Shown here: one piece after another, positions 1 to 64,000 of the stretch | Layout of the letters: each line of letters begins with the position of its first letter | Numbering within the stretch: position 1 is the stretch's first letter | Source of the DNA: an uncultured Gammaproteobacteria bacterium | GTDB taxonomy: Bacteria > Patescibacteriota > Patescibacteriia > Veblenbacterales > UBA10138 | Reading direction: 5' to 3' | DNA length: 64,000 nt | Assembly (NCBI GenBank): GCA_964453605.1 | Contig: CAYVOI010000001.1 | Coordinates: 102,276-166,275, forward strand | The notes under the pieces: generated by a model | What the model saw: the letters and a program-made list of their open reading frames with translations, nothing else | Databases searched by the model: none | What the model was told of the DNA's origin: nothing | Program-made: the position numbers and the translations under genes

Positions 1-14
1 CGGCTAGCCTCGCC

Positions 15-1379
15 GTGCAGGTACTAGTGCAGCGCTATGACACAGCATATTCGGCAGCTCAGGTTAAACGGGCCGGTATTGAGGAGGCGAGTTTTATTGA
101 TCAGCAGCGTCTCCCCAGCGACGCCAGGGCGATAGCCCGTACGGTGCTCGCGTTCTACGACTACGTAGTCTACAGCGGAACGGTGATGCTATCGGAGCAG
201 GAGCGGCAGCTGGTAGTGGCGAAGACGACAGAGGTTGATGAGGGCGCAGAGCTAGGGGAACCTACCGCCTCGGCCAGTCAGCCCCCTCCTCCGCTGCCGC
301 CCACGGTTCAATTGTCTCCGCCCCCAGCCACACCCAGGGCCGTAGTACCTACACCAAGCGCAGTTCGGCCACAGCCGCGTACCGTCAGCTCGGCTAGCGG
401 CACACCACTGCCACCAGGTGTACCCGACGTACTTAAGATGGGCGAACCAGCTTTTTTCTTTGACCTTAGTGATGAGCGCGAGGCTGACCAGTTCCGCCAG
501 GCTAGCCCCCCGTGGGGGACCGCAGGTAACCTTGAGCAGCAGCTCAGGGCGTTGGCTGACCAGGTTATCACGGCCAATAAGTTCAGCTTCAAGGAAGAGG
601 TTTCGAAGCGGCGGTTCGTGAACCTATTTGTGTCGCGCCTCAAAGACGTGCGCAGCGTGGTGGATGCCCGTGAGCTACTCTTGAAGCCGGTAGCCTCGGG
701 CGGGTTAGGACTAGCGCCTGACAAAGCTGAGCAGGTGATTACAATCATCGAGCGTGCCAAGCAAGAGTTGGCAGCCCACCCCCTGCCCGCCACCCCGTTG
801 GCTAGCCTGCCGGTGGTGGTCCCGCCAGCTCCCGCTGCGCTGCCGGCTGGCCCAGTCATGCCAAGGTCAGAGGTGCCTGGTAGCCCGTCGGGTGCTGTGT
901 CACCCGCGACGTTGTCAGACTGGCGTACTGAGATGCTGGAGGAAATAGCGCGGTTAGCTCCTGAGGTGCCGCCAGCTACGGCCGGTAAACGTGAGTTGCC
1001 GCCCAGGCCCCAGGCCGAGCGCCCCCAGGTTATGGACGTCAAAGCTCCACCCCGAACTCTCGGACCCCTGGAGGAGCTTAAGACCTTAAGCCTCACCGAT
1101 TTTCGCCGACTCGACCCCTCGCCCGTGGAAGCGCTGGCGCACATACGCGCCAAAATAGATTTGATTGGTGAGGCCTCGGTTACCAGGCGCCTGCAAGCTA
1201 TCCGCGCCTGGCAGGCGGCGCCGCTGTACCAGCTCTACCTTATGGTCGGGCGTGAGTGCATCGAGCAGGGGAAGGTGGTAGCCCAGGTGGCGGCTGACCG
1301 TGAGGCGCGCGGCGAGCCAACGCTGAGCGAGGCTGAGTTCGATGCCATTGTCGATTTCAACACTAAGCTACGCTTCTAG
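15..1379 (+). CDS. proline-rich hypothetical protein, probably 5'-partial; first gene of the T4SS-like block
   Basis: The frame is open to the window edge and starts with GTG. There are long Pro/Ala-rich linkers (PPPPLPPTVQLSPPPATP) and a C-terminal globular segment. No recognisable catalytic motif. Confidence 0.45.
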   Translation: MQVLVQRYDTAYSAAQVKRAGIEEASFIDQQRLPSDARAIARTVLAFYDYVVYSGTVMLSEQERQLVVAKTTEVDEGAELGEPTASASQPPPPLPPTVQLSPPPATPRAVVPTPSAVRPQPRTVSSASGTPLPPGVPDVLKMGEPAFFFDLSDEREADQFRQASPPWGTAGNLEQQLRALADQVITANKFSFKEEVSKRRFVNLFVSRLKDVRSVVDARELLLKPVASGGLGLAPDKAEQVITIIERAKQELAAHPLPATPLASLPVVVPPAPAALPAGPVMPRSEVPGSPSGAVSPATLSDWRTEMLEEIARLAPEVPPATAGKRELPPRPQAERPQVMDVKAPPRTLGPLEELKTLSLTDFRRLDPSPVEALAHIRAKIDLIGEASVTRRLQAIRAWQAAPLYQLYLMVGRECIEQGKVVAQVAADREARGEPTLSEAEFDAIVDFNTKLRF

Positions 1380-1382
1380 TGT

Positions 1383-1826
1383 ATGGAGCAGTTCGTGGTA
1401 CCACAGTTTATAGATGTAGAGGATAAAATCATCGGACCTCTAACGGTGCGGCAGTTTATCATTATTATGGTGGTAGGCTTCTTCGTCTTCCTCGAGTTTC
1501 GGCTGGCCACGCTGGGTTTCTTTATTGTGGAAGCTGTGCTGAGCCTAGCAATTGGTGGGCTGTTCGCTTTTGGTAAGTTCAACGGCATGCCGTTCCACTA
1601 CTTTTTAGTGAACCTAGTGCAAACGCTCCGACGCCCTAAGCTGAGGGTGTGGCAACGCACTATTAGTACCTCGGACGTTGAGGAAGCGGTGCACCCGCCG
1701 GCTGAACTCGTGCGCGCCACGCCGCCGGCGCCAGCTAAGCCACTGCTCCAGGAGTCACGACTGCAGCAGCTGACGCTACAAGTTGATACCGGTGGTTCCT
1801 ACCACCCCGAAGAAGAGCCTAAGTAA
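1383..1826 (+). CDS. PrgI/VirB3-like small membrane protein of type IV secretion systems
   Basis: 147 aa, directly upstream of VirB4. N-terminal segment PQFIDVEDKIIGPLTVRQF is followed by a two-helix hydrophobic hairpin (IIIMVVGFFVFLEF...FFIVEAVLSLAIGGLFAF). This is typical of PrgI/VirB3-family proteins. Confidence 0.5.
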   Translation: MEQFVVPQFIDVEDKIIGPLTVRQFIIIMVVGFFVFLEFRLATLGFFIVEAVLSLAIGGLFAFGKFNGMPFHYFLVNLVQTLRRPKLRVWQRTISTSDVEEAVHPPAELVRATPPAPAKPLLQESRLQQLTLQVDTGGSYHPEEEPK

Positions 1827-1902
1827 ATTACCCCACTACCAAACGCCCGTAGTAACGCTGCGGCGTGGTATACTTACCCGGTAGCCTCCTCACCTCGTTC
1901 TC

Positions 1903-2595
1903 ATGGCAAAAAAAGGTAAAGCCAAACCCAAGAAACCAAAGGCCGGTCCGCCCACCAGCTCGTACCTCGAGATTGCTGAAATTCACGATAACTGCGTGGT
2001 CATGAAAGACGGCACGCTCAGGGCCCTGTTCTTGTGCTCGTCGGTGAACTTTGCCCTGAAGAGCGAGGACGAGCAGAACGCCACCATTCAGGCCTACGTG
2101 AGCTTTTTGAACTCACTCGATGCCCCGCTCCAAATTGTGGTGCAATCGCGCAAGCTTAACATCGACGGCTACCTCAGTAAGCTCGAAGCTATGGAGAAGA
2201 GCCAGGTGAACGAGCTCCTGCGAGTGCAAACCTCGGAGTACCTGGCCTACATTCGTGAGCTCATTAGCTTAGGCGACATCATGACCAAGCGGTTCTACGT
2301 CGTCGTGACCTACGACCACCGGTCAGACAAGCGCCGTAGCTTCTGGCGCCGCTTGCTCTCTGTTTTCACGGCGGCAGCCAGCATCAAACTGTCGCGCGAC
2401 GAGTTTGCCCGCTACGCCGAGGCGCTGGAGCGCCGCGCCGGCTACATCGTGTCTGGCCTGACCTCCATGGGCCTCAAAGTTGCCAGGCTCGACACCCAAG
2501 GCCTGATAGAGCTCTACTACACTACCTACAACCCCGAGCTTAGGGAGCGCCAGAAGCTGGTTGAGCTCGACAAGCTCCAGGTAGGTGCCAGCTAA
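1903..2595 (+). CDS. VirB4/TrbE N-terminal domain, encoded as a separate ORF (split gene or frameshift)
   Basis: The motif VVMKDGTLRALFLCSSVNFALKSEDEQ matches the conserved start of VirB4-family ATPases (vl.kDGsl.a.f.l.G.dfe..sdee). The ORF stops at TAA 2593-2595, overlapping the next ORF's start at 2585 in the +1 frame. Confidence 0.55.
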   Translation: MAKKGKAKPKKPKAGPPTSSYLEIAEIHDNCVVMKDGTLRALFLCSSVNFALKSEDEQNATIQAYVSFLNSLDAPLQIVVQSRKLNIDGYLSKLEAMEKSQVNELLRVQTSEYLAYIRELISLGDIMTKRFYVVVTYDHRSDKRRSFWRRLLSVFTAAASIKLSRDEFARYAEALERRAGYIVSGLTSMGLKVARLDTQGLIELYYTTYNPELRERQKLVELDKLQVGAS

Positions 2596-4483
2596 GCGTA
2601 CCGTACGTATGGCCATTACTGCCCGACAAGCTAGCGCTGAGCTGCAGCGTCCGGTGAGCACCCTGCCCCAGCCGGAAGAGCTTCCGCCCGCCAGCGAAAA
2701 AGAACTGCTGGAGGCCGAGCGCCTGCTCCGCGAAGGTTCGGTCAGGGTTCGTGATATCATCGCCCCCGCCAGCTTAAAGGTTACCCCCGATCACCTTGAG
2801 CTCAATGGGCTCTGGCTCCGGACGCTCTTCGTTATGACCTACCCCCGTTACATTTCGGTGGGCTGGTTTGCGCCCATTATCAACCTCAACGCCACCTTAG
2901 ACGTCAGTATGTTCTTCTACATGGTACCGTCGGAGATAATTTTGAAGCAGCTCAGGAACCGGGTGGGTGGCATTGAGGCGCAAATTGTAGCCGACCACGA
3001 AAAGGGTGCCCCCCGTGACCCTATTCGCGAAACCGCGCTTCGTGACATCGAGCAGCTCAGGGATTCGCTCACCCAGGGCACCGAGCGCTTTTTCCAGGTG
3101 GCCCTCTACGTCACGCTCTACGCTAAGGACAAGACCGAGCTCGACAAGCTGACGGAGGAGGTGGAGTCTATCTTCGGCTCCAAGCTGGTGTACTCCCGCC
3201 GGGCGCTCTGGCAAACTGAACAAGGGTTCAACTCCACGCTACCGCAAGCCACCGACGACCTGCAGATCTACTTCAACATGAACACCAGCCCGGCGGCTTC
3301 GAGCTTCCCCTTTATTTCCTCCGAGCTCACCTCGGACAGCGGCATTCTCTACGGCATCAACCGGCACAACAACTCACTCATTCTGTTTGACCGTTTTAGC
3401 TTGCAGAACGCCAACATGAGCGTGTTCGCCACGAGTGGCGCCGGTAAGAGCTACGCTGTGAAGCTCGAGGTGCTCAGGAGCCTCATGATGGGGACCGACG
3501 TTATCATCATCGACCCTGAAATGGAGTACAAGCACCTCAGTGAGGCGGTCGGAGGTGCTTACGTTAACATCTCGTTGAATTCAGAGTCTAAGATAAATCC
3601 GTTTGACCTGCCGCGACCAGTGGGTGACGTGAACACTGGTGACATTATCCGCTCGGCTGTGATAACCCTGAAAGGCCTGATGCGCTTAATGCTCGGGAGC
3701 TTAACCCACGTAGAGGATTCGCTTATCGACCGGGCACTCCTTGAAACCTACGCCAAGAAAGACATTACCCCGGCATCGGACCTCTCTAAAGTTGAAGCGC
3801 CGGTGATGGCCGACTTCCAGGAAGTGTTAGGTGGTATGCAGGGCGGTGAAGATTTGGCGCTCCGTTTGAAAAAGTACACCGAGGGTACGTTCGCTGGCCT
3901 CTTCAACAGCCCTACGAATGTTGACGTCAAAAACCAGTTGGTGGTGTTCTCAGTCAGGGACTTGGAAGATGAGCTCAGGCCCATCGCTATCTACACCATT
4001 GTGAACTACATTTGGAACGTGGTGCGGAGTGAGCTCAAGAAACGCTTACTCGTTATTGATGAGGCGTGGTGGCTGATGCAGAACGAGGACAGCGCTAAGT
4101 TCATTTTCGCGCTCGTGAAGCGCTGCCGTAAGTACTACCTCGGGGTGACCACCATTACGCAAGACGTTAACGACTTCTTAACCAGCCCTTATGGCCAGGC
4201 TATTGTGAACAACTCGGCGTTGCAGCTCTTGCTCAAGCAGTCACCCGCTGGCATAGACCTGGTGGTAAAAACGTTCCTCCTCACCGAGGGCGAAAAGTAC
4301 TTGCTCCTCGAGTGCGGCGTAGGTGAGGGCATTTTCTTTGCCGGCTCCAAGCACGCGGCTATTAAGGTGGTGGCCTCCTACACCGAGGACCAGCTCATAA
4401 CGAGCGACCCCCGGCAGCTCCTCGAAATTGAACAGGCCAAGAAAGAGTTTGAGGCCAGCCTCAAAGAACCGGACATTGGTTAA
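2585..4483 (+). CDS. virB4: VirB4/TrbE/CagE-family type IV secretion ATPase (core and C-terminal part)
   Basis: Walker A FATSGAGKSYAVK and Walker B LLVIDEAWWLM, where DEAW is the VirB4 hallmark. Also IIIDPEMEY and TITQDVNDF. With the upstream fragment the total is about 860 aa, typical for VirB4. Confidence 0.85.
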   Translation: MPAKRTVRMAITARQASAELQRPVSTLPQPEELPPASEKELLEAERLLREGSVRVRDIIAPASLKVTPDHLELNGLWLRTLFVMTYPRYISVGWFAPIINLNATLDVSMFFYMVPSEIILKQLRNRVGGIEAQIVADHEKGAPRDPIRETALRDIEQLRDSLTQGTERFFQVALYVTLYAKDKTELDKLTEEVESIFGSKLVYSRRALWQTEQGFNSTLPQATDDLQIYFNMNTSPAASSFPFISSELTSDSGILYGINRHNNSLILFDRFSLQNANMSVFATSGAGKSYAVKLEVLRSLMMGTDVIIIDPEMEYKHLSEAVGGAYVNISLNSESKINPFDLPRPVGDVNTGDIIRSAVITLKGLMRLMLGSLTHVEDSLIDRALLETYAKKDITPASDLSKVEAPVMADFQEVLGGMQGGEDLALRLKKYTEGTFAGLFNSPTNVDVKNQLVVFSVRDLEDELRPIAIYTIVNYIWNVVRSELKKRLLVIDEAWWLMQNEDSAKFIFALVKRCRKYYLGVTTITQDVNDFLTSPYGQAIVNNSALQLLLKQSPAGIDLVVKTFLLTEGEKYLLLECGVGEGIFFAGSKHAAIKVVASYTEDQLITSDPRQLLEIEQAKKEFEASLKEPDIG

Positions 4484-4503
4484 CGTAATTTCCCCCGTAC
4501 CCT

Positions 4504-5064
4504 ATGTGGCGAAAGATAGTGCCCCTAGCCGTTGGTGTACTCGTGGTGGCCGCGGCCGCCTGGTACTGGTTTGTGTACCTGGCGCCTGCTCCGGTGCAGC
4601 CTACAAATCCAGGCACAGCCAGCCAGGCCGTGAACCAACCAGGCCCTACACCTAGTACTAACCAGCCAGCCCAGGTTCAACCCGAACCGGTTGATCCAAC
4701 CTTAGGGTGGCGTGTGCTAGCTCAGAACTTTGCTGAGCGCTACGGCAGCTACTCTACCGATCTGCCGTTCCAGAACCTTAAGACCTTGAGCTCGCTGGTC
4801 ACACCCGCCTTTCAAGAACGTCTCAGCGCTCAGGTGGCAGGCGGTTCCACGGGCCCAGGGTTTTACAGCGTAACTACGCGAGCACTCATGGCAGAGAACC
4901 AAGCAGGTGGTACTGAGGGTATGACGGTAAACGTTTCCACCCAGCGCAGCGAACGCTTTAGCCGTGACGGTGCACCGCAGGTTTCGTACGCTGTGCTCCA
5001 GGTAGAGCTCAAACAGGTCAGCGGTACCTGGTTGGTAGATTCAGCTGCTTGGCAGAAGAAGTAA
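4504..5064 (+). CDS. bitopic membrane protein with Pro/Gln-rich linker and small C-terminal beta-rich domain (possibly VirB8-like, NTF2-like)
   Basis: N-terminal TM helix IVPLAVGVLVVAAAAWYWFVYL. The C-terminal domain is about 110 aa and ends YAVLQVELKQVSGTWLVDSAAW. Its position after VirB4 fits a VirB8 analogue. The assignment is by architecture only. Confidence 0.35.
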   Translation: MWRKIVPLAVGVLVVAAAAWYWFVYLAPAPVQPTNPGTASQAVNQPGPTPSTNQPAQVQPEPVDPTLGWRVLAQNFAERYGSYSTDLPFQNLKTLSSLVTPAFQERLSAQVAGGSTGPGFYSVTTRALMAENQAGGTEGMTVNVSTQRSERFSRDGAPQVSYAVLQVELKQVSGTWLVDSAAWQKK

Positions 5065-5082
5065 CTATTTTTCTTAGGTTAT

Positions 5083-5112
5083 ATTCTAATATTCCTAGGA
5101 ACATTGGAGTAA
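5083..5112. promoter_or_regulatory. operator-like repeat copy 1 containing the perfect palindrome TTCCTAGGAA, overlapping the promoter of the ArsR-like gene
   Basis: ATTCTAATATTCCTAGGAACATTGGAGTAA. A TATACT -10 hexamer follows about 3 bp downstream (about 5115-5120) and the gene ATG is at 5128. Confidence 0.45.
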
Positions 5113-5127
5113 TGGTATACTGTATTT

Positions 5128-5397
5128 ATGCAGAGCTACCGAAGTCTTGAGCGTCTGGTGAGAGGGTTCGCCAGTCATCGTCGAATTGAGATTATGGTGC
5201 TGCTGGGACGTGGGCTGGCGCTTACGGTGTTCGATGTGGCCGATAGGCTACGTATCAATTTTCGTACTGCCTCGGAACACCTGCGCCGTTTGTACACCGC
5301 CGGATTAGTCGGCAAGCGTAATCGTGGCGCGGCGGTAGAACATACGCTCACCGAGCAGGGGAGAGTTATTCTAAAGTTCCTAAGAACATTGGAATAA
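5128..5397 (+). CDS. ArsR/SmtB-type winged-helix transcriptional regulator
   Basis: 89 aa. HRRIEIMVLLGRGLALTVFDVADRLRINFRTASEHLRRLYTAGLV matches the ArsR HTH pattern (H..R..IL..L...E..V.EL.......S.HL..L...G.V). Confidence 0.6.
   Translation: MQSYRSLERLVRGFASHRRIEIMVLLGRGLALTVFDVADRLRINFRTASEHLRRLYTAGLVGKRNRGAAVEHTLTEQGRVILKFLRTLE
5368..5397. promoter_or_regulatory. operator-like repeat copy 2 (26/30 identical to copy 1) at the 3' end of the regulator gene, 16 bp upstream of the next ORF
   Basis: ATTCTAAAGTTCCTAAGAACATTGGAATAA. It encodes the regulator C-terminus and its stop codon, and immediately precedes the ATG at 5413. Confidence 0.45.
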
Positions 5398-5412
5398 GGT
5401 TTTTGAGATTGT

Positions 5413-5940
5413 ATGGCTGAGCAGGTACAAGCAGACACAACTGAAGACCTGGTTGAGCAAGCGCCGGCAGAGAGCGTTGAGCAACGTAATGAGCGTGAGC
5501 TCACGGAAACCCGCGCTAAGGCCAGCGTATTAGAGCGCGCACTTAAACTTGAGACAACGGGCGTCGACTCGCTCGACCAAGCAGCTAATAAAACTTCGCA
5601 GCAGTGGCTTGATGACACCAAGCTGGCGCTGCTGCCGCTGTTCTACCTCTACCTGCCGCTCTTGGCCATTTTTGTGATAGTCGTGATTGAGCTCATGCTA
5701 CCACTGTGGCGCAGCTCGTGGACTCTCCCTCTCTGGCGCAAGGTGGTGTACTGGGTCTACATTGTACTGTTTGTATTCCTGACCATAACAATCCTCGGGG
5801 CCCTGGCCTACCTCTACAAGCACCCCGACAAGTTTTGCACCTTGGTGTTGGACGGTACGTGGTGGGGGGCCGTGCCTGGGGTTAAGCAGGCCGGGTGCAG
5901 TGTTTTTGGTTGGTTGTTCAATTTGTTCAAGCCCGGCTAG
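5413..5940 (+). CDS. membrane protein: acidic N-terminal region plus three or four TM helices
   Basis: Acidic or coiled N-terminus, then LALLPLFYLYLPLLAIFVIVVIELMLPLW and VVYWVYIVLFVFLTITILGALAYLY. No known motif. Confidence 0.45.
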   Translation: MAEQVQADTTEDLVEQAPAESVEQRNERELTETRAKASVLERALKLETTGVDSLDQAANKTSQQWLDDTKLALLPLFYLYLPLLAIFVIVVIELMLPLWRSSWTLPLWRKVVYWVYIVLFVFLTITILGALAYLYKHPDKFCTLVLDGTWWGAVPGVKQAGCSVFGWLFNLFKPG

Positions 5941-5972
5941 GAATTTTTGAGCTGAGCGGGTATGATTAAGCT

Positions 5973-7262
5973 ATGAGGCAACGTTTGAGCGCAGCTGTGG
6001 TCGGTAGCATAGCCCTGGGGCTGTTCTCGGCAGCACTCTTAGCACCAGCGCCGGCTGGCGCCGTTTCATGCCAGTGTTTTGAGGCAGCAGCAGATACCCA
6101 GAGTAACGTTGCGGTACCTATTAATGGTGGTAACCCCTACTGTGCCCAGGTTACCTCGATTACTGATTGTAGTCCGAAACATTTCGGTTTGCAGTCACAG
6201 CGGATTGAATCCACTAGCGATTTTGGCTTTGGTACTACCTATACGACCTCCTGTCTTAGCTACCGCGATAATGCCTGCAAAATACTGGTGGGGAGCGTCG
6301 CTGACCCCCGTTCAATATTCAACCCCTGTTGGACCAAAGACCAGTGCCAGGCTGCGGATGGTGATTTTGATGACAGTGGCAAAGACTCTCCGAGCTGTGA
6401 ACCGTTTGCGGGTCAGCCAACGGCCCGGTGCTTTGTGAAACCACCACTCATTAAACTGCAAATCCCTATCCCTGGGCTGGGGGACACGGTTCAGGGCGGG
6501 TTCCCTGAGTACCTAGCCGCGTTCTATAAGTTTTTTGTGGCTCTTCTCGCCGTAGCTTCTGTAGTCATGGTGATGTGGGGTGGGTTCAAGCGCATTATGG
6601 CCGTAGGCAGCCCGGAAAAAATAAAAGACGCCAACGACGCCATAGCCGGTGCTATCACCGGTTTGGTTCTCGTGCTCATTTCTTACTCACTGCTGGCGCT
6701 CCTTAACCCACGGCTGGTTACCTCTACCAGGCTTACCTTGGACAAGGTAAAAACGCAACTGTTCGGTAACTGGTGCCCCGCTACTGACCCGACAAACAAA
6801 AACATACAGTACCAGTGTGGCGATAAGGCTACCATAGAGGGTCAAGCCTGTGTGGGGAGCGCGTGTCCCATAAGCGGTACGGGCTGCTACAAGGTGAGTG
6901 ATTCCGGGGGAGTTGATAGTACGGGCCGCTTTACTGACTACCAGTGCTTAACGCCAGAAGACGCTTGCAATAGCGTACTACGAGGTACGGCGCTGAGAAT
7001 TCATGGTGCCAAAGATAACTATAGCGGCTACCAGGCGGTTTGCAGCAGCTTTAACCGCTCTATCGCAGGTCAGCAGTATTTGTGTCTATGGCAAGGTGGG
7101 GCGGAAAAATGCCAGTGGTATACACCTGCCAATATCGCGCAGGTGTGTGCTGATCATTCAGGTTGCTCGGCATTCAGTGCCGGTGGTAATTTGAAGGGTT
7201 TTTGTACATTTGATTTGTGTAATCGGGGCTGTAAGATTGATGGAGCTGCTTGTAAACCCTAG
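5973..7262 (+). CDS. secreted cysteine-rich protein with a central VirB2/TrbC-like hydrophobic hairpin module (paralog 1)
   Basis: Signal peptide MRQRLSAAVVGSIALGLFSAALLAPAPAGA. About 30 Cys residues flank a 65-aa module YKFFVALLAVASVVMVMWGGFKRIMAVGSPEKIKDANDAIAGAITGLVLVLISYSLLALLNPRL. This module is shared with the ORF at 9247. Confidence 0.55.
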   Translation: MRQRLSAAVVGSIALGLFSAALLAPAPAGAVSCQCFEAAADTQSNVAVPINGGNPYCAQVTSITDCSPKHFGLQSQRIESTSDFGFGTTYTTSCLSYRDNACKILVGSVADPRSIFNPCWTKDQCQAADGDFDDSGKDSPSCEPFAGQPTARCFVKPPLIKLQIPIPGLGDTVQGGFPEYLAAFYKFFVALLAVASVVMVMWGGFKRIMAVGSPEKIKDANDAIAGAITGLVLVLISYSLLALLNPRLVTSTRLTLDKVKTQLFGNWCPATDPTNKNIQYQCGDKATIEGQACVGSACPISGTGCYKVSDSGGVDSTGRFTDYQCLTPEDACNSVLRGTALRIHGAKDNYSGYQAVCSSFNRSIAGQQYLCLWQGGAEKCQWYTPANIAQVCADHSGCSAFSAGGNLKGFCTFDLCNRGCKIDGAACKP

Positions 7263-7265
7263 TCT

Positions 7266-8516
7266 ATGTTCGCAAACCTTGATCGCAAGAAAGTCTTGTT
7301 GGTAGCTGGCGTAGCGCTGGCGGTAGCAGTTCTGGTTTGGCTGGTGCTTAGGCTCTTAGCTAAACCACAACCCCCGCAGCCGCCCGTGAACCAGAACCTC
7401 AACCGCCCGGTGAACTTTCCGGTTGGTGTGAACGGCAACCTGAACGTTAGCCCAATCGGTGGCACCAACTTGCCGCTCGCTAACGGTAATGTGAATGTAC
7501 CTGGTGGACCTGGCGGTAGCCCGGTAGCTAGCGGCGGGCCTACGGCTACGGCGGCTATTACCTCCGGCCCGGCGCTGGCCCCCACCGCTGGCGCGGCTGG
7601 CTCCGTACGCTACTACAACCCCACCGATGGTAAGTTCTACGAACTTCTGGGCGGTACCGCGCATACCTTGAGCGACGCTTCGTACCCTGAGGCACAAAAC
7701 ATTACCTGGTCGCCACAGAAGAGCAGTGCTATTCTAGAGTTTCCCGATGGCGCTAAGGTGCTGTACGATTTTGACAAACACAAGCAGTTCACCTTACCCA
7801 AAGAAATGACCGAGTTTTCCTTTGCACCCGACGGACAGAAAATCGCTGGTAAGTACCTGGGTACCAACCCAGCTAACAACTGGATAACAACGGTGAACCC
7901 CGACGGCTCCGGCCTTACCGGGGTTGAGCCGATGGGAGAGAACGCCGACAAGGTGGAGGTAGCTTGGTCGCCCAATAACCAGGTGGTTGCCCTGTCGCGC
8001 ACCGGCGACCCGGCGGGCTTGTTCCAGCAGAACGTGCTCCTCATAGGGTTCCACGGCGAGAACTTTCGGCAGCTGACGGTCGACGGGCGTGGCTTTGACG
8101 CCCGCTGGACGCCCGATGGTAATCGGCTGCTGTACTCGGTTTACAGCGACACCACCAACTACCAGCCCACTCTCTACCTGGCCGATGCCAGTGCCGACCG
8201 CGTGGGGGCCAACAAGCAGGCGCTCCAGCTTAATACCTGGGTGGATAAGTGCACAGTTGAGGGCGGTGTGGCGTACTGTGCTGTGCCAACACAGCTGCCC
8301 CAGGGTGCCGCGTTCAGCCGCGAGCTAGCAGCCGGCACGCCCGATTACATTTACCGCATAGACCTGGCCACTGGCGGTACTACCTTGGTGGCTCAGCCGC
8401 TGGGGCAAAACGGTGCTGGGCTCACCGCCAGTAACCTGACCGTGGCTGGCGATGGCAGTATGCTCTACTTTACCGATAGCCAGGGAACCTTGCGGAGCGT
8501 GAAGCTAAAGCCGTAG
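7266..8516 (+). CDS. membrane-anchored TolB-like beta-propeller (PD40/WD40-like repeats) protein
   Basis: N-terminal TM anchor and a Pro/Asn-rich linker. Repeated units of the form W(S/T)PDG...(L/I)...: ITWSPQKSSAILEF, FSFAPDGQKIAGKY, VAWSPNNQVVALSR, ARWTPDGNRLLYSV. Confidence 0.55.
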   Translation: MFANLDRKKVLLVAGVALAVAVLVWLVLRLLAKPQPPQPPVNQNLNRPVNFPVGVNGNLNVSPIGGTNLPLANGNVNVPGGPGGSPVASGGPTATAAITSGPALAPTAGAAGSVRYYNPTDGKFYELLGGTAHTLSDASYPEAQNITWSPQKSSAILEFPDGAKVLYDFDKHKQFTLPKEMTEFSFAPDGQKIAGKYLGTNPANNWITTVNPDGSGLTGVEPMGENADKVEVAWSPNNQVVALSRTGDPAGLFQQNVLLIGFHGENFRQLTVDGRGFDARWTPDGNRLLYSVYSDTTNYQPTLYLADASADRVGANKQALQLNTWVDKCTVEGGVAYCAVPTQLPQGAAFSRELAAGTPDYIYRIDLATGGTTLVAQPLGQNGAGLTASNLTVAGDGSMLYFTDSQGTLRSVKLKP

Positions 8517-8579
8517 GTGGGCTGAAGCACTACCCGGTCTGTGTTCAGGCTCGGGCTGGTTTAGTGATATGATAGAGCT

Positions 8580-9227
8580 ATGGTGACTACCAGCTCTATG
8601 CTCCGCGTAATGCTGCTCGGTGTTGCGGTGGTGCTAGTGGTGGCGGTGTGGCAGCTCCGCCGAGAGAGTGCTCGCCTGAGCTACCAGCCAGCGCCGAGCG
8701 AGCAGGCTCAGCCCACCAAGCTGCCATCGCAAGTTACCGTTCTGCCGGCTGACCCGGTGCGGGGGGCGGCCACTGCACCACAAACGGTAGTGCTGTTTAG
8801 CGATTTCCAGTGTCCCTACTGTGCTGAGGTGGCACCCATCCTGGCTCAGGCCGTGGCCCAGAACGGTGGCAGGTGGAAGCTGGTGTGGAAAGACTTTCCT
8901 CTGCCCTCACACCCCGAGGCTCTGGCGGCGGCGGAGGCGGCCCAGTGCGCTGGTAGCCAAGGTCGGTTTTGGGAATACCACGACCAGCTGTTCCAGCGGC
9001 AAGCTACGCTCGGGCCCCAGCTCTACCAAGCTCTGGCGCTTGAGTTGAACCTCAGCCCCGAGCCATTCCAGCGCTGTCTGGCGCAGCACACCTTTAAGCC
9101 GTTCATTGAACACAGCCTGGCTGAGGGCGCAGCTATTGGCGTTGATGCCACTCCTTTTTTGGTGGTAGGTAGCAAGGTCTACCGTGGTACGTTTACGGCC
9201 GAGGAGCTAGCCCAGTTTTTGGAGTAA
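8580..9227 (+). CDS. DsbA-family thiol:disulfide oxidoreductase (thioredoxin fold, CPYC active site), membrane-anchored
   Basis: TM anchor MLLGVAVVLVVAVW. Active-site block VVLFSDFQCPYCAEVAP. C-terminal ATPFLVVGSKVYRGTFTAEELAQFL, typical of DsbA/DsbG-like proteins. Confidence 0.7.
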   Translation: MVTTSSMLRVMLLGVAVVLVVAVWQLRRESARLSYQPAPSEQAQPTKLPSQVTVLPADPVRGAATAPQTVVLFSDFQCPYCAEVAPILAQAVAQNGGRWKLVWKDFPLPSHPEALAAAEAAQCAGSQGRFWEYHDQLFQRQATLGPQLYQALALELNLSPEPFQRCLAQHTFKPFIEHSLAEGAAIGVDATPFLVVGSKVYRGTFTAEELAQFLE

Positions 9228-9246
9228 GCAGGGAGTTTATTGACCT

Positions 9247-10431
9247 ATGCAGGCTAACGTAAAGTTACTGGTTGCTCGCAGCGTCCTCTGTGTAGCCGCA
9301 CTGGGGTGGAGCGTGGCACCGTTGCTCCCGGTGTGGGCGGCTGTGCCCTGTTCACCTAAAGACGTGTGGCAGGTAAACGATTGTACGGGGATTACGTGCT
9401 GTGATGTCGGCTACGTTTGCCGAGCGCAGGATTATAAAAACGGCCGGGAGGGGACATTGTCGCAGCATATCTGTGAAGTGGCCCCACCAGCGGAACAAGA
9501 AGGTAGCAGCTCGGCCACTACCCCCCTGGAGTTCCAGCCCCAGGTAACCATCCCCGGTACCATTACCGTGGGGGGGCAGCAGGTTTCGTTCCGGCAAGGG
9601 CAGGGACTTGCCGTGACGGGTGATACCATTGCGCAGTACCTCGGGGTGTTCTATAAGTTTTTCATAGCCATGCTGGCCGTGGCCGCAGTTGTTATGGTGA
9701 TGTGGGGCGGGTTCAAGCGCATTATGGCGGTAGGTTCCCCGGAGAAGATTGCTGACGCTAACGATGCTATTGTCAGTGCCCTTACTGGTTTAGTGCTGGT
9801 GCTTATTTCCTATTCGCTCCTCAACCTCATTAACCCTAAGCTGACGAGCTTTAAAACCTTAGCCCTGACACCGGTGACGAGGATAGAGTTTGAAGATGTA
9901 GAGGCAGAGCAGATTGTAGCAGCGGCCACCCAGCCTAGCAGCGTGCCGCAGGTGGCTATTATCAGCGGCGCTAACATCAGCAACCCGGGTAACAAAATAG
10001 CCACCCTCCCGCTCATTACTGCCCTACAAGCTGCCGCGGCTGAGTTAGCTAAGCAGAACGTGTATGTGATTGTGACCTCTGGTACCAGAACAGTCGCCGA
10101 GCAAACCGCGCTCATCTTGAAGAACTGTATAAATCCACCAGGGTCTACTAGCTGCCATCCTAAACCCGGCGGGGTGGAGACGTGTCCACTGCCGGGGAAC
10201 AACCCCTTAAGCTGTCCCCACACCTCGGGCCAAGCGGTGGACGTGTGGGCGGCGCAGGGCAACAGCACGCCGATTTCGCAAAAGGCCTGCCAGGCTAATA
10301 AGCCCGCCTGCGAGCAAGACCCGGCCATGGCCGCACTCATTGCGGCTATGCGAGCACAGGGGTTTTGTAAGCTCGACAGCGAACCCTGGCACTTTGAACA
10401 GCCAGTGGTGTCGGCTGGCCGTTGTCACTAA
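9247..10431 (+). CDS. secreted cysteine-rich VirB2/TrbC-like hairpin protein fused to a C-terminal LAS/peptidase M15 (VanY-like zinc D,D- or L,D-peptidase) domain (paralog 2)
   Basis: Signal peptide. Module YKFFIAMLAVAAVVMVMWGGFKRIMAVGSPEKIADANDAIVSALTGLVLVLISYSLLNLINPKL. All three M15 signature blocks are present: SGTRTVAEQ (SGxRxxxxQ), HTSGQAVD (HxxxxxxD zinc ligands) and EPWHFE (EPWHF). Confidence 0.6.
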   Translation: MQANVKLLVARSVLCVAALGWSVAPLLPVWAAVPCSPKDVWQVNDCTGITCCDVGYVCRAQDYKNGREGTLSQHICEVAPPAEQEGSSSATTPLEFQPQVTIPGTITVGGQQVSFRQGQGLAVTGDTIAQYLGVFYKFFIAMLAVAAVVMVMWGGFKRIMAVGSPEKIADANDAIVSALTGLVLVLISYSLLNLINPKLTSFKTLALTPVTRIEFEDVEAEQIVAAATQPSSVPQVAIISGANISNPGNKIATLPLITALQAAAAELAKQNVYVIVTSGTRTVAEQTALILKNCINPPGSTSCHPKPGGVETCPLPGNNPLSCPHTSGQAVDVWAAQGNSTPISQKACQANKPACEQDPAMAALIAAMRAQGFCKLDSEPWHFEQPVVSAGRCH

Positions 10432-11786
10432 CTCCTATGTCACCACGTCTCAGCGCCGTGTACACCTGTTCGAACTGCGACGCCCAGTACCCCAAGTGGG
10501 TGGGGCGCTGTAGCCAGTGCGGCAAGTTTGGCACCGTGGCCACCGACCCCCAGGTAGTGGCGCGAGCTGCACCGCAAGCTGCAGGTTCTGCGCCAGCGGC
10601 CACCGTGTCACTCGGTAATTTGACGAATACGTACCACGGTAAACGTCAGGGTACGGGTTATGCCGAGGTGGACCGTGTGTTGGGCGGCGGGTTCGTGCCC
10701 GGCAGCGTAACACTTCTCAGTGGTGAGCCAGGGGTAGGCAAGTCCACACTCCTGCTTGCACTCGCCGAACGGTTACAAGCCCCCGTGCTTTACGCTTCAG
10801 GTGAGGAATCGGCCGAGCAGGTATCAGGCAGGCTTAAACGCTTGGGACTTGCCGGTTCTAAGCTCTCGTTTACTACCGAAACCAATGTGGGGAGCCTGAG
10901 CGCCACTGTCCGCCAGCTTAAACCAGCTCTACTGGTGATGGACTCGCTCCAAGCCGCGAGCTTGCCAGAGGAAACAGGGACCTCGGGTTCCCCTGCCCTG
11001 GTACGCGCTGCCCTGAGCGAACTGGTAACGTTGGCCAAAGGTACTAACGTGCCGGTGGTAGTGGTGGGGCACGTGACCAAGGCCGGGGTGGCAGCTGGGC
11101 CCAAGGCCATAGAGCACCTAGTCGATGTGGTACTGACCTTAGAGGGCGCGGAGCACCAGCCCTTACGGTTCCTGCGTGCCAGCAAGAACCGTTTTGGCGC
11201 TACTGACGAGGTGGGTGTGTTTGAAATGGGAGAGCAGGGGCTGGTAGAGGTTCAAAACCCCTCGGCACTATTCTTAAGTGAACGGCACCAGGGTGCAGGC
11301 TCTTGCATAACCGCGCTGCTTGAAGGTTCGCGGAGCTTGCTCTGCGAGGTGCAAGCGCTGGTTACACACTCACGTCAGAGCTACCCCAAGCGTGCCACCA
11401 CCGGGTTCGACGCTAACCGGCTGGAAGTGTTACTGGCTGTGCTCGGGGAGCGGGCGGGCGTGAAGCTGAACTATAGTGACGTGTATATAAACCTAGCCGG
11501 CGGTTTCCGCTCACGTGAGCCAGCGTTGGACCTGGCAGTTTGTATAGCGGTGGCTTCAGCTGCTACCAAGCGCCCGCTCCCTAAAGATTTAGTGGTGTTT
11601 GGTGAGGTTGGTTTAGGTGGCGAAGTGCGGCCGGTGGTGGGGGCCGAGCGCCGTCTGCAAGAGGCAGCGCGGTTAGGGTTTGTGCAGGCCCTGGTGCCGC
11701 AGGGGCTTAATGTTGAGCGACTACCCTCTGACCTAGCGCTCGTGCCGGTGAAAACCGTGAGTGAAGCCGTGGAGTGGATACGCTAG
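10422..11786 (+). CDS. radA: DNA repair protein RadA/Sms
   Basis: Zinc finger CSNCDAQYPKWVGRCSQCGKFG. Walker A GEPGVGKST. KNRFG motif. C-terminal Lon-protease-like domain. TTG start, with an alternative ATG at about 10437. Confidence 0.9.
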   Translation: MSLTPMSPRLSAVYTCSNCDAQYPKWVGRCSQCGKFGTVATDPQVVARAAPQAAGSAPAATVSLGNLTNTYHGKRQGTGYAEVDRVLGGGFVPGSVTLLSGEPGVGKSTLLLALAERLQAPVLYASGEESAEQVSGRLKRLGLAGSKLSFTTETNVGSLSATVRQLKPALLVMDSLQAASLPEETGTSGSPALVRAALSELVTLAKGTNVPVVVVGHVTKAGVAAGPKAIEHLVDVVLTLEGAEHQPLRFLRASKNRFGATDEVGVFEMGEQGLVEVQNPSALFLSERHQGAGSCITALLEGSRSLLCEVQALVTHSRQSYPKRATTGFDANRLEVLLAVLGERAGVKLNYSDVYINLAGGFRSREPALDLAVCIAVASAATKRPLPKDLVVFGEVGLGGEVRPVVGAERRLQEAARLGFVQALVPQGLNVERLPSDLALVPVKTVSEAVEWIR

Positions 11787-11789
11787 CGC

Positions 11790-12341
11790 ATGCGGTTACC
11801 TCGTAGTTTTTTTGCGCGCCCCACGCTCCGTGTAGCTCGTAGTTTGCTCGGGTGTGTGCTGTCGGTACGGCAGGGTGGCAGACTGCGGCGCGCTGTTATT
11901 GTGGAAACCGAGGCCTACGTTGGGCCAGGTGACCTAGCCTCGCACGCTTCGCGCGGACGCACCAAGCGTACTGAGGTTATGTTTGGCCGTCCGGGGTGCC
12001 TCTACGTCTACCTCATCTATGGTATGTACCACTGCGTGAACGTGGTTACCGAGCGGGTAGGTTACCCGGCCGCTGTGCTCATTCGGGCGGTTATACCGCT
12101 GCCGCGTCGAACGCAACCCAAGGTAGTGGCAGGCCCTGGTCGAGTCTGCCGGTACTTTGGTATTGATCGCCGTTTCAATACCGAGGACACAGCGACTAGC
12201 CGACGTGGTTGGTTCAGCCGCGGTCTGCGCCTACCGCCAGGCCAGGTGACGGCTCGAACACGAGTAGGGGTTGACTACGCCGGGCCGTGGCAGCACAAGC
12301 TGTGGCGGTTTGCACTCACGCCCGATGGTGTACGTAGGTAG
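11790..12341 (+). CDS. mpg: DNA-3-methyladenine glycosylase (Mpg/AAG family)
   Basis: IVETEAYVGPGDLASHASRGRTKRTEVMFGRPGCLYVYLIYGMYHCVNVV matches the AAG family core (ETEAY...D.ASH...G.T.R...MFG..G..YVY..YG...C.NVV). Confidence 0.8.
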   Translation: MRLPRSFFARPTLRVARSLLGCVLSVRQGGRLRRAVIVETEAYVGPGDLASHASRGRTKRTEVMFGRPGCLYVYLIYGMYHCVNVVTERVGYPAAVLIRAVIPLPRRTQPKVVAGPGRVCRYFGIDRRFNTEDTATSRRGWFSRGLRLPPGQVTARTRVGVDYAGPWQHKLWRFALTPDGVRR

Positions 12342-12396
12342 TGCCTGATCAGGCACTATGAAATGCCCCTGCCAAGAACAAATACCTTGGCAGGGG
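12341..12396. terminator. two stem-loops between convergent genes (bidirectional terminator region)
   Basis: Perfect 16-bp palindrome GTGCCTGATCAGGCAC. It is followed by an 11-bp stem hairpin CCCCTGCCAAG-aacaaatac-CTTGGCAGGGG. Confidence 0.5.
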
Positions 12397-12419
12397 TGAA
12401 TCTTTGGGGAAGGGGTGGG

Positions 12420-12818
12420 TTAGTGTCGGCCGTTGTGGCCGTTCGTGCAGTATGCGCGGGCGTCATCAAGAAGACAATCGAGTTCTGTGCGGATTTCGTG
12501 GTCTTCGTCGGATTTGCCAGCCGGTTTTTCCCGCGCAATCGCGTGGGTCATGGCGTTCAGGAACCGCCCACGATTTTCTATCTCAATCACGTCAGCGTAC
12601 TTGCTGAGCCTGATTCTGTCCTTGGCCAGGGCAGCGGCGACAATTTGTTCTTCGATCTCTGTTTTCACCTGCAGCTTCAGCAGGTGACCACATTGGTGGA
12701 GCGTTGCTCCGAGTGTGCCGACCTTGCGACGGCCGACGTACAGTTCTGAGGTGCCGGTGTGTAGCTCGACAACTTGAGCGCCGTAGCTACCCACCTTGCG
12801 GATTTCAGGTTCGTTCAT
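12420..12818 (-). CDS. hypothetical protein, weakly PRC-barrel-like
   Basis: 132 aa with a strong SD (AGGAGG) before the ATG. Segment IRKVGSYGAQVVELHTGTSELYVGRRKVGTLGATL resembles PRC-barrel G..V....G..VG.. repeats. The assignment is weak. Confidence 0.35.
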   Translation of the reverse strand: MNEPEIRKVGSYGAQVVELHTGTSELYVGRRKVGTLGATLHQCGHLLKLQVKTEIEEQIVAAALAKDRIRLSKYADVIEIENRGRFLNAMTHAIAREKPAGKSDEDHEIRTELDCLLDDARAYCTNGHNGRH

Positions 12819-13093
12819 GATAGTCCTCCGTATGACGTTGAATGGGTTGGGGGGTTCAGTCAGCTATCAGTACCCAGGAGACTATACGGTGGCTAACTTG
12901 AGTTTAGTTTCATCTCAAACTCTCCTATAATGTTATTTTGGTTTGTGGGGTTGTGCCGGGTGAATTACGTGCTTTATGACGCTGTTAAGGTTCTTTGAGG
13001 AGGCCCGGGCCGGCAATCAATTAGGCCCCCACATGCTTGTATATTAGGCAATAGTAAACCTGTAGCGGTCAGCCGTCAAGTACCCACGGTGGA

Positions 13094-15199
13094 TTACTCA
13101 GGGTGAAAGGCGAGCTTAGCTATGCGGTTTTTAAGTTCTGGCCAGGGTTTTAGAGTTGAGTCCTGTTTGAGCACCAGATCAGTAGCCTGCTGGACTGTCT
13201 TCAGTAACCCCTGGTCAGCCAGTGAGGCAAAACGTAGGCTGCTCCAGCCAGACTGTAGTTCTCCCACAATATCACCCGGGCCCCGCTGTTTCAGGTCAAA
13301 TTCCGCTAGGTCAAAGCCACTATGGTGCCTTACCAAGGCATCAAGGCGTGCCAAGCTCTTCGGGTCGGTGGATTCGGTGAGGAGTAGGCAGTAGCTCTGC
13401 AGGTTTGACCTGCCCACGCGACCACGGAACTGGTGCAGCTGCGCCAGGCCAAAACGCTCGGCGCTCTCAATGGCTATAACCGTGGCTTGGGGAACATCTA
13501 CTCCAACCTCGATAACAGACGTGGTGACAAGTATGGGCGTATGTCCATCGACAAACTGTTTCATAGCGCTAGCTTTGGCGCGGGCAGGTAGTTTGCCGTG
13601 CAGCAGCCCTAAGGTAAGTTCAGGGAACACCTCGCGGCTTAGGCGTTCGTGCTCAAGTGTCACCGCGCGGACGCCTAAAACATCGGACTCCTCAATAGTT
13701 GGGCAGACAATGAACACGCGGTGGCCGCGTGCAACCTCTTGCCGCATGAAGTCGTACGCCCTAGTGCGCTCATTTGGTTGTACCATTCGGGTGGTAATGA
13801 GTTTCCGACCAGCCGGTAGGTGGTTTATGGTTGAAAGTTTGAGGTTACCATAGAGGGTAAGCGCCAGGGAACGGGGAATAGGAGTAGCCGAGAGGGAAAG
13901 GAAGTGGGGAATAGCGCGTTGGTCGCGGTGTAGCAGCTGGCGCTGCTCTACCCCAAAACGGTGCTGTTCGTCTACCACAATCAGCCCAAGCTGCTTGAAG
14001 CGGACCGACGCCTGCAGGACAGCGTGGGTGCCGATGAGTATATCAACTTGTCCTTGCTTGAGTTTGATTTTTAGTGACTTATCAGATACCACTACGCCCT
14101 GGTTCGCCACACACTGTTTGGAAGCCGTGAGGAGCCCTAAGGTAACGTGGGGCAGATTAGTAAACAGCCGGCTAAGGGTAGCAGCGTGCTGGTCAGCCAG
14201 AATCTCGGTGGGGGCAATAAGTACAACCTGCCAGCCAGCCGCTGCGGCGTTCAAGGCGGCTAACCCCGCCACAATAGTTTTGCCTGACCCTACATCGCCT
14301 TGGAGCAGCCGGTACATGGGCTCGGAGTTCCCTAGGTCTTTGATAATTTCCCAAGCCGCCACTCTCTGATCGTCAGTTAGCCGCCAGGGTAATGTATCCA
14401 CGAACTGTTTTAGGCCTGACCAGAGTAGAATGGCAGGTGCCTTAGTGCCTGCCGCAGGCAGGTGAGCCAGTTTTAGTTTCAGGCTCATCAGGAACAGCTC
14501 GTCAAAGCCTAGGCGGCGGCGAGCTGGAGCAATGTCGGGCCAACCTTTGGGTTGGTGCAGGTGCTCAAGGGCTGTGGGGAGGCTGGGGAGTTTTGTTTGT
14601 TGCAGGACTTCAGCTGGCAGGTAGTCGGTGACCTGCTCACAGAGCGGCAGGAGTCGGGAGATAGTGCTGCGCAGCTTGGTTTGGGTGAGCTGGGCAGTGG
14701 AGGGGTAAATAGGTACCAAGCGGCCGGTGTGCACACCACCGCGGGCGACCGGCTCCCAGGTCGGGTGTTCGAGTTGCAGCCCGTAGCTTGAGTCAGTGAG
14801 ATGGCCACTGAGGTACACTTCATCGCCCACTCGGAGGCTGTCTTTGAGGTAGGGCTGGTTAAACCACACGGCTTTGATAGTGCCCGTGCCATCGGTAAAA
14901 AGCACCTCGGTTACCTGAAGTTTGCGCCGAAAGCTCCGGCGTGAACTTACGAGCTGTACCTTGGCTCGGAGTGTGACCTGTTCACCTACCTTAAGGTTTT
15001 TGATGGCTACGGTTTTTGAGAAATCGTCGTACCGTGTGGGTACGTGGTGTAGCAGGTCTGCTATCGTGGCAAGCCCCAGGCGCTTGAGGCGCGCCGCGGT
15101 AGAAGGGCCAATACCGGGTACGTGGGTTACGGGACTCTGTGGGGAGAGCATAGTAATTGGTACTTCACCATTATGCCGCGCCTGGTAGCAAAAAACCAC
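13094..15199 (-). CDS. recG: ATP-dependent DNA helicase RecG
   Basis: Wedge/OB N-terminus. Helicase motif I LLQGDVGSGKT, motif II VVDEQHRFGV, and GTHAV. Confidence 0.9.
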   Translation of the reverse strand: MVFCYQARHNGEVPITMLSPQSPVTHVPGIGPSTAARLKRLGLATIADLLHHVPTRYDDFSKTVAIKNLKVGEQVTLRAKVQLVSSRRSFRRKLQVTEVLFTDGTGTIKAVWFNQPYLKDSLRVGDEVYLSGHLTDSSYGLQLEHPTWEPVARGGVHTGRLVPIYPSTAQLTQTKLRSTISRLLPLCEQVTDYLPAEVLQQTKLPSLPTALEHLHQPKGWPDIAPARRRLGFDELFLMSLKLKLAHLPAAGTKAPAILLWSGLKQFVDTLPWRLTDDQRVAAWEIIKDLGNSEPMYRLLQGDVGSGKTIVAGLAALNAAAAGWQVVLIAPTEILADQHAATLSRLFTNLPHVTLGLLTASKQCVANQGVVVSDKSLKIKLKQGQVDILIGTHAVLQASVRFKQLGLIVVDEQHRFGVEQRQLLHRDQRAIPHFLSLSATPIPRSLALTLYGNLKLSTINHLPAGRKLITTRMVQPNERTRAYDFMRQEVARGHRVFIVCPTIEESDVLGVRAVTLEHERLSREVFPELTLGLLHGKLPARAKASAMKQFVDGHTPILVTTSVIEVGVDVPQATVIAIESAERFGLAQLHQFRGRVGRSNLQSYCLLLTESTDPKSLARLDALVRHHSGFDLAEFDLKQRGPGDIVGELQSGWSSLRFASLADQGLLKTVQQATDLVLKQDSTLKPWPELKNRIAKLAFHPE

Positions 15200-15284
15200 C
15201 CCGTCCCGATAGGGGGTCAGGGGTTCTGGTGTAGTATTAATTAGTCCGAACGCATTTCGCCGTCGCAGGCGGCAAAGAGTTTCC

Positions 15285-15322
15285 CCCGCGAAAATTCGGA
15301 AAGGCGGCGGACCGCGCCGCTA
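15285..15322 (-). terminator. GC-rich hairpin plus T-run downstream of the low-GC islet gene (minus strand)
   Basis: Stem GCGGCG...CGCCGC, followed on the minus strand by TTTCCGAATTTT. Confidence 0.35.
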
Positions 15323-15363
15323 ACAATTTCAAGTTTTTCTTTGGTGGCATTAAATTATGAAAT

Positions 15364-16077
15364 TTATGTTAAATCAAAATCAATCAAAATCTTTTTTTCC
15401 ATATCATAAAATGAACGCGCAAAAAGATTATCCTGTTTGTTGGAAAAAGTTTTTTTGGCTAGTAAATCATTTCTATAAGTGTAAATTAGAGAACTTATCG
15501 GTGCACCGGGGTAGCAAATCAATCGCCAACCATTATCAGAAGCTAGGGTGTGTGGTAATGGTATTTCTTTTTGCGTAAGTAAATGAGTTACAACAATTTC
15601 TTCAATCAAAAAATTTATGTTAGTATCGGAGGTTTCTCTCCCCTGATTTTTAAGATCACTTTGCAAACACATATTAAAATGCTTATCATTTTTTGCCGCC
15701 CCAAGTAATTTATTTTTTCTTTCATGGAAGTTATCAGCGTTCAGAATTGCATAGTCCCAGGGCAAAAAGTGAAAAGCTTGTGGGACATATTTTCTTTCTT
15801 TGAGTAAGAGGTTCGTAAATTCTCCTTTATGGCCCAACATTTGATTCAAAGAGCGTTTGCGAATCTCGACTGCCCTGTCATCGCTATTCAAATAAAGATC
15901 GTTTGTATAAAGAAAAATACAGTCTATCGAAATATATTTCACTTTGCTCTCGAAAAATACCAAGAAATCATAAATATCCTGACCAGATTGAGAGTTGGCC
16001 AGTCTGCTCATAGAAAGTGGGAAAATCAAATAACCGTCTTTGGGAACACTAGAAATGTCAAAATTGTCCTTCTTCAT
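15364..16077 (-). CDS. hypothetical protein in a low-GC (about 33%) islet; motif pattern reminiscent of XYP-subfamily cyclodipeptide synthases (tentative)
   Basis: 237 aa and AT-rich, in strong contrast to the flanks. The ordered motifs are LIFPLSMSRLANSQS near the N-terminus (compare the CDPS G-I-S-x-x-N-S pocket), NFLIEEI at about residue 156-160 (compare Y-x-x-x-E), and RLICYPGAP at about 186-192 (compare LCYH in the NYH subfamily and YP in the XYP subfamily). Matching size and spacing cannot be confirmed without a search. Confidence 0.5.
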   Translation of the reverse strand: MKKDNFDISSVPKDGYLIFPLSMSRLANSQSGQDIYDFLVFFESKVKYISIDCIFLYTNDLYLNSDDRAVEIRKRSLNQMLGHKGEFTNLLLKERKYVPQAFHFLPWDYAILNADNFHERKNKLLGAAKNDKHFNMCLQSDLKNQGRETSDTNINFLIEEIVVTHLLTQKEIPLPHTLASDNGWRLICYPGAPISSLIYTYRNDLLAKKTFSNKQDNLFARSFYDMEKKILIDFDLT

Positions 16078-16125
16078 AATATGATTAAAAAATTTTCTGG
16101 CCCCAACTCTTTGAGTTTTCCTTTC

Positions 16126-16200
16126 TGGTGCCCTCGGTAGGAATCGAACCTACATTACAAGCTCCGCAAGCTCGCGTTCTATCCATTGAACTACGAGGGC
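16126..16200 (-). tRNA. tRNA-Arg (anticodon GCG)
   Basis: Reverse complement GCCCTCG-TA-GTTC-AATGGATA-GAAC-G-CGAGC-TTGCGGA-GCTTG-TAAT-GTAGG-TTCGATT-CCTAC-CGAGGGC-A-CCA. It is a clean cloverleaf with the CCA encoded. Anticodon loop TTGCGGA. Confidence 0.8.
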
Positions 16201-16256
16201 CTAAGGTATGAAACAGAGCTAAACCAGTATAGGGTAGCTTTTAGCCTGTGGCAAGG

Positions 16257-16766
16257 CTACTGTAGTTTCAAGAGCCTAGAGAGCGCCTCAGAAGTTGGCA
16301 TGTCTTCGCGTTCCAGGTCCTCAGCAATGTACTTCTTGAGCTGTGTGCGTACGGTAAGGGGACTTGTTTTACCTAAAGGCACTGTGAGTCGTGGGGTCAG
16401 AGCGTTCTTAGGTACCAGGTAAAGGCAGCTCACTTCTGGTGGGTGGTAGGCTATCCAGAAGTTGGCTAGTTCTGACCAGCGCCAGAACTTTTTCCCGACG
16501 GCTACGCCTAACGTGGTCAGCTGGAACTCGATGTGCCTGGGGTTACGGCGCGTCTCGTTCACAAAAATAATAGCCCCCATAAGCAGGATGAGCGCGAACA
16601 AGAAGTTGCCTGTGAATGCCGCCCAAGCTACCATGGCCAAGGTGACGAGCCCGGCCCACACCCACCACGAGGTTGGACGGTTGACATGGCGAAACTCGCG
16701 GAAGGTCCAGCGCAACGTTGCCTTGCCGATGTTGGCGTTTGGTTCTAGGTTCAGGTTTATGGCCAT
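16257..16766 (-). CDS. membrane protein (2 TM), hypothetical
   Basis: TSWWVWAGLVTLAMVAWAAFTGNFLFALILLMGAIIF. No catalytic motif. Confidence 0.45.
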   Translation of the reverse strand: MAINLNLEPNANIGKATLRWTFREFRHVNRPTSWWVWAGLVTLAMVAWAAFTGNFLFALILLMGAIIFVNETRRNPRHIEFQLTTLGVAVGKKFWRWSELANFWIAYHPPEVSCLYLVPKNALTPRLTVPLGKTSPLTVRTQLKKYIAEDLEREDMPTSEALSRLLKLQ

Positions 16767-16863
16767 AGGTTTACGCTTTCAGTATACGTTTTCCGTGCTC
16801 ACCTGACAATTATGTTAACCGTTTATTGCTCGCATGAGTAGTCCGCGGTATAGTTGAATAGTT

Positions 16864-17442
16864 ATGGAGATAACCACTTACCTCAGGGAGCTCCGCCGTA
16901 CCTACCAAGCCACTGCCCAAGCTCGGCGGAAGCTGGTGGACCTTTCGGCGCAAGCTCAGCACCTCAGCAAGCAAGCTATTTTTACTGCCCAGCGCGGTGA
17001 GCTTAAGCAGGCTCAGGAGTTGCTAGCGGCGGCCGTAGCGCTGCTCAAGCAAGGCCAAGCCCTTTGCCGCCAGGTCGGCGAACTTGAGTACTTAGGTAGC
17101 TACCGTGCTGCGCTTGAAGAGTTTGTGGAAGCAGATCTCTTTACCACCTACCTCAAGCGCGGGGGAGTGGGGCGTGTATCAAAAGTGAAGGTGGCACCGG
17201 AGGTGTACCTCGGTGGGTTGTCAGATATGCTCGGCGAACTGGTGCGCTACGCTGTAAAACTTGCTACTGAGGGCAAACCTACTGAGGTGGACAAGCTAGC
17301 TAAATTCGTAACGCAGGTGGTGGGGGAGCTGGCGGCTATGAACCTCACGGGCAGCCTGCGGAACAAGTTCGACCAGGCCAAGCAGCACCTGCGGCGGCTG
17401 GAGGACATCCGCTACGACTTGAGCATCCGTCGCCATGCCTAA
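16864..17442 (+). CDS. translin-family protein
   Basis: All-helical, 192 aa. The C-terminus SLRNKFDQAKQHLRRLEDIRYDLSIRR aligns with the translin C-terminal signature SLRKRYDGLKYDVKKVEEVVYDLSIRG. The upstream YLGGLSDMLGELVRYAV aligns with YLEGAIHAANELSRLAV. Confidence 0.6.
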   Translation: MEITTYLRELRRTYQATAQARRKLVDLSAQAQHLSKQAIFTAQRGELKQAQELLAAAVALLKQGQALCRQVGELEYLGSYRAALEEFVEADLFTTYLKRGGVGRVSKVKVAPEVYLGGLSDMLGELVRYAVKLATEGKPTEVDKLAKFVTQVVGELAAMNLTGSLRNKFDQAKQHLRRLEDIRYDLSIRRHA

Positions 17443-17809
17443 GGTGTCTGGGCTAGTGATTCCCGGTGAAGGTTTGGGGCGTACCACGGGCTACCCCACG
17501 GCTAACCTTAAGCTTGAGGCTGGTAGCTTTCGTCCTAACCCAGGTGTGTACCTGGCTTGGGTTGATGGTTTAGCCGAGCCTCGCCAGCCAGCACTGCTCG
17601 TTTCTGGGGTGGCTTGGGAGCAGGCCGGTGTGCCTCGTGTTGAGGTGTACGTGCTGGATGTGGAGCTTGACCTCTACGGCAAAGTCTTAACCGTAGAGCT
17701 TGGGCAGCGCTTGCGTGATGTCACACGGTTCGCAACTACCGAGGCACTGGTACAGCAAATAGCCGCCGATGTGGCCGCGGCGCGTAAGCTTAACGAGTGG
17801 TTGGCTTAG
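17435..17809 (+). CDS. riboflavin kinase (stand-alone flavokinase domain)
   Basis: GEGLGRTTGYPTANL (G.G.G..G.PTAN). VYVLDVELDLYGKVLTVELGQRLRDVTRFATTEALVQQIAADV (E.hl.DF..DLYG....V.F...lR.e.kF.s.e.L..QI..D). Confidence 0.7.
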   Translation: MPKVSGLVIPGEGLGRTTGYPTANLKLEAGSFRPNPGVYLAWVDGLAEPRQPALLVSGVAWEQAGVPRVEVYVLDVELDLYGKVLTVELGQRLRDVTRFATTEALVQQIAADVAAARKLNEWLA

Positions 17810-18630
17810 GCTTGGTGCTGTTTCTGGTAGAGTTCGTACACGTTCCAGAGCAGCATCGCCACAGTCATAGGCCCTACGCCACCAGGTACGGGGGTGAGGT
17901 AAATAGCTCGCTCAGCTAGTTCGGGCGCAGCGTCGCCCATGACCCGCCCCTCAATTTTGGTAGTGCCCACGTCAATCACAATGGCGCCGTCTTTCACGTA
18001 CTCGCTCTGGAGTGCGCCAGGCTTGCCCACGGCAACAATAATAATGTCGGCCGTTTTAAGTTCCAATCCAGTTTCGCTAGCTACCGTTGTGTGTACGCCC
18101 TGGCCATCAAGTAGTTTCATAAGTGGCTGAGCAAATTCCTGACTGTTCACTATCAGCGCCGCGGTTTTACCACGCAGTGGTTGCTTGGCTAGTTCGATCA
18201 GTTTCATTATCCCGTTCGTAAGGCCAGGTGTTACGGCTTCGCGTCCAGCTAAGAATGCGCTCAGGTTCTGCGGGTGGAAACCGTCCGCGTCTTTTTTTGG
18301 GTCCATGAGCGCCACCACCTCGTACTCGTTCAGGTGTTTCGGGACCGGCAGTTGTATTAAAATGGCAGTTACGTCCTCGCGTTCATTAAACGTTTTGATG
18401 TGCTGAGCTACGGTAGCAAATGGTGCATGTTCAGGTAGCACAATTTTTTCTACTTTGATGCCAACTTCAGCCGCTGCTTTTTCCTTGAGCCCGACGTAGA
18501 GGTGCGAGGCCGGGTCGCCGCCAACCAAAATAACGCCCAAGGTGGGTGTATTAGGCAGCGCAGCAATTTTTACCTTGAGCGCTTGCCTCAGCTCTGTCGC
18601 CAGCGCCCTACCATCAAGGGTGAACGCCAT
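17806..18630 (-). CDS. folD: bifunctional methylenetetrahydrofolate dehydrogenase/cyclohydrolase FolD
   Basis: LDGRALA...TLGVILVGGDPASHLYVGLKEKAA, NAD(P) site, and C-terminal PVPGGVGPMTVAML. Confidence 0.9.
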   Translation of the reverse strand: MAFTLDGRALATELRQALKVKIAALPNTPTLGVILVGGDPASHLYVGLKEKAAAEVGIKVEKIVLPEHAPFATVAQHIKTFNEREDVTAILIQLPVPKHLNEYEVVALMDPKKDADGFHPQNLSAFLAGREAVTPGLTNGIMKLIELAKQPLRGKTAALIVNSQEFAQPLMKLLDGQGVHTTVASETGLELKTADIIIVAVGKPGALQSEYVKDGAIVIDVGTTKIEGRVMGDAAPELAERAIYLTPVPGGVGPMTVAMLLWNVYELYQKQHQA

Positions 18631-18633
18631 AGC

Positions 18634-19941
18634 TCAGGTGAGTTCGGGGTAGAGCGGGTGGGCAGTAGTAAGGCCTCGCACCTTTTTGCGTATGTCGTTT
18701 AGTACTGCGTCGTCTCCTGGGTGTTTTAGTGCTCCGATAATCAACTCACCAACCTCGGACATGTTTTGTTCCGTGAATCCACGGGTGGTGAGCGCTGGCG
18801 TGCCCAGACGAATGCCTGACGGATCAAATGGTTTGCGAGGATCGAACGGGATGGTGTTTTTATTCACAGTGATCTCAACTTGTCCCAGTAATTCTTCAGC
18901 TTGTTTGCCAGTCAAGCCAAGTGGCGTCACATCAGCCAGAATAAGGTGATTGTCAGTACCGCCGGTAATAAGCCGTAGGCCGCCAGTAGTCAAAACTTCA
19001 GCCAGCCGTTTTGCGTTTTTTACTATTTGCTGGCCGTACATTTTAAATTCAGGTGTAGCTGCTTCTCTGAGCGCTACCGCAATGGCAGCGGTTTGGTGGT
19101 TGTGTGGCCCACCCTGCAAGCCAGGTATAATGGCTCTGTCGATTAAGGTGGGTAAATTCTCTCGTGACCGCTCCATAGCTTTAAGCGGATTAGAAGGATT
19201 ACCGCTGCACAGGATGAGTGCTCCGCGTGGTCCACGTAGAGTTTTGTGAGTGGTTGTGGTAATTACATCGGCAATACCAGCGGGCGATGGATGAGCTCCT
19301 GCTACGATGAGCCCTGCGATGTGAGAAATGTCTGCCACTAGAAAGGCACTACAGATATCGGCAATGGTCCGGAGCTTTTGCCAGTCAAAAATGCGGGGGT
19401 AGGCCGTGGCCCCAACAAAAATAAGCTTTGGTTTGTGCTGACGTACGAGCTCGGCCATTGCTTCGTAATCGAGGTAGCCGTCCTGATCAGTGCGATACTG
19501 TACCGAGTTGAACCACTTGCCGGAAAAATTTACCTTGAGCCCGTGGGTCATGTGACCACCGTAGTACAGTTCGAGCCCCATCACCGTGTCGCCCGGGTCA
19601 ACTAGTGCGTAGTACACGGCTAGGTTAGCCGGACTGCCAGAATAGGCTTGCACGTTGGCATGTGATACACCAAAGAGCGTTTTAGCCCGCTCGCGGGCAA
19701 TATCTTCAATTTGATCAACGAATTCGCACCCCCCATAGTACCGTTTTCCAGGGTAGCCCTCAGAGTACTTGTCAGTGAGGCGGGACCCCAAGGCTTCCAG
19801 AACCGCTGGGGAGGTAAAGTTTTCGCTTGGGATCATTTCCAAGCCATCCCGTTGGCGGGCAACTTCAGCCTCGATTAGCTGAGCAATTTCGGGGTCCTGT
19901 GCCTTTATGTGTTCGAACATAGCGTTTACTATGGTAGCCAT
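18634..19941 (-). CDS. glyA: serine hydroxymethyltransferase
   Basis: SGSPANLAVYYALVDPGDTVMGLELYYGGHMTHG and the PLP lysine block TTTTHKTLRGPRGALI. Confidence 0.9.
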   Translation of the reverse strand: MATIVNAMFEHIKAQDPEIAQLIEAEVARQRDGLEMIPSENFTSPAVLEALGSRLTDKYSEGYPGKRYYGGCEFVDQIEDIARERAKTLFGVSHANVQAYSGSPANLAVYYALVDPGDTVMGLELYYGGHMTHGLKVNFSGKWFNSVQYRTDQDGYLDYEAMAELVRQHKPKLIFVGATAYPRIFDWQKLRTIADICSAFLVADISHIAGLIVAGAHPSPAGIADVITTTTHKTLRGPRGALILCSGNPSNPLKAMERSRENLPTLIDRAIIPGLQGGPHNHQTAAIAVALREAATPEFKMYGQQIVKNAKRLAEVLTTGGLRLITGGTDNHLILADVTPLGLTGKQAEELLGQVEITVNKNTIPFDPRKPFDPSGIRLGTPALTTRGFTEQNMSEVGELIIGALKHPGDDAVLNDIRKKVRGLTTAHPLYPELT

Positions 19942-20093
19942 TGCCGCCCGGTTTGTCTATGTAGTGAGGTGAAAAACGCCGGGGCATTGGTCATGCAATA
20001 ATGCTTTTGTTTCCCATGCCTGTCATTTTTATCTTGTTGAGACGCCTGACGCAGGCTATACTACCTATAGTCTTTTAGCTAACAAGTTGTACT

Positions 20094-21209
20094 ATGCGAC
20101 GAGTTCAGTTTTCATGTTTGACCCTTGGTTTGCTCTCGACAGTTCTTATGCCAGGGAGTTTAGCGGCTGCTACACAACCCGATGTACCTAGCATTCCCAC
20201 GACCACTAACTACTACGCGGCAGGAGAGACTGTGGTGGTAAAAGATGATGTGGAGAGTGATGTACTGGTGGCCGGGGGCAACGTAACCGTGACTGGCCAA
20301 GTTGGGGGTGACGTGTTGGTTATTGGCGGTAACGTCCAGGTGGCAGGCCAGGTTATTGGTAACGTGCGGGTGCTTGGGGGTAATGTCGAACTTGCTGGTT
20401 CGGTCGGGCACAATGTTTCGGTGGTTGGGGGTACGTTGGTGCTTGGCAAGAGCTCGCGGGTTGGGGGGCACGTCAGTGCTGCGGTTGGCTCGCTGAAGCT
20501 CGAGGGTACCGTTGAGGGGAGCGTGCAGGCTGCGGCAGGTGATGCGGTGGTGGCCGGTGAAGTTAAGGGCCCTGTTGAGGTATGGCTTGGGCGCGATGGT
20601 CAACTTGAAGTTGCGAGCACCGCTGTAACCGGTGCTGGGTTTACCTACCACGCCTCCCGACCGGCTACCGTAGGTGCTGGGGCTAAGTTGGCACAAGTGC
20701 CAGAGCTTAAACCGTTTGTACTAACCAGAGACCAGGGCCATGTGGGCTGGCTCATTTCGCTATTTGGAAGTTTAGCTCTAGCCCTTGTGCTGGTGCGGTT
20801 ACTGCCTAAAAAGTTAATGGAAGTAGCCAGCGAAGCGTTGGCACACCCTTGGAGTTCTTTGGGTAAGGGGGCGCTCTGGGCGGTGGTAGTGCCCTTGGCT
20901 GTAATTGTTATGCTACTTACGTTGATTGGTCTGCCCATTGCGCTAGTACTCGGTGCTGTTTACGTAGTTGGTGTACTCGTTAGTAAGGTGGTGGCTGGAG
21001 CGGCCGTGGGGTGGTGGCTCAAGCAGCGACCCCAGCTCAAGTTTATGCAGAGCTGGTCCACGCTGTGGCTGGTACTGTTTGGTGTAACCTTGTTCCGACT
21101 CGTGACGTTTATTCCTATCCCCGGCACTTTGGTTGGTTTGGTTGCCATGCTCTGGGCCTGGGGAGCACTCATCGAGGTGCAGCGGCGTACTCTAGCTTCA
21201 TTCCGGTAA
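20094..21209 (+). CDS. signal-peptide protein with bactofilin-like beta-helix repeats and a C-terminal polytopic membrane domain
   Basis: Signal peptide with AAATQP. Repeats VLVAGGNVTVTGQVGGDVLVIGGNVQVAGQVIGNVRVLGGNVELAGSVGHNVSVVGGTLVLG. Then four or more TM helices (WLISLFGSLALALVLVRLL, ALWAVVVPLAVIVMLLTLIGLPIALVLGAVYVVGVLV, and others). Confidence 0.5.
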   Translation: MRRVQFSCLTLGLLSTVLMPGSLAAATQPDVPSIPTTTNYYAAGETVVVKDDVESDVLVAGGNVTVTGQVGGDVLVIGGNVQVAGQVIGNVRVLGGNVELAGSVGHNVSVVGGTLVLGKSSRVGGHVSAAVGSLKLEGTVEGSVQAAAGDAVVAGEVKGPVEVWLGRDGQLEVASTAVTGAGFTYHASRPATVGAGAKLAQVPELKPFVLTRDQGHVGWLISLFGSLALALVLVRLLPKKLMEVASEALAHPWSSLGKGALWAVVVPLAVIVMLLTLIGLPIALVLGAVYVVGVLVSKVVAGAAVGWWLKQRPQLKFMQSWSTLWLVLFGVTLFRLVTFIPIPGTLVGLVAMLWAWGALIEVQRRTLASFR

Positions 21210-21212
21210 GCT

Positions 21213-22541
21213 GTGCCATTCTCCGATGCCATCTTTAAAGCTTACGATATCCGCGGGGTATACCCCGCGGAGCTTAATGAAGAGGCAGCGGAGGCTGTGG
21301 GTCGCGCGGTAGCTAAGCTTGTTCAGGGTGGCCGCGTGGTGGTGGGCAGGGACATGCGCTTGTCGTCACCCCAGCTCCACCAGGCACTCATTACGGGCCT
21401 CAGGCAGGGTGGCTGCGCGGTTGATGACATGGACCTGGTCCCTATAGACGCGGTGTACTTTGCCGTGGGGAAGTTTGGGTACGACGCCGGTGTTATGGTA
21501 ACTGCCTCGCACAACCCGCCGGAGTACAATGGGTTTAAAATTATGCGTAAAGGCACGCAGTGGGTGAGGGGGAGCGAGCTTAAGGAGCTCGTGGGGACCT
21601 TTAACGCACAGGCTCCAGTTGCTGGTTCGCTGTCGGAGTTTGATATCTGGCCCTCTTACCTTGAGCACGTGCGTTCATTCGTTCACCCCGAAATGTTGAA
21701 ACCACTTAAGGTCGTGGTAGATGCTGGTAACGGCATGGCTGGTAAAGTTATACCAGCGCTCTTTACAGGGTTACCGTTTAAGCTTACGCCGCTCTTTTTT
21801 GAACTCGACGGCTCGTTCCCCAACCGGCAGTCTAACCCCCTACTCCCAGGTTCTTCTGAGGCCGCTGCCGCTAAAGTGAAAGCAGTAGGAGCCGATGTCG
21901 GCGTGATGTTCGACGGCGACACTGATCGCGTGTTCTTTCTTGATGAGCAAGGTACATTTGTACCAGCCGATGTCACCATGCTCCTCTTGGCTCGCGAGTT
22001 CCTAAACCGTGAACCCGGTGTAGCTATTGGCTATAACCTTATCTGTTCTCGTGCAGTACCGGAGTTTATTACCCGATGGGGTGGTAAGCCTATTCGCACG
22101 GCCGTAGGTTACGTGAATGTGAGTCAGGCTATTTTAAAGCAGGGTGCCGTTATGGGTGGCGAACTCTCAGCACATTATAGTTTTCGTGATAACTATGCCG
22201 CCGACTCAGGCATGATTGCACTTCTCCTAGTATTGGAGCTTCTTTCGCGCGAGGGCAAACCTTTGTCAGAACTCGTTCACGAGTTTAGCCTTTACACTAA
22301 GGCCCCGGAGTTAAACTTGAAAGTCGCCGACAAAGATAAGGTGCTCGCCGCAGTTAAGGCTCGCTATGCTGATGCGCAGGTAGATGAGCTCGATGGTGTA
22401 ACCGTAAGCTACCCCGACTGGTGGGTGAATGTTCGCCCCTCGAACACTGAGCCACTACTTCGCGTGACGGTGGAGGCAAAAGACGGTGCACTACTCCAGC
22501 AAAAGCAGGAGGAGATTAAACGTTTGGTGGAACAGGTATGA
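21213..22541 (+). CDS. phosphomannomutase/phosphoglucomutase (alpha-D-phosphohexomutase)
   Basis: Active-site loop VTASHNPPEYNGFK. Metal-binding FDGDTDR. Sugar-binding GGELSAHY. Ends in TGA. Confidence 0.8.
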   Translation: MPFSDAIFKAYDIRGVYPAELNEEAAEAVGRAVAKLVQGGRVVVGRDMRLSSPQLHQALITGLRQGGCAVDDMDLVPIDAVYFAVGKFGYDAGVMVTASHNPPEYNGFKIMRKGTQWVRGSELKELVGTFNAQAPVAGSLSEFDIWPSYLEHVRSFVHPEMLKPLKVVVDAGNGMAGKVIPALFTGLPFKLTPLFFELDGSFPNRQSNPLLPGSSEAAAAKVKAVGADVGVMFDGDTDRVFFLDEQGTFVPADVTMLLLAREFLNREPGVAIGYNLICSRAVPEFITRWGGKPIRTAVGYVNVSQAILKQGAVMGGELSAHYSFRDNYAADSGMIALLLVLELLSREGKPLSELVHEFSLYTKAPELNLKVADKDKVLAAVKARYADAQVDELDGVTVSYPDWWVNVRPSNTEPLLRVTVEAKDGALLQQKQEEIKRLVEQV

Positions 22542-23317
22542 TAGGCTTGTTTGATTCCGGTGTAGGGGGGCTTACGGTGGTAAAAGAGGTGCAGCGTCGG
22601 CTGCCCAAAGTGCAGCTGACCTACTTTGGTGACACGGCGCGTACGCCCTACGGTAACAAATCGGCTGAAGTTATTGAGCAGTACGGTTTGGAAGCTGCTA
22701 AGTTTTTAGTTGAGCAGGGGGCCCAGGTGCTGGTGGTGGCTTGTAACACTGTTTCGGCCTTAGGGCTTGAGGCCATAAAAAAAGCTTACCCCACACTGCC
22801 GGTGTTCGACGTAATAACGCCTGCCGTGGTGCGGGTTATTGCAGACAAGGTAGCCCGGGTTGGGGTTATGGGTACACGTGCTCTGGTAGGGAGCGGCATT
22901 TACCAGCGCTTGCTTAAAACTGCACCTGGAGTCACCGTTACTGCTAGCGCCGCGCCCCTCCTGGTGCCGCTCGTCGAGGAGAACTGGCTCGACAAACCAG
23001 AAACTAAACGGATAGTTAAACACTACCTCACGCCGTTCAAGCAAGCTCAAGTTGAGGCGGTGGTGTTGGCCTGCACACACTACCCACTGCTTAAGAAACT
23101 CATTTCCGCGCGCGTGGGTAAGAGTGTACAGGTAATTGACCCAGCTGAGGCCACGGCCGAGGCACTAGTCGAGTGGCTGAAGCAAAATCCGCCCGTGACC
23201 CAGAGCCTAACTCATGGCCCGAGCCACTTCTACGTGTCTGACCTTACCCCGCAAGCCCAAGCTATTGCTCAACGCTGGCTCGGGAGTAGTATTACCTTAG
23301 AGAAAGCTCACCTCTAA
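22538..23317 (+). CDS. murI: glutamate racemase
   Basis: GLFDSGVGGLTVV, YFGDTARTPYGNKS, VVACNT and ACTHYPLL catalytic cysteine blocks. Confidence 0.85.
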   Translation: MIGLFDSGVGGLTVVKEVQRRLPKVQLTYFGDTARTPYGNKSAEVIEQYGLEAAKFLVEQGAQVLVVACNTVSALGLEAIKKAYPTLPVFDVITPAVVRVIADKVARVGVMGTRALVGSGIYQRLLKTAPGVTVTASAAPLLVPLVEENWLDKPETKRIVKHYLTPFKQAQVEAVVLACTHYPLLKKLISARVGKSVQVIDPAEATAEALVEWLKQNPPVTQSLTHGPSHFYVSDLTPQAQAIAQRWLGSSITLEKAHL

Positions 23318-23321
23318 GTTT

Positions 23322-24329
23322 ATGGCTGAAATTGTTTTTACGGAACTCGAAGGTTGGGAGGAGGACTACCTCCGAGATAAGCTGCCCGGGCATAAACTCA
23401 CGTTTATTCGCCGACCCCTACAGCCGCAGGATTTTGATGGCTTGAAGCGCGCCCAGGTGCTTTCGCCCTTCATTTACACGCCGGTTACCGCCGAGGTACT
23501 AGAGAAACTGCCCGAGCTTAAGCTAGTAGCTACCCGCTCCACGGGGTTTGACCATGTGGATCTGAAAGTGTGTGCTGAACGCGGCATTATCGTTTGTAAT
23601 GTGCCATACTACGGCGAGAACACCGTAGCTGAACACACTTGGGCTTTAATCCTGGCCCTGTCCAGAAAAATTTTTCAGTCGTACGAGCGCACGGAGAAGG
23701 GTGACTTTACTACCACGGGACTTCAGGGCTTTGATCTCAAGGGTAAAACGTTGGGGGTGGTAGGCTGCGGACACATAGGTCAACACATGGTGCGGTATGC
23801 CAAGGCGTTCGAGATGAACGTGCTTGTTTATGATGCGCGACCGAACCAGGAGCTCGCCAACGCGCTAGGGTTTACGTATGTATCCTTGGACGCCCTGCTT
23901 AAAGAGGCAGACGTTATAACGCTCCATGCGCCGTACAATGAGAAAACTCACCACCTTTTGAATTTGGACAACATGAAACTTATTAAAAAGGGTGCTGTGC
24001 TGGTGAACACAGCTCGTGGCGGGTTAATAGATACCGCAGCACTCGTGGCAGCGCTCGAAGACGGCACCCTCTGTGGTGCCGGGTTAGATGTGCTGGAAGA
24101 GGAGTGTTTTATAAAAGAAGAGAGCGAGCTGCTCTCTCCAGAGTTTCACAAGAAGTGCGACCTCAAAACGCTAATCGCCAACCACGTGCTCCTCAAACGC
24201 GACGACGTTATTATTACCCCGCACAATGCGTTCAACAGTGCGGAGGCACTCTACCGCATCTTGGACACCACCATTGAGAACATCCTAGGGTTTTTGGAGG
24301 GCAGAGTTGTGAACCAGGTTAACATGTAG
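23322..24329 (+). CDS. D-isomer-specific 2-hydroxyacid dehydrogenase (D-LDH/PGDH family)
   Basis: NAD-binding GVVGCGHIGQHMVRYAKAFEMNVLVYD. Catalytic R/E/H blocks LVNTARGGLID and ITPHNAF. Confidence 0.8.
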   Translation: MAEIVFTELEGWEEDYLRDKLPGHKLTFIRRPLQPQDFDGLKRAQVLSPFIYTPVTAEVLEKLPELKLVATRSTGFDHVDLKVCAERGIIVCNVPYYGENTVAEHTWALILALSRKIFQSYERTEKGDFTTTGLQGFDLKGKTLGVVGCGHIGQHMVRYAKAFEMNVLVYDARPNQELANALGFTYVSLDALLKEADVITLHAPYNEKTHHLLNLDNMKLIKKGAVLVNTARGGLIDTAALVAALEDGTLCGAGLDVLEEECFIKEESELLSPEFHKKCDLKTLIANHVLLKRDDVIITPHNAFNSAEALYRILDTTIENILGFLEGRVVNQVNM

Positions 24330-24366
24330 TTGGCTTGGGTAAGAGAACAGCCCGTGTCTTTTCTCA

Positions 24367-24401
24367 GACACGGGCTGTTTTGCTATAGCCCTGGCTGTTG
24401 A
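24367..24401. terminator. rho-independent terminator between convergent genes
   Basis: ACAGCCCGTGTCT-tttctc-AGACACGGGCTGT followed by TTTT. Confidence 0.7.
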
Positions 24402-24415
24402 GTTTACAGCTCGTT

Positions 24416-24865
24416 CTACATTAGTGGCATCAGCATGCTTCCTACCACGAAGCATGTGATAGTGCTGCAGGATTGGCGTAAGAGGCCGTCGAACTTATCA
24501 TGCCAAACAGCGGCCCAGGTAGCCGGCGGCACAAGGAACGCAGCGTAAAAGACGAATACCCCATCGGGGTTGTAGCCCCTCATTGCAAATGGTGCGGCCG
24601 CTACTATCCCGCCGAGGAAGAATGCAAGCGCCAGTTCCTTTGCTTGTGGCGTAATTAGCCAGGCCCAGCGGGGGCCGAGCATACTTAGCAGTCCGCCGAG
24701 CGAGAGTGCTAGTAGTACCGCGGTAATTACTGCCGCGTGGTAGTCGGTTGGCTTGCCGGGAGTCCATTGTTCACTGGGTACTAACTTGAAGTGCCAGGCG
24801 ATGAGCGCTGCGGCCGTCAGTACACCGGTTACAATGTTTAATTTTATGAAAGCACGTTTTTCCAT
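24416..24865 (-). CDS. polytopic membrane protein, hypothetical
   Basis: 149 aa with four predicted TM helices. No motif. Confidence 0.45.
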   Translation of the reverse strand: MEKRAFIKLNIVTGVLTAAALIAWHFKLVPSEQWTPGKPTDYHAAVITAVLLALSLGGLLSMLGPRWAWLITPQAKELALAFFLGGIVAAAPFAMRGYNPDGVFVFYAAFLVPPATWAAVWHDKFDGLLRQSCSTITCFVVGSMLMPLM

Positions 24866-24947
24866 TGCTAGTCTCCTGTTGTTATTGCATGATGTTGATT
24901 TAATTTGTTAGTATTGTAACAGCTTATGGTAGCCTATTGTGTAATGT

Positions 24948-25694
24948 ATGTCAAGGTTTAGCAGGGGTATTGAGGGCGCCGGGAAATTTTTTGGCGAACA
25001 TGTGGCCAAACACGCACTTGAGTTTGCTCGCCGCCAAGTTGAACGTTTCGAAGTTGATGTGGCTGGTCTTGAAAATCTACAAGAGCTAGCCAACCGCCCC
25101 TACCTGTTAGCGGCCAACCACGTAAAGCCCGAAGGTAAGACAGCGCAGCAATCTGCCTTGGCGCCCGATGCTTTGGTGTTGGAGCACATCGTGCACGAGG
25201 CAACGAATCGTGAGTTGAAAATTATTGCTAAATCTGACGATGGTTGGTGGTCAGAAAATTTATGGCGTCGCTTTCTGCAGCGGCAGAGCCAACCCTTCGG
25301 CAAGGGTATGCACGAAGCCCTAGGGTTTATTCCTATTAAGAAAAATTCAGGCAGCTTTAATAGGGATTTTGTTCAGCTGGTTGAGCGAGCCGTGGCCGAT
25401 GGCAACCCCCTGCTCATGTTTCCTGAAGGCGTTTGGAAAGATACGTTTGACCCTAACGCCAGGCTTGAGGACGGCGTAGCATTTATTGCGCAAAAGCATG
25501 GTTTGCCAATTGTGCCCGCGTACCTTGAGGGTGCTACCAGCTGGGAACCAGGTACAGAGGTCAGGGTTGCTTTTGGGCCTCGCCTAGAGGCTGACCGTTT
25601 TCAAACGCGAGAGGAGCTACTAGCAGCGCTCAGGCAGAGCCTGGGGGTTCTGCAAGCTGAGTCAGAGATTGCAGACAAAAACACCTTGAGTTAA
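24948..25694 (+). CDS. putative acyltransferase (lysophospholipid/PlsC-like family)
   Basis: LLAANHVKPEGK (H-block variant) and LLMFPEGVWKDT (FPEGTR-like block). Moderate similarity only. Confidence 0.4.
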   Translation: MSRFSRGIEGAGKFFGEHVAKHALEFARRQVERFEVDVAGLENLQELANRPYLLAANHVKPEGKTAQQSALAPDALVLEHIVHEATNRELKIIAKSDDGWWSENLWRRFLQRQSQPFGKGMHEALGFIPIKKNSGSFNRDFVQLVERAVADGNPLLMFPEGVWKDTFDPNARLEDGVAFIAQKHGLPIVPAYLEGATSWEPGTEVRVAFGPRLEADRFQTREELLAALRQSLGVLQAESEIADKNTLS

Positions 25695-25712
25695 ATTTTG
25701 ATTTTTATGAAA

Positions 25713-25743
25713 GCGGCTCGAACCTGTGGCAGGTTCGAGCCGC
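25713..25743. terminator. bidirectional rho-independent terminator
   Basis: GCGGCTCGAACCT-gtggc-AGGTTCGAGCCGC. Perfect 13-bp stem between convergent genes. Confidence 0.7.
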
Positions 25744-25753
25744 TGATATTTCT

Positions 25754-26299
25754 TCATAGCCTTTCTACCAGACTCTGGTAGAAAGGGTTTCTGCTCAGGG
25801 CAGCAATGGAGGCGGCACGATCGCCACTCAGCCAACGCATTTTGACGGCAACTGCCAAGCAGACAGCCTCATCGCAGAGGCCATAGAGCCCAGAGAAGGA
25901 CAGAATGACATCATCAGCTCGGAACACACCGTCCTGCTCCGTTTGCTCGGCACGTTCTGCCTTGATGCTTTCCTCTTCTTCGGCGCGAATAGCACCTGGC
26001 CACTCGTCGAGCTCGGGGTGCTGCGACTGGAAACTGCTCATGTGCTCGGGGTGAGCGAGCAGTCTGAACGCTTTTTCCTGTGACAGCCGGAAGTACTTCT
26101 CCATTTTTTCTTCTGGCATTTCGCTGATAGGTATAATAAGGGCCGGTTGTTTGGCCTCGAGGTCGATGACCGTGAGGTAGCCACCCCTGCTTTCTGGTCT
26201 GGGGTTGCCGGGGAGTTTGGCGCTCAACTCAACCGCCCGTTCAACGTAGTGGATGAGCATTTCTCTCGTCCGTGTAACTAGTCCAGGCATGATGTTCAT
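25754..26299 (-). CDS. hypothetical cytoplasmic protein (start placed at MNIMPGL, good SD)
   Basis: The ORF track gives 25754..26365. An internal ATG with the GGAGAAATAGC spacer is preferred. No recognisable motif. Confidence 0.4.
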   Translation of the reverse strand: MNIMPGLVTRTREMLIHYVERAVELSAKLPGNPRPESRGGYLTVIDLEAKQPALIIPISEMPEEKMEKYFRLSQEKAFRLLAHPEHMSSFQSQHPELDEWPGAIRAEEEESIKAERAEQTEQDGVFRADDVILSFSGLYGLCDEAVCLAVAVKMRWLSGDRAASIAALSRNPFYQSLVERL

Positions 26300-26452
26300 G
26301 CTATTTCTCCTTTGTTGTAGGTTTTTGTGGTTTATGATTTTCCGTCGGGCGCAAGCATTTCCCAAGAGAGAAGCATAAACATTGTAAATGAGCTTTTTCG
26401 TAACACCTTACTGTAATTTAAAAACCGTCATTCTGTCAAGGTTTACTAAAAA

Positions 26453-26480
26453 ACCGAGGCGCGTATGAGCCTCGGTTGTG
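26453..26480 (-). terminator. terminator downstream of trpS
   Basis: Minus strand reads AACCGAGGCTCATACGCGCCTCGGTTTTTT. Confidence 0.6.
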
Positions 26481-26492
26481 TACAGTAGAATC

Positions 26493-27482
26493 TTAAGCTA
26501 ACCCCATCCGTTCCTTTACATCTTGCAGCGTTTTCTGCGCGATAAGGCGAGCTTGGTCGCGACCGGCCCGTAAGATGCGCGTTACCTCCTGTGGCTTGGC
26601 CGCCAGCTCAGCCCGGCGCGCCTGAATAGGCTTCAGGGTTTTGATAATAGCTTCAGCTAGGAGCGGCTTGAACTCACTGTACTTAAGCTCGCCTGCGCGG
26701 TACTGTTCCTCCAAGCTTTGCTTGGTGGGTTTGTCGTCCGAGAGCACCTTAAACAGGTCCAGCAGGTTCCTGCCACCTGTGACGGCGCCTTGGTCAGAGC
26801 CCTGGTCGGTGACCGCTTTGGCTATCTTTTTCCGAATAGTGTCAGGGGAGTCGCTCAGAGCGATGTAGTGCCCACTGCCAGAAGACTTGGCCATTTTTCT
26901 AGCGGGCTCTAAGAGCGACATGACCCGCGGCACGGTGGCTTCATACGCTTTGGGCTCTTTGAAGTACTCACCAAAGGTGCTGTTGAACTTGCGCACCAAG
27001 GTGCGGGTGAGCTCGAGGTGCTGGTACTGGTCTTCGCCCACGGGTACCAGGTCAGGGTGGTAGAGCAGAATATCAGCCGCCATGAGCACGGGGTAGTTGA
27101 GGAGCCCGGCGTTCACCGGTTCGTGCTGCTCCCGTGCTTTTTCTTTGTACTGCGTCATGCGTTCCAGTTCCCCTAAGGGGGTGATGGTGTTGAGCAGCCA
27201 GGCGAGCTCGGCGTGTTCAGGGATTTGCGACTGAACAAAGATGACACACTGTTCTGGGTTCAACCCGGCCGCGAGGTAGTCCAGCGCAATTTCATGCACC
27301 TGACCGGGCATGGCTTTGGGGTCGTAGGGTACGGTGATAGCGTGCAGGTCTACAATGCAGAAAAAGCAGCGGTTGTCTGCTTGCAGGTGCACCCAGTTCT
27401 TTAAGGCACCGAGGTAGTTACCAAGGTGAAGCTCGCCTGATGGCTTTATGCCCGAGAGTATTACCTTACCTTTGGGGAACAT
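26493..27482 (-). CDS. trpS: tryptophanyl-tRNA synthetase
   Basis: HIGH-type block GIKPSGELHLGNYLGAL and KMSKS block KMAKSSG. 329 aa, class I. Confidence 0.9.
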   Translation of the reverse strand: MFPKGKVILSGIKPSGELHLGNYLGALKNWVHLQADNRCFFCIVDLHAITVPYDPKAMPGQVHEIALDYLAAGLNPEQCVIFVQSQIPEHAELAWLLNTITPLGELERMTQYKEKAREQHEPVNAGLLNYPVLMAADILLYHPDLVPVGEDQYQHLELTRTLVRKFNSTFGEYFKEPKAYEATVPRVMSLLEPARKMAKSSGSGHYIALSDSPDTIRKKIAKAVTDQGSDQGAVTGGRNLLDLFKVLSDDKPTKQSLEEQYRAGELKYSEFKPLLAEAIIKTLKPIQARRAELAAKPQEVTRILRAGRDQARLIAQKTLQDVKERMGLA

Positions 27483-27569
27483 AGTTGTGAGTTGATAGTT
27501 CGTAGTCGTTAGTTCTTAGTATAGAGCAGCGGGTGGTACTTTAGGAACTATAGACTATCACCTAAGAAC

Positions 27570-29375
27570 TTAAACTTCAATTACCACCGGGAGTATCATG
27601 GGCCGGCGCTCTATTTTCTGGAACAGGAACTGGCCTAGGTCGTTGCGGAGTTTGTCTTTGAGGTAGGCTTCATCGGGTCTGCCCTTGTCGCCGTCGCCAT
27701 GGAGAATGTGCTTGACCTTGGTGCGCATTTCTTCAATCAAGCGTCGGTTGTCTTTCATGTACACAAACCCACGTGAGATAATGTCGGGACTCCCAACCAC
27801 CTTGCCGGTTTTGCCATCCACTGTTGCCACCACCACCACCATGCCGTCGGTAGCCAGGGCTTGCCGGTCCCTGAGCACGACGTGGGAAACGTCGCCCACT
27901 CCCAGGCCGTCCACAAACACGTACTCAATGGGGATTTTTTGTGCCAGCACCTTAACGCCAGTGCGCGAGGCTTCCGCCACACTGCCGTTGTCGAGGTAGA
28001 GAATGTTTTGCGGTGGGAAGCCTATGGACATAGCTACCTTGCCCGCCTCCTTCAACATATAGTGGTTGGCGTAGACGGGGATGAGGTATTTAGGTTTTAC
28101 CTGGCGAATGAGGAGCTTAATATCCTCAATAAAGGCGTGGCCACCACCGTGCACGTCCATAAGCTCTTTGTGAATGACGTTGTCGCACTGCCGGTAGAGC
28201 GTATCTTTGAGACGCTGAATCGTACGTTCGTTACCAGGGATGACCGACGAGGAGAAGATTATAGTATCTTTGCGCTGTATTTTTATTGAGCGGTGTTCGC
28301 CTGAAGCGATGCGGTTTAAGACCGCGCGGTCTTCACCCTGGGCGCCGGTACAGACGACGATAACCTTGTTCTCGGGGTAGTCATGAATACGCTTAACGTC
28401 AATGACCGTCTGTGGGCGGAACTTGAGGTAGCCAACCTTTTTGGCGATTTCGACGTTCATTTTCATGGAGTAGCCGTCGAGCGCCACCTTTTTCCCAAGC
28501 TGCTCGGCAATCGAGATGAGCCAGCCCACCCGCTCCACCATGGAGGCGAAAGTAGCGATGATAACCCTGCCGGGTGCGTGCTCAATAATGCGCTTAATGG
28601 TGCGGAACACCTCAACCTCGGGGATTTGTGAACCTTCTTTGGTAGAACCTAGGGATTCCATCATGAGAACGGATGGCGTGGTGCGTGTGTTCCAGCGTGC
28701 CAGGTGTGAGAAGTCAGTTGGTTTGCCAGTCACCGGGGAGAGGTCATAGCGCCAGTCACCGGGGTGAATAACGTTCGCCACTGGCGTTTGAACAATAACG
28801 CCAAAGGCATCCATGATGGAGTGCGTGACGTCGAAAAAGCCTACGCGAATGCTCCCTAGGGTAATTTGCTCGTTGGCAGACTTAATTTCATAAGCTTTGA
28901 GGAAGCGTTGGAGGTTGGTTTCCTCTAAGCGCCGGCGGACCAAGGCCAGTGTCATTTTACTGGCGTAGACTGGCGGCCACCCCAGCTGGGGCAGAATGTG
29001 CGGCAGGGCGCCAATGTGGTCCAAGTGGCCGTGCGAAAGCACTAGCCCTCGAATGTTACGCTCTTTGCCCCTGAGGTAGCGAATGTCGGGGACAATGTAG
29101 TCTATGCCCGGCATGTCCTCTTCAGGGAACTGGAGACCGGCGTCGAGTATCATAATATCGCTGCCATACTCGAATACGGTCATGTTGCGGCCCACTTCCT
29201 CTTGGCCCCCGAGGGGGATAATGCGCAAGCGCGGCTCACCGCTCGGGGCAGGTTGAAGCATGTCGCCTGGTTTTTGTCCGGGTAGTGTGCCGCCCGGGTG
29301 CGGCGCACCAAACCCTCGGCGCATAGGTGGCCGTGCATTTCGGTGCTTAAAACGGTTGAATCGTTCATTAGTCAT
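27570..29375 (-). CDS. rnj: ribonuclease J (metallo-beta-lactamase/beta-CASP)
   Basis: LSHGHLDHIGALP zinc motif, beta-CASP region, about 600 aa. Confidence 0.85.
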   Translation of the reverse strand: MTNERFNRFKHRNARPPMRRGFGAPHPGGTLPGQKPGDMLQPAPSGEPRLRIIPLGGQEEVGRNMTVFEYGSDIMILDAGLQFPEEDMPGIDYIVPDIRYLRGKERNIRGLVLSHGHLDHIGALPHILPQLGWPPVYASKMTLALVRRRLEETNLQRFLKAYEIKSANEQITLGSIRVGFFDVTHSIMDAFGVIVQTPVANVIHPGDWRYDLSPVTGKPTDFSHLARWNTRTTPSVLMMESLGSTKEGSQIPEVEVFRTIKRIIEHAPGRVIIATFASMVERVGWLISIAEQLGKKVALDGYSMKMNVEIAKKVGYLKFRPQTVIDVKRIHDYPENKVIVVCTGAQGEDRAVLNRIASGEHRSIKIQRKDTIIFSSSVIPGNERTIQRLKDTLYRQCDNVIHKELMDVHGGGHAFIEDIKLLIRQVKPKYLIPVYANHYMLKEAGKVAMSIGFPPQNILYLDNGSVAEASRTGVKVLAQKIPIEYVFVDGLGVGDVSHVVLRDRQALATDGMVVVVATVDGKTGKVVGSPDIISRGFVYMKDNRRLIEEMRTKVKHILHGDGDKGRPDEAYLKDKLRNDLGQFLFQKIERRPMILPVVIEV

Positions 29376-29511
29376 ATCTGTGTAGGGCTAGCAGAGCTAG
29401 CGGTTGTTAGTTATAGAATTCAGTAGTTAGGCTATCCTCGTGCAGTTGGTGGGCAAGCCCTGAAGTAGAACCCCGTTCACTTCAGGGTAAAGGCTCTAGT
29501 TTCTGTACATG

Positions 29512-29598
29512 TGGTGGGCGAGGAGGGAGTCGAACCCTCAATCCCTTGCGGGCACTAGCTCCTGAAGCTAGCGCGTATGCCAGTTCCGCCACTCGCCC
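29512..29598 (-). tRNA. tRNA-Leu (anticodon CAG), type II with long variable arm
   Basis: Reverse complement GGGCGAG-TG-GCG-GAACTGGCATA-CGC-G-CTAGC-TTCAGGA-GCTAG-TGCCCGCAAGGGATT-GAGGG-TTCGACT-CCCTC-CTCGCCC-A-CCA. Confidence 0.85.
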
Positions 29599-29734
29599 AG
29601 CACATGTATAGAAGTATTTCGGTTGGCTCTGCAATGAACCGTAGGTTCTACTGCAGGGTTCCGCCCCTGCCCCGTAGCGACCTTCGGGTCTGCTGCGGGG
29701 ACTTGCCCCCCAAGTGCACGTGATAGCTAGTGAG

Positions 29735-31528
29735 TTAATGGTTCCAGTGGCGGGTAGTTTTCCGGTACCACTGGTTAAGGTTGGTAAAGCGATCGGCGGG
29801 CTGCCCTATAACCTCCGGTACCGTGGCAGAAATATCTTTCGCCAGGGCGTAGTGGTAGGTTTCGCTGTAGAGGAAGGTGGCTGGGCTGTCGTCGTTGAGA
29901 ATTTGCGCCAGACGCTGGTAGTTCGTTTGCCGGAGTGTAGCGTCACTGCTCTGGCGAACTTCCGTTAAGAGCCGGTCCGCTTCACGGTTCTGGAAGCCCG
30001 ATAGGTTCAGGCCAGGCGCAGCCACTTGCGAGGAGTGCCAGAACGGGTACAGGTCTGAGGTTGCCCCCACAATTTCCCGGAGCAGCAGTACCTGGAAGCT
30101 CCGGGGAGTGATAACCTCATCGAGGAGCTGTGCGCCTGGCACCAGGTTAAGCTTCACGCTCACCCCAGCCGCTTCCCACTGCTGCTTGATGGCTCCAGCC
30201 ACCTCGAGCAGCGTGCCCTGGTCAGTGGTAGTCAGGGTTACCTCGAGCGGTGTGCTGCCGTTCTGGTACACACCACTGCCGCTGCGCTTGAACCCGGCTT
30301 GCTCGAGGAGCTGTGCCGCAGTAGCAGGGTCAAAGCGTACGGGTGTAGCTGGCCGCAGCTCGGGGCGTGTGAATGGCCCGGCGGTTGGGCTAGCTCCTGC
30401 TTCCACGGTCTGCTGTATGAGCTCAGTACGGTTGATAGCGTAGCCCAGGGCTTGGCGCACCGCGCGAGACTTCAGGAGCGGGTCGCGTTCGTTGTAGAAA
30501 AGCGCGGTGTACTGAGGTAGCTGCAACTCGTGGCTGGCAAACTTGCTGACGCTGATAGCGGCTTCAACATCGGGGTTGTTGCCCCCCACACCATCAACCG
30601 CACCTTGGCGCAGGTCGTCTATTAAGCTCGGGGCATCGGGGTAGAACCGGAGTATAATTCTGGTGAGGAACGGTTTGGTAGTGTGGGTGAACGCGTTGGG
30701 TACTAGGGTGTAGGTGCTAAGGTTACCAACCTCATCGCGGGTTAAACTCTGAAACCGCCAGGGGCCTGTGCCAACCGCTTGTAGGTTAGCGGGTGCGGCT
30801 GGCCAGTCAGCCACGGCCACCTTGGACCACACGTGCTCGGGCAGTAAGCCCAAGGTTAGGTTCTCCAGAAAATTGGGGTAGGGTGTAGGCAAGCTGAAGC
30901 TTACGGTGGCTACGCCCTGCTGTGCTATCTTCACACCCGCAAAGCTCTGGCGGAGCGGGCTCCTGAGGTCAGGGTTTTGTAGGGTTTGAAAGGTGAACGT
31001 AACATCGTTAGCGTTTAGGGGGTAGCCGTCGGACCACTGCAGGTTTGGTTTCAGGGTTACCAGGTAGGTTTTGTGGTCGGTGCTCGCGCTCCAGTCTTGT
31101 GCCAAGTCGGGTACCACCTGGCCGTTGGCGTCGTGTTGGAACAGGCCGCGGTAAGTAAGTTTACCTAGGTCAAGCTCAGCGCCGCTTTGGGCCAGGAGTG
31201 GGTTAGCGGTGGCTGGAGTACCGATTATGCCCTCGGTGTACTCATCACCAACTTTTGCTACGGGCGTGGTGTGCTTTAGGTACCACCGGCTGCCGATGAG
31301 CCCTAGGCTCAAGAGGCACAGGGCTAGCAGCCCTAGGCCAATGCGCCGTTCAGTTTCAGACAGGGTACGAGGTAAGAGCTTGAGCTGGTTTAAACTCGGT
31401 GCGGTTCGGGCCGTTACTCGGCGGAGCGTATCGTGGGCGGCACTTTCGCTCGGGCCGTAGAAGAGTTTTACAACTGCACGCCCGAAGCGGCTCGCCCGTT
31501 CGCGGAACGTGCTCGTGAATAGAGGCAA
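29735..31528 (-). CDS. membrane-anchored ABC transporter substrate-binding protein (family 5, peptide/nickel type)
   Basis: N-terminal TM anchor IGLGLLALCLLSLGLIGSRWYL. About 550-aa periplasmic domain with the family-5 SBP character. No permease genes are adjacent. Confidence 0.5.
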   Translation of the reverse strand: MPLFTSTFRERASRFGRAVVKLFYGPSESAAHDTLRRVTARTAPSLNQLKLLPRTLSETERRIGLGLLALCLLSLGLIGSRWYLKHTTPVAKVGDEYTEGIIGTPATANPLLAQSGAELDLGKLTYRGLFQHDANGQVVPDLAQDWSASTDHKTYLVTLKPNLQWSDGYPLNANDVTFTFQTLQNPDLRSPLRQSFAGVKIAQQGVATVSFSLPTPYPNFLENLTLGLLPEHVWSKVAVADWPAAPANLQAVGTGPWRFQSLTRDEVGNLSTYTLVPNAFTHTTKPFLTRIILRFYPDAPSLIDDLRQGAVDGVGGNNPDVEAAISVSKFASHELQLPQYTALFYNERDPLLKSRAVRQALGYAINRTELIQQTVEAGASPTAGPFTRPELRPATPVRFDPATAAQLLEQAGFKRSGSGVYQNGSTPLEVTLTTTDQGTLLEVAGAIKQQWEAAGVSVKLNLVPGAQLLDEVITPRSFQVLLLREIVGATSDLYPFWHSSQVAAPGLNLSGFQNREADRLLTEVRQSSDATLRQTNYQRLAQILNDDSPATFLYSETYHYALAKDISATVPEVIGQPADRFTNLNQWYRKTTRHWNH

Positions 31529-31550
31529 CGTAGAGATAGCGGGTTGATGA

Positions 31551-31778
31551 CTACTGACCGAGGAAGTTCCAGGCCCCCAGGCCTAAGAAAGCCGCAGCCA
31601 GTACAATAGTAGCAATGAAGAGTACCTTTTCTACTCCACGCTTGGTGCGGTAGACGTTACCTTCACCACCAAAAATTCCACCTAAGCCTGCACCTCGGTT
31701 CTGGAGTAGAATAGCCAAAATGAGCAGTAAGCTTACTACCAGGACAGCAATTTGGACGTAACTAGACATTTCAGTCAA
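31551..31778 (-). CDS. secG: preprotein translocase subunit SecG
   Basis: 75 aa. LLQNRGAGLGGIFGG...RGVEKVLFIATIVLAAAF matches SecG (LLQ..kg.G.g..FGG). Confidence 0.7.
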   Translation of the reverse strand: MTEMSSYVQIAVLVVSLLLILAILLQNRGAGLGGIFGGEGNVYRTKRGVEKVLFIATIVLAAAFLGLGAWNFLGQ

Positions 31779-31930
31779 AATAAAAAAGCCAAGTGGCGTA
31801 TCAAGTTCGTGCTCAGCATACCACAGTGCAGTATTTCTGTCAATCCCGTGATAATAAATACCAGCGGCTCAATTGCGGAGTCGCTGGTAAATGGTACTGG
31901 TGTACGATGGTGGTCCAGGTGAGTCTAACC

Positions 31931-32542
31931 TTAGGCTCGCTTATCAGATTGGCTGCCTTGTTCCAGTACTGCTTCTGCGGTTTCCTTGGCGTGCAGCCTG
32001 CCTCGGTACTCGGTAAGGTCGGGCATCTTGAAGCCAAACGCGGCAGCAAGGGCATCAACGCGCTGGAACTGTTTCAGCGCTCGTTTTGCATCGTAGAAGA
32101 GTGAGTCTTCAGCTACATTGAGCTGCTCGTAGCGGGCATTGCTTTCGTTAGTGGTTTTGTGCAACTCCAGCTCTCTGTCGCTCCTGACCTTGGTGTACAG
32201 GTGATCAGCGGTGTCGTACATGGCCGCGTACCAGGCGAGTCTCATGTCAACCAGGGAGCTGAGAGCAGTTTTGGCGTACTCTTGCTTGGTCCGCGGCGGC
32301 TCGCACCTGAACTCGGTGCGGAATCGGTGTTCGCTGAAACGGATCATAGTCAACAGTACAATGCTCGCCAGGACGGCGGTTGATAACAGCACGGTGTACT
32401 TTATCATCGACGGATCGAAGAAGGTGATATTTTCTTCGAGTACGATACCCGCTCCGAGGGCGATGAACATTATAGTGGTACCCAGTAACACTGGGGCAAC
32501 CTCTTCCCGTTCTTGGCATAGCAACGCTCGAAATTTACTCAT
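31931..32542 (-). CDS. two-TM membrane protein with helical cytoplasmic tail, hypothetical
   Basis: Start placed at MSKFRALL (SD AAGGAG). TM1 VLLGTTIMFIALGAGIVL and TM2 YTVLLSTAVLASIVLLTMI. The architecture resembles SLATT-type effector domains, but that is speculation. Confidence 0.4.
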   Translation of the reverse strand: MSKFRALLCQEREEVAPVLLGTTIMFIALGAGIVLEENITFFDPSMIKYTVLLSTAVLASIVLLTMIRFSEHRFRTEFRCEPPRTKQEYAKTALSSLVDMRLAWYAAMYDTADHLYTKVRSDRELELHKTTNESNARYEQLNVAEDSLFYDAKRALKQFQRVDALAAAFGFKMPDLTEYRGRLHAKETAEAVLEQGSQSDKRA

Positions 32543-32634
32543 TGTATTTCTCCTTAATTTTGTGTTTGTGTTATGGTTTATGGGTGCTGCTAAGTAACGT
32601 TTTTGTGCTTTACTTTTAGTACTATTAGGAAAGT

Positions 32635-34722
32635 TTGTCAATACCCCTCCCTATGTCGCCCCACGACTTTTTAGCCGGTCTTAATGAACCACAACAGCAA
32701 GCCGTTACCACTACCGAAGGCCCAGTGCTTGTACTGGCCGGGGCCGGTAGCGGTAAAACGCGCACGTTGGTGCACCGTTTAGCCTACCTTATCTCGGTCC
32801 GCAAGGTACCAGCCCGGAGCGTATTGGCCGTAACCTTTACCAATAAAGCGGCTCAGGCCATGCGAGCCCGGGTGGCTGCTCTCCTGCGGCGGCCACTTAC
32901 CCAAGCGGGGCCTACCGTGGGTACGTTTCATGCGGTGTCGTGCCGGTTCCTCAGGGCTGAAGCCAAACACCTTGGCTACCCAGCCCACTTTTCTATTTAC
33001 GATGAGGATGATCAAAAGTCGTTGATCAAAGAAGCGTTTAGGGATCTTAATTTTAGCGTTAAGAGTTTGCAGCCAGGTGCGGTACTTAATGCCATTTCAC
33101 GTGCTAAGGCGGAGCTTATCAACCCTGAGGCCTATGCTCGGGAGGTGGCGGATGATTACTTTAGTGAAAAAGTAGCGCGTGTGTATGTGCGCTACCAGGA
33201 GCTCCTTAGACAGAACAAGGCGTACGACTTTGACGACCTGATTGGCGAAACCGTGCGCTTGTGGCAAGAGTACCCTGAGGTGTTAGCGCGCTACCAAGAC
33301 ACCTTCCGCTACCTTTTGGTTGACGAGTATCAGGATGTTAACCGCGCTCAGTACGTGTGGACTAAGCTGTTAGCCCAGAAGTATCAGAACCTGTGCGTGG
33401 TAGGGGATGATTGGCAATCTATCTACGGCTGGCGCGGTGCCGACTTTGGCAACATCCTGCGCTTTGCTGAAGACTACCCCAAGGCCAAGGTCATCAAGCT
33501 CGAACAAAACTACCGCTCCACCAAAGTCATCATCGCGGCCTCTAACGCCGTGATGGCGAAAGCCGAGCGCAAGGCCGACAAGCTGCTCTGGACCGAGAAC
33601 GCGCAAGGCGAACCTATTAGCGTAACCGAGGTGGAGGACGAGGTGGCCGAGGCTAGGTTTGTAGTGGAAGAGGTGATGAACCTAGCCCAAGGTAAGCATA
33701 CAGCAAACCCAGATAACGAGGTTGAGCTCTTGCCGGATCAGGAACTAGGTACTGATTCTGAGGGCGCGGCGCCACAGAAACTGCCTGACTACATGCAGGT
33801 GAAGCGTTACCAGGGTAACCGCGAGGTGTTGAAGCAGTTTGTGGTGCTTTACCGCACCAACGCTCAGAGCCGGGCGCTGGAAGAAGCCTGCTTGAGGGCC
33901 GGGCTGCCTTACCAACTAGTAGGTGCACTCAGGTTTTATGAACGCCGCGAGGTGAAAGACGTACTGGCCTACTTGAGGCTTATACTAAACCCAGCCGATG
34001 GGGTGAGTTTTGAGCGCGCTATTTTAAGTTCGCCTCGTGGTGTGGGGCTTACTACTGTGGAGCAAGTGCTGCAGTTGGCACAGAGTAAAAAGGTCACGCC
34101 GCTTGAAGCAGCCGAGTTTAGCGAACTTAAGCTAGCTCCGGCGCGTCAAGAACCGCTGCTGGGGTTTGCCCAGCTCATTCAAAACTTAAACAAAGGTTTG
34201 AGCATGCATACAGTCAGTGACCTTATAGATGCGGTGGCACAAGGTGGCGGGTTGGTCACGCACCTACGCGACGGCTCTGCTCAGGGCGAGGCGCGCTTAG
34301 AAAACATTGAAGAGCTAAAGACTGTGGCTGAGGAGCGAGCGCCGGGTAAGGGGCAGGCCGCACTCGAACGGTTTCTCACTGACGTTAGCCTATGGCAAGA
34401 CCAGGACACCTTTGACCAGGAAAAAGGCGGCCTCACGCTTATGACCGTGCATGCGGCTAAGGGGTTAGAATTCGACACCGTGTTCATTGTCGGTATGGAA
34501 GAGGGGTTGTTCCCGCACACTTCATCTTTAGACGACCCGCGGGAGCTTGAAGAGGAACGCCGTTTGGCTTACGTCGCTCTAACCCGCGCTCGGCACAAAG
34601 TGTACTGCATCTACGCCACCAATCGGCGTTTATTTGGAAGCCTAGTAGTTGGGTTACCATCACGGTTCTTGGGCGAGTTGCCGGAGGAGCTTACCACTTC
34701 ACAGGTAGTGAATCCGTTCTAG
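32635..34722 (+). CDS. uvrD: UvrD/PcrA-family ATP-dependent DNA helicase
   Basis: Motif I VLAGAGSGKTRTL, motif II LLVDEYQDVN, and VVGDDWQSIYGWRGA. Confidence 0.85.
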   Translation: MSIPLPMSPHDFLAGLNEPQQQAVTTTEGPVLVLAGAGSGKTRTLVHRLAYLISVRKVPARSVLAVTFTNKAAQAMRARVAALLRRPLTQAGPTVGTFHAVSCRFLRAEAKHLGYPAHFSIYDEDDQKSLIKEAFRDLNFSVKSLQPGAVLNAISRAKAELINPEAYAREVADDYFSEKVARVYVRYQELLRQNKAYDFDDLIGETVRLWQEYPEVLARYQDTFRYLLVDEYQDVNRAQYVWTKLLAQKYQNLCVVGDDWQSIYGWRGADFGNILRFAEDYPKAKVIKLEQNYRSTKVIIAASNAVMAKAERKADKLLWTENAQGEPISVTEVEDEVAEARFVVEEVMNLAQGKHTANPDNEVELLPDQELGTDSEGAAPQKLPDYMQVKRYQGNREVLKQFVVLYRTNAQSRALEEACLRAGLPYQLVGALRFYERREVKDVLAYLRLILNPADGVSFERAILSSPRGVGLTTVEQVLQLAQSKKVTPLEAAEFSELKLAPARQEPLLGFAQLIQNLNKGLSMHTVSDLIDAVAQGGGLVTHLRDGSAQGEARLENIEELKTVAEERAPGKGQAALERFLTDVSLWQDQDTFDQEKGGLTLMTVHAAKGLEFDTVFIVGMEEGLFPHTSSLDDPRELEEERRLAYVALTRARHKVYCIYATNRRLFGSLVVGLPSRFLGELPEELTTSQVVNPF

Positions 34723-34731
34723 AAAAAGCAA

Positions 34732-34755
34732 CGCACCGCGGTAAATTGCGGTGCG
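34732..34755. terminator. bidirectional terminator hairpin
   Basis: CGCACCGC-ggtaaatt-GCGGTGCG. Confidence 0.55.
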
Positions 34756-34784
34756 AGCGAGAAACTTGTTGTAGGGCGTCGCCT

Positions 34785-34967
34785 TTATTTGTGGAACGCG
34801 AGCTCTTCGTGTGGATCAAGCTCAATTAGCTCGTTGGGCTCGGGAATCTGTTTGGGTGTAGAGCGGACTTTGTGCATTGCGGCTATGACCACGCTGCCCA
34901 GTGCAGCGAACACAAATACAGTGACGATCTTTTTCATCATGTTGTCCTTTTGTGTTTTGTGATACAC
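34785..34967 (-). CDS. small membrane protein (60 aa), hypothetical
   Basis: One TM helix IVTVFVFAALGSVVIAAM. Weak support. Confidence 0.3.
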   Translation of the reverse strand: MYHKTQKDNMMKKIVTVFVFAALGSVVIAAMHKVRSTPKQIPEPNELIELDPHEELAFHK

Positions 34968-35024
34968 GGTTAATTAGCGAACAGAACATGATAGCACGTT
35001 GAGGTAAAATGTCAAGTCCTTAGG

Positions 35025-36779
35025 CTATCCACTCAGGTACTGCTTGATACCGCTGGCACGTTTGCTCCCCACAATGTTAGCTAGCTCTTCGCTCGAGGCG
35101 TTCCTAACTTTAGTGAGTGAGCCGAACTTGGCCTTGAGCTTACGTTTCAGTACTGGTCCAACGCCAGGCAGTTCATCCCAACCAGAACGCACGCTGACCT
35201 TACGGTGGCGCGAGCGGTAGAAGGTTATACCAAAACGATGTGCCTCATCTCTAAGTTCTTGTAAGATAAGTCGGGCCGGAGAATCAGCCGGTAGTTTAAC
35301 TGGTTCGGCACGGTTCGGGAGGTAAATAAGTTCTTCGCGTTTAGCGAGCGCGAGCAGGGGAACCCGTACCTCAACTTCTCTGAGAGTTCGGCTCACTATC
35401 GACAGCTGACCTGAGCCCCCATCGAGCATCACAAGGTCAGGCTTGGGCCAGTCATGATTCTTAGTAAAGCGGCGCTCGAGCATTTGCGCCAGCATAGCGA
35501 AGTCGTTGGGACCTTTGAGGCCAGTGATTTTAAACTTACGGTACTGTTTAGGGTCAGGTAGGCCGTGGGTTAAGACGACCATGGCACCAACCGCCGAGGT
35601 GCCTTGGATGTTGGAAATGTCGTAGCCCTCTATGCGGTTGGGGCGTTCAGGCAGACGAGCCAGCTCTTGCAGTTCTGCCAGGCCAAGCCGAGCTCGCGTC
35701 TGCCGCCGAGTAATGCTGGCCGCACTTTGGTCTAGGTAGTTTTGGGCTGCGGCTTCAGCCATTTTGAGCAGTGAGCGCTTTTGCCCGCGCTCCGGAACCT
35801 GTAGCGTGCTGTTAGGTAGGCGAACTTCACGGAGCGCCTGGCGGAGGTAGATGGTTTTTACGCGCTCAGTGTTTTGAGGGTAGTACTGTTCTACAAAGCC
35901 ACTTAGAATTTCCGCGTCAGTCAGTTTAGTTGTGTGGTCGAGCAGGAAGTGTTCAGCGTCCAACAGTACGCCGCGCCGTACCGGTAGCCTGGTAACGGCG
36001 GCACTATCACTCGTACGCCCCAGGCCCAGTACGTCGTAGCTCTCGCGCCGCGGCGAAAGTACGTTCTGTTTTACCGCCAGGCGCTCCAGGGCCCGCTTTT
36101 GGTCGCGGAGTTTAGCTGCCAGCTCAAACTGCCGTGTGGTGGCCGCCTGGGCCATGCTGTGCTCGAGTGAACCAACTAGTTCTCGTACTTCGCCTTTGAG
36201 TACCTGCTCAAGTGAGCGTAGCTGCTTGCGGTAGCGCTGTTTGCTGCCTGGACCAAGGTTGTGTCCCAGGCAACGCCCCAGGCGACTATCAAAGCAGGGT
36301 TTGTCGCTCGGGTTGGTGCACGTTCTGAGGGCGAGTACTTTTTTGAGAAACCTTAAGCTGTCGCGAGGAGTTGATGCCGCGGGGTAGGGGCCAAAGTACT
36401 TCACCCCACGCGTGGTTGGTCGGCGCTCCAAAAATACCCGCGGGTAGGCTTCGCGGTAGTCAATAGCAATGTACAGCCAGCTCTTATCATCCTTTAGTAC
36501 TACGTTGTAGGGCGGCTGGTGCTGCTTAATAAGGTTACCCTCGAGCAGCAAGGCTTCGGCCTCGTTCTTTACCACGGTCGTTTGCAGGTGGTGTACCTCA
36601 CCAACCATCACGCGTTTGGCTGGGCTGAGTTCAGCAGCCTTTTGGAAGTACGATCGTACCCGTGAGCGTAGGTTTTTGGCTTTGCCGACGTAGAGGAGTC
36701 TGTCTTGGCGGTTGAAAAACTCGTAAATACCTGGGCCGGCAGGAAGCCTCTGTAGTTGGCGACTGAGCACTTTGGGCAT
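35025..36779 (-). CDS. uvrC: excinuclease ABC subunit C
   Basis: GIY-YIG block GIYEFFNRQDRLLYVGKAKNLRSRVRSY, UvrBC-interaction region, and C-terminal RNaseH-like/HhH. Confidence 0.9.
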   Translation of the reverse strand: MPKVLSRQLQRLPAGPGIYEFFNRQDRLLYVGKAKNLRSRVRSYFQKAAELSPAKRVMVGEVHHLQTTVVKNEAEALLLEGNLIKQHQPPYNVVLKDDKSWLYIAIDYREAYPRVFLERRPTTRGVKYFGPYPAASTPRDSLRFLKKVLALRTCTNPSDKPCFDSRLGRCLGHNLGPGSKQRYRKQLRSLEQVLKGEVRELVGSLEHSMAQAATTRQFELAAKLRDQKRALERLAVKQNVLSPRRESYDVLGLGRTSDSAAVTRLPVRRGVLLDAEHFLLDHTTKLTDAEILSGFVEQYYPQNTERVKTIYLRQALREVRLPNSTLQVPERGQKRSLLKMAEAAAQNYLDQSAASITRRQTRARLGLAELQELARLPERPNRIEGYDISNIQGTSAVGAMVVLTHGLPDPKQYRKFKITGLKGPNDFAMLAQMLERRFTKNHDWPKPDLVMLDGGSGQLSIVSRTLREVEVRVPLLALAKREELIYLPNRAEPVKLPADSPARLILQELRDEAHRFGITFYRSRHRKVSVRSGWDELPGVGPVLKRKLKAKFGSLTKVRNASSEELANIVGSKRASGIKQYLSG

Positions 36780-36944
36780 ATACGTAAGTATAGTCTGGTA
36801 GTTGACAAAACTGCTACCCGCCGCTCCACCGAACTGGCGGAGCTCTTTAACTGGTCAAAGTGTTTGACAGTGGCCCCAAAAATTGTTAGGTTCACCTCAG
36901 TACCCCCCAAAAAGTCAACACCAACCTAAAATAGTTCTGAGGAG

Positions 36945-37355
36945 ATGAACATGAAAACCAAAAGAACGTTATTTTTAATTGTTATCTGTACGCTGGCGAT
37001 AGTAGTTTTCACTAGTCACCCGCTACAGCCACTGCGCCACCTTACCATTGCAAACATTCGCTGTTACTGTCCGGGTGACGAGGTCAGCAAGCAATTGTTG
37101 GGTACGTGTCGGGGTGAGCTTGAAACTCGGTTTAAAGCAGCCGGCGCGCAGTTTGCCGCCAGCGGCCTTCTGTTGAACGTAAGGTTCGACATGGTGCGTG
37201 GTTCGCTACAAGCCAGCACTTACTTTATCAGCGATAAATATCGTCTGTTTATCGTAGATGTGCCATTGGCACCGCAAGCCTCACCCACCGAGGCGACCAT
37301 GGCTGCCATTGCCGATGGTGTGCTAGATTATTTTACGCATGAGCATACTTTGTAG
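36945..37355 (+). CDS. secreted hypothetical protein
   Basis: Signal peptide MNMKTKRTLFLIVICTLAIVVFTS. Contains cysteines. No motif. Confidence 0.4.
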   Translation: MNMKTKRTLFLIVICTLAIVVFTSHPLQPLRHLTIANIRCYCPGDEVSKQLLGTCRGELETRFKAAGAQFAASGLLLNVRFDMVRGSLQASTYFISDKYRLFIVDVPLAPQASPTEATMAAIADGVLDYFTHEHTL

Positions 37356-37769
37356 GTACCACTTGGGCCGCCCCCTAAAATCGGGCGGCCTTTAATACCC
37401 AGCCAATATGGTACCTACCTGCATAACCCGCGCTTGACGACACTAAAGCTTTCCGCTAGGCTTACTGGTTATGAATGAATATTAACCACTAAATTAATAC
37501 TAACAAAAGCGGAGAAAGCCATGGAAAAAAGTAAATCAGTTTCCCCAGAGCCACAGTCCGCCAAACCGTCCACCCCACCCGCAGGGGAACATGTAAATCA
37601 ACATTAGGCCGAGGAGCTCGAGGCCATAGCACGAGCTGAACGTTTCCTTGCCGACCCCCAAAACATCCGGGAGTTGCGGGATTCCGACAGCAACTAACCC
37701 CTCAACACCCCCCTGTGCGCAGTAAACCCTGGTTATCCACCAGGGTTTTTTATCCGTTACCAGGGGTTC

Positions 37770-37798
37770 TTGACCGCGCTTGACACGGGGTGTATACT
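37770..37798 (+). promoter_or_regulatory. sigma70-like promoter of uvrA
   Basis: TTGACC, a 17-nt spacer, then TATACT, ending about 19 nt upstream of the likely uvrA ATG at 37818. Confidence 0.5.
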
Positions 37799-37817
37799 GA
37801 CCCCACTTTGCGCGCCT

Positions 37818-40706
37818 ATGCCGGTCAAACCATCAAAACCTAAAGTTTCTCCACTCCCGAACGGGGCCGACCGCATCACTATTCGTGGTGCCAGGGTGCA
37901 CAACCTCAAGAACATCTCCCTCGACATCCCCAGGGACAAGCTGGTGGTTCTGACTGGGCTTTCCGGCTCCGGCAAGTCGTCCCTCGCCTTCGACACTATC
38001 TACGCCGAGGGTCAACGCCGTTACATCGAATCGCTGTCGTCCTACGCGCGGCAGTTCTTGGGTATGATGGACAAGCCGGACGTAGACCAGATAGATGGTT
38101 TGAGCCCGGCCATTTCCATTGACCAAAAGTCCACCTCCCATAACCCCCGCTCTACCGTAGGTACGGTCACCGAGATCTACGACTACCTCAGGCTCTTGTT
38201 TGCTCGTGTCGGCATGCCTCACTGTCCGCAGTGCGGCCGGGCGGTAGCTAAGCAGTCAGTGGATCAAATTGTAGCCCGCCTCGGGGAGCTACCAGTGGGC
38301 ACCAGCTTAGAGCTTTTAGCCCCCGTAGTCCGTGACCAAAAGGGCGAGCACAAGAACACCGTGGCCGAGCTTAAAAAGGCAGGTTACGTCCGCCTCAAGT
38401 TCGATGGCAACCTCATGTCTATGGAAGAGGCGGAGGATTTACGTGTCGACAAGCAGAAGCGCCATACCGTTGAGGTGGTGGTAGATAAGGTTAAGGTCTC
38501 GAAAGATCCAGACGATATCACCCGGCTGCACGACTCACTCACCACCGCGCTCGACCTTGGTGACGGACTCATTAAGGTGGCCCGGCCCGAAGGCGGACCA
38601 GACATGCTTTTCAGTGAGCACTTTTCCTGTCCGCACTGTGGTATCGACCTGCCGAATATAGAACCCCGCAGCTTCTCCTTTAACTCGCCCCACGGTGCTT
38701 GTGCCGAGTGTACGGGCCTAGGGACTAAGCTTGAAATAGACCCCGATTTAGTTATACCGAACAAGCGCCTAACCATTTCCGAGGGCGCCATTCGGCCGTG
38801 GTCCAGGACTTCCGCTAACCAAACTTGGTACTACCGCGTGCTCGAGGCTGTAGCTCGTGACCACAAGTTCTCGCTCGATGTACCGGTGTCTAAGCTAACC
38901 CGCGACCAGCTCAAGCTGGTGCTCTACGGCACCGGTGCTAAGAACTACAACGTCAACGCCGCTGACGGGCAAATGGGCAAGGTTCGGGAGTTCTACACTA
39001 CGTTTGAAGGCGTGATCCCAAACTTGGAGCGCCGGTACCGTGAAACCGAGTCCGATTACATGCGTAGCGAAATCGAGCGCTACATGCGCGTGTGGCCCTG
39101 TCCTACGTGTAAAGGTAAGCGGTTGAAGCCCGAAGTTTTGGCCGTTACGGTGCTTGAGAAGAGCATTGCCGATATTGCCACCCTGTCGGTAGCGGCCGCA
39201 CGGCAGTTCTTTAGTGGGTTCGAGGCTAAGCTGTCGGAGCGTGAGCTCAAGATTGCTCGGCAGGTAGTTAAAGAAATTCGTGAGCGGCTCTCGTTTCTTT
39301 CGGACGTTGGTCTTGATTACCTGACCCTCGACCGCGCTGCCGCAACACTCTCGGGTGGTGAAGCTCAGCGCATCAGGCTGGCCACGCAGATTGGTTCTTC
39401 GCTCGTCGGGGTCATCTACATTTTAGACGAGCCTTCCATTGGTTTGCACCAGCGTGACAACGACAAGCTCATTGTTACCTTAAAGCGCCTGCGGGACCTC
39501 GGGAACACGGTCATTGTGGTGGAGCACGACCACGAGACCATGATGGCCGCCGACCAGCTCATCGACATTGGCCCAGGCGCTGGCAAGCACGGTGGCGAGG
39601 TGGTGGCACAGGGCACGCCGGCCGAGGTTGCCAAAACCAAAACGTCCCTCACTGGCCAGTACCTTTCAGGCAAGCTTGCTATTACGCCGCCAGCCAAGCT
39701 CCACGCTGGCAACGGCAAAAAGCTCGCCATTCTTGGTGCGCAGGAGTTCAATTTGAAGAACATCGACGTAGACATTCCTTTGGGTAAGCTGGTTTGCATC
39801 ACCGGTGTGTCAGGCTCTGGCAAGAGCACCTTGATGACCGAAATTTTAGCCAAGGCTTTGTCGCAGCACTTCTACAACTCTAAAGACTTGCCTGGTAAGC
39901 ACAAGGCTATCAAAGGTTTGGAGCACATCGACAAGGTTATCGACATCGATCAAAGCCCCATTGGCCGTACTCCCAGGAGCAACCCCGCTACCTACACGGG
40001 CGTATTCACCCCTATTCGCGACCTGTTCTCACAACTGCCGGAGGCCAAAATCCGCGGCTACGACCCAGGCAAGTTCAGCTTCAATGTTAAGGGTGGCCGC
40101 TGTGAGGCTTGCGAGGGTGACGGTTTGGTGCGCATAGAAATGCACTTCTTGCCGGACGTGTACGTGGAGTGCGAGGAATGCCACGGCAAACGCTACAATC
40201 AGCAAGCTCTGGAAATTCACTACAAAGGCAAGAACATTTCCGACGTGCTGGAAATGACAGCCGAGGAAGCCATGAACTTTTTTGAGAACGTACCCGTGAT
40301 CCACGACAAATTACAAGTTCTTTGTGAGGTGGGCTTGGGGTACATACACCTTGGCCAGAGTGCGACCACGCTTTCGGGCGGTGAGGCGCAGCGCATTAAG
40401 CTCGCCACAGAACTCAGCCGCCGTTCTACTGGCCGCACGCTGTACATTCTGGACGAACCTACCACCGGGCTGCACTTTGATGATGTGAAACGTTTGCTCC
40501 ACGTGCTGAATCAACTCGTAGACCGCGGCAACACCGTCCTCGTTATAGAGCACAACCTGGACATTATAAAATCAGCCGACTGGATTGTAGACCTGGGGCC
40601 TGAGGGCGGGGACAAAGGCGGTGAGCTAGTGGCCGCTGGCACACCCAAGGACGTAGTCAAGGTTAAGCGCAGCTACACTGGCCAGTGGCTTAAGAAAGTT
40701 TTGTAG
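37818..40706 (+). CDS. uvrA: excinuclease ABC subunit A
   Basis: [12 protein letters not shown], two ABC modules ([10 protein letters not shown] and [10 protein letters not shown]), LSGGEAQR signatures and zinc fingers. The start is moved from the track's 37770 to the conserved MPVKPS. Confidence 0.9.
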
Positions 40707-40730
40707 AGTTTAGTTTTTTAAAAAAGAAAA

Positions 40731-40756
40731 GCGTCTACGAGGGTAGGCGCTTTTTT
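40731..40756 (+). terminator. rho-independent terminator after uvrA
   Basis: GCGTCTAC-gagg-GTAGGCGC followed by TTTTTT. Confidence 0.65.
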
Positions 40757-40779
40757 GTTCATTCACACTGGCAAATGTT

Positions 40780-41175
40780 CTAATTCATGTTTGGGGTTGT
40801 GTCGAGTTTGGCTTCTCCGCGTCGTATAAGCAGGTTCCCCACCTCGTGGTCAAACAGATAGGGTGTTTGGTAGACAACCCCCTCTCCAACACCAACCCAG
40901 CCAATATAGGCATGTTCTCCGACTTTGAATGGTCGGTTGTAAAGAGTCAAAGCGGATACTGTTCCTTGAGCGAATTTAACCCTGTAGTGAGGGCTATGGA
41001 AAGTGCTGGGCGAGTCAATGCCCACCACCAACGCTTCGGTTAATACTGCGGGGCCGTTACCATCGTAACTTTTGGGCCATGGTTTGGCTGGTCCTGGGGG
41101 GAGTAAAAAAGCAACGCCGATGACTACTAATGCTATGGAAGCAAACGTCACGCTGACTTTATGCGCCATTCTCAT
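40780..41175 (-). CDS. secreted hypothetical protein
   Basis: Signal peptide MRMAHKVSVTFASIALVVIGVAFLL. 131 aa. Confidence 0.4.
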   Translation of the reverse strand: MRMAHKVSVTFASIALVVIGVAFLLPPGPAKPWPKSYDGNGPAVLTEALVVGIDSPSTFHSPHYRVKFAQGTVSALTLYNRPFKVGEHAYIGWVGVGEGVVYQTPYLFDHEVGNLLIRRGEAKLDTTPNMN

Positions 41176-41693
41176 ATTAATACCTCTTTGGTTTTTAGTG
41201 ATTGGTATTTGTTTAGTTTTTATATAGCTTTTTTACACCTAGAATACCCGTTTGTCAATATGCTCTGATAGGGCAATTGGGAGTACCGGCGGGTTAGCTT
41301 ATATGGTTGGAATCTTTTACTCATGCTGCCGGTGCTGGCAAGTTGACCAGTTATAGCTGAGGCTATCAGCGCTTGGTTCCAGAAGGTGCTGTAATTTTTT
41401 TCCAACCATTTACCCTTTCGCGCGAAAGGGTAAATGACTAAAGTATAAAAAATCGGCGAGGCTTACAATTTGAGCCTCACCGCGTGGTTGTTTGGAAGCG
41501 GATACTTTTCTACCAGTGCCAGTAAGCGGTGCCTATTATAATAAGTGTGCCTATGGCAACGATGATGGCAAGTACCATGCTCAGAATTTTGCTGGGGTCG
41601 GGTGACTTTTTTGTTGTGGTAAATATAGTGTGTAAGGCATTATGAACTCCTTTTTGTTTTTCTACTGCTGGACGTTAACAGGATACCGGGTGC

Positions 41694-43028
41694 TTGTCAA
41701 TCCTTGAGGTAGAGGTAGATAATGGTCTCATGCCTCTGATGTCTAGGTTCCGCTTATGGGTCTTCTACTTTTTAGTTTTTTTCCTCCCCTGGCAAACGAG
41801 GTGGATTATTCGCGATACCTATATCCGTGGTGGTGTGTGGGAGTACGGACGGGTGAGCCTGTACGGCTGGGACGTTCTGCTTATACTGTTGGTGCTTGTA
41901 AGTTGGCCGGCTACAGCCGAGGTTATTAAAACTTGGCCTAGGCTGCCGCGTGGTCAGCGGTTGCGTGCTACAGTGTTCAGTAATCCGTTGGTACTGTACT
42001 GTGCCTTTTTGGCGTACGCTTTTTTTAGTACGCTCTGGGCGCCAGATTCAGTTCTCGTTTTGTATTGGGGTTTGCGCTTGGGCGAAGTGGGCCTACTGTG
42101 GCTGCTCATCAGAGTTCTTAAGCCAAAGCTCGCAGGCATTTGGCTCAGCTTGTGCGCCGCGGGTACGGTGCAGGCCTTGTGGGCAGTATGGCAGTTCCTC
42201 AACCAGAGTACGTTTGCTAGTAAGTGGCTTGGCGTAGCCACTCATTCTCTGAGCTCGCCAGGTACGTCAGTGGTGCTTACCTCAACCGGCCGCTGGCTCA
42301 GGGCCTACGGCGGGCAGGTGCACCCTAACGTGCTCGGCGGGTTGCTCGTTGTTACGTGCCTCGCTACGGTGTGGCTGTACCTTAGGGTCCGAGAGCGCAA
42401 CTTACGCGTAGCTCGTCTATTAACCTTGATTGCCATTGCGGTACAAGCAGCTGGTTTGTTTTTCTCATTTTCTCGTGGAGCCTGGGTCGCACTTGTTGCA
42501 GGTTTAGTTCTGTGGTGGTTACTCCATAACGCTTCCCGCCGCGCACTGTTGCTGCCTACGTTAGCTGCTCTAGGCACGCTGGTGGTTTTAGGCGCGGTCT
42601 GCTGGCAGCCCACCGCCGGCCGCCTCTTTGGCGGCAGCCGCTTGGAGCAGCAATCGCTCGATGACCGAGTGGGCGAGGCGGGGGAGAGCAAGGCGTTACT
42701 CCGTACGCACTGGTTTGCTGGGGTGGGTTTAGGTAACTACACCCGCGCGCTCTATGACGCTGAGCCCAACCGGCCAAGCTACCTCTACCAGCCCGTACAT
42801 AACCTCTTTGTGCTCGTGCTCACCGAGCTGGGAGTGGTGGGGTTAGGCTTACTGCTCTGGCTGCTGTGGGTCTACCTGAGCAGCCCTACCTTGCGCTACG
42901 ACCTTATATTCTTAACCCCCGTGCTTACCGTGGCCCTACTCGACCACTACTGGTGGACGTCCGGCTCCATGCTATTGTTAGGCAGCTTGGTGTTAAGCCT
43001 ACCAGAGCAATCCACAGCCACCCCTTGA
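41694..43028 (+). CDS. O-antigen ligase/polymerase-like polytopic membrane protein (Wzy_C family)
   Basis: About 12 TM helices. Block FSFSRGAWVALVAG and a periplasmic loop are typical of O-antigen ligase-like proteins. Confidence 0.5.
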   Translation: MSILEVEVDNGLMPLMSRFRLWVFYFLVFFLPWQTRWIIRDTYIRGGVWEYGRVSLYGWDVLLILLVLVSWPATAEVIKTWPRLPRGQRLRATVFSNPLVLYCAFLAYAFFSTLWAPDSVLVLYWGLRLGEVGLLWLLIRVLKPKLAGIWLSLCAAGTVQALWAVWQFLNQSTFASKWLGVATHSLSSPGTSVVLTSTGRWLRAYGGQVHPNVLGGLLVVTCLATVWLYLRVRERNLRVARLLTLIAIAVQAAGLFFSFSRGAWVALVAGLVLWWLLHNASRRALLLPTLAALGTLVVLGAVCWQPTAGRLFGGSRLEQQSLDDRVGEAGESKALLRTHWFAGVGLGNYTRALYDAEPNRPSYLYQPVHNLFVLVLTELGVVGLGLLLWLLWVYLSSPTLRYDLIFLTPVLTVALLDHYWWTSGSMLLLGSLVLSLPEQSTATP

Positions 43029-43224
43029 CACATAGTGCTGATTGATCTATCGTTATTTGGCTGGAGTGAGGACGTAATCTTTGAAGTTCCTCCGGGTTCC
43101 AGCACCCCGCCGCCGGTCGGGTAATAAAACCGGTAAACAAAGCAACACGGAAGGCCCCGCCATTAGTGGGGTATATATAGTTAGTTAACTTAGACGCCCC
43201 TGTGTACACAGAGGCGTCTTTTCC
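43025..43224 (+). ncRNA. candidate small RNA unit 1: promoter-like TTGACA-N17-TATCGT, about 150-nt body, strong terminator
   Basis: Promoter module TTGACACATAGTGCTGATTGATCTATCGTTATTTGG. Terminator AGACGCCCCTGTGTACACAGAGGCGTCT plus TTTT at about 43191-43224. No ATG-initiated ORF. Confidence 0.35.
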
Positions 43225-43235
43225 TTATCTTCGTT

Positions 43236-43373
43236 TTGACAAATAGTGCTAATTGATCTATCATTAATTTCACTGGCGAACTGGCGACCCTCCAGGACCC
43301 AATACCGGCGGGTAATAGTCGGTAGAAACAAGGTGAGGCCCCTCGACGTGGACCGAGGGGCCCGTTTATTTTC
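43236..43373 (+). ncRNA. candidate small RNA unit 2 (paralog of unit 1): TTGACA-N17-TATCAT promoter, about 95-nt body, terminator
   Basis: Promoter module TTGACAAATAGTGCTAATTGATCTATCATTAATTTC, 31/36 identical to unit 1. Body shares CCGGYGGGTAATA..CGGTARAAACAAG with unit 1. Terminator AGGCCCCTCG-acgtggac-CGAGGGGCC plus TTTATTTT. Confidence 0.35.
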
Positions 43374-43379
43374 TTTGTC

Positions 43380-43408
43380 TTGACACAGCTAAAGTCAGCC
43401 TTTATACT
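43380..43408 (+). promoter_or_regulatory. groESL promoter
   Basis: TTGACA, a 17-nt spacer, then TATACT. Confidence 0.6.
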
Positions 43409-43423
43409 GGTAATGCTGTTGAA

Positions 43424-43450
43424 TTAGCACTCTTGAAGTCAGAGTGCTAA
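43424..43450 (+). promoter_or_regulatory. CIRCE element (HrcA operator)
   Basis: TTAGCACTC-ttgaagtca-GAGTGCTAA is a perfect match to the CIRCE consensus TTAGCACTC-N9-GAGTGCTAA. It sits between the promoter and groES. Confidence 0.85.
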
Positions 43451-43484
43451 TTCATACTCTAATCCATTTAATTTGTGGGTGTTT

Positions 43485-45433
<1,949 letters not shown>

Positions 45434-45517
45434 CCCCGGCAACCAGAGAGGTGGTACCTCTAACCACCCCCGTCGGGGGTGGTTTTGTTATCGCTGGTAT
45501 CGTATACTTAAAGCGTT

Positions 45518-45961
45518 ATGGCTAAACTAACCTCCGGTGTACTTGGTCAGCCCGTTCGCTTCTACGTTGAGGCGGCGGAGCTGCCGTGGCTGCTCCTCAG
45601 CGGGGCGGTGGTAGCCGTGTACGTGCTAAGCTACTGGCTCAGCGCGCTTGACATTATAGCTCTGTCGCCGCTGGTGCTCGTGCTCCAGGTGCTGGGCGCA
45701 GCGCTGGGTGCCTACTTGGTGGGTGTTAAGCAGGGCAGTTCCTGGAGCCAAACCGTCGTAGTGTGCTGTATGGTGGGAGCAGCGGCGGGTGTAGTGTCGG
45801 CCGTGCTGGCGCTGTTTAGGTTTTGGTACCTCTGGCTGGTGTTCAACCTGGTGGTAGAGCCGGTGTGGAGTGGGGTGCTTGGCGCGGTGGTTGGTTTAGT
45901 TACCCTAGGTTTTTTCCACTTACCCGTAGTCATTAAACGTTTTCAAGCCTTTACTAGCTAA
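45518..45961 (+). CDS. polytopic membrane protein, hypothetical
   Basis: Four TM helices. No motif. Confidence 0.4.
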   Translation: MAKLTSGVLGQPVRFYVEAAELPWLLLSGAVVAVYVLSYWLSALDIIALSPLVLVLQVLGAALGAYLVGVKQGSSWSQTVVVCCMVGAAAGVVSAVLALFRFWYLWLVFNLVVEPVWSGVLGAVVGLVTLGFFHLPVVIKRFQAFTS

Positions 45962-45972
45962 CCGTACTACGT

Positions 45973-46296
45973 ATGGAGAACACTCCTTCGAGTATTAGCC
46001 AAGAAGACAAAGTTTACGCGGCGCTGTCCTACGTGTGGATTTTGGTGTTCATACCACTGTTCTTAAAGCGCCAGAGCGGGTTTGTGCAGTTCCATGTGCG
46101 CCAAGGGTTGGCGCTGCTCATAGCAGAAGTGATTCTGTGGATTATTGGCCTAGTACCTATTTTGGGTTGGCTGATAGCGTTTATTGGGCACATTGTGGTT
46201 GCTATTCTGGCAGTTCTTGGAATCGTAGCAGCGCTCGTTGGTCGTTACTGGGAAATGCCGTTCCTCAGTGAGTACGCTAAGAAGTTAAACATCTAG
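45973..46296 (+). CDS. small membrane protein (DUF4870-like two or three TM)
   Basis: YAALSYVWILVFIPLFLKRQSGFVQFHVRQGLALLIAEVILWIIG pattern. Confidence 0.4.
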   Translation: MENTPSSISQEDKVYAALSYVWILVFIPLFLKRQSGFVQFHVRQGLALLIAEVILWIIGLVPILGWLIAFIGHIVVAILAVLGIVAALVGRYWEMPFLSEYAKKLNI

Positions 46297-46299
46297 AGT

Positions 46300-46686
46300 A
46301 TGGAAGCACTGCCCCCTTCGCTCTACGAAGTTGAACACAACGCCACGGAGCTTCTGGAGGAGCGGGTCAGGGCTTTGCAGCAGCAATTTATTGACCGGCG
46401 GCAGGCGGCGCGTAAGGCAGACCAGGAGCGGAAAGCCTCAGGCTACAACGCGCACTACGTCGATGTGCCAGACCAAGCTATAGCGCTCATCGATCAGGCT
46501 GACCTGCGCATGCTTGAAGACATTCAGCACATCGCGAGCCCCGAGGAGCTGCAGCAGGTGAAGTCTGAGTTTGATGAATACTTTTTGCGGCTGGAACAGC
46601 CAAAGAAAATGATCGCCGTCATTCTCTACCACGAGCTGCTTCAGCAAGTAAAGTTTATGAAGAAACGAGCTAAAGCTAAGTTGTAA
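46300..46686 (+). CDS. hypothetical helical protein
   Basis: 128 aa, charged and helical. No motif. Confidence 0.4.
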   Translation: MEALPPSLYEVEHNATELLEERVRALQQQFIDRRQAARKADQERKASGYNAHYVDVPDQAIALIDQADLRMLEDIQHIASPEELQQVKSEFDEYFLRLEQPKKMIAVILYHELLQQVKFMKKRAKAKL

Positions 46687-46697
46687 CTCTCTTACCC

Positions 46698-49109
46698 ATG
46701 TCAAAACCCAGTCGCACCAAAGCCTTTGTTCTACCCTTCGGAAGCCTGACCATTAAAGACGTTCCCCTGGTGGGCGGCAAAACCGCCTCTTTGGGGGAAA
46801 TGTACCAAAAGCTCACGCCGAAAGGCGTCAGGGTGCCACCCGGGTTTGCCGTTACTGCCTACGCTTATCGATATCTCTTAAAGAAGGCGGGTTTGGAAAA
46901 GGGCATTCGCAAGCTTTTGAAAGGGCTCAACACTAATAACCTGAAAGACTTGGCTGCCAGGGGGCAAGCGGTGAGGAGTTTGATTCTGCACTCCACCTTC
47001 CCACCCGAGCTGTCGCGCGCTATTATTGCTGACTACCGTAAGTTGTCTAAACAGTACCGGGTGAAGGCAGTGGATGTGGCTGTGCGCTCCTCCGCTACCG
47101 CTGAGGACCTGCCCGACGCCTCGTTCGCTGGTCAGCAGGAAAGCTACCTCAATATTGTGGGCGAAAGCGCCTTGCTCGAGGCGTGCAAAGAGTGTTTTGC
47201 CTCGCTCTTTACTGACCGCGCCATTTCCTACCGCGTAGACAAGCACTTTGACCACTTTAAAATCGGCCTCTCTATTGCTGTGCAGAAAATGGTCCGCTCA
47301 GATAAGGCTTGTTCAGGGGTCATGTTCACCATCGACACCGAGTCGGGGTTCCGGGACGTTGTACTCATTAACGGCAGTTGGGGTTTGGGCGAGTACATTG
47401 TAAAAGGCGCGGTGAACCCAGACGAGTTTGTAGTGTTTAAACCTACTTTCAAGCAGGGGTTCCCGGCTATTGTGAGCCAGCGCTTGGGGAGCAAGCAGAG
47501 AAAGTTAATTTACGCTGGTAGCGGTGTGCGGCCGACTAAAAATCAGATGGTGTCGCCCGCTGATCAAAACCGTTTTGTGCTGAAGCCTAAAGAGGTGCTG
47601 CAGCTCGCGGCGTGGGGTATGCAGATTGAAGAGCACTACCAGCGCCCCATGGATATGGAGTGGGCTAAGGACGGCAAGAGTGGCGAGCTCTATATTGTGC
47701 AAGCCAGGCCTGAGACAGTACAGAGTGGCAAGTCTAGGCAGGTGCTAGAAAAGTACCGCCTTAAAAAAACCAGCAAGGTGCTGGTCACCGGTACTGCTGT
47801 GGGCGCGAAGATTGGCCAAGGTACGGTGAATGTTATCAAAGACGTTAAAGAGATAAGCAAGTTTAAGCCCGGGAGTGTGTTGGTGACCGAAATGACTGAC
47901 CCTGACTGGGAACCAGTTATGAAGCAGGCGGCGGCCATAGTCACCAACTCTGGTGGCCGCACCTGCCACGCCGCTATTGTTTCCCGCGAGCTGGGCATTC
48001 CTTGCATTGTGGGTACCACCATAGGCACCAAAGTTTTAAAGAACGGCGACAAGGTCACGGTTTCATGCGCCGAGGGTGAGGTGGGGAAGGTGTACCAAGG
48101 TTTGCTGAAGTTTGAAGTTACTCACACCAGCCTGAAAGGCCTAAAGCGCCCCAAGACCAAGGTGATGATGAACGTAGGTGAGCCGCAGCAAGCCTTTGGC
48201 CTGTCGTTTATCCCTAATGACGGTGTGGGTTTGGCGCGTGAAGAGTTTATTATCAACGATGCCATCAAAATTCACCCGCTGGCGCTCATCCACTTCAGCA
48301 AGCTTAAGGACAAGCGCGCCAAAGCAAAAATCGCCGAGCTCACTGCCGGCTACCCTGACAAGCCCAAGTACTTTGTGGACAAACTGGCCCAGGGCATTGG
48401 TACACTCGGTGCCGCCTTTTACCCTAAAGATGTCATAGTTCGCCTGAGCGACTTCAAGAGCAACGAGTACGCAGGGCTCATTGGCGGTAAGCAGTTTGAG
48501 CCTAAGGAGGACAACCCCATGCTCGGCTGGCGTGGCGCGAGCCGCTACTACGACCCTAAGTTTGAACCCGCCTTCCGTTTAGAGTGCAAGGCGTTCAAGC
48601 AGGCGAGGGAAAAGTTCGGCCTTATCAACATCAAAGTACTGGTGCCCTTTTGCCGTACAGTGGAGGAGGGTAAGCGTGTACTCGACATTATGGCCAGCGA
48701 AGGGCTGAAGCGTGGGAAAAACGGTTTGGAGGTGTACGTGATGTGTGAAATTCCAACCAACGTCATTCTGGCAGACGAGTTTGCCAAGGAGTTCGACGGG
48801 TTCTCCATTGGCTCTAACGACCTTACCCAGCTCACCTTAGGCATAGACCGCGACTCCGGAATCTTAAAAATCGCTGGCGCTGGCAACGAGAAGAACGAAT
48901 CGGTGAAGGCGTTGGTGGCCGAGGTTATTAAGAAGGCTAAAGCGGCCAAGCGTAAGATAGGCATCTGCGGCCAAGCGCCGTCTGACTTTCCAGACTTTGC
49001 GGAGTTCTTGGTGCGCGAGGGCATAAACAGTATATCGCTTAACCCCGACACCGTGCTCCAAACTACACTCCGCATTTTGAAGACCGAGCAGCACCTAAAA
49101 CGTAAGTAG
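46698..49109 (+). CDS. ppsA: phosphoenolpyruvate synthase (pyruvate, water dikinase)
   Basis: PPDK N-terminal ATP-grasp. Phospho-His domain GGRTCHAAIVSRELGIPCIVG. C-terminal PEP-utilising TIM barrel. Confidence 0.85.
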   Translation: MSKPSRTKAFVLPFGSLTIKDVPLVGGKTASLGEMYQKLTPKGVRVPPGFAVTAYAYRYLLKKAGLEKGIRKLLKGLNTNNLKDLAARGQAVRSLILHSTFPPELSRAIIADYRKLSKQYRVKAVDVAVRSSATAEDLPDASFAGQQESYLNIVGESALLEACKECFASLFTDRAISYRVDKHFDHFKIGLSIAVQKMVRSDKACSGVMFTIDTESGFRDVVLINGSWGLGEYIVKGAVNPDEFVVFKPTFKQGFPAIVSQRLGSKQRKLIYAGSGVRPTKNQMVSPADQNRFVLKPKEVLQLAAWGMQIEEHYQRPMDMEWAKDGKSGELYIVQARPETVQSGKSRQVLEKYRLKKTSKVLVTGTAVGAKIGQGTVNVIKDVKEISKFKPGSVLVTEMTDPDWEPVMKQAAAIVTNSGGRTCHAAIVSRELGIPCIVGTTIGTKVLKNGDKVTVSCAEGEVGKVYQGLLKFEVTHTSLKGLKRPKTKVMMNVGEPQQAFGLSFIPNDGVGLAREEFIINDAIKIHPLALIHFSKLKDKRAKAKIAELTAGYPDKPKYFVDKLAQGIGTLGAAFYPKDVIVRLSDFKSNEYAGLIGGKQFEPKEDNPMLGWRGASRYYDPKFEPAFRLECKAFKQAREKFGLINIKVLVPFCRTVEEGKRVLDIMASEGLKRGKNGLEVYVMCEIPTNVILADEFAKEFDGFSIGSNDLTQLTLGIDRDSGILKIAGAGNEKNESVKALVAEVIKKAKAAKRKIGICGQAPSDFPDFAEFLVREGINSISLNPDTVLQTTLRILKTEQHLKRK

Positions 49110-49117
49110 AGTACTCA

Positions 49118-49147
49118 AAGCCCCACCCTAGGTGGGGCTTTCGTTTT
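49118..49147 (+). terminator. rho-independent terminator after ppsA
   Basis: AAAGCCCCACC-cta-GGTGGGGCTTT followed by T-run. Confidence 0.7.
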
Positions 49148-49230
49148 AGCCCTGTTTGTGTTAATGTAAAGTACGCTCTAAATTACAAGGAGAGGTCTTG
49201 TAACAGGCTTACATATAACGTTTCCCGAGC

Positions 49231-49315
49231 GGAGGGATCGCATAGTGGTCTAGTGCGCACGCTTGGAAAGCGTGTGTACCGAAAGGTACCGAGGGTTCGA
49301 ATCCCTCTCCCTCCG
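49231..49315 (+). tRNA. tRNA-Ser (anticodon GGA), type II
   Basis: GGAGGGA-TC-GCAT-AGTGGTCTA-GTGC-G-CACGC-TTGGAAA-GCGTG-TGTACCGAAAGGTACC-GAGGG-TTCGAAT-CCCTC-TCCCTCC-G. CCA is not encoded. A terminator-like hairpin CCCCAAAGT...ACTTTGGGG lies downstream. Confidence 0.8.
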
Positions 49316-49362
49316 CTCGAGAAGGGTTAGAATCTTTACCCCAAAGTGAGCTATGCTCTACT

Positions 49363-49917
49363 TTGGGGCCTTCCTCTCCGCCATCAGTCCTTATGCAAGG
49401 AAAATTAGAAGAGTACTCGTCAGAATGGTTGAAGAAATATGAGCTCGAGGCTAACAAGATACAAGCTAGTTTAGGTAGTGCTATAAAAGATATTCAGCAT
49501 ATTGGGAGTACATCTATTCCGGGCGCTATTGCTAAACCGTTAATAGACATTGGCGTGCTAGTTGATTCGATAGATGATATTGACCTGTTCGTAAATAAAC
49601 TAGAATCGCTCGGATATTCATATAAGCCAGACATGTCTTCGGTTGAGCGAATTTTCCTTCGAAAGGGTAAACCCGTTGAGTATCATTTATCCATCGCTTG
49701 TCCTAAGCATACATTTTGGAGGCGCCAAATTTCTTTTAGAGATTACCTAAGATTACGCCCGGAATTTGTTGAAGAATATAATAAGTTAAAGCTAAAAAAT
49801 TTTGATGCAACGTCGCCAGATGATTTTACAGATCTCTCAAAAAGTAAAACCTATAACCAAGGGAAGGGGGGATTCGTTGAGAAAATCTTAAAACTTGCCA
49901 AGGCAGATCGTATGTAA
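49363..49917 (+). CDS. GrpB-family (UPF0157, nucleotidyltransferase-like) protein in a low-GC islet
   Basis: IQHIGSTSIPGAIAKPLIDIGVLV matches the GrpB core (HIGSTS.PG..AKP.IDI). Lower GC than the flanks. Probable start at MQGKLEEY (about 49393). Confidence 0.65.
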   Translation: MGPSSPPSVLMQGKLEEYSSEWLKKYELEANKIQASLGSAIKDIQHIGSTSIPGAIAKPLIDIGVLVDSIDDIDLFVNKLESLGYSYKPDMSSVERIFLRKGKPVEYHLSIACPKHTFWRRQISFRDYLRLRPEFVEEYNKLKLKNFDATSPDDFTDLSKSKTYNQGKGGFVEKILKLAKADRM

Positions 49918-49972
49918 ACAAGGTCCGACTTGGCTTATCCGAGTTGTCTGAAGATGTATAGCAATAAACAAT

Positions 49973-50383
49973 ATGAAATTTTTTGAGAGAAACTTTTGGC
50001 GGGGAGAGGATGAAACCGGGGTAAGAGAATTACATCGGGATTTTAAAATTCACGACGGTTCTTGGTACCACAATCGTTATTACGACTCCTTTGTTGATAA
50101 AGGAACAGCCATGAAAATCAGGTTCTCTTTCGACGACCCGTCGCTTTTGGATAATTGCCCATTTATTGCAAAAATAGGATTGAACGGGGATTCTAATGTT
50201 GGTGGTAAGTACATAGGTTTTGCTTATGGCCGAAACACTGATCAAGAAGCATTAATGTTGTGGGCTCAAAAATTCAATTTTGCAGAGCTAATAGTCGGAC
50301 TCGATGAGAACGCTGTTTCGACTCCTGATAGTAAAGTAATTCCGATAAAACAAAAGAACGCTGAAGAAGGGAAACACCCATGA
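49973..50383 (+). CDS. hypothetical protein (low-GC islet, second gene)
   Basis: 136 aa and AT-rich. No motif. Confidence 0.4.
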   Translation: MKFFERNFWRGEDETGVRELHRDFKIHDGSWYHNRYYDSFVDKGTAMKIRFSFDDPSLLDNCPFIAKIGLNGDSNVGGKYIGFAYGRNTDQEALMLWAQKFNFAELIVGLDENAVSTPDSKVIPIKQKNAEEGKHP

Positions 50384-50400
50384 TCCATGATTAAAAGCCT

Positions 50401-52182
50401 ATGTCAAATGAAGTAGACCAAATTAAGGCCCGGCTCGACGTGGTGGATGTTATAGGTGAGTATGTGAAACTGAAGCAGGCCGGCGTTAACTGGAAGGGCA
50501 TGTGCCCGTTCCACCACGAAAAGAGCCCGAGCTTCATGGTGCACCGTGAAAAGCAGATTTGGCACTGCTTTGGCTGCGGCGAGGGTGGCGATGTGTTTTC
50601 ATTTGTGCAGAAAATTGAGCACATAGAATTTCCAGAAGCACTGGAACTGTTAGCGCGTAAGGCGCACGTGGAGTTGGTACGCTCCGGCCGACCAGGCGAG
50701 TCGAACCAGCGCATGAGGTTGTTCCAGCTCGTTGACCTTGCCCGTACTTTTTTCACTGAGCAGCTGCAAAAAAATCCCGTGGCCGCCAAAGCGCGAGACT
50801 ACCTTAAACAGCGCAGTGTAACAACCGAGAGTGTTGCCACCTTCAACATTGGTTACTCCTTGCCAGAGTGGGACAAGTTTATTGTGCTGGCGCGTTCAAA
50901 GGGTTACTCAGTGGAGGAGTTGGTGGCAGCGGGGCTTGCCATAAAGAGTGACCGGGGCCCAGGAGCCTATGACCGCTTCCGCGACCGGCTTATGTTCCCC
51001 ATTTCCGACGCTCAAGGACGAAGTTTAGGTTTTGGTGGGCGCACCTTAGACGCCGAAGCGAAGGAAGCCAAGTATATTAACTCACCCCAGAGCCCCATTT
51101 ACAACAAGAGCATGGTGGTCTACAACCTGGACCGCGCCAAGCAGTTTATAAAAGACGCTGGCCATGTTGTTTTGGTGGAAGGGTACATGGACGTAGTGGG
51201 GAGCTGGCAGGCGGGAGTAAAAAATGTGGTGGCCACCTCGGGCACCGCGCTCACCTTGGACCAGCTCAAACTGTTAAAGCGCTACACTAATGAGCTCCGG
51301 CTGGCGTTTGACGCAGACTTAGCTGGCCGCTCCGCTTCGGAGCGCGGCATAGACCTAGCACTCGGGCTGGAGTTTGAGGTTAAGGTTATAGTGCTGCCCT
51401 TTGGTAAAGACCCCGACGAGTGCGCGCGCCAAGACGCGGCTGCGTACCGTAAGGCAGTTGAGCAAGCACTCCCCTTGGGTGATTACGCGTTCCAAAGTGT
51501 CGCCCGCGAAGTTGACTTTGGCACGCGTGAGGGGAAAAAGGTAGCGGCGCGCAAGCTCCTTACTGCCATAGCGAAACTGCCTGACCCGGTAGAAAGGGAC
51601 TACTACGTTAAACGGTTAGCCCAAGAGCTCTCGGTAGACGAACGTTCTCTGCGCGAGCGCCTAGCAGGTGTGGCCACGGTTCCTGTACCTACACCAGAGG
51701 CACCGTCAAGCCAAACTGCTGCCCCAAGCCCAGACCGGCACCAGGTACTTTCGCACCGGCTGCTCTCGCTGCTGCTTCACTACCCAGCTTTTTTGGCTGA
51801 GCTCAGCCCGGAACTCTTGCCCGAAGCCCTCAGTGAGGGGCACCCGCGTAACCTTTACAAGCAAATGCTCGTCTATTATAATGAGAGCCATCGTGTTGAC
51901 TTCGATGAATTAAAGGCCGAGCTGAATACTGATCAGTCGTTAGCTCATTTCTTAGATCAGGTATTCCTCGATTTTGACCAGACAGGTAGCGACTTTACAC
52001 CCGACCAAGCCAAGGGTGAGCTTGCCAGTCTGGTGCACCAGCTTAAGCACCGCTTCCTCAGCCTAGAGCTGCAGCAGCTGAGCAGCTTAATTGTAGCCGC
52101 CGAGGCGGCCGGTAGGGCCGAGGAGCTTGCTGAACTACTCCAGCGGTTTACCGAGGTTGGCCGTGCACTTGCTCGCTTGTAA
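50401..52182 (+). CDS. dnaG: DNA primase
   Basis: CHC2 zinc finger [47 protein letters not shown]-terminal helicase-interaction domain. Confidence 0.9.
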
Positions 52183-52198
52183 GTTGATTTTCTCAACC

Positions 52199-53401
52199 AT
52201 GCCTAAAAAATCAGTTCGCAAAAAGCCAAAAGCTACTTCTGCTCGGCGTTTGAGTAAACGGGCCAAGGCGAAACCTGCCCGACGGGCAGCCAAGAAGGGC
52301 AAGGTACAAACTCACCTACCCGACCTTGCCGAGGTGCAGAAGCTTATACAGAAGGGGCGCACCCGCGGCTTCATAACCGAAGACGAGGTTTTGGGTGTGT
52401 TTGTAGACGTTGAAGAGTACCCCGTAGCCTACGACGAGTTTTTGGACACCTTGGACCAGAACGGCATCCAAGTTTTGGAGACCGACGGTGGCATTTTAGA
52501 CGTGGGCGCCAAGCGTGACGAAATTTTTGAACGCGTGGGCTTGCCGACCGAGAAAAAACCCTACGATCTCTCCGAAATTTCCACCGACTCCATACAAATG
52601 TACCTTCGCGAAATTGGTAAGGTGCCGCTCTTGAAGGCCGAGGAGGAGGTAGCGCTCGCTAAGCGCAAAGAGAAGGGCGATGCCGAGGCCAAGCGCCGTT
52701 TGATTGAGGCCAACCTGAGGCTGGTGGTTTCCATTGCCAAGAAGTTCACGGGCAAGTCGCTCTCGCTCCTTGACCTTATACAAGAGGGCAACATCGGCAT
52801 GTTCCGCGCCGTGGAGAAGTTTGACTACCGCAAGGGTTACAAGTTTTCTACCTACGCCACCTGGTGGATTCGCCAAGCCATAACCCGCGCCCTGGCTGAC
52901 CAGAGCCGCACCATTCGCATTCCCGTGCACATGGTGGAGACCATCAACCGCTTCCAGCAGGTGGAGCGTCAGCTCATTCAGGACTTGGGCCGGGAGCCGC
53001 TACCCGAGGAAATAGCCGCCGAAATGGGTGAAACGGTGGAAAAAATTCACCACATTATAAAAATCAGTCAAGAAACTATCAGCCTTGAAACTTCAGTGGG
53101 TGAGGATGACGAAGACTCAACCCTGGGGGACTTTATTGAGGACATTAAAACCGTTAGCCCTGACCGCGTGGCCGCCATGCAGTTACTCCGCGATCACGTG
53201 AAAGAGATTGTAGCTGAGCTTACACCCCGGGAGCAGAAGATACTAGAAATGCGTTTTGGCCTACACGACGGCGTCTCCCATACTTTGGAAGAGGTAGGGC
53301 AGGAGTTCGGGGTTACCCGCGAGCGCATTCGCCAGATAGAGGCCAAGGCCCTGGAGCGTATTAAGGCGCACCTTGGCATGCGCAAGTTGCAAGATTACTA
53401 A
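52199..53401 (+). CDS. rpoD: RNA polymerase sigma factor RpoD (primary sigma70)
   Basis: Region 2 [40 protein letters not shown]. Region 4 [27 protein letters not shown]. Start placed at MPKKSV. Confidence 0.9.
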
Positions 53402-53407
53402 GGTTGG

Positions 53408-54307
53408 ATGTCGTACGAAAAAGAGCTTAAACTCGCACTCAGGCTCGCCCGACAGGCGAGCCGTTTGACTCTGAAATTCCGGGCTAAGAAATACCGTGTA
53501 CAGTATAAACAAGGTCATTCTCCAGTAACGGTAGCAGACCGCGCCGTAGAGTCTTTGTACGTACGGGGGATTAGGGCAGAGTTCCCCCATGACCGTATAC
53601 TTGGTGAAGAGCACGGTAATCAAAAAGGTAAACCCGGCCGATTTTGGAGTGTAGACCCTATAGACGGCACGGCCGAGTTTATTAGGCCGGGTGGTCATTT
53701 TTCAACGATGATCGCGCTTGTGGTGAGTGGTAAACCAGTACTAGGTGTGATAGCAGCCCCTACCTCTGGTAAGGTTTACTATGCCGTTCGAGGTGAAGGC
53801 GCGTACTTCATTTCGGGTTCTCGCCGCCGCAAGTTAAGCGTACGGCGTAGTGCCAAAAGTATTCACGTTGCTGTGTTCAATAGATCGGTGCATCAAGCTA
53901 CTCAGTCGGAGTACGTGGCTAAAATTCGTGCCCTGGTAGGGCCAAAGCGTACTGTGCCCATAAGTGGCGCTGGACTCATTTTGTGCGCTGTGGCTGAAGG
54001 AAAACTTGATGCAGGTTTAATACCCTACCTTAACATGGGTATTTGGGATGTACTCCCCGGCGAGGTTATTGTTTCTGAAGCCGGAGGTGTTGTGAGAAAT
54101 TGTTTGGGTGGTGTATATAAGCCCCGCTGGGGAGCCTCAGCTGTTCGCTTGGGTGTGGTAGTGGCAAACAAGGTGCTCCTAACAAAAATAGTATCTGAGC
54201 TCCGGCGAGGGGGAGTAGTAAAGCTGCTGCATCAAGAGGCTGAACGCCGCCGTAGGACCATCGAGCTAACTGACAAACACCTTGCCAGGCGTGTCAGGAT
54301 AGTTTAG
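53408..54307 (+). CDS. inositol monophosphatase/CysQ-family phosphatase
   Basis: Metal-binding blocks ILGEEHG and WSVDPIDGTAEFI, and the C-terminal WD motif GIWDV. Confidence 0.7.
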   Translation: MSYEKELKLALRLARQASRLTLKFRAKKYRVQYKQGHSPVTVADRAVESLYVRGIRAEFPHDRILGEEHGNQKGKPGRFWSVDPIDGTAEFIRPGGHFSTMIALVVSGKPVLGVIAAPTSGKVYYAVRGEGAYFISGSRRRKLSVRRSAKSIHVAVFNRSVHQATQSEYVAKIRALVGPKRTVPISGAGLILCAVAEGKLDAGLIPYLNMGIWDVLPGEVIVSEAGGVVRNCLGGVYKPRWGASAVRLGVVVANKVLLTKIVSELRRGGVVKLLHQEAERRRRTIELTDKHLARRVRIV

Positions 54308-54343
54308 GATACGAGAGCGTTCCTAGGGGAACGTCCTTTGATA

Positions 54344-54359
54344 ATCCGGGGTAGTCCGC
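54344..54359. terminator. palindromic GC hairpin after the phosphatase gene
   Basis: GTCCGCCGCGGCGGAC is a perfect palindrome. The downstream T-richness is weak. Confidence 0.4.
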
Positions 54360-54381
54360 CGCGGCGGACAGTGGACTGTTT

Positions 54382-54627
54382 ATGTATTTTGTTTACGTTT
54401 TACGAAGTAAATTTGGTAAACTTTATATTGGCCACACGAATAATTTAGAGCGCCGGGTGGCCGAGCATAACCTAGGATTCTCGCGGTATACTTCGAGAGT
54501 CGCAGGCCCGTGGGCATTGGTCTATAAGGAGCCATTTAATACCAGAAGTGGGGCTATGAAACGTGAACGTGAGTTGAAAACTGGTAAGGGTAGAGATTAC
54601 TTGAAAAATTTTTTACACATATGTTAA
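54382..54627 (+). CDS. GIY-YIG nuclease-family small protein
   Basis: MYFVYVLRSKFGKLYIGHTNNLERRVAEHN matches the GIY-x10-YIG...R...H core. 81 aa. Confidence 0.65.
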   Translation: MYFVYVLRSKFGKLYIGHTNNLERRVAEHNLGFSRYTSRVAGPWALVYKEPFNTRSGAMKRERELKTGKGRDYLKNFLHIC

Positions 54628-54639
54628 CCCCAGCACTGC

Positions 54640-54711
54640 TCCGGGGTAGCTCAGTGGTAGAGCAATCGGCTGTTAACCGATTGGCCGTGGGTTCGAATCC
54701 CACCCCCGGAG
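54640..54711 (+). tRNA. tRNA-Asn (anticodon GTT)
   Basis: TCCGGGG-TA-GCTC-AGTGGTA-GAGC-A-ATCGG-CTGTTAA-CCGAT-TGGCC-GTGGG-TTCGAAT-CCCAC-CCCCGGA-G. U1-A72 and G73 as in enterobacterial tRNA-Asn. The flanks extend the acceptor stem into a perfect 19-bp inverted repeat. Confidence 0.85.
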
Positions 54712-54757
54712 CAGTGCTGGGGTTGTTGACCTCAGGGTAGAGTCCGCCATAGGCGGA

Positions 54758-56395
54758 TTAATCCATTGGTCGTGGGTTCGAATCCCACCCCCGGAGCCAT
54801 CGTGTACGAACCGCGTTGAGAGACGCGGTTTGTGCTTTATTTATCGGCGTTTTCGCCGGTTCTAACCTCTTGTACTCAAACTCGAGCTTAGGATAGCGTT
54901 TTTCGATTGGTGCTAGCAGTTCATTGGCTGTAATCGCGAATTTTCCATCCTTTAGCGTTGGGTTCGAACCTAATAGCAGCAGTATCTCGCGCTTCTTACG
55001 CAGGTCATCGCCCTCAAACTCGCGCTTCGCACTGGCTGCGAAGTTGAAGGTTTGCTCGCACACGCTGAGCCACTTGTCCGCTCGGTCTTCAGTGGAATTA
55101 GCTAATGCCTTGAACTTTTCAATCTCGGTATTCAGGCGATCTCGCTCTTTTAGGTACTCTTCGTCCGAGAGCAGGCCCTTGCAGCGCAGGCGCACCAGCT
55201 CGTCGCGCTGCTGATAGGCCGAGGCCAGGGCTTTCTGCTGCGAGTCGTAGATTTTCTTGCGTTCTTCCGTTTCCTGGCCGTGGTTTTTATGTATGGCCTC
55301 AATAGCCCAATCCCCGAACTCCGGCAGAATGGTGTATTTTGCCAACTCGTCCGCGATTTGCTCCTCTAGTTTATCTTGCGTAATACACTGGTGTTGTGAG
55401 CAGGGTGGTTCGATTTTCCTCCAGGTGCAGTGGTAGTAGGTGTAGGATTTGAGCTGGCCGGTGGCCTTGATGTGTTTTGTCTTGGTTTCGGCCGTAATCA
55501 AGCAGCCGCACTCACCGCAGCGGATAATGCCGGTAAAAGGGAACTCATGCCGGTGCGGCCGGGCTTGTGACGGTCGTCCGAGGATGCGCTGGGCTTCATA
55601 GAACTCACCTTCAGTCACCATAGGCTTGTGTTTGCCTGGGTACCGCTTGCCGTTGACCTCCAGCACGCCCATATAGAAACTGTTACTGAAGATGCGGTAT
55701 AGTCCGCTCAGCGACAGCGGCCGGTTGCCGACCTTATGCCGCTGTTGCGTCCTGAACCCCCACTGGTTGTTTGCCATGCCGAGTATCTGTTTAGGCGAGT
55801 GCGCGCCCGTTAGTAACAAGTCCCACATCTTACGTACCAATGGAAACCGCTCTGGGTCGATGTCGATAGTCTTCTGGCCCTTCTGTTGGTCGGTGCGGTT
55901 CAGGTACCCTATGTTGGCCACGCCGGGCTTCCAGCCCATGGATAGCTTTTTATCAAGCCCTCGCTTCACGTCCTTGCTGAGTTTGGCCGAGGAGTACTGC
56001 GACTGCGACAGCGCCAGCTGCAGCATCATGATGCCCTCAGGCGAGTTATCAAAATGGTACGAGGCGAACTTGAGATCCTTGAGGTGGCCCGTGCGCAGCA
56101 TGTAGGTGATAGTGGCTGCCTCTATCTCATTACGAGACAATCGATCCGGGTGCCACGCTACGATGCCTTGTGCCTCGCCTTTGTTGATCCGTTCAATCAT
56201 AGCGGCGAACACCGGCCGGTTGTGGGGCGTAAAGGCACTGCGGCTTTCCTCCAGCACGTCTACTATCTCTAGGTTGCCGAACAGCTTTTCGGCCTGGTCT
56301 TTTTGCGACTCGATTGATAACACCTGCCGTTCCGCCTCCTCAGAGGACTTACGGGCGTACAGGAAGTATTTAACCATTGGTTCGCTCATACTCAT
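54758..56395 (-). CDS. large serine recombinase (resolvase/invertase N-terminal domain, recombinase domain, zinc ribbon, coiled coil)
   Basis: Catalytic YARKSSEEAERQVLSIESQ, WHPDRLSRN, and zinc ribbon CGECGC...YYHC. The C-terminal 14 codons read through the tRNA-fragment repeat (…GWDSNPRP). Confidence 0.8.
   Translation of the reverse strand: MSMSEPMVKYFLYARKSSEEAERQVLSIESQKDQAEKLFGNLEIVDVLEESRSAFTPHNRPVFAAMIERINKGEAQGIVAWHPDRLSRNEIEAATITYMLRTGHLKDLKFASYHFDNSPEGIMMLQLALSQSQYSSAKLSKDVKRGLDKKLSMGWKPGVANIGYLNRTDQQKGQKTIDIDPERFPLVRKMWDLLLTGAHSPKQILGMANNQWGFRTQQRHKVGNRPLSLSGLYRIFSNSFYMGVLEVNGKRYPGKHKPMVTEGEFYEAQRILGRPSQARPHRHEFPFTGIIRCGECGCLITAETKTKHIKATGQLKSYTYYHCTWRKIEPPCSQHQCITQDKLEEQIADELAKYTILPEFGDWAIEAIHKNHGQETEERKKIYDSQQKALASAYQQRDELVRLRCKGLLSDEEYLKERDRLNTEIEKFKALANSTEDRADKWLSVCEQTFNFAASAKREFEGDDLRKKREILLLLGSNPTLKDGKFAITANELLAPIEKRYPKLEFEYKRLEPAKTPINKAQTASLNAVRTRWLRGWDSNPRPMD
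54766..54799 (+). repeat. duplicated 3' fragment of tRNA-Asn (variable region through CCA); no 5' acceptor strand; candidate att remnant
   Basis: TGGTCGTGGGTTCGAATCCCACCCCCGGAGCCA compared with the tRNA's TGGCCGTGGGTTCGAATCCCACCCCCGGAGCAG. The upstream sequence cannot form D or anticodon arms. Confidence 0.5.
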
Positions 56396-56553
56396 GTCGG
56401 TTAATAATCAAAAGGGACGGCTCTGTGGTTGACCCAACGCACATCCCAGAGGAATGCTCTGTTGGCACAGAGACCGCCCCTTTCGAGGCAACAGAGCGCA
56501 AAAAACTCTGGGACATAGTTATGCGGAGGGTCAACATGGGTATTATAGTATGG

Positions 56554-56790
56554 TTAGACTAAGTTGACGAGCCGACCGGCTGCGACCCTGTGTTTATCTC
56601 GTATCGGTAGGATTATCACTCCGAGCCCACTGAGTGCTATGTCTGCCCCTAGGGTCTCAAGGCTCGGGTAGCTCTTCGTGCCTGCCAAGTAGAGCCCACT
56701 AGTTTTGTCGAACAGGACGACGCCAACGTCAGCGTCATTGCTGCCAACGAGGCCTTCGAGCTTTTTCAGCTTTAGCTTAGTAACTGACAT
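56554..56790 (-). CDS. hypothetical small protein
   Basis: 78 aa, same strand as the neighbours. No motif. Confidence 0.3.
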   Translation of the reverse strand: MSVTKLKLKKLEGLVGSNDADVGVVLFDKTSGLYLAGTKSYPSLETLGADIALSGLGVIILPIRDKHRVAAGRLVNLV

Positions 56791-56793
56791 ATG

Positions 56794-57162
56794 TTATTGC
56801 CTGAGTTTAAGAATCTTCTGCTCCAGGGCGTCGAAACGCTCCTCGAGCTCTGACAGCTCCAACGCTTTCAGGAGGTGTCCAGACAGGAATCCAATGGAGT
56901 TTGCCACCCTGAGGTCGAGGCTGCCCATCCGCACGCGGTTTACCGTATCCTCCAGCAGTTGTACCACGTCGCCGGACTTGTTGGCCGTGATAGGTGGCAG
57001 CGGCTCCTTCACCCTGGCACGGTTAGCTTGGCCGCCCTTAACATGAGCCGCATGTTTCATTTCCACCGATACGGCTGGGTTGTGGTAGAAGCAGTAGTCA
57101 CTCCCCGTCATGGGACTGGCACCACACGGCTCACCATCGTCTTTTAGCTGTTTACACGTCAT
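56794..57162 (-). CDS. hypothetical protein with N-terminal Cys4-like zinc-ribbon
   Basis: CKQLKDDGEPCGASPMTGSDYCFYHNP. Confidence 0.35.
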   Translation of the reverse strand: MTCKQLKDDGEPCGASPMTGSDYCFYHNPAVSVEMKHAAHVKGGQANRARVKEPLPPITANKSGDVVQLLEDTVNRVRMGSLDLRVANSIGFLSGHLLKALELSELEERFDALEQKILKLRQ

Positions 57163-57171
57163 AGTGTTGAC

Positions 57172-58524
57172 CTAGTTAGCTTGGGGTACACCCACTTTAC
57201 CTTTGTACCCCCAAAAAGGCAGTCCGTTAGCTGAATCGGCGGTTTGCCCAGCTTCGTTTGACTCAGTTGGAGTTGCTACCCCACCCTCGCCACCACTATT
57301 GTTTTCTGGCGTAGATATAGTGGTTGGCACAGTGGGGTAAATGAGCCTTTTGCGCTTGTCGGTGGGGTCGTCTTCCTGGGTGATAAGCCCGGCCGTCTCC
57401 AGCATGGGTATGATTTGCTGTCTGAGCTGCTGGCTGTCGAGCATCCGGCCGTACACCCCGTGGTGCTTCTCCAGCACCTCCTGGCGGGTGAGGCCCTGGT
57501 TTTCCACCCCGGGAGCCTGCTTCGCTTCCCAGGCCACGAGGATGACTTCGCGGTACAGCTGGTACACGTAGGGCGGCAGGTTGAGTTCCTGGCTTTCTGA
57601 AATGCTGTCCCAGATGCGAAAGCCGTCAGCCACGTCTTGCTCGCTGGCCGTAATGGTGAACTCCGAGCGTTCCCGCCACCACAGGTTCAGGAGGGCCAAA
57701 GCCTTGATAATCGAGATGAGCCGGCTAATGTCGCGCTGGTGCCTAGGTTTTAGCATCCTGGCTTGCCCCATGAACCGCTCGGCTATAACTTCAGGCAACT
57801 TCAGCTTGATTTCCTCTATGCCAGCGTCCCTGATGGCTTGTATGCGCTCCTGTAGCAGCTTACGGGCCGGGTCAGCCGCGAGCCAGGCTAGGTAGGCGTC
57901 GCGGTCGGCCTCTTTGCGCACCTTTTCGCTGATGCCCTGCCTGAGCTTGTCCTGGTTCACCTCTGGGCTTAAGAGCAGGAACCGGGTGGCCTCCTGTTCG
58001 TCGATTTTGAGCCCGGCGGTGCAGAATATCACGGCCGGGTACCCCTTCAGGACCACGTTCTTGGTCCTTAGGCCGTACTTTTGGTTCTTGTCCGTGATTT
58101 TGAGGCGCACCTCCTTCTTGTCGTGCGACAGGAGCGGTCGCAGACGCTCCAGCAGTTGGGTGTGGGGCTGGTCAAGGAAAATGAGCACCTTGCGCGACAG
58201 GTCAACCACGTACCCACCTAGTTCTTTGTTGTACTCCCCCGTGTCGTGGAAAAAAGCCGTGGGTGAACAGTACCCTATCTCCTTAACGTCCTCAGCTGGG
58301 AACAGCCGGGCGACCTCGGTTGGGATGTACGATTTACCTGTTGAGGAAGGGGCGTTATAGCTGATGTTGAACTGGGCATTATCGGTATACGCCGACAGCT
58401 CGCACAGGAACGTTACCACCTTGTTCTGCTCATCCTGCTTAATGGTGAGGCCGAGGATTTGAGCCAGCTCTTCAACGCTCAAGGGCTGGAACTGGTTAGT
58501 CTGTTCGTCGGTTGTCATACTCAT
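57172..58524 (-). CDS. P-loop NTPase, putative replication initiator/helicase-like protein of the element
   Basis: Walker A YNAPSSTGKSY. Walker B-like VLIFLDQP. C-terminal winged-helix-like region. Architecture similar to plasmid/phage replication NTPases. Family not resolved. Confidence 0.4.
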   Translation of the reverse strand: MSMTTDEQTNQFQPLSVEELAQILGLTIKQDEQNKVVTFLCELSAYTDNAQFNISYNAPSSTGKSYIPTEVARLFPAEDVKEIGYCSPTAFFHDTGEYNKELGGYVVDLSRKVLIFLDQPHTQLLERLRPLLSHDKKEVRLKITDKNQKYGLRTKNVVLKGYPAVIFCTAGLKIDEQEATRFLLLSPEVNQDKLRQGISEKVRKEADRDAYLAWLAADPARKLLQERIQAIRDAGIEEIKLKLPEVIAERFMGQARMLKPRHQRDISRLISIIKALALLNLWWRERSEFTITASEQDVADGFRIWDSISESQELNLPPYVYQLYREVILVAWEAKQAPGVENQGLTRQEVLEKHHGVYGRMLDSQQLRQQIIPMLETAGLITQEDDPTDKRKRLIYPTVPTTISTPENNSGGEGGVATPTESNEAGQTADSANGLPFWGYKGKVGVPQAN

Positions 58525-58705
58525 TTTGGTTAATGGTTTTGAACTTAAGGTGGTGTTCGAACTCCTTCTGCAGCAGCCTGAAGCGGTTCTGCGCCTCGGC
58601 CAACTGCCACCTCAGGTCGCTGATGTGGTCGAGCACGGCGTTGATGTCATCGGCTATTTGGCTAGCTTTACGCATGAGGTTGGGGTGATAATGGTAATTG
58701 GGCAA
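58496..58705 (-). CDS. small hypothetical protein
   Basis: 69 aa, overlaps neighbours by a few codons. Confidence 0.3.
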   Translation of the reverse strand: MPNYHYHPNLMRKASQIADDINAVLDHISDLRWQLAEAQNRFRLLQKEFEHHLKFKTINQNEYDNRRTD

Positions 58706-58856
58706 GGTCGGCTTCGGTAATAGGCTGGTATATGAGCTGCATCAAACGAACCAGCTTAGTGCCCTGCTCCAACGCCTGTTCACGGCTAATCTCACGGCCG
58801 AAGCGGGCGTGGTATAACTTTTGAAAAGCGGCGATTTGTTCGTCCGATAGGTGCAT
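58668..58856 (-). CDS. small hypothetical protein (possible regulator)
   Basis: 62 aa and helical. Preceded by a bidirectional hairpin. Confidence 0.3.
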   Translation of the reverse strand: MHLSDEQIAAFQKLYHARFGREISREQALEQGTKLVRLMQLIYQPITEADLAQLPLSPQPHA

Positions 58857-59482
58857 AAAAAAATCCCCTCTGATGAAGGGGGTTTATTTACTGACGACAA
58901 CAGAAAACAACCCCACTTGGGCTATTCTCCGTTTGCGACCTCGGAAGGGCTAAGCTCGGCCCTCAGAAAGCAGACAACAGTTCACGTGCTGCCTTAATGC
59001 GACAAGATGTAGTGCCGGTCATTTCCCTCCGATGCCCACTGAGTGAACCAGTGACCATACCCACGGTATGGTATCCGCGCTAAAGAAGCGTGAACGTACC
59101 GGATAAGGCACTACTACCGCGTACGCGACAGGCCAGGTATGTAAGGGCCCGGCTCGCCGTACTGCATTATAGGGTTAATAAAGGAACTCTAGTGGTTGGA
59201 TTCGTTTACTAAACTTAGTCATACCACAGTTTCCGAAAGTACCCAAGGTAACCTTTATCCACACCTACCAAGATACCTATCAAGAAATAAATTGAGCTTG
59301 AATTTTGCTGTAACTTCTGGTAAAATTTTACATGCAAGTATACAAGTATAATAGCCTAAACCTAGGTAGCCCTAGGCATGGCTCAAAAACTCATGGTAGA
59401 TACTGAACCTCACGTTCAGCAGCTCTACCATGAGTCATGTCCCGAAAGGGGTATGGGCCGCAAGGCCAGCTGACGTGGGGTT

Positions 59483-59731
59483 TTGTGTACCCCACACCTA
59501 AGCCTTAATTACCTCCCTATGAGTCTCAAAACCTGGATTGGGCAGCTCTACAGTACACCACTGAACCTACTACTGGCCGTGGCTGCGCTGCTCGTCATTC
59601 TTTACTACGGCACTCATCTCTATGACTGGTTCCGACCGCAGACATACCAGGAGAAGTACATGCACTGTCTGGAACTTGGTAGTGATGCGCGGGCTGGAGC
59701 ATGCGTGAAGCTCCTTAAGGGTCAAAACTAA
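59483..59731 (+). CDS. small membrane protein, hypothetical
   Basis: 82 aa, one TM helix. Confidence 0.35.
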   Translation: MCTPHLSLNYLPMSLKTWIGQLYSTPLNLLLAVAALLVILYYGTHLYDWFRPQTYQEKYMHCLELGSDARAGACVKLLKGQN

Positions 59732-59743
59732 GTCTCAACCACT

Positions 59744-60433
59744 ATGCTTAAGAAGATTCTTCAGTTTTTGGGCGGCGCTGGTGTGGCAATAGGCATGATT
59801 TTGCTCCTGGCCATCCCTTTTTTCCTGGCGGGTTGGTACGAAAATCACTTTGACAGCTTCTACCCTTGGTTCGTTGCCATCCCTGGCATAGGCATTTGGG
59901 TGGTCATTTTCAGCATAGTGGCATCACTCGTCCCTCGGTTCAGAAAGTTCACGGGTTCGACTCTAGTGTTCTGTTCATGGGCATTTGGTGCCGCACTCTG
60001 GCTTGTTAATCTGTATGTATCACTAGTCACCCTCGGTCGAGTGTGGACGATAGTTGGTATCTTCTGTATGGGTATTGGTGTGTTTGTTACTGCTAGCATT
60101 GGTCTATTCCTAAGCGATAGGTCAACCGATGTCTGGCTCATGCTCTTCTACCTGGCTATTATTTACGGCCTGCGGATGTTTGGGTTGTTCATTGCTAGTA
60201 AGTACCGCTCCACAAAAAAATCAACTCGACCTCCACAGACTATGGGCCTTAATGTAAGAGAATCCGAGCACGTTGCGGACAGAAAGTTGATTGCCCTCAT
60301 CTCAACGAAAGGCAAAACCGCTGAGAAAGTATCAGCTGATACAATGGGAGCTATACAAAAATACTATGATACTATCTCTAGTCCACAAAAATCCTCGTCC
60401 AGCCCACGAAAAGGTACTGAAGACCAAAACTAG
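59744..60433 (+). CDS. polytopic membrane protein, hypothetical
   Basis: Five TM helices and a Ser/Lys-rich C-terminal tail. Confidence 0.45.
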   Translation: MLKKILQFLGGAGVAIGMILLLAIPFFLAGWYENHFDSFYPWFVAIPGIGIWVVIFSIVASLVPRFRKFTGSTLVFCSWAFGAALWLVNLYVSLVTLGRVWTIVGIFCMGIGVFVTASIGLFLSDRSTDVWLMLFYLAIIYGLRMFGLFIASKYRSTKKSTRPPQTMGLNVRESEHVADRKLIALISTKGKTAEKVSADTMGAIQKYYDTISSPQKSSSSPRKGTEDQN

Positions 60434-61128
60434 CCTCTCGGGCTATTTTGGGGTATACTTATCCACAGTCTCTCAAATACCCCCTCTCAGCTACATGCCT
60501 AAGGGTTGACAAAAAACCATAATCCACCTAAGGTACCGTAGCCATTGGGCATTTTGGATTTACTTCATAAAGAAAAGCTCCGTCGCTTTTCTGAGACAAC
60601 GAAGCTTTTCTCGTGAAAACTAGAGGTCGTCTTTACAGGCGACTTCTTTGTTTTTCCTGCGCTCCCAGTAATCTGGGATAGCTGGAAAACAGAAGGCCCG
60701 TTTGCCAACCTCTCGGGCATACAACCTCCGTCCGTTACGGAGCGTAATGTATGGCCGACAAACAATGTTTGTCATTGTTTTTGCGGTTAACCCATTTAGC
60801 TAGCTACATCGACCATCACTAGCTAGGGCTTCAGGGTAATTTAGCTCCTAGGGGAAGTTAATATGTAAACCTCTCCCCAATAGCCAAATGAAAAACCTGC
60901 ACCGAGTTCTGGCGTAGTGCGAGTTCCCTTTTCAGGGAATACGCACGAGGCGTATTGGTACTTTTGGTAACACTACGCCAGGACTCAACACAGGTTTTGC
61001 CTGTGGGAACTCTTTAGAACTTAACGGGGTACCAGCCCGTGCTTTGGAAAGAACTACTATAATAATAGCACGGGCTTAGAAGCCATGCAAATAGGATTGC
61101 TTAGCTTCAAATTACTTTTAGGGCTATA

Positions 61129-61743
61129 GTGATGTATATGCTCAAGAGTGGCACAAAGCGCAGCTGGGGCGTAGCTGAGGCAATGCCCTATATATACATA
61201 TTTGGTGGGGCCGTGGCTCTAGTTTTTTCGTTCCTCATTACTAACGAAAAAATCGAGCTACTCAAAAACCCTGACTACGTTCCACCCTGCAACATCAACC
61301 CCTTCATCAGCTGTGGCACGGTCATGGCTACGCCTCAAGCTTCTGTATTCGGGTTTCCTAATTCACTCCTTGGTATTGCCGGCTTTGCTGCGCTCATCAC
61401 CATTGGTGTGGTGCTGCTAACAGGCACCAAGCTGCCTCGCTGGTTTTGGCTGTGGTTGCAGGCAGGCACAACGCTCGCTGCGGCCTTTGTGTACTGGCTC
61501 TTTTTTGAAAGCGTCTATCGCATTGGAGCACTGTGCCCCTACTGCATGGTAGTGTGGGCTATGACATTACCAATTTTCTGGTACACCGCGGTGTACAACT
61601 TGCGTGAAGGACACCTAACAGGCACGAATTTGAACCTTAACCCGGGCCAGCACGTACTGGGCATGGTGGCGCTCTACGGTATTATTATTGTCGCCATACT
61701 TGTACACTATTGGAGCTACTGGGAACGGTTCCTCCACCAGTAA
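61129..61743 (+). CDS. vitamin K epoxide reductase (VKOR)-family disulfide-generating membrane protein
   Basis: Loop cysteine pair CNINPFISC and in-membrane CPYC active site (IGALCPYCMVVWAM). Four or five TM helices. Confidence 0.7.
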   Translation: MMYMLKSGTKRSWGVAEAMPYIYIFGGAVALVFSFLITNEKIELLKNPDYVPPCNINPFISCGTVMATPQASVFGFPNSLLGIAGFAALITIGVVLLTGTKLPRWFWLWLQAGTTLAAAFVYWLFFESVYRIGALCPYCMVVWAMTLPIFWYTAVYNLREGHLTGTNLNLNPGQHVLGMVALYGIIIVAILVHYWSYWERFLHQ

Positions 61744-61760
61744 ATATGATATCAAGCACT

Positions 61761-62291
61761 ATGTCCCTACGACGTACCAGCTACGTAGCTACCTTCCTCA
61801 GCCTGCTGCTAGTAAGCTGGTCGCCGGCCTTGGCCCATGGCGGCGTATCAAAAAACATCGGCCACGCTGTGGTGTACCTCAACCAAGAACCCCTGTCGCC
61901 CCTGGTGGGCGAGCGAGTAAAGTTCTCTTTTGCTCTGCAAGACACCAAGGGTGCAGCACTCGTGAACCTACCCGTGCAGCTTACGCTCACCGATACCTAC
62001 TATGGGGATGAAAGCAAGGATAAGGTTATACTCACCCAGCCGGTAATCAGCGACGTAAATGGTGATTTCGAATTTGCCTACACGTTCACTAAACAAAACT
62101 ACTTTGACCTGGATTTAGACTTCGCCGACCCTATCACGAAGGCAACCCTCAACACGGGCTTCTTGGTGCAACCCAGAACGGCGCCACCGGGTGCGCCCGC
62201 CACGGCACCACTACCTCTGGTGGCAGGGGCTATTGTGCTCGGAGTACTTTTGACACTCGGTGTAAAAACTTTAGTCAAACGTCTCTTCTAG
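61761..62291 (+). CDS. signal-peptide protein with beta-sandwich-like domain and C-terminal TM anchor
   Basis: Signal peptide MSLRRTSYVATFLSLLLVSWSPALAHG. C-terminal anchor LPLVAGAIVLGVLLTLGV. The start was moved from the track's 61710. Confidence 0.45.
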   Translation: MSLRRTSYVATFLSLLLVSWSPALAHGGVSKNIGHAVVYLNQEPLSPLVGERVKFSFALQDTKGAALVNLPVQLTLTDTYYGDESKDKVILTQPVISDVNGDFEFAYTFTKQNYFDLDLDFADPITKATLNTGFLVQPRTAPPGAPATAPLPLVAGAIVLGVLLTLGVKTLVKRLF

Positions 62292-62398
62292 GTATATTCG
62301 GTCTGAGTTTAGCACTAAATCGTAACAGGTAAGAGACGATTGAATACCCTACATTAGCGTGGTACCATTAGCTTTATCGTTAGCTCATTTTTGATATC

Positions 62399-63643
62399 AT
62401 GAAACAAGCTTTTATTAAGTTTTGTTTAGGAGTTGGAATCGTAGCGTGCTTGGTGCTGGTGCTCGCACCCGTGGCGAGTGCTGTCAGTAGCATTAAGGCA
62501 GCGCCAAATCAAAACAATGTACCGACCGATTTTGGTAACGCTGGCAATTTCAACCCCGATTTCACTTCGCCCCAGGGCGACCAGCAGCCAGCCATAGTTC
62601 CTGATCAGTACTATCGTGCTGTAGTAGAGAAGATACTTGAGGAAGGCACGTTTAACCTTGGTGGCGCTTACAAGCAACCGTACCAAAAGGTACGTGTGAA
62701 ACTACTCACGGGGCCTCAGGCCGGTCAGGAGGTAGATATCGACTACGGAAAGGATTCCGAGATCAGGGAGTCGCAAAAAGTTAAAGTTGGCGATACCATC
62801 GTCGTGCTCCAAAGCCACGCCCTGGAGGGGGCGACGCAGTACTTCATAGCAGATCGATACCGACTACCGGCGGTTCTAGTCATGGTGGCCATTTTTTTGC
62901 TTGTAACCGTGTTTTTCGGCAGGCTCAAAGGACTTACCTCTATTCTTGGTTTGGCACTGAGCATTGGGGTACTCATATGGTTCGTCATACCGAGGATAGT
63001 CGCGGGAGCTAACCCCTTATGGACCTGTGTGCTGGGAGCAATCATGATCGTGCTGGTATCTCTGTACCTAGCCCACGGCTTCAACAAGCGGACGTCGATA
63101 GCCTTACTTAGCACTCTGTTGACCCTTGGAGTTTCGGTTGGGCTAGCCAGCTTGGCAGTTCAGTTTGCTAAGCTCTCAGGTATGGGTAGTGAAGACGCGT
63201 TTTACCTACAAACGGATTTTCTCCATGGTCTTGATCTGCGCGGGCTTTTACTAGGGGGCATCATAATTGGCGCACTTGGCGTGTTGGATGACGTTACTAC
63301 CGGCCAAGCTGCGGCCGTAGACGAAATCCATAACGCTGACCCCAAGCTGCCATTCACGGAGCTGTATAAGCGGGGCTTATCTGTCGGCAAAGAGCACATC
63401 GCATCTCTGGTAAACACCCTAGCCCTCGCTTATGTTGGCGCCTCGTTCCCGCTCCTGCTCTTGTTCGCGACTAATCATGATCAACCACTCTGGTTCGTGG
63501 TAAACGGTGAGTTAGTGATGGAGGAGGTGGTGCGAACCTTAGTTGGCAGCATGGCGCTACTTATAGCGGTACCGCTCACTACACTACTTACGGCTCGTTT
63601 CTTGGTACCTAGAGCGGAACGGCGTAAACGGGTTTTACCGTAA
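62399..63643 (+). CDS. YibE/F-family membrane protein
   Basis: N-terminal extracytoplasmic domain plus a seven-or-so TM bundle. GIIIGALGVLDDVTTGQAAAVDEI block is typical of YibE/F. Confidence 0.5.
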   Translation: MKQAFIKFCLGVGIVACLVLVLAPVASAVSSIKAAPNQNNVPTDFGNAGNFNPDFTSPQGDQQPAIVPDQYYRAVVEKILEEGTFNLGGAYKQPYQKVRVKLLTGPQAGQEVDIDYGKDSEIRESQKVKVGDTIVVLQSHALEGATQYFIADRYRLPAVLVMVAIFLLVTVFFGRLKGLTSILGLALSIGVLIWFVIPRIVAGANPLWTCVLGAIMIVLVSLYLAHGFNKRTSIALLSTLLTLGVSVGLASLAVQFAKLSGMGSEDAFYLQTDFLHGLDLRGLLLGGIIIGALGVLDDVTTGQAAAVDEIHNADPKLPFTELYKRGLSVGKEHIASLVNTLALAYVGASFPLLLLFATNHDQPLWFVVNGELVMEEVVRTLVGSMALLIAVPLTTLLTARFLVPRAERRKRVLP

Positions 63644-63855
63644 AGCTAGTTCTTTAGCCAAACCGAGGGTTCTAATCTCCTCCACCACCCGGAGCCATGA
63701 TAAAAACCATCAGCCTAAAAGGTTGGTGGTTTTTATCATAACGCCCTATGGCGTGGCGGGATTCGAAGGGTAGTTCAAAAACGTAAACTGCTTTACGTTT
63801 TTGAACACCCGGGCTGTGAAGGAGGAGCGCGAGTCTTCGAGCGCGACAGGTGAGC

Positions 63856-63876
63856 AGGAATCCCACCCCCGCAGTT
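63856..63876 (+). repeat. direct repeat of the tRNA-Asn 3' T-arm/acceptor segment (candidate attR core)
   Basis: GAATCCCACCCCCGCAG compared with GAATCCCACCCCCGGAGCAG in tRNA-Asn. Nearby are an inverted GGGATTCGAA fragment (about 63757) and a 15-bp stem hairpin (63773-63805). Confidence 0.3.
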
Positions 63877-64000
63877 CCCACAATTAAAACTCTCCTTGCG
63901 GGCGTTTTTGATTTGAAGTAGCATAGGAATATGAAAACCTCTTATAAGTTCGCACTCGTAGCGATTCCGCTTGCCGTCGCAGCGTTTTTGTTAGGTCGTA

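Follow-up and report, generated by a model that had tools for sequence, protein, structure and literature searches.

A probable chromosomal type IV secretion locus of ABY1 Patescibacteria encodes large, cysteine-rich pilin-hairpin proteins

Gene content of the locus

The window analysed here is a 64 kb stretch of DNA, close to the start of which lies a block of co-directional genes (1383-10431, + strand). The first part of the block encodes a PrgI/VirB3-like protein, a TrsD-like protein, a VirB4 ATPase, a protein with a VirB8 fold and an ArsR regulator, and its second part a small membrane protein, two proteins with a VirB2-type hairpin (hereafter A and B), a PD40 propeller and a DsbA-like protein, all of them with intact reading frames. 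An earlier interpretation of this DNA made from the sequence alone (the sequence-only reading) had described the block as a tightly spaced locus resembling a type IV secretion system (T4SS). This description held, all genes being located on the + strand with gaps of 3-81 nt. The unit is larger than the block itself, as an ORF cut by the window start (1-1379) belongs to it and radA follows at 10437. The following features were identified:

1-1379, +, conserved predicted cytoplasmic protein, 3′ part (454 codons), frame open back to base 3
1383-1826, +, PrgI/VirB3-like small membrane protein (PF12666, 37.1 bits, cut-off 27)
1903-2595, +, TrsD-like protein, 230 aa (NF041427 TrsD, 1.3e-6)
2585-4483, +, VirB4 ATPase, 632 aa (NF045971, CD1110 family, 351 bits, cut-off 325)
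4504-5064, +, bitopic VirB8-like protein, 186 aa (N-terminal TM helix, Pro-rich linker, NTF2-like domain)
5082-5112, no strand assigned, palindrome copy 1, putative operator, a 31-nt imperfect palindrome (TATTCTAATATTCCTAGGAACATTGGAGTAA) 16 nt upstream of arsR
5128-5397, +, ArsR/SmtB-family winged-helix regulator, 89 aa (HTH_5, 29.1 bits, cut-off 22)
5367-5397, no strand assigned, palindrome copy 2, putative operator, overlapping the last arsR codons, 16 nt upstream of the next gene
5413-5940, +, membrane protein, 175 aa (two TM segments, two Cys in the tail)
5973-7262, +, pilin-hairpin protein A, 429 aa (PF18895 T4SS_pilin, 30.0 bits, cut-off 26.6)
7266-8516, +, membrane-anchored PD40 β-propeller protein with an N-terminal TM segment (PD40, 33 bits, cut-off 20.9)
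8580-9227, +, membrane-anchored DsbA-like thiol-disulfide oxidoreductase (Thioredoxin_4, 88.4 bits, 7.8e-25)
9247-10431, +, pilin-hairpin protein B, 394 aa (PF18895, 28.6 bits, cut-off 26.6)
10437-11786, +, radA (gene call and Pfam), starting 5 nt after the last module gene
13094-15199, recG (gene call)

Host lineage and conservation

The VirB4 protein is 73-88% identical to its counterparts across 80 Patescibacteria genomes or loci, most of which are titled Kerfeld-, Falkow-, Veblen- or Komeilibacteria, groups that we take to belong to class ABY1 in GTDB. None of the close VirB4 relatives carries a title from outside the Patescibacteria, except for “uncultured Gammaproteobacteria” labels on TPA_asm records, which look like labelling artefacts. 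A LOOT RNA is present in the window, the remainder of which holds housekeeping genes, and together with the titles of the VirB4 relatives these surroundings identify the host as a Patescibacterium and the locus as chromosomal. The ultra-small, monoderm lineage that had been suspected from the sequence was the right assignment.

The gene order of the core (the protein of ORF 1-1379, PrgI, TrsD, VirB4 and the VirB8-like protein) recurs in nearly all of the 80 loci, and VirB4 is found in the same T4SS context in these related genomes. In all 49 loci compared VirB4 is more conserved than RadA (median identity 77% vs 44%), which implies strong constraint on the former. VirD4, VirB11, a VirB6-like gene and a relaxase were found nowhere in the 64 kb, in line with the sequence-only reading, which had likewise seen none of the first three. 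No relaxase, type IV coupling protein (T4CP), oriT or integrase is linked to the MPF genes within the window, and neither an integrase, a relaxase, a T4CP nor a repeat boundary is present at the block. The sole recombinase of the window is located at 54758-56395, 44 kb from the block. A gene for a coupling protein might still exist elsewhere in the genome.

Core translocation genes

The ORF at the window start has a full-length homologue of 740 aa in one of the relatives (L001), and tblastn placed a homologue directly upstream of PrgI in 74 of the 80 relatives. Its C-terminal 120 aa are conserved; it lacks a TM segment and has no match in Pfam, NCBIfam or PDB. PrgI, with TM helices at aa 15-33 and 34-52, was found in 77 of the 80 relatives and adjoins virB4, as does the separate TrsD-like gene, an arrangement that characterizes the Patescibacteria clade. 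With the PF12666 match of PrgI and the PF18895 matches of proteins A and B, the VirB3-like and pilin-like ORFs proposed from the sequence score above curated T4SS cut-offs.

The TrsD-like protein matches the N-terminal regions of two VirB4 models (VirB4_plasma, positions 102-236; CD1110, positions 19-126) and is, according to these alignments, predicted to be a separately encoded homologue of the VirB4 N-terminal domain. The 632-aa VirB4 ORF aligns to CD1110 from position 183 to position 730 (model length 752), so that the two proteins represent successive parts of one full-length VirB4 model. The earlier interpretation of a VirB4 “in two pieces” has to be abandoned: no frameshift is present, and each of the 79 relatives that possess both TrsD and VirB4 encodes them in two distinct ORFs, which makes this the native arrangement. 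VirB4 (for which the public gene call starts at ATG 2609, giving 624 aa) also matches P-loop_TraG (98.9 bits, 3.4e-28) and VirB4_plasma (1.4e-77). Its Walker A (GAGKS) and Walker B (LLVIDE) motifs can be read in the translation; with its intact P-loop it is closest, by profile scores, to the VirB4 families of monoderms (FATA).

The 186-aa protein is bitopic, and its extracytoplasmic domain is NTF2-like and resembles those of solved VirB8 proteins; the VirB8-like candidate of the sequence-only reading is thus supported by fold. No Pfam (VirB8 and PrgL profiles included), NCBIfam or PDB sequence match was obtained, and membership of the VirB8 family is predicted from fold and gene position only. 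As for VirB6, for which a look upstream had been recommended, a protein of about 820-1570 aa is encoded in 36 relatives just before the point where the window would start. The one checked, from L001, has about eight N-terminal TM segments. TrbL matches were obtained in only 2 of its 16 relatives, both sub-threshold (best E 0.0036), and there was no PDB sequence match; this polytopic protein is a VirB6-like candidate.

Pilin-hairpin proteins, propeller and DsbA

Protein A consists of a signal peptide, a Cys-rich N-terminal ectodomain (10 Cys), a VirB2-type hairpin (aa 177-250) and a C-terminal ectodomain (16 Cys), with Cys columns that are conserved in its homologues. Protein B starts likewise with a signal peptide and a Cys-rich N-terminal domain (6 Cys), followed by the hairpin (aa 126-202) and a C-terminal domain of M15/VanY type (8 Cys). 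Cysteines are concentrated in these ectodomains (10+16 in A and 6+8 in mature B), compared to 0-4 in each of the other eight block proteins. The signal peptide and two-helix hydrophobic hairpin expected of VirB2/TrbC proteins are present in both, and both genes are VirB2-like (PF18895) genes near virB4. A match to the Mbov_0395 pilin-like family (1.6e-7) remained below its cut-off, and TrbC (PF04956) is also matched by 3 of 105 members of the hairpin family. Structure prediction with AF2 returned the hairpin of protein A (H177-209 and H214-244) in a model that is poor overall (pLDDT 59). The proposal of two paralogous, Cys-rich proteins with a VirB2/TrbC-like hairpin was correct for the hairpin, in which they are 67% identical over 95 aa, and incorrect for the flanking domains, which are unrelated. 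Ectodomains of about 95-190 aa flank the hairpin on either side in both proteins, and with total lengths of 429 and 394 aa neither is a small mature pilin of roughly 70-120 aa made up essentially of the hairpin.

Zinc ligands of LAS/M15 peptidases are provided by an H-x6-D motif and a distal His in an E-x-W-H context. Protein B carries such motifs (HTSGQAVD at aa 325 and EPWH at aa 379), preceded by SGTR at aa 278. Its Pfam scores stay below the gathering cut-offs (VanY 15.5 bits vs 25; Peptidase_M15 17.9 bits vs 27), and its homologues carry PF02557 and PF01427. A peptidoglycan hydrolase domain is present in about 30 of the 105 closest representatives of the hairpin family, and was located C-terminal to the hairpin in all four proteins checked (three representatives and the window protein).

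The propeller and DsbA genes are placed between the two hairpin-protein genes. A TolB identity of the former was rejected: the TIGR02800 equivalog scored 18.2 bits against a cut-off of 343 and a Tol-Pal context is lacking, so that “TolB-like”, as it had been called, overstated a sound propeller assignment. The DsbA-like protein has a thioredoxin fold, an N-terminal TM anchor and a CPYC active site at aa 78, and also matches DSBA (53.4 bits, 3.7e-14); its earlier description as a “dedicated” DsbA went too far in the adjective. DsbA occurs in the T4SS locus of 24 of the 80 relatives and the propeller likewise in 24, 21 of these with a pilin-hairpin gene. All three genes are present together in 17 of the 80 loci and all three are absent from 47, and hairpin protein(s), propeller and DsbA thus co-occur as a conserved module.

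Comparison with known systems

Patescibacteria T4SSs have already been published (Wang 2023, PMC10633639; Quinonero-Coronel 2025, PMC12102498; also PMC12857230), with descriptions that cover TrsD, PrgI and PF18895 pilins, the missing relaxase and, for ABY1, the proximity of radA/recG. The locus belongs to these described systems: its layout is non-textbook, as the sequence-only reading had it, and not new. The ABY1 layout of the Patescibacteria clade (PMC12102498) shares with it TrsD, VirB4, PrgI/VirB3, PF18895 VirB2-like genes near virB4, a chromosomal location without relaxase or T4CP nearby, and radA and recG in the neighbourhood; VirB8-like proteins were detected mainly in ABY1 in that study. 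Its main text, however, mentions no thioredoxin/DsbA, propeller, ArsR or VanY, two of its supplement files hold no matching Pfam terms, and it mentions neither fusions of the hairpin to wall hydrolases nor Cys-rich ectodomains, which in the window locus form a conserved module. Across the literature searched there was no mention of the hairpin-propeller-DsbA module, the hairpin-hydrolase fusion or the pairing of ArsR with two operators. What appears to be undescribed are the large, Cys-rich “pilin” proteins, one of them fused to a predicted cell-wall-cutting enzyme.

Southlakia epibionticum ML1 has been shown experimentally to need its T4SS (SEML1_0006-0019) and the pilin array of that system in order to grow epibiotically (PMC10633639). 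It has PrgI, a TrsD-like protein and VirB4 in the same order and a large VirB6-like protein; the cluster also includes PF18895 pilins and wall hydrolases, and lacks both a relaxase and a coupling protein. It differs in that its six pilins are small (about 104-185 aa) and its hydrolases, of lysozyme type, are separate proteins. The window locus encodes two proteins, 394-429 aa long, in which ectodomains enclose the hairpin and of which one is fused to an M15 peptidase, in addition to DsbA and the propeller. Moreover, no structural VirB8 homologue was found in S. epibionticum, while the window locus has a clear predicted VirB8 fold.

The staphylococcal MPF-FATA systems of pGO1/pSK41 type (TrsC, TrsD, TrsE) likewise encode VirB3-like, TrsD and VirB4 proteins by separate adjoining genes, and share the single-membrane architecture and a VirB8-fold protein. 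Unlike the window locus, they are plasmid-borne, possess a relaxase and a coupling protein, lack a VirB2-like pilin and have their VirB1-like hydrolase (TrsG) as a protein of its own. Thioredoxin-fold oxidoreductases are encoded alongside, or needed by, secretion or pilus machines with disulfide-containing exported subunits in F-type T4SSs (the isomerase TrbB) and in Bacillus competence (BdbD). The window DsbA matches TrbB weakly (9.7e-5, 22 bits vs a cut-off of 132) and differs from it in being of Thioredoxin_4/DsbA type, with CPYC, and membrane-anchored in a monoderm.

Proposed mechanism and alternatives

We consider it very likely that the block is a chromosomal, vertically inherited T4SS of ABY1 Patescibacteria (CPR), of a clade derived from monoderm MPF-FATA conjugation machines, and propose that it works along the following lines. 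VirB4 and TrsD would dock on PrgI and on the VirB6-like and VirB8-like proteins, giving a single-membrane translocon. The hairpin proteins would enter the membrane via Sec, and their ectodomains would be oxidised by DsbA, itself probably re-oxidised by a VKOR encoded at 61129-61743. The machine may then engage proteins A and B by way of their hairpins. The M15 domain would take the role of VirB1 and cleave stem peptides of the peptidoglycan at the site, be it in the wall of the cell itself or in that of a host, and the propeller would act as an extracytoplasmic scaffold or binding module. Given that the 64 kb hold no relaxase or coupling protein, we infer that the system probably acts not in conjugation but in host interaction, exporting or importing molecules where epibiont and host are in contact.

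The hairpin proteins, propeller and DsbA might instead form a separate envelope-remodelling module beside the T4SS, with the hairpin as membrane anchor only. This would suit the size of the hairpin proteins, three to four times the length of a VirB2 pilin, the frequency of wall hydrolase domains in the family, and the distribution of the genes: DsbA occurs without a pilin in six loci, and in 31 relatives radA directly follows the VirB8-like gene and neither a pilin nor a propeller or DsbA gene is close by, the module being either dispensable or encoded elsewhere there. We nevertheless regard this as unlikely. The hairpin scores above the T4SS_pilin cut-off, some family members match TrbC/VirB2, and in all 24 relatives with a hairpin gene less than 10 kb from virB4 that gene follows downstream of VirB8-like in the same orientation. 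In addition, the hairpin is far more conserved than its flanks, which suggests that it binds a conserved partner, and peptidoglycan hydrolases are standard T4SS accessories (VirB1).

Less likely still, the machine handles DNA, by competence-like uptake or relaxase-independent export, together with radA and recG. In 49 of the 80 relatives radA lies downstream on the same strand, and it may be regarded as a conserved neighbour whose functional link to the T4SS is unproven; comF, recG and radA have been noted near ABY1 T4SS loci and coordination was suggested (PMC12102498), although synteny among related genomes is no proof of common function. VirB4 shows weak matches to the archaeal Ced DNA-import ATPases (CedB 4e-12, CedD 5e-5), but these are far below the cut-offs (45.6 bits vs 700 for CedB). 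Neither the block nor the window encodes a T4SS component that binds or processes DNA (relaxase, T4CP or ComEC-like channel), and S. epibionticum requires its T4SS but not comEC-dependent transformation (PMC12857230). That the block is the degraded remnant of a recently and horizontally acquired integrative conjugative element or plasmid, as the models closest to VirB4, which stem from Firmicutes and Mollicutes conjugative elements, and the slightly higher GC content of the first 12 kb could suggest, is highly improbable and largely refuted by the gene order and radA neighbourhood shared across 80 divergent genomes, the conservation of VirB4, the intact frames and the lack of mobility genes or repeat boundaries at the block.

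Regulator, palindromes and the small membrane protein

The regulator is a winged HTH protein of HTH_5 type, which also matches NF033788 below its cut-off (2.6e-10, 40 bits vs 55). It contains no Cys and hence no cysteine-based metal or metalloid sensing site. The duplicated operators that had been proposed for it correspond to the two copies of the palindrome, for which zero matches were expected by chance and which has no third copy in the window; their operator role is putative. Copy 2 is 87% identical to copy 1 and has GGTTTTTG directly after it. By binding to both palindromes, ArsR would repress itself as well as the downstream membrane-protein and pilin genes. No tblastn match to arsR was obtained in the 80 relatives, and the gene with its operator pair is specific to this lineage. 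The 175-aa membrane protein is not supported as a further pilin, T4SS_pilin giving E 0.045 only and the hairpin HMM missing it; among the 80 relatives it has a homologue in L001 only. As RNA, palindrome copy 2 folds at -11.6 kcal/mol (z -2.5), and instead of operators the two palindromes may represent RNA hairpins.

Gene content of the locus

The + strand of window positions 1-12341 carries a continuous run of genes with intergenic gaps of 3-81 nt, and this locus joins the type IV secretion systems (T4SS) already described for the Patescibacteria clade, with accessory features that are conserved and, in the literature searched, undescribed.

Genes in window positions 1-12341 (coordinates, strand, product and supporting match)
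1-1379, +, conserved protein without family, 3' part; frame open to the window edge
1383-1826, +, PrgI/VirB3-like; PF12666, 37.1 bits vs cut-off 27
1903-2595, +, TrsD-like; NF041427, 1.3e-6
2585-4483, +, VirB4; NF045971 CD1110, 351 bits vs 325; P-loop_TraG, 3.4e-28
4504-5064, +, 186-aa bitopic protein; no sequence match
5128-5397, +, ArsR-type regulator; HTH_5, 29.1 bits vs 22
5413-5940, +, 175-aa membrane protein; no supported family
5973-7262, +, 429-aa Cys-rich protein; PF18895 T4SS_pilin, 30.0 bits vs 26.6
7266-8516, +, PD40 propeller; 33 bits vs 20.9
8580-9227, +, DsbA; Thioredoxin_4, 88 bits; CPYC
9247-10431, +, 394-aa protein; PF18895, 28.6 bits; weak VanY/M15 matches
10437-11786, +, radA; public gene call
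11790-12341, +, 3-methyladenine glycosylase; Pur_DNA_glyco

The gene inventory of the sequence-only reading proved correct, since a public gene call on an identical 13.6-kb Logan contig, which begins inside TrsD and was reached via VirB4 and pilin-hairpin protein A (P0027, the 429-aa protein), recovers the same genes as the window translations and places the VirB4 start at ATG 2609. Exact-sequence look-up returned no record for the PrgI and TrsD products. The VirB4 translation contains both GAGKS and LLVIDE. What had been read as a VirB4 in two pieces does consist of two open reading frames, the 230-aa protein covering positions 19-126 and the 632-aa protein positions 183-730 of the same 752-position CD1110 VirB4 model; it is not one broken gene but the native TrsD + VirB4 arrangement, and a frameshifted VirB4 was rejected because the two are separate in all 79 related loci having both (none fused), with 53 nt between them in the closest relative (L001). 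The same layout is known from the pGO1 subclass, and PMC12102498 reports this arrangement to be the T4SS component found most often in Patescibacteria. The 186-aa bitopic protein is VirB8-like by fold, the VirB8-type proteins named with it being IcmL-like, TraM, Rickettsia VirB8-like, TraE, TrwG and TcpC (3ub1). VirB8 homologues, as well as radA/recG in the neighbourhood, were published earlier as ABY1 traits (PMC12102498). No usable PDB match by sequence was obtained for this bitopic protein, for the 394-aa protein and the propeller, or for the VirB6-like profile and the conserved upstream domain.

The reported absence of VirD4 and VirB11 holds across the rest of the 64-kb window, where neither these nor a relaxase were found; the remaining genes are housekeeping genes (recG, glyA, folD, uvrABCD, groEL, ppdK, dnaG and rpoD). 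Since there is no relaxase or coupling protein in the 64 kb, the system more probably serves host interaction than conjugation. Consensus scans found 2 promoter-like sites vs 4.3 expected from shuffles, which is no excess, and 17 terminator-like sites vs 12.5 ± 3.6, which is not above expectation.

Conservation and gene order in related loci

A VirB4 genome scan identified 80 loci with a VirB4 73-88% identical, all in assemblies of uncultured organisms and nearly all in MAGs. The informatively named loci belong to Patescibacteria (Kerfeld-, Falkow-, Veblen- and Komeilibacteria and the Parcubacteria group), lineages that belong to GTDB class ABY1. The gene-order comparison proposed in the sequence-only reading showed that the core is kept in 73-79 of 80 loci per gene: the protein upstream of PrgI (74/80), PrgI (77/80), TrsD (79/80) and the VirB8-like protein (73/80) follow one another as in the window. 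Two insertions were observed in L001, namely a gene for a 23S-rRNA-intervening-sequence protein inside the T4SS operon, between the upstream gene and PrgI (L001 8252-8596), and a PaaX/Cas2-like protein with an AbiEii toxin domain between pilin-hairpin protein A and the propeller (L001 14947-16523); these inserted small genes are selfish-looking.

One rival to the host-interaction role is a DNA-handling role linked to radA/recG. radA is located downstream on the same strand in 49 of the 80 loci, and in 31 of them it immediately follows the VirB8-like gene. In each of these 49 loci VirB4 is conserved more strongly than RadA (median identity 77% vs 44%), a difference in sequence identity that points to strong constraint on VirB4 and fits the essentiality of the T4SS found by Tn-seq in a saccharibacterium (PMC10633639). 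A second rival takes the hairpin, propeller and DsbA genes as an envelope module that is independent of the T4SS and merely adjacent to it. The three occur together in 17/80 loci and are all missing from 47/80, 12 of these being uninformative as their contigs are too short; a hairpin HMM detected one or two genes in 24 relatives, in every case in the same orientation, further downstream than the VirB8-like gene and encoding 275-693 aa. A remnant of an integrative and conjugative element (ICE) is essentially excluded by the gene order across relatives and the conservation of VirB4.

The region upstream of window position 1 was read in relatives only. They encode there a protein of 820-1570 aa, of which the L001 copy combines about eight TM segments at the N-terminus with a long charged tail. 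Because 2 of 16 members match TrbL/VirB6, both below threshold, this protein is a VirB6-like candidate; the suggested upstream check for VirB6 led to a sub-threshold candidate in relatives' sequence, outside the window. The L001 upstream proteins of 740, 1002 and 552 aa had no Pfam or NCBIfam match. The cytoplasmic protein directly upstream of PrgI (window 1-1379; L001 6003-8225) is Pro-rich in its middle part and ends in a conserved C-terminal domain of 120 aa, with no Pfam, NCBIfam or PDB match, and is a core component without a family match. A Cys-rich protein of ~550 aa, likewise lacking a family match, has its gene upstream of the VirB6-like one (L001 226-1884), with homologues in seven further related loci (L002, L003, L005, L007, L009, L030 and L032), and may be a further disulfide-dependent exported component of the locus.

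Pilin-hairpin proteins, propeller and DsbA

The 429-aa and 394-aa proteins had been described as two Cys-rich paralogues, which is true of a common segment of only 95 aa (67% identity) that holds the hairpin and not of their flanks, which are unrelated. In both, the signal peptide is followed by an ectodomain on the N-terminal side of the hairpin, and another ectodomain lies on its C-terminal side. Of the 26 cysteines of the 429-aa protein, 10 precede the hairpin, 16 follow it and none is inside; in the mature 394-aa protein 6 precede the hairpin and 8 follow it, compared to 0-4 cysteines in each of the other eight proteins of the block. The cysteine columns are kept in homologues. For the 429-aa protein, AF2 gave a poor model (pLDDT 59). 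In the 394-aa protein, the C-terminal domain contains SGTR, HTSGQAVD and EPWH, presumably the LAS/VanY zinc-peptidase motifs, and homologues of the protein match PF02557 and PF01427.

With the 88-aa hairpin as query, an exhaustive search returned 11,071 cluster representatives at E <= 1e-3; the best 150 are almost all 200-930 aa long with an internal hairpin, and 101 of the 105 closest match PF18895. Roughly 30 of these 105 contain a peptidoglycan hydrolase (SLT 13, VanY 8, Peptidase_M15 5, Peptidase_C39_2 3, M15_4 2, 3D 2, NlpC/P60 2, CHAP 1 and Amidase_5 1, some matches overlapping within one protein), positioned C-terminal to the hairpin in the window protein as in the three representatives examined. 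Tandem-hairpin polyproteins with 6-8 T4SS_pilin hairpins per chain were also observed (P0083, P0084, P0098 and P0106), P0098 (820 aa) having eight PF18895 stretches and a TrbC match.

Of the "TolB-like propeller", a membrane-anchored PD40 propeller stands, while TolB identity was rejected (equivalog score 18 bits vs cut-off 343). A VKOR-family protein (61129-61743, +; PF07884, 3e-43) is a plausible membrane re-oxidant of the DsbA of the block; the 193-aa ORF overlapping it (61710-62291) had no NCBIfam match.

Regulator and palindromes

The duplicated operators proposed for the ArsR-type regulator were borne out as a pair of 31-nt imperfect palindromes (TATTCTAAnnTTCCTAnGAACATTGGAnTAA) at 5082-5112 and 5367-5397, with a putative operator role, one 16 nt upstream of arsR and the other 16 nt upstream of the next gene; no chance occurrence is expected (0) and no third copy is present in the 64 kb. 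The second copy overlaps the final arsR codons, with GGTTTTTG following it. As this copy folds as RNA (-11.6 kcal/mol, z -2.5), it may instead be an attenuator or terminator. The regulator contains no cysteine and is no classical metalloid sensor. ArsR was not found in any of the 80 relatives searched and the 175-aa protein has a homologue only in L001, so that the pair is a lineage-specific addition. A role of the 175-aa protein as third pilin was rejected, as its match reached only E 0.045 and the hairpin HMM misses it.

Relation to known systems and proposed function

Every defining feature of the Patescibacteria-clade T4SS that was tested is present in the locus, except VirB6, for which the candidate gene lies outside the window; the initial observation is confirmed and its T4SS interpretation supported. 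Strictly speaking, the locus is no conjugative T4SS, and its hairpin proteins are not the small subunits typical of VirB2 pilins. The cluster of S. epibionticum contains six small pilins of ~104-185 aa and separate lysozyme-type hydrolases, whereas the window hairpin proteins are larger. Hairpin-hydrolase fusions, DsbA, propeller and ArsR were not mentioned in the T4SS literature searched, and the Pfam terms thioredoxin, PD40, VanY and HTH_5 had no match in the available part of the PMC12102498 supplement files.

From the components observed and their conservation we infer the following steps. VirB4/TrsD, PrgI, the VirB6-like and the VirB8-like protein would form a single-membrane translocon, and the hairpin proteins would enter the membrane via Sec. 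Their ectodomains would be oxidised by DsbA, itself plausibly re-oxidised by the VKOR, after which the machine would grip them via the conserved hairpin. The M15 domain could provide local wall-cutting of VirB1 type, the propeller could be a scaffold or binding module, and ArsR could act via the two palindromes to control its own gene and those downstream.

It is rather improbable that the long hairpin proteins are true T4SS pilus subunits, forming an enzyme-decorated conjugative-type pilus that breaches or binds the host cell wall. In such a pilus, VirB4 may pull the hairpin proteins from the membrane and polymerise them via the highly conserved hairpin, and disulfide-stabilised ectodomains may be displayed along the filament or at its tip, carrying an M15 peptidase here and SLT, NlpC/P60, CHAP, 3D or C39-like enzymes in relatives; its user may be an ultra-small epibiont, with PD40 propeller and DsbA as dedicated assembly factors.

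The Patescibacteria T4SS is the only one known to be essential for growth of the bacterium carrying it. The locus adds no new kind of system and represents a compact, well-conserved ABY1 version, whose accessory features are worth noting to specialists. It makes testable whether VirB2-type hairpins serve as carriers or anchors of wall-cutting enzymes, which, if true, would explain the rarity of separate VirB1 homologues near virB4 in the phylum, whether the system depends on oxidative folding by a DsbA encoded in the locus, and whether the core of this class includes a clear VirB8-fold protein.

Other features of the window

The first 40 kb are rich in DNA-repair genes, comprising a cluster of uvrD (+), uvrC (-) and uvrA (+) at 32635-40706 plus radA, recG and the 3-methyladenine glycosylase near the T4SS. 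A Translin-family protein, of a family known mostly from eukaryotes and archaea, is encoded at 16864-17442 (+; PF01997, 2.2e-22). A large serine recombinase (54758-56395, -) adjoins tRNA-Asn (54640-54712) and is followed by ORFs without a family match at 57172-58524 (-) and 59744-60433 (+); the stretch 54640-60433 may be a small integrated element. A structured RNA, LOOT (Rfam RF03000), is located at 59353-59467 (+), with 88.2 bits vs a gathering score of 46.4.

Follow-up and report, generated by a model that had tools for sequence, protein, structure and literature searches.

Type IV secretion systems (T4SS) of Patescibacteria (CPR) provide the closest described counterparts of the locus analysed here. 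VirB2-like pilins are encoded near virB4 in 1,135 Patescibacteria assemblies (PMC12102498), an essential pilin set is known from Ca. Southlakia epibionticum ML1 (PMC10633639), and a 2025 review credits these systems with only a 'potential to elaborate conjugative pili' (PMC12857230). The T4SS is essential for epibiotic growth in the one species tested, and its function has been described as completely unknown (PMC11665869). Published pilin genes (S. epibionticum ML1, TM7x array) lie in tandem or near-tandem arrays of 2–11 members, with an average identity of 25% and a maximum of 54% (PMC10633639, PMC12102498). Our locus resembles them in Pfam family and phylum, in its position beside PrgI/VirB3, TrsD and VirB4, in being chromosomal and without a relaxase, and in having more than one paralogue. 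In contrast to these arrays, it encodes two 400-aa proteins in which the hairpin is central and flanked on both sides by large, putatively disulfide-rich or enzymatic ectodomains; the two hairpins have 83% identity and undergo concerted evolution, and the two genes are separated by PD40 and DsbA genes. The pilin family is thus already described, and what our analysis adds is the enzyme carried by the second protein, the interchangeability of that enzyme, and the concerted evolution of the hairpins.

The window (the whole 64-kb stretch of DNA that was analysed) contains the following genes of the locus, and RadA comes directly after the last of them:

1383–1826, + strand: PrgI/VirB3-like T4SS membrane protein (PF12666, E 5e-9, above threshold)
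1903–2595, + strand: TrsD-like protein, similar to the N-terminal part of VirB4 (sub-threshold matches only)
2585–4483, + strand: VirB4-family T4SS ATPase (NF045971, CD1110 family, 351 bits, cutoff 325; PF19044, E 3e-28)
4504–5064, + strand: 186-aa single-pass membrane protein, directly after VirB4
5413–5940, + strand: 175-aa protein with two TM segments, immediately before gene A
5973–7262, + strand: gene A, 429 aa, with a signal peptide, a Cys-rich ectodomain, a pilin hairpin and a second Cys-rich ectodomain
7266–8516, + strand: membrane-anchored PD40/TolB-like beta-propeller protein (PF07676; TIGR02800 weakly; N-terminal TM segment)
8580–9227, + strand: membrane-anchored DsbA-like thiol-disulfide oxidoreductase (CPYC motif at aa 78; N-terminal TM segment)
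9247–10431, + strand: gene B, 394 aa, with a signal peptide, a small Cys-rich ectodomain, a pilin hairpin, a flexible linker and an M15 peptidoglycan peptidase

All genes from PrgI to B lie on the same strand, the end of VirB4 is 1.5 kb upstream of A, and this run is kept in five related loci (L002, L005, L006, L008 and L010), with identical gene order in genomes at only ~50% protein identity (L002, L005). The TrsD-like protein matches NF041427 (TrsD, E 1e-6) and NF045975 (E 3e-8), both sub-threshold, and PF11130 weakly, and its L002 orthologue is annotated PF26593 (TraC-like). The 186-aa protein has no family match in profile searches and follows VirB4 in 23 related loci. Proteins A and B divide as follows:

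5973–6062, + strand: predicted Sec signal peptide of A (aa 1–30, ...APAGA/VSC)
6063–6500, + strand: N-terminal Cys-rich ectodomain of A (aa 31–176, 10 Cys, ending in a conserved LQIPIPG)
6510–6707, + strand: hairpin copy A (aa 180–245, YLAAFYKFF...LLNPRL), two hydrophobic helices with the polar turn GGFKRIMAVGSPEKIKDANDAI
6711–7259, + strand: C-terminal Cys-rich ectodomain of A (aa 247–429, 16 Cys, cysteines invariant)
9637–9834, + strand: hairpin copy B (aa 131–196, YLGVFYKFF...LINPKL; PF18895, AlphaFold2 helices)
9952–10428, + strand: LAS/M15 (VanY/VanX/Ply500-like) zinc peptidase domain of B (aa 236–394)

The common module that a sequence-only reading of this DNA had proposed for two + strand ORFs (A = 5973–7262, B = 9247–10431) is real. 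BLASTP of A against B returns a single significant segment (A 170–264 / B 125–215, 67% identity, E 4e-37), and the two proteins are otherwise divergent, every match outside this segment having E > 1. The identity first given, ~75% over 65 aa, was too low: the ungapped value is 54/65 (83%, YKFF...NPxL), and 55 of 66 residues are identical over the span YL..NPxL (A nt 6510–6707, B nt 9637–9834). Of the coordinates initially assigned to the modules, 6525–6720 is in frame, while 9655–9850 begins one codon late, the equivalent start being 9652. The two TM-like helices joined by a short charged loop are borne out by hydropathy and by AlphaFold2, which models both hairpins as helix-turn-helix (A 177–209 and 214–243, B 125–160 and 165–195) with pLDDT about 73–85 (74–85 for B); the turn is polar and rich in K/R/D/E, and hydropathy peaks of 2.3 flank GGFKRIMAVGSPEKI on either side. 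Neither hairpin contains a cysteine. The proposed setting between Cys-rich domains holds for A (10 Cys before, 16 after) and in part for B, where 6 Cys precede the hairpin and what follows is an M15 peptidase domain with 8 Cys.

At the nucleotide level the two hairpins of the window share only 74–75% identity. Of 51 nucleotide differences between them, 36 fall at third codon positions, different codons are used at 30 of the 55 identical residues, and the synonymous-codon identity of the pair (0.40) is at the same level as that found between genomes (0.36–0.47). Synonymous sites are thus saturated, which points to purifying selection as what maintains the similarity of the hairpins, and the pair in the window goes back to an old duplication, with strong purifying selection acting on both copies. 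A recent duplication, gene conversion or an assembly artefact in the window was ruled out by the same two values (75% nucleotide identity, synonymous-codon identity 0.40).

On its profile matches, the module is the predicted membrane hairpin of the described T4SS pilin family PF18895 (T4SS_pilin), of VirB2/TrbC type. Both proteins pass the gathering threshold of 26.6 bits (A 30.0, B 28.6), the module alone scores 34.1 bits, and PF18895 is matched by 31/31 diverse relatives tested and by 103 of 106 top representatives; a hairpin profile search of representatives collected 14,009 representative clusters at E <= 1e-3. Note that full-length A and B clear the PF18895 threshold by small margins. The search against T4SS pilin families that had been suggested at the outset therefore gave a match above threshold, and together with the adjacent VirB4 it supports the idea that variable domains decorate a core with a structural or assembly role, for instance a T4SS pilin; the module did not turn out to be a common segment devoid of T4SS association, and nothing was found in favour of a pore subunit. 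The other family named, TrbC/VirB2, is reached by relatives only: neither A, nor B, nor the isolated modules match PF04956 at E <= 0.1, whereas 8/106 relatives do, and one hairpin repeat of a relative (P0105) passes both PF04956 (51 bits against 27.9) and PF18895, so that the two families overlap at the profile level. A and B are similar to TrbC/VirB2/TraA pilins (PF04956; F, RP4 and Ti plasmids) in their leader, cleavable in those pilins, and in two hydrophobic helices with a short basic or polar loop, and differ from them in being 3–4 times longer, in showing no sign of cyclisation, acetylation or a pilus, and in a host that is monoderm-like, with an MPF-FATA-type VirB4, rather than diderm. 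The Mbov_0395 family of Mycoplasma ICEs (NCBIfam NF045849), likewise VirB2-like and found in a wall-less or monoderm MPF-FATA-type T4SS, has a hairpin-sized model of 80 positions and matches below threshold over the whole hairpin (B E 2e-7, A E 4e-5; 23–31 bits, cutoff 40). A search of the module profile against PDB sequences found no solved pilin and a single chance match to photosystem II PsbZ (E 0.59), and Foldseek placed the Aeropyrum pernix conjugation pilus (8dfu) at a non-significant E of 1.5, a two-helix hairpin being too simple for fold search to be decisive.

What the hairpin carries differs between the two proteins. The signal peptide of A is predicted from a hydrophobic stretch (aa 5–23) followed by A-x-A. 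Orthologues of A share 36–55% identity with conserved cysteines, and C119, C125, C142 and C153 as well as the I-P-G motif are invariant across 22 homologues. The N-terminal ectodomain (pLDDT about 75–88) has no match in Pfam or fold search, and the C-terminal one (pLDDT 80–95) has no Pfam match and nothing significant in PDB or BFVD; these putatively disulfide-rich domains, which have no known fold, may serve for binding. The C-terminal part of B, earlier called Cys-rich only, is corrected here to a peptidoglycan peptidase: by its motifs and its model, it is a predicted LAS/M15 (VanY-like) zinc enzyme with intact catalytic residues. Indeed, B contains the LAS motifs SxxR...Q, the zinc ligands H-x6-D (H325-x6-D332) and the C-terminal H in WHFE, and R281, Q286, H325, D332 and H382 (within W381-H382-F383-E384) are invariant in 17 homologues. 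The domain is modelled at pLDDT above 90; the top 15 Foldseek matches are all LAS/M15 enzymes (Ply500, VanX, LysB4, LdcB, VanY, ChiX; 2vo9, 1r44, 6akv, 4jid and 5hnm among the structures) with probability 0.97–1.00, and the profile of the B family against PDB finds VanX 1r44 (E 2e-6), then Ply500 2vo9, VanY 5zhf and LdcB. B itself is below the Pfam thresholds (VanY 15.5 bits, cutoff 25; M15 17.9 bits, cutoff 27), and its orthologues carry precomputed PF02557 matches. Fold and motifs (SxxR...Q, H-x6-D, EPWH) are common to VanX 1r44, VanY 5hnm/5zhf, LdcB 4jid/4ox3, Ply500 2vo9 and LysB4 6akv; in contrast to these enzymes, the domain of B sits behind a pilin hairpin and has 8 cysteines and a Cys-containing insert (NPPGS..C..KPG..C). 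We infer that B would cut peptidoglycan peptide stems. Wall hydrolases are likewise encoded within the T4SS loci of Gram-positive elements, where PrgK (pCF10), TraG (pIP501), CwlT (ICEBs1) and TcpG (pCW3) act as functional VirB1 analogues, and B would share with them the membrane tether, the outward orientation, the presumed wall opening and catalytic domains that vary by system. Their tether is an ordinary N-terminal TM segment or a lipobox and their enzyme typically SLT, muramidase, CHAP or NlpC/P60, whereas in the present locus a pilin-type hairpin serves as the tether and the predicted enzyme is an M15 zinc peptidase, not the lytic transglycosylase (SLT/GH23) typical of VirB1.

The hydrolase in the slot before RadA is interchangeable among related genomes. 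Directly upstream of RadA, the same hairpin is fused to 3D, SLT, Phage_lysozyme, M23, VanY or M15_4, and also to C39_2 (C39-like) or NlpC/P60, which gives at least eight families in this slot (M15, M15_4, 3D, SLT, GH24 lysozyme, M23, C39_2 and NlpC/P60). SLT occupies it in L055 and occurs in 10/106 relatives, the C-terminal domain of the L005 slot protein (P0053) matches SLT weakly (14.9 bits, E 0.019), and about one in five of the 106 top representatives has a cell-wall hydrolase domain match. It is a hallmark of polymorphic toxins that the N-terminal part stays constant at a locus while the C-terminal catalytic domain is exchanged, and Patescibacteria epibionts must breach the host wall (PMC11665869); the slot proteins could accordingly be read as interbacterial toxins, with a variable hydrolase that the T4SS would deliver after its release, so as to lyse or weaken the host bacterium. 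We consider this very improbable, and we give as little credence to a role of the hairpin and the N-terminal region in the trafficking of such toxins, as their constant part. RadA comes directly next in the loci examined, with no immunity-like small gene after the hydrolase, and for this reason a toxin with an immunity gene was down-weighted; in addition, there is no recognisable cleavage or release motif between hairpin and enzyme, and a protein with a Sec signal peptide and a two-TM hairpin is expected to reside in the membrane and not to be translocated by the T4SS.

Our findings also demonstrate that the two hairpins evolve in concert. In seven paired genomes, the within-genome A–B hairpin identity (76–94%) is above every cross-genome A–B value (7/7 rows), and among 92 hairpins from multi-hairpin loci, 41 are closest to another hairpin of their own locus. 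The nucleotide identity of the pair forms a gradient in other genomes (92, 90, 83 and 80%) down to the 75% of the window, and a Veblenbacteria genome (L008) displays a sharp tract of ~190 nt with 2–3 mismatches (98% nucleotide identity) between unalignable flanks. Gene conversion in related genomes is confined to the hairpin and episodic. Since it joins differently decorated paralogues, such hairpin-restricted conversion is evidence that the hairpins are interchangeable, and it is consistent with, without proving, the use of a common site or assembly by A and B. Tandem arrays of 2–8 hairpins within one polypeptide, which occur in relatives, show that hairpins are made to sit next to one another. 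A limited literature search found no description of a pilin–hydrolase fusion or of VirB2 concerted evolution in CPR.

On balance, we consider it somewhat probable that the hairpin is an interchangeable docking or assembly element at the T4SS, which exposes a wall hydrolase and ectodomains rich in disulfides on the outside of the cell. The carrier would be the chromosomal T4SS of a Patescibacteria bacterium close to Veblenbacteria and Kerfeldbacteria, with A and B as two paralogous genes. Each protein would have a Sec signal peptide, with both flanking domains outside and the polar, K/R-containing turn in the cytoplasm, and the ectodomain cysteines, even-numbered in all four domains (A 10 + 16, B 6 + 8), would probably be oxidised by the DsbA-like enzyme (PF13462 E 8e-25, PF01323 E 4e-14) encoded between A and B. 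The hairpin would then dock both proteins at the VirB3/VirB4 machine, by hairpin–hairpin contact or via a common T4SS partner, and so bring to the secretion site both a surface domain and an enzyme that opens the wall; with the enzyme in that place, we propose B as a functional analogue of VirB1. We also propose that the near identity of the hairpins reflects a need of both to fit one site, upheld by purifying selection, which alone is visible in this genome, and elsewhere by episodic gene conversion as well.

Membership in a pilin family also fits a filament. A and B, possibly with pilins encoded elsewhere, may polymerise into an extracellular VirB2-type filament, a reading that we hold rather unlikely, as we do its second part, in which the outer surface or tip carries the Cys-rich domains and hydrolases and the filament bores through the host wall. 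VirB2-type hairpins have both termini on the same, outer side, as in the F- and T-pilus structures, and the N- and C-terminal domains of A and B would thus face outward. A six-frame search of the 64-kb window with all filters off found neither further hairpin copies nor a small undecorated pilin, and orthologous loci have two hairpins each without a small undecorated pilin gene; this favours the filament, as would the homogenisation of hairpins by gene conversion, which a shared lattice would promote. The tandem-hairpin proteins found among relatives also fit such a filament. On the other hand, the window covers 64 kb of a ~876-kb genome, and the major pilin may lie elsewhere. The ~340 ectodomain residues per subunit, which would be a steric load, also speak against the filament; by a rough estimate, a VirB2-type helical lattice would become crowded with two ectodomains of 15–20 kDa on every 7-kDa hairpin. 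A (429 aa) and B (394 aa) exceed a small propilin (~100–150 aa, leader and hairpin only), and 156 single-hairpin close relatives have median extensions of 110 aa (N-terminal) and 207 aa (C-terminal). To our knowledge, pilus polymerisation is unproven for any Patescibacteria T4SS, and no pilus, decorated or otherwise, has been observed in the phylum. The fullest version, in which A and B co-polymerise in an enzyme-decorated T4SS pilus with a shaft of near-identical hairpins and a surface or tip bearing hydrolases and disulfide-rich binding domains, we regard as unlikely; if it were true, the filament would be the device by which epibionts pierce the host cell wall, lineages would swap the hydrolase cassette to suit host wall chemistry, and the hairpins, kept alike by gene conversion, would continue to fit a single lattice.

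Docking at the T4SS, the reading that we prefer, must also be weighed against the frequency of the neighbouring genes. Among 82 related loci, PD40 was found in 50, the DsbA-like gene in 46, the hydrolase in 40 and RadA in 42, and VirB4 lies within the fetched flank in 30. Where present (46/82 loci), the DsbA-like gene always sits between the PD40 and hairpin-hydrolase genes, and the PD40-DsbA-hydrolase-RadA block occurs without a nearby VirB4 in many loci with an 8-kb upstream flank, including several from Uhrbacteria and Magasanikbacteria. The block is therefore often, but not necessarily, linked physically to the T4SS. As the block is commoner than VirB4 adjacency and monoderm bacteria commonly have wall hydrolases anchored in the membrane, the hairpin might be a mere two-pass anchor and the PD40-DsbA-hydrolase genes a wall maintenance or division unit beside which the T4SS lies incidentally, which we judge quite improbable. 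A plain anchor needs neither 83% identity over 66 residues amid an unalignable remainder nor hairpin-restricted gene conversion, the same hairpin occurs in protein A, which carries no enzyme, and the PrgI-to-B gene order is kept across genera; moreover, the hairpin belongs to PF18895, whose members are associated with virB4 throughout the Patescibacteria (PMC12102498).

Altogether, our results suggest that, in one large group of lineages, the missing wall-opening activity of these systems is fused to a pilin-type hairpin in a conserved slot, with an exchangeable catalytic domain. Lineages with the hairpin-hydrolase slot comprise Veblen-, Kerfeld-, Uhr- and Magasanikbacteria and relatives, all of which we take to belong to the GTDB class ABY1. 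The interchangeability of the hairpins provides a testable handle on the construction of the T4SS machine. In practice the gain is modest: many proteins now called 'hypothetical' or 'D-alanyl-D-alanine carboxypeptidase' can be annotated more clearly, and a set of predicted secreted, disulfide-stabilised wall hydrolases from uncultivated bacteria is obtained.

Some observations concern the window itself. The 175-aa protein directly upstream of A was tried as a third copy of the module and ruled out, with PF18895 at E 0.045 only and family-specific and broad hairpin HMMs silent. RadA overlaps the end of gene B in the window, and in related loci it starts 6–57 nt downstream of the hydrolase gene. 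Proteins identical to A and B are found in NCBI/Logan (P0027 and P0001, respectively), and public gene calls for A start at 5997, giving a protein of 421 aa.

Two ORFs of the window, A and B, are otherwise divergent and share one near-identical module, as a sequence-only reading had proposed; pairwise alignment gives 54 of 65 identical residues (83%), slightly above the ~75% estimated there. Of the two intervals given in that reading, the second (9655-9850) begins a codon past the position that would correspond to the start of the first. In a BLASTP comparison of A with B, residues 170-264 and 125-215, respectively, formed the sole significant segment (67% identity, E 4e-37), outside which no further similarity was found, and the ungapped core from YL..FYKFF to NPxL is identical at 55 of 66 positions. 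The DNA of both copies is only 74-75% identical, and since 36 of the 51 nucleotide differences affect the third base of a codon and 30 of the 55 conserved residues are differently encoded, the similarity, which is real and far beyond chance, is old and upheld at the protein level.

Features of the locus (window coordinates, strand where assigned)
1383-1826, +, PrgI/VirB3 (PF12666)
1903-2595, +, TrsD-like protein, upstream of A
2585-4483, +, VirB4 ATPase, CD1110 family (351 bits versus a cutoff of 325)
upstream of A, +, 186-aa single-pass protein (p186)
5128-5397, +, ArsR-type HTH regulator, between p186 and p175
upstream of A, +, 175-aa two-TM protein (p175)
5973-7262, +, ORF A, 429 aa
6510-6707, +, hairpin core, copy A (pairwise alignment with B)
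7266-8516, membrane-anchored PD40/TolB-like propeller, between A and B
8580-9227, membrane-anchored DsbA-like oxidoreductase with a CPYC motif, between A and B
9247-10431, +, ORF B, 394 aa
9637-9834, +, hairpin core, copy B (pairwise alignment with A)

The family of which the module is a member is curated and already published, and the core finding is therefore not new. PF18895 ('T4SS_pilin') matched A (30.0 bits), B (28.6 bits) and the isolated modules (34.1 bits) against a gathering threshold of 26.6, and NF045849 (NCBIfam, Mycoplasma ICE 'pilin-like conjugal transfer protein') matched the whole hairpin below threshold. The earlier idea of a pilin-like core with decorated domains was essentially right. 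Neither A nor B reached the threshold of PF04956, the classical TrbC/VirB2 model. Both families do overlap: 103 of the 106 closest representative proteins matched PF18895 and 8 additionally matched PF04956, while one hairpin repeat of the related protein P0105 exceeds both thresholds (PF04956, 51 bits versus 27.9). AlphaFold2 models built on family alignments display a helix-turn-helix in A (177-209 and 214-243) and in B (125-160 and 165-195, pLDDT 73-85), with the turn at VGSP within GGFKRIMAVGSPEKIxDANDAI. The module profile matched no solved pilin among PDB sequences, and fold searches have no discriminating power for a two-helix hairpin.

A profile of both window modules, searched against 1.84 billion representatives, matched 14,009 clusters at E <= 1e-3, 1,327 at E <= 1e-10 and 25 at E <= 1e-30. 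The closest relatives are, as a rule, decorated: 156 of 178 proteins carry one hairpin, extended by a median of 110 aa at the N-terminus and 207 aa at the C-terminus, with median cysteine counts of 6, 0 and 12 in N-extension, hairpin and C-extension. The other 22 hold 2-8 tandem hairpins, several with three or four followed by an SLT domain. As an example, P0105, P0085, P0126, P0061, P0076 and P0086 carry 3-8 tandem PF18895 hairpins per polypeptide, some with an SLT lytic transglycosylase domain behind them, and such chains do not easily fit a classical one-subunit pilus lattice. All relatives are Patescibacteria (Veblen-, Kerfeld-, Uhr-, Magasanik-, Moran-, Falkow-, Komeili- and Buchananbacteria), Saccharibacteria contributing only known arrays of small pilins. 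Note that many TPA MAGs titled 'uncultured Gammaproteobacteria bacterium' (L006, L009, L012, L013, L018, L024 and others) hold the same Patescibacteria-type T4SS locus and look mislabelled.

The window locus matches the published picture of Patescibacteria, in which chromosomal, relaxase-less, MPF-FATA-like T4SSs with VirB2-like pilins are known (PMC12102498, PMC10633639, PMC12857230). The VirB4 function is split, the TrsD-like gene, which resembles the VirB4 N-terminus, overlapping the ATPase start by 11 nt, an arrangement reported to be typical of Patescibacteria (PMC12102498). Downstream of B lie housekeeping genes (RadA, methylpurine glycosylase and RecG), and the order PrgI, TrsD-like, VirB4, p186, (p175), A, PD40, DsbA, B, RadA is kept in two loci of other assemblies (L002 and L005) with proteins only ~50% identical. 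Neighbours in 82 related loci included PD40 (50), DsbA (46), RadA (42), an M15 domain (40) and VirB4 (30). The ArsR-family gene gave a tblastn match only in L001, the copy of the window's own locus, and not in any further related locus; it may therefore be a regulator of the T4SS locus that is specific to this lineage. Upstream of PrgI, a 454-aa proline-rich ORF (15-1379) has no family match; L005 and L002 carry unannotated proteins at the same position (392-651 aa and up to 976 aa), and these proteins may represent the missing VirB6/VirB8-like components. In L004 (2400-4800), AbiEii/nucleotidyltransferase toxin-antitoxin-like genes are inserted between the A and PD40 genes, and the locus therefore tolerates insertions between both hairpin genes.

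Profile and fold matches, together with invariant defining residues, point to the C-terminal domain of B as a predicted intact zinc peptidoglycan peptidase. Against the PDB, the profile of the 17-member B family matched VanX (1r44, E 2e-6), the L-Ala-D-Glu peptidase Ply500 (2vo9), VanY (5zhf and 5hnm) and YodJ/LdcB; residues 240-394 were modelled at pLDDT >90, and the 15 best Foldseek matches of this domain were all LAS/M15 enzymes. SxxR281...Q286, H325-x6-D332 (inside CPHTSGQAVD) and W381-H382-F383-E384 are invariant in 17 of 17 homologues. We hold the identities of the module and of this M15 domain with high confidence. A low-confidence linker of ~35 residues joins hairpin and peptidase in the model. 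The N- and C-terminal domains of A, confidently modelled (pLDDT 75-95), had no match in PDB, BFVD or Pfam, and their cysteines do not vary among 22 homologues. Cysteine counts are even in every ectodomain (10 + 16 in A, 6 + 8 in B) and zero in the hairpins. Signal-peptide-like N-termini, K/R residues in the turn and conservation of the DsbA gene together suggest that both proteins would have their termini outside, the loop inside and oxidised ectodomains. A generic envelope module with an ordinary anchor appears improbable, since the hairpin is conserved, belongs to the PF18895 family and also occurs in the enzyme-less A.

The gene directly before RadA (gap 6-57 nt), hereafter the slot, always carries the same hairpin, and its C-terminal domain varies among genomes.

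C-terminal domains in the slot
M15/VanY: window and ~40 loci
different VanY subtype: L060
Peptidase_M15_4: L065
3D: L037 and protein P0019
SLT: L055
Phage_lysozyme (GH24): L057
Peptidase_M23: L059
Peptidase_C39_2: L003
NlpC/P60: L004
Glucosaminidase, sub-threshold: L064

In the 106 closest representatives, hydrolase matches comprised SLT (10), SLT_2 (2), VanY/M15 (7) and 3D (2), with one match each for C39_2, Amidase_5 and NlpC/P60. This variety in one slot suggests that the conserved job is probably peptidoglycan cutting and that the bond cut is negotiable. The main survey considered that the putative pilus seems able to do without a VirB1 homologue (PMC12102498), and the literature searched held no description of a pilin hairpin-hydrolase fusion. 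Cassette swapping would also fit a polymorphic effector, but this is very improbable in a locus without an immunity gene. The best-supported reading, which we consider probable, combines a common T4SS hairpin element with B as wall opener and A as surface domain: the hairpin would be an unvarying VirB2-type element that connects both proteins to one T4SS site or assembly, B a putative VirB1 analogue supplying wall-opening activity, and A a disulfide-rich surface domain. PrgK, CwlT and TraG of Gram-positive systems are tethered like B, whose tether differs in being a pilin hairpin. A true enzyme-decorated pilus seems unlikely.

Simple divergence after an ancient duplication would place each A hairpin nearest to other A hairpins, which is contrary to what was observed. 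Seven genomes have both genes, and their within-genome A-B identity (76-94%) was the highest value in each of the 7 rows and equalled or exceeded most orthologous comparisons. Among 79 loci, those with several hairpins contributed 92, of which 41 were closest to another hairpin of their own locus. In L008 (Ca. Veblenbacteria MAG, JBBIVB010000002.1), the A and B hairpins are 98% identical in nucleotides (2-3 mismatches) and share 56 of 57 synonymous codons over ~190 nt (approximately 5640-5835 in the A-type and 8355-8550 in the B-type gene), with sharp edges at FYKFF and NP and unalignable flanks, and this tract is therefore a recent gene conversion limited to the hairpin. Together with the gradient of A-B hairpin nucleotide identity (L006, 92%; L058, 90%; L010 and L002, 83%; L004, 80%; window, 75%), it shows recurrent conversion confined to the hairpin in this family. 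Synonymous-codon identity in the window (0.40) equals the between-genome background; the last conversion there is therefore old, and the 83% identity needs no explanation beyond purifying selection. That conversions were fixed is evidence that the A and B hairpins are functionally interchangeable. No description of the doubly decorated hydrolase-fused architecture, the exchangeable enzyme slot or hairpin-restricted concerted evolution was found in the literature searched, and the hydrolase-fused architecture, the slot and the concerted evolution are worthwhile additions to a known pilin family.

Elsewhere in the window, GC falls to ~0.49 at 15200-16200 (window mean ~0.54), and this stretch, between RecG and the SHMT block, holds a 237-aa ORF (15364-16077, minus strand) without a Pfam match, which Logan contig L001 carries as well. 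Translin is known chiefly from eukaryotes and archaea, and in this bacterial genome the ORF at 16864-17442 has a clear Translin-family match (PF01997, E 2e-22).

Follow-up and report, generated by a model that had tools for sequence, protein, structure and literature searches.

A VirB2-like membrane hairpin fused to an M15 peptidase domain: a probable wall-opening enzyme of a chromosomal T4SS in Patescibacteria

Known T4SS wall hydrolases and the fusion locus

T4SSs are widespread in Patescibacteria, often at a privileged chromosomal site. Their function has been called 'completely unknown', and in the single species tested the system is essential for epibiotic growth (PMC11665869). The pilus of a Patescibacteria T4SS has so far not been visualised in any case (PMC12857230). 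In a survey from 2025 most genomes with VirB2-like pilins had no recognisable VirB1, and the authors concluded that pilus biogenesis may not need VirB1 (PMC12102498). The known VirB1 homologues of Gram-positive systems are all membrane-anchored and carry extracellular CHAP, SLT, MUR or LytM domains (PMC12857230). In Southlakia epibionticum the protein SEML1_0007, which is 1113 aa long, adjoins virB4 and is essential in Tn-seq, ends in a Hedgehog/DD-peptidase fold, and its nearest AFDB neighbour is a 'Peptidase M15B domain-containing protein' (Table S2 of PMC10633639). It has been considered a likely VirB1 substitute (PMC12102498). The pilin array SEML1_0014-0019 of the same species is essential as well (PMC10633639).

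The gene described here lies in a 64,000-nucleotide stretch of DNA, the whole of which is called the window below, and encodes a pilin-like hairpin protein with a C-terminal LAS/M15 zinc peptidase domain (Table 1). Like PrgK (pCF10), TraG (pIP501), TcpG (pCW3), Orf14 (Tn916) and CwlT (ICEBs1), it shares a monoderm-type cluster with virB4, and like these enzymes its product appears to be membrane-tethered with the catalytic domain predicted outside, the presumed job being local wall remodelling. By predicted topology and cluster membership the protein is a membrane-anchored, extracytoplasmic putative hydrolase in a T4SS cluster, in agreement with the rule given for monoderms (PMC12857230). It differs from the Gram-positive enzymes in three respects: instead of a single N-terminal TM helix, a two-helix hairpin of the VirB2-like type (PF18895) serves as the anchor, the LAS/M15 catalytic fold lies outside the CHAP/SLT/MUR/LytM set, and a variable, Cys-rich ectodomain is added at the N-terminus. 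It shares no sequence homology with VirB1, and since the catalytic domain is LAS/M15 and not SLT, CHAP, NlpC-P60 or LytM, the protein can only be a functional analogue and not a member of that family. The original prediction had stressed that both the peptidase fold and its fusion partner are unlike those of VirB1-type hydrolases. This holds for M15 on a hairpin, whereas an M15/LAS domain beside a Patescibacteria virB4 has a precedent in SEML1_0007. Compared by annotation, SEML1_0007 is likewise a Patescibacteria T4SS-cluster protein ending in a LAS fold, but it is much larger, its annotation reports no pilin domain, and it sits directly beside virB4 and not at the dsbA-radA position taken by the fusion gene.

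Architecture of the fusion protein

Table 1. Features of the fusion gene and of the surrounding cluster (positions in the window)
Feature	Position	Strand	Evidence or remark
PrgI (VirB3-like) gene	1383..1826	+	PrgI PF12666, E 4.6e-9; upstream of virB4
TraC-like gene	1903..2595	+	orthologous genes carry PF26593 TraC-like; upstream of virB4
VirB4-type T4SS ATPase	2585..4483	+	NCBIfam conju_CD1110, 351 bits vs cut-off 325; TraG P-loop, E 3.4e-28
Paralogous pilin-hairpin protein with two Cys-rich ectodomains (ORF 5973)	5973..7262	+	PF18895, 30.0 bits
Membrane-anchored PD40 (TolB-like) beta-propeller protein	7266..8516	+	PD40, E 5.4e-8
DsbA-like thiol-disulfide oxidoreductase, directly upstream of the fusion gene	8580..9227	+	Thioredoxin_4, E 7.8e-25; DSBA, E 3.7e-14
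Pilin-hairpin / M15 peptidase fusion, whole gene	9247..10431	+	ATG start, 394 aa plus stop
Predicted signal peptide (aa 1-31, cleavage between PVWA and AVPC)	9247..9339	+	hydrophobicity and AF2 helix; cleavage site inferred from sequence
Variable Cys-rich N-terminal ectodomain (aa 32-95)	9340..9531	+	Cys positions; pLDDT <50 (AF2)
Conserved beta-rich pre-hairpin segment (aa 96-124, FQPQVTIPG...GG motif)	9532..9618	+	orthologue alignment, AF2
VirB2-like two-helix membrane hairpin (aa 125-199) with short basic loop, GGFKRIMAVGSPEK	9619..9843	+	PF18895, AF2
Flexible linker (aa 200-235)	9844..9951	+	pLDDT <50 for aa 204-230 (AF2)
LAS / M15 zinc peptidase domain (aa 236-394), 8 Cys	9952..10428	+	orthologue Pfam matches, PDB-sequence profile
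Motif 1, SGTRTVAEQ (aa 278-286; R281, Q286)	10078..10104	+	invariant in 38/38; R281 corresponds to VanX R71
Motif 2, HTSGQAVD (aa 325-332; putative zinc ligands H325, D332)	10219..10242	+	align to VanX H116, D123
Motif 3, EPWHFE (aa 379-384; predicted base E379, third putative zinc ligand H382)	10381..10398	+	align to VanX E181, H184
radA, downstream neighbour	10422..11786	+	RadA-type domains; listed TTG start overlaps the fusion-gene stop

NCBI and Logan both contain a protein identical to the gene product (P0001), encoded on a contig of 876 kb, and its layout is common to 38 orthologue ORFs: a signal peptide, a variable Cys-rich ectodomain, the T4SS_pilin hairpin, a disordered linker and the C-terminal LAS/M15 domain. 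Hydrophobic segments (Kyte-Doolittle) were found at aa 5-33, 131-160 and 171-197, the first of them belonging to the leader, for which AF2 models a helix at 2-26; the other two are joined by the loop KRIMAVGSPEK. From these three segments and the K/R loop both ectodomains are predicted to lie outside the membrane. The N-terminal half thus turned out as originally described, with a hydrophobic leader, six Cys between aa 35 and 76 (35, 46, 51, 52, 58, 76) and two hydrophobic helices matching PF18895. Conservation along the chain is very uneven. Mean identity to the orthologues is just 14% in the N-terminal Cys-rich domain and 22% in the linker, and it is highest in the hairpin, with a mean of 42% and a maximum of 76%. 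The pre-hairpin segment is modelled by AF2 with strands at 94-123. P98 is invariant in it, and 17 orthologues keep the PQVTIPGSITIGG consensus; the same motif recurs in the consensus of the ORF 5973 family.

The hairpin is a true match to the pilin family PF18895. Residues 126-194 score 28.6 bits with this Pfam model (T4SS_pilin), whose gathering cut-off is 26.6, and 17/17 orthologues match it as well, whereas the NCBIfam model of an ICE pilin-like conjugal transfer protein is matched by the protein at E 1.6e-7 and 30.9 bits, which is under the cut-off of 40. AF2 models the two helices at 125-160 and 165-195 with a pLDDT of ~83. The claim that this module is shared with ORF 5973 is borne out by 70% identity over 90 aa (E 3e-37) and, at the DNA level, by 76% over 175 nt. 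The conservation of the hairpin also goes far beyond what a plain anchor would need. Compared with VirB2/TrbC-type pilins, the leader, the two hydrophobic helices, the short basic loop, the PF18895 match above cut-off and the location in a T4SS cluster are all alike, and the hairpin is homologous (27-42% identity) to the small pilins adjoining virB4 in Saccharibacteria (loci L074-L083). Those pilins, however, have ~100-140 aa and consist essentially of the hairpin only, whereas in the 394-aa fusion protein the hairpin is internal and is flanked by an N-terminal ectodomain of ~90 aa and by ~195 aa of linker and enzyme. With the hairpin as query an exhaustive HMMER search returned 10,861 representative proteins at E<=1e-3, while the hairpin alone gave no match in a word-indexed homologue search. 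Hairpins also occur as covalent tandem arrays, with four hairpins and an SLT domain in P0036 and eight hairpins in P0090, which suggests side-by-side hairpin packing. The ORF 5973 product itself (AF2 mean pLDDT 81) has no recognisable enzyme domain, and a fold search in the PDB gave no informative match for its Cys-rich domains.

For the enzyme domain the three signature blocks are present in the order in which they had been reported. Taken singly, the sequence remains under the Pfam cut-offs of both VanY (PF02557, 15.5 bits vs 25) and Peptidase_M15 (PF01427, 17.9 vs 27), and a phmmer search with it in the PDB gave E ~1. As single-sequence searches were too weak, the orthologue alignment and a domain profile were used instead. 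VanY is matched by 14/17 orthologues (best E 5.1e-11) and Peptidase_M15 by 13/17, and among PDB sequences the profile finds VanX (3.8e-8) and VanY (7.7e-6) as well as LdcB/YodJ, Ply500 and LysB4. By these sequence profiles we could confirm that residues ~236-394 belong to the LAS/M15 superfamily despite the sub-cut-off score of the single sequence, which is the superfamily named in the original prediction. The domain has the LAS (Hedgehog/DD-peptidase) fold, and the top Foldseek matches are the phage endolysins Ply500 and LysB4. R281, H325, D332, E379 and H382 align to R71, H116, D123, E181 and H184 of VanX (1r44). The proposed zinc ligands H325, D332 and H382 are conserved together with E379 and R281 in all 38/38 orthologue ORFs, and Q286, G328, A330, W381 and E384 are equally invariant. 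Both outcomes that had been named in advance as refuting the prediction, a failed domain placement and variable zinc ligands, have thereby been checked and did not occur.

Compared with VanX, VanY/VanXY, LdcB, Ply500 and LysB4, the domain forms a distinct Cys-rich subfamily. Unlike the known LAS/M15 enzymes it has an insertion of ~30 residues (C-x8-C-x9-C-x9-C-P-H) in front of the first putative zinc ligand as well as a C-terminal Cys that is conserved, and it is predicted to be extracytoplasmic and tethered to a pilin hairpin. At least five of its eight Cys are present in at least 34/38 orthologues, and together with the adjacent DsbA gene they fit an extracytoplasmic protein. The nearest non-fused relatives are stand-alone M15 proteins of 200-270 aa, the best of them at E 2.4e-13 compared with 1e-37 to 1e-61 within the fused family, so that fused and stand-alone proteins are more than 20 orders of magnitude apart in E-value.

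The gene cluster and the exchangeable domain before radA

A cluster of genes on one strand, running from PrgI, TraC-like and VirB4 over small ORFs to the pilin paralogue, PD40 and DsbA, ends with the fusion gene, and radA follows. The original reading of the module as T4SS pilin-like agrees with the virB4 gene found 4.8 kb upstream on the same strand. This order recurs on orthologue contigs at 41-55% identity. In 30/38 orthologue loci the PD40 gene is found upstream, a DsbA gene is present in 28/38 (directly adjacent in at least 21), and radA is adjacent (<700 bp) in 24/38; together with recG these are the invariant neighbours of the fusion gene, and its dsbA-radA position is conserved across class-level divergence. 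VirB4 lies within +/-10 kb in 13/38 loci and not within 10 kb in the other 25/38, many of the contigs being short. In many lineages the link to the T4SS hence comes from hairpin homology and not from adjacency. A scan of positions 1-16000 for promoters and terminators found no more sites than in shuffles and therefore does not inform us about the limits of the operon. The window also contains murI and glmM, from which it follows that the organism makes its own peptidoglycan. The M15 domain gave a weak tblastn echo at 22793-23140, which was rejected as chance; the locus is the glutamate racemase gene (murI).

In other Patescibacteria the slot between PD40-DsbA and radA holds the same hairpin with another C-terminal domain, which can be 3D, SLT, phage lysozyme, M23 or NlpC/P60, or, by a weak match, a glucosaminidase. 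Peptidase_C39_2, CHAP, Amidase_5 and further 3D fusions were found as partners of the hairpin in protein searches only, that is without gene context. Among the 100 closest hairpin representatives, Pfam assigns 11 SLT, 8 VanY, 3 C39_2, 2 M15_4, 2 3D, 2 NlpC/P60, 1 Amidase_5 and 1 CHAP. One genome (L038) has a similarly related VirB4 (82% identity), yet 3D replaces M15 at the slot. By sequence comparison, at least five other peptidoglycan-hydrolase families, all unrelated, can take the place of the C-terminal domain at this position, apart from the weak glucosaminidase match, and what these unrelated folds on the hairpin have in common is the cutting of peptidoglycan. Here the parallel to the Gram-positive VirB1-type enzymes extends to the folds, with SLT, M23 and NlpC/P60 at sister slots and CHAP on close relatives of the hairpin. 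The putative functional analogy to VirB1, PrgK and TcpG, put forward in the original prediction, is strongly supported by the interchangeable enzyme domain at a syntenic slot. SLT, M23 and NlpC/P60 are also folds of classical T4SS hydrolases (PMC12857230). In the literature searched, which took in few subscription journals, we found no description of pilin-hydrolase fusions.

The likely role of the fusion protein and competing explanations

We assign a probability of roughly 0.6 to the explanation that the fusion gene encodes a dedicated peptidoglycan hydrolase of the chromosomal Gram-positive-type (MPF-FATA-like) T4SS of a Patescibacteria bacterium (ABY1/Veblenbacteria-like). By analogy, the protein is most likely a VirB1-function domain on a VirB2-type anchor. 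It probably represents the missing wall-opening enzyme of the T4SS, because in related genomes this position is taken by the hairpin in combination with other enzymes that cut the wall. After Sec export and cleavage of the leader, the two hydrophobic helices would enter the membrane as a hairpin whose basic loop faces the cytoplasm, so that the enzyme at the C-terminus as well as the variable Cys-rich domain at the N-terminus would come to lie outside. The hairpin might then dock the protein into or beside the pilin/channel assembly of the T4SS and so bring it into physical association with the system. A flexible tether of ~35 residues could let the zinc LAS peptidase, possibly disulfide-stabilised via the adjacent DsbA, reach the wall. 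If the enzyme is active, local cleavage of peptide stems or cross-links would allow the apparatus to span the cell's own peptidoglycan.

The enzyme could also be directed outwards. It is possible, although we regard it as distinctly less probable than even, that the hairpin co-polymerises with VirB2-like subunits into a T4SS pilus, on which the Cys-rich N-domain and the M15 domain, displayed on a minor or tip subunit, would attack the peptidoglycan of the bacterium that carries the epibiont and breach its wall, so that material could be taken up or delivered. The homology to the stand-alone pilins beside virB4 in Saccharibacteria and the essential pilin array of S. epibionticum (PMC10633639) speak for this, as do the tandem arrays, a hairpin far better conserved than its flanking domains, the predicted position of both termini outside the membrane, and an N-domain that is hypervariable (14% identity) as would be expected of a host-contact surface; reviews have speculated about the T4SS or pilus of Patescibacteria as a conduit to the host (PMC12857230). 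On the other hand, a Patescibacteria T4SS pilus has never been observed, and a 160-residue domain plus a 90-residue N-domain may be too bulky for a VirB2-type lattice if the subunit is not rare. Moreover, only two large confident PF18895 proteins lie within the window with no obvious major pilin nearby, and the sequence is without any sign of host targeting. Further-reaching and rather unlikely in our opinion is the idea that the VirB2-like hairpin does polymerise as a genuine pilin and the T4SS filament displays swappable wall-cutting heads (M15, SLT, lysozyme, M23, NlpC/P60, 3D and others) to drill the host wall, with hypervariable, Cys-rich and adhesin-like N-domains recognising the host. 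If this were true, the essential T4SS of epibionts would be a host-wall-penetrating device for feeding or uptake.

Outside secretion altogether, the protein might be a membrane-anchored housekeeping or scavenging M15 enzyme. As a carboxypeptidase of the VanY/LdcB type or a D-Ala-D-Ala dipeptidase of the VanX/PcgL type it would serve to mature the producer's own wall or to harvest D-Ala, and its two-helix anchor would do no more than resemble a pilin. We consider this improbable. The stand-alone nature of the nearest non-fused M15 relatives, the public annotation of the orthologues as 'D-alanyl-D-alanine carboxypeptidase family protein' and the loci without VirB4 within 10 kb (25/38) would agree with it. 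However, the anchor scores above the Pfam cut-off of T4SS_pilin and shares 70% identity with the adjacent pilin paralogue, the fused M15 is a subfamily distinct from the stand-alone proteins, and in other genomes the slot is occupied by glycosidases (SLT, lysozyme, 3D) or by endopeptidases (M23, NlpC/P60). Since such enzymes cannot replace a carboxypeptidase or dipeptidase, the contents of the slot count against a housekeeping role. A catalytically dead adhesin, whose LAS domain binds the wall without cutting it, would have a precedent in the inactive VirB1 homologues of Gram-positive conjugation systems that were proposed as adhesins (PMC12857230). It appears very improbable here, as 38/38 orthologues keep all five residues aligned to the catalytic and zinc-binding positions, which marks an active site that is being maintained. 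Still harder to believe is a remnant of a phage or plasmid lysis module, in which a holin-like two-TM segment would be fused to an endolysin. Two TM segments with M15, lysozyme, M23 or NlpC/P60 do resemble phage lysis cassettes, and Ply500 and LysB4 are endolysins, but the chromosomal position between dsbA and radA is kept across class-level divergence. A PHROG search found no holin or endolysin, its sole match being a family of unknown function on the hairpin (E 0.0015), and tblastn of the fusion protein against 50,697 phage and 72,556 plasmid records found nothing. On these missing PHROG and phage matches an origin from a phage lysis module was rejected, and on the missing plasmid match that from a plasmid-borne conjugation module.

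Returning to the preferred explanation of a dedicated T4SS hydrolase, our comparison of sequences offers a different answer to the VirB1 gap noted above: ABY1-type lineages, which make up a large part of the phylum, may build the wall hydrolase into pilin-like proteins as a swappable C-terminal domain. With this a concrete and assayable candidate enzyme is now tied to the T4SS of Patescibacteria, and for ultrasmall cells that exploit hosts the question is raised whether it is the epibiont's wall that is cut or that of the host. PF18895 in combination with a wall-hydrolase domain might further serve as a simple genomic marker by which hundreds of annotations as 'D-Ala-D-Ala carboxypeptidase' or 'hypothetical' could be corrected; the orthologues of the fusion protein carry a label of the former kind in public annotation.

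Domains of the fusion protein

The fusion protein, an identical copy of which is known from NCBI (876 kb contig) and a Logan assembly, has three hydrophobic segments by Kyte-Doolittle analysis (aa 5-33, 131-160 and 171-197). Six of its cysteines lie within aa 35-76, making the N-terminal part Cys-rich as anticipated, and eight within aa 294-393. The hairpin matches Pfam T4SS_pilin (PF18895; aa 126-194, 28.6 bits against a cut-off of 26.6), and an NCBIfam ICE pilin-like model covers the same stretch (E 1.6e-7). With its 70% identity (E 3e-37) to the hairpin of the paralogue at 5973, this bears out the original prediction of a VirB2-like two-helix module common to both proteins. Recent gene conversion between the two hairpins is ruled out, since their DNA is just 76% identical.

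The three M15/VanY-type motif blocks are all present in the predicted order (Table). As a single sequence the protein remained below the Pfam M15 cut-offs (VanY E 0.015, Peptidase_M15 E 0.0027), and phmmer against PDB sequences gave E about 1 only. Because of these weak scores orthologues were collected and 17 aligned: T4SS_pilin was matched by all 17, VanY by 14 (best E 5.1e-11) and Peptidase_M15 by 13. A profile of the C-terminal domain only matched VanX 1r44 among PDB sequences (E 3.8e-8), and also VanY, YodJ/LdcB, Ply500 and LysB4 at 1e-5 to 1e-4. Hence the claim of an M15/VanY-type C-terminal domain holds. In the VanX alignment R281, H325, D332, E379 and H382 correspond to VanX R71, H116, D123, E181 and H184. 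In VanX, R71 serves as the transition-state arginine, H116, D123 and H184 bind the zinc and E181 is the catalytic glutamate. An AlphaFold2 model from the 17-sequence alignment had a pLDDT of about 90 for aa 231-394; two long helices at aa 125-160 and 165-195 reached about 83, and values were <50 at aa 26-103 and aa 204-230. Structure comparison of the hairpin alone returned generic helical-hairpin matches only.

Conservation and genomic neighbourhood

When each GTDB species was scanned through a single genome, 77 loci were obtained, nearly all from Patescibacteria (Veblen-, Uhr-, Magasanik-, Kerfeld-, Falkow-, Moran-, Komeili- and Buchananbacteria). Our orthologue set comprises 38 distinct ORFs with hairpin and M15 motifs in one frame, including the window ORF and one metagenome contig. 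R281, Q286, H325, G328, A330, D332, E379, W381, H382, E384 and C393 are invariant in all 38, and C303, C323 and C374 are kept in 37. Conservation of the putative zinc ligands had been set beforehand as a check, and H325, D332 and H382 are all among the invariant residues. Mean identity to the window protein is 14% in the N-terminal ectodomain, 22% in the linker, 37% in the M15 domain and 42% (maximum 76%) in the hairpin. That the hairpin is the best-conserved part is unexpected for a plain membrane anchor and points to a specific protein-protein role.

The cluster in the window is tightly packed on the + strand, with the fusion gene between a DsbA-like gene and radA. The same gene order was found in contigs with orthologues of just 41-55% identity, and PD40, DsbA and radA are the tightest partners.

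Features of the cluster and of the fusion protein, with neighbour counts over the 38 orthologue loci (lower bounds, as many contigs are short)
Feature	Position	Strand	Remarks	Loci with neighbour
Unannotated ORF	15-1379	+		
PrgI	1383-1826	+		
TraC-like gene	1903-2595	+		
VirB4, CD1110 family	2585-4483	+	351 bits, cut-off 325	13/38 within +/-10 kb (9 upstream, 4 inverted downstream)
186-aa ORF		+	between VirB4 and ArsR-type regulator	
ArsR-type regulator		+	between 186-aa ORF and 175-aa membrane ORF	
175-aa membrane ORF	5413-5940	+	between ArsR-type regulator and pilin paralogue	
Pilin paralogue	5973-7262	+		
PD40 (TolB-like) propeller	7266-8516	+	membrane-anchored	30/38
DsbA-like oxidoreductase	8580-9227	+		28/38
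Fusion gene	9247-10431	+	ATG start, 394 residues	
Motif SGTRTVAEQ	aa 278-286	+	translation of 9247-10431	
Motif HTSGQAVD	aa 325-332	+	translation of 9247-10431	
Motif EPWHFE	aa 379-384	+	translation of 9247-10431	
radA	10422 onward	+	listed TTG start overlaps last codons and stop of fusion gene (10422-10431)	26/38
Methylpurine glycosylase	after radA	+		
recG	beyond fusion gene	opposite		28/38

The overlap with the fusion gene, and a downstream distance of less than 700 bp in at least 24 of the 38 loci, suggest that radA, a recombination gene, is co-transcribed with the T4SS module. That T4SS genes go together with radA and recG in ABY1 has been noted previously (PMC12102498).

The 175-aa ORF matches T4SS_pilin only faintly, at aa 107-134 (E 0.045), and is conserved in related loci at 32-34% identity; it could be a small pilin that has degenerated, or a piece resembling VirB3/VirB6. 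The pilin paralogue has two Cys-rich ectodomains that model confidently (AF2 mean pLDDT 81), but Foldseek found no solved fold for them (best E 0.57). Its hairpin shows a weak resemblance to the conjugation pilin 8dfu of Aeropyrum pernix (TM 0.61, E 2.5).

Exchange of the hydrolase domain

Ten hairpin proteins without M15 motifs, occupying the slot between DsbA and radA in PD40-DsbA-[hairpin]-radA loci, were scanned against Pfam. The hairpin is kept, and in seven of the ten a recognisable wall-hydrolase domain follows it at the C-terminus: 3D (L038), SLT (L056), Phage_lysozyme (L058, L059), Peptidase_M23 (L060), NlpC/P60 (L063) and, as a weak match, Glucosaminidase (L065). In L062, L064 and L070 Pfam found the pilin domain only. 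PD40 and DsbA, the most faithful neighbours, are kept at most slots with another hydrolase domain. The VirB4 of L038 is 82% identical to that of the window, as close as those of M15-bearing relatives, and the swap between M15 and 3D is therefore evolutionarily recent.

Searched exhaustively with HMMER, the 86-residue hairpin matched 10,861 representatives with E<=1e-3, of which 699 had E<=1e-10. Among the best 100 of the 10,861, 95 match T4SS_pilin and about 30 a wall-hydrolase family too: SLT (11), VanY (8), C39_2 (3), M15_4, 3D and NlpC/P60 (2 each) and Amidase_5, CHAP and C70 (1 each). Peptidase_C39_2 and further 3D fusions to the hairpin came from a protein search without genomic context. 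The function that the unrelated folds share is peptidoglycan cleavage, and the pattern is one of non-orthologous domain displacement, with the pilin-type scaffold kept constant. That unrelated wall hydrolases swap on the same scaffold is the best argument at present for the M15 domain being a wall hydrolase that serves whatever the hairpin belongs to.

About 20 of the best 150 hairpin matches have 2-8 hairpin copies. Two of the matched proteins are 'poly-pilins': P0036 carries an SLT-like lytic transglycosylase domain behind four T4SS_pilin hairpins in tandem, and P0090 has eight tandem hairpins in a single polypeptide.

A possible wall hydrolase of the T4SS

The analysis shows the domains and fold of the protein, its conserved active site, the synteny and the exchange of enzyme domains; from these we infer activity, bond specificity, T4SS docking and target wall as follows. 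The leader-cleaved N-domain and the C-terminal enzyme would lie outside the membrane and the KR-containing loop inside. VirB2/TrbC pilins have the same topology, with termini outside and loop inside. Oxidative folding outside the cell would fit the eight enzyme-domain cysteines and the conserved adjacent DsbA. The hairpin might dock the fusion protein, along with the paralogue, into the T4SS membrane assembly, and on a roughly 35-residue disordered tether the zinc peptidase could cleave stem peptides nearby and so let the machine cross the wall. Every VirB1 homologue known from Gram-positives is anchored in the membrane and has its catalytic domain outside the cell (PMC12857230), a rule that the fusion protein matches in its predicted topology. 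According to Quinonero-Coronel et al., most Patescibacteria with VirB2-like pilins have no recognisable VirB1 (PMC12102498), a gap that the hairpin-hydrolase fusion would fill.

It might also be possible that the protein is a housekeeping carboxypeptidase or dipeptidase, as VanX/VanY/LdcB are the top matches and VirB4 adjacency is incomplete; however, this is contradicted by glycosidases replacing M15 at the same slot. An inactive adhesin is contradicted by an active site invariant across 38 orthologue ORFs, and a phage or plasmid lysis module by the conserved chromosomal position and the lack of PHROG holin or endolysin, phage or plasmid matches. A further possibility is that a pilus displays the hairpin-borne enzyme to attack the host wall. 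In favour of it are the homology of the hairpin to the small virB4-adjacent pilins of Saccharibacteria, which are essential in Southlakia epibionticum, the covalent tandem arrays that hairpins also form, including the one ending in SLT, and the hypervariable N-domain. Such a pilus has not been observed, though, and a pilin lattice might have no room for bulky appendages.

The T4SS of Patescibacteria, its MPF-FATA affinity, VirB2-like pilin arrays and the radA/recG neighbourhood were known before (PMC12102498), as was the fact that S. epibionticum depends on its T4SS as an essential system (PMC10633639). In the latter, the large protein SEML1_0007 beside virB4 ends in a LAS-fold domain (PMC10633639 Table S2). 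Orthologues carry the database label 'D-alanyl-D-alanine carboxypeptidase family protein', and in the open-access full texts searched neither a fusion of VirB2-like hairpin and wall hydrolase nor the interchangeability of the hydrolases was found described. We therefore rate the protein as a probable membrane-tethered T4SS wall hydrolase of new form, not a categorically new system; the observation behind the original prediction is confirmed and its interpretation supported. A wall hydrolase in a T4SS cluster is in itself no surprise to a specialist. The pilin-scaffold architecture with modular enzyme heads, unreported in the open-access literature checked, is phylum-wide and directly testable, and it bears on the question of what the essential T4SS of the epibionts does and whose wall is breached.

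Three consecutive genes of the window (21213-24329, +) are glmM, murI and, next to murI, a D-isomer 2-hydroxyacid dehydrogenase-like gene; the presence of murI and glmM means that the organism itself produces peptidoglycan and its precursors. Many loci are titled 'uncultured Gammaproteobacteria bacterium' and one 'Bdellovibrionales' (L007, L010, L013, L014, L019, L025, L026 and others). These contigs carry Patescibacteria-type T4SS/PD40/DsbA/radA synteny with VirB4 70-88% identical, and the titles look like taxonomic mislabels of MAGs. A patch at 14001-16100 with a G+C of 0.49, against about 0.55-0.60 nearby, may be acquired DNA; it adjoins a tRNA (16129-16200) and contains a lysine/asparagine-rich ORF of 237 aa (15364-16077, -) with no Pfam match on record. 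A LOOT RNA (Rfam RF03000) was matched at full length at 59353-59467 (+), scoring 88.2 bits where the gathering score is 46.4.
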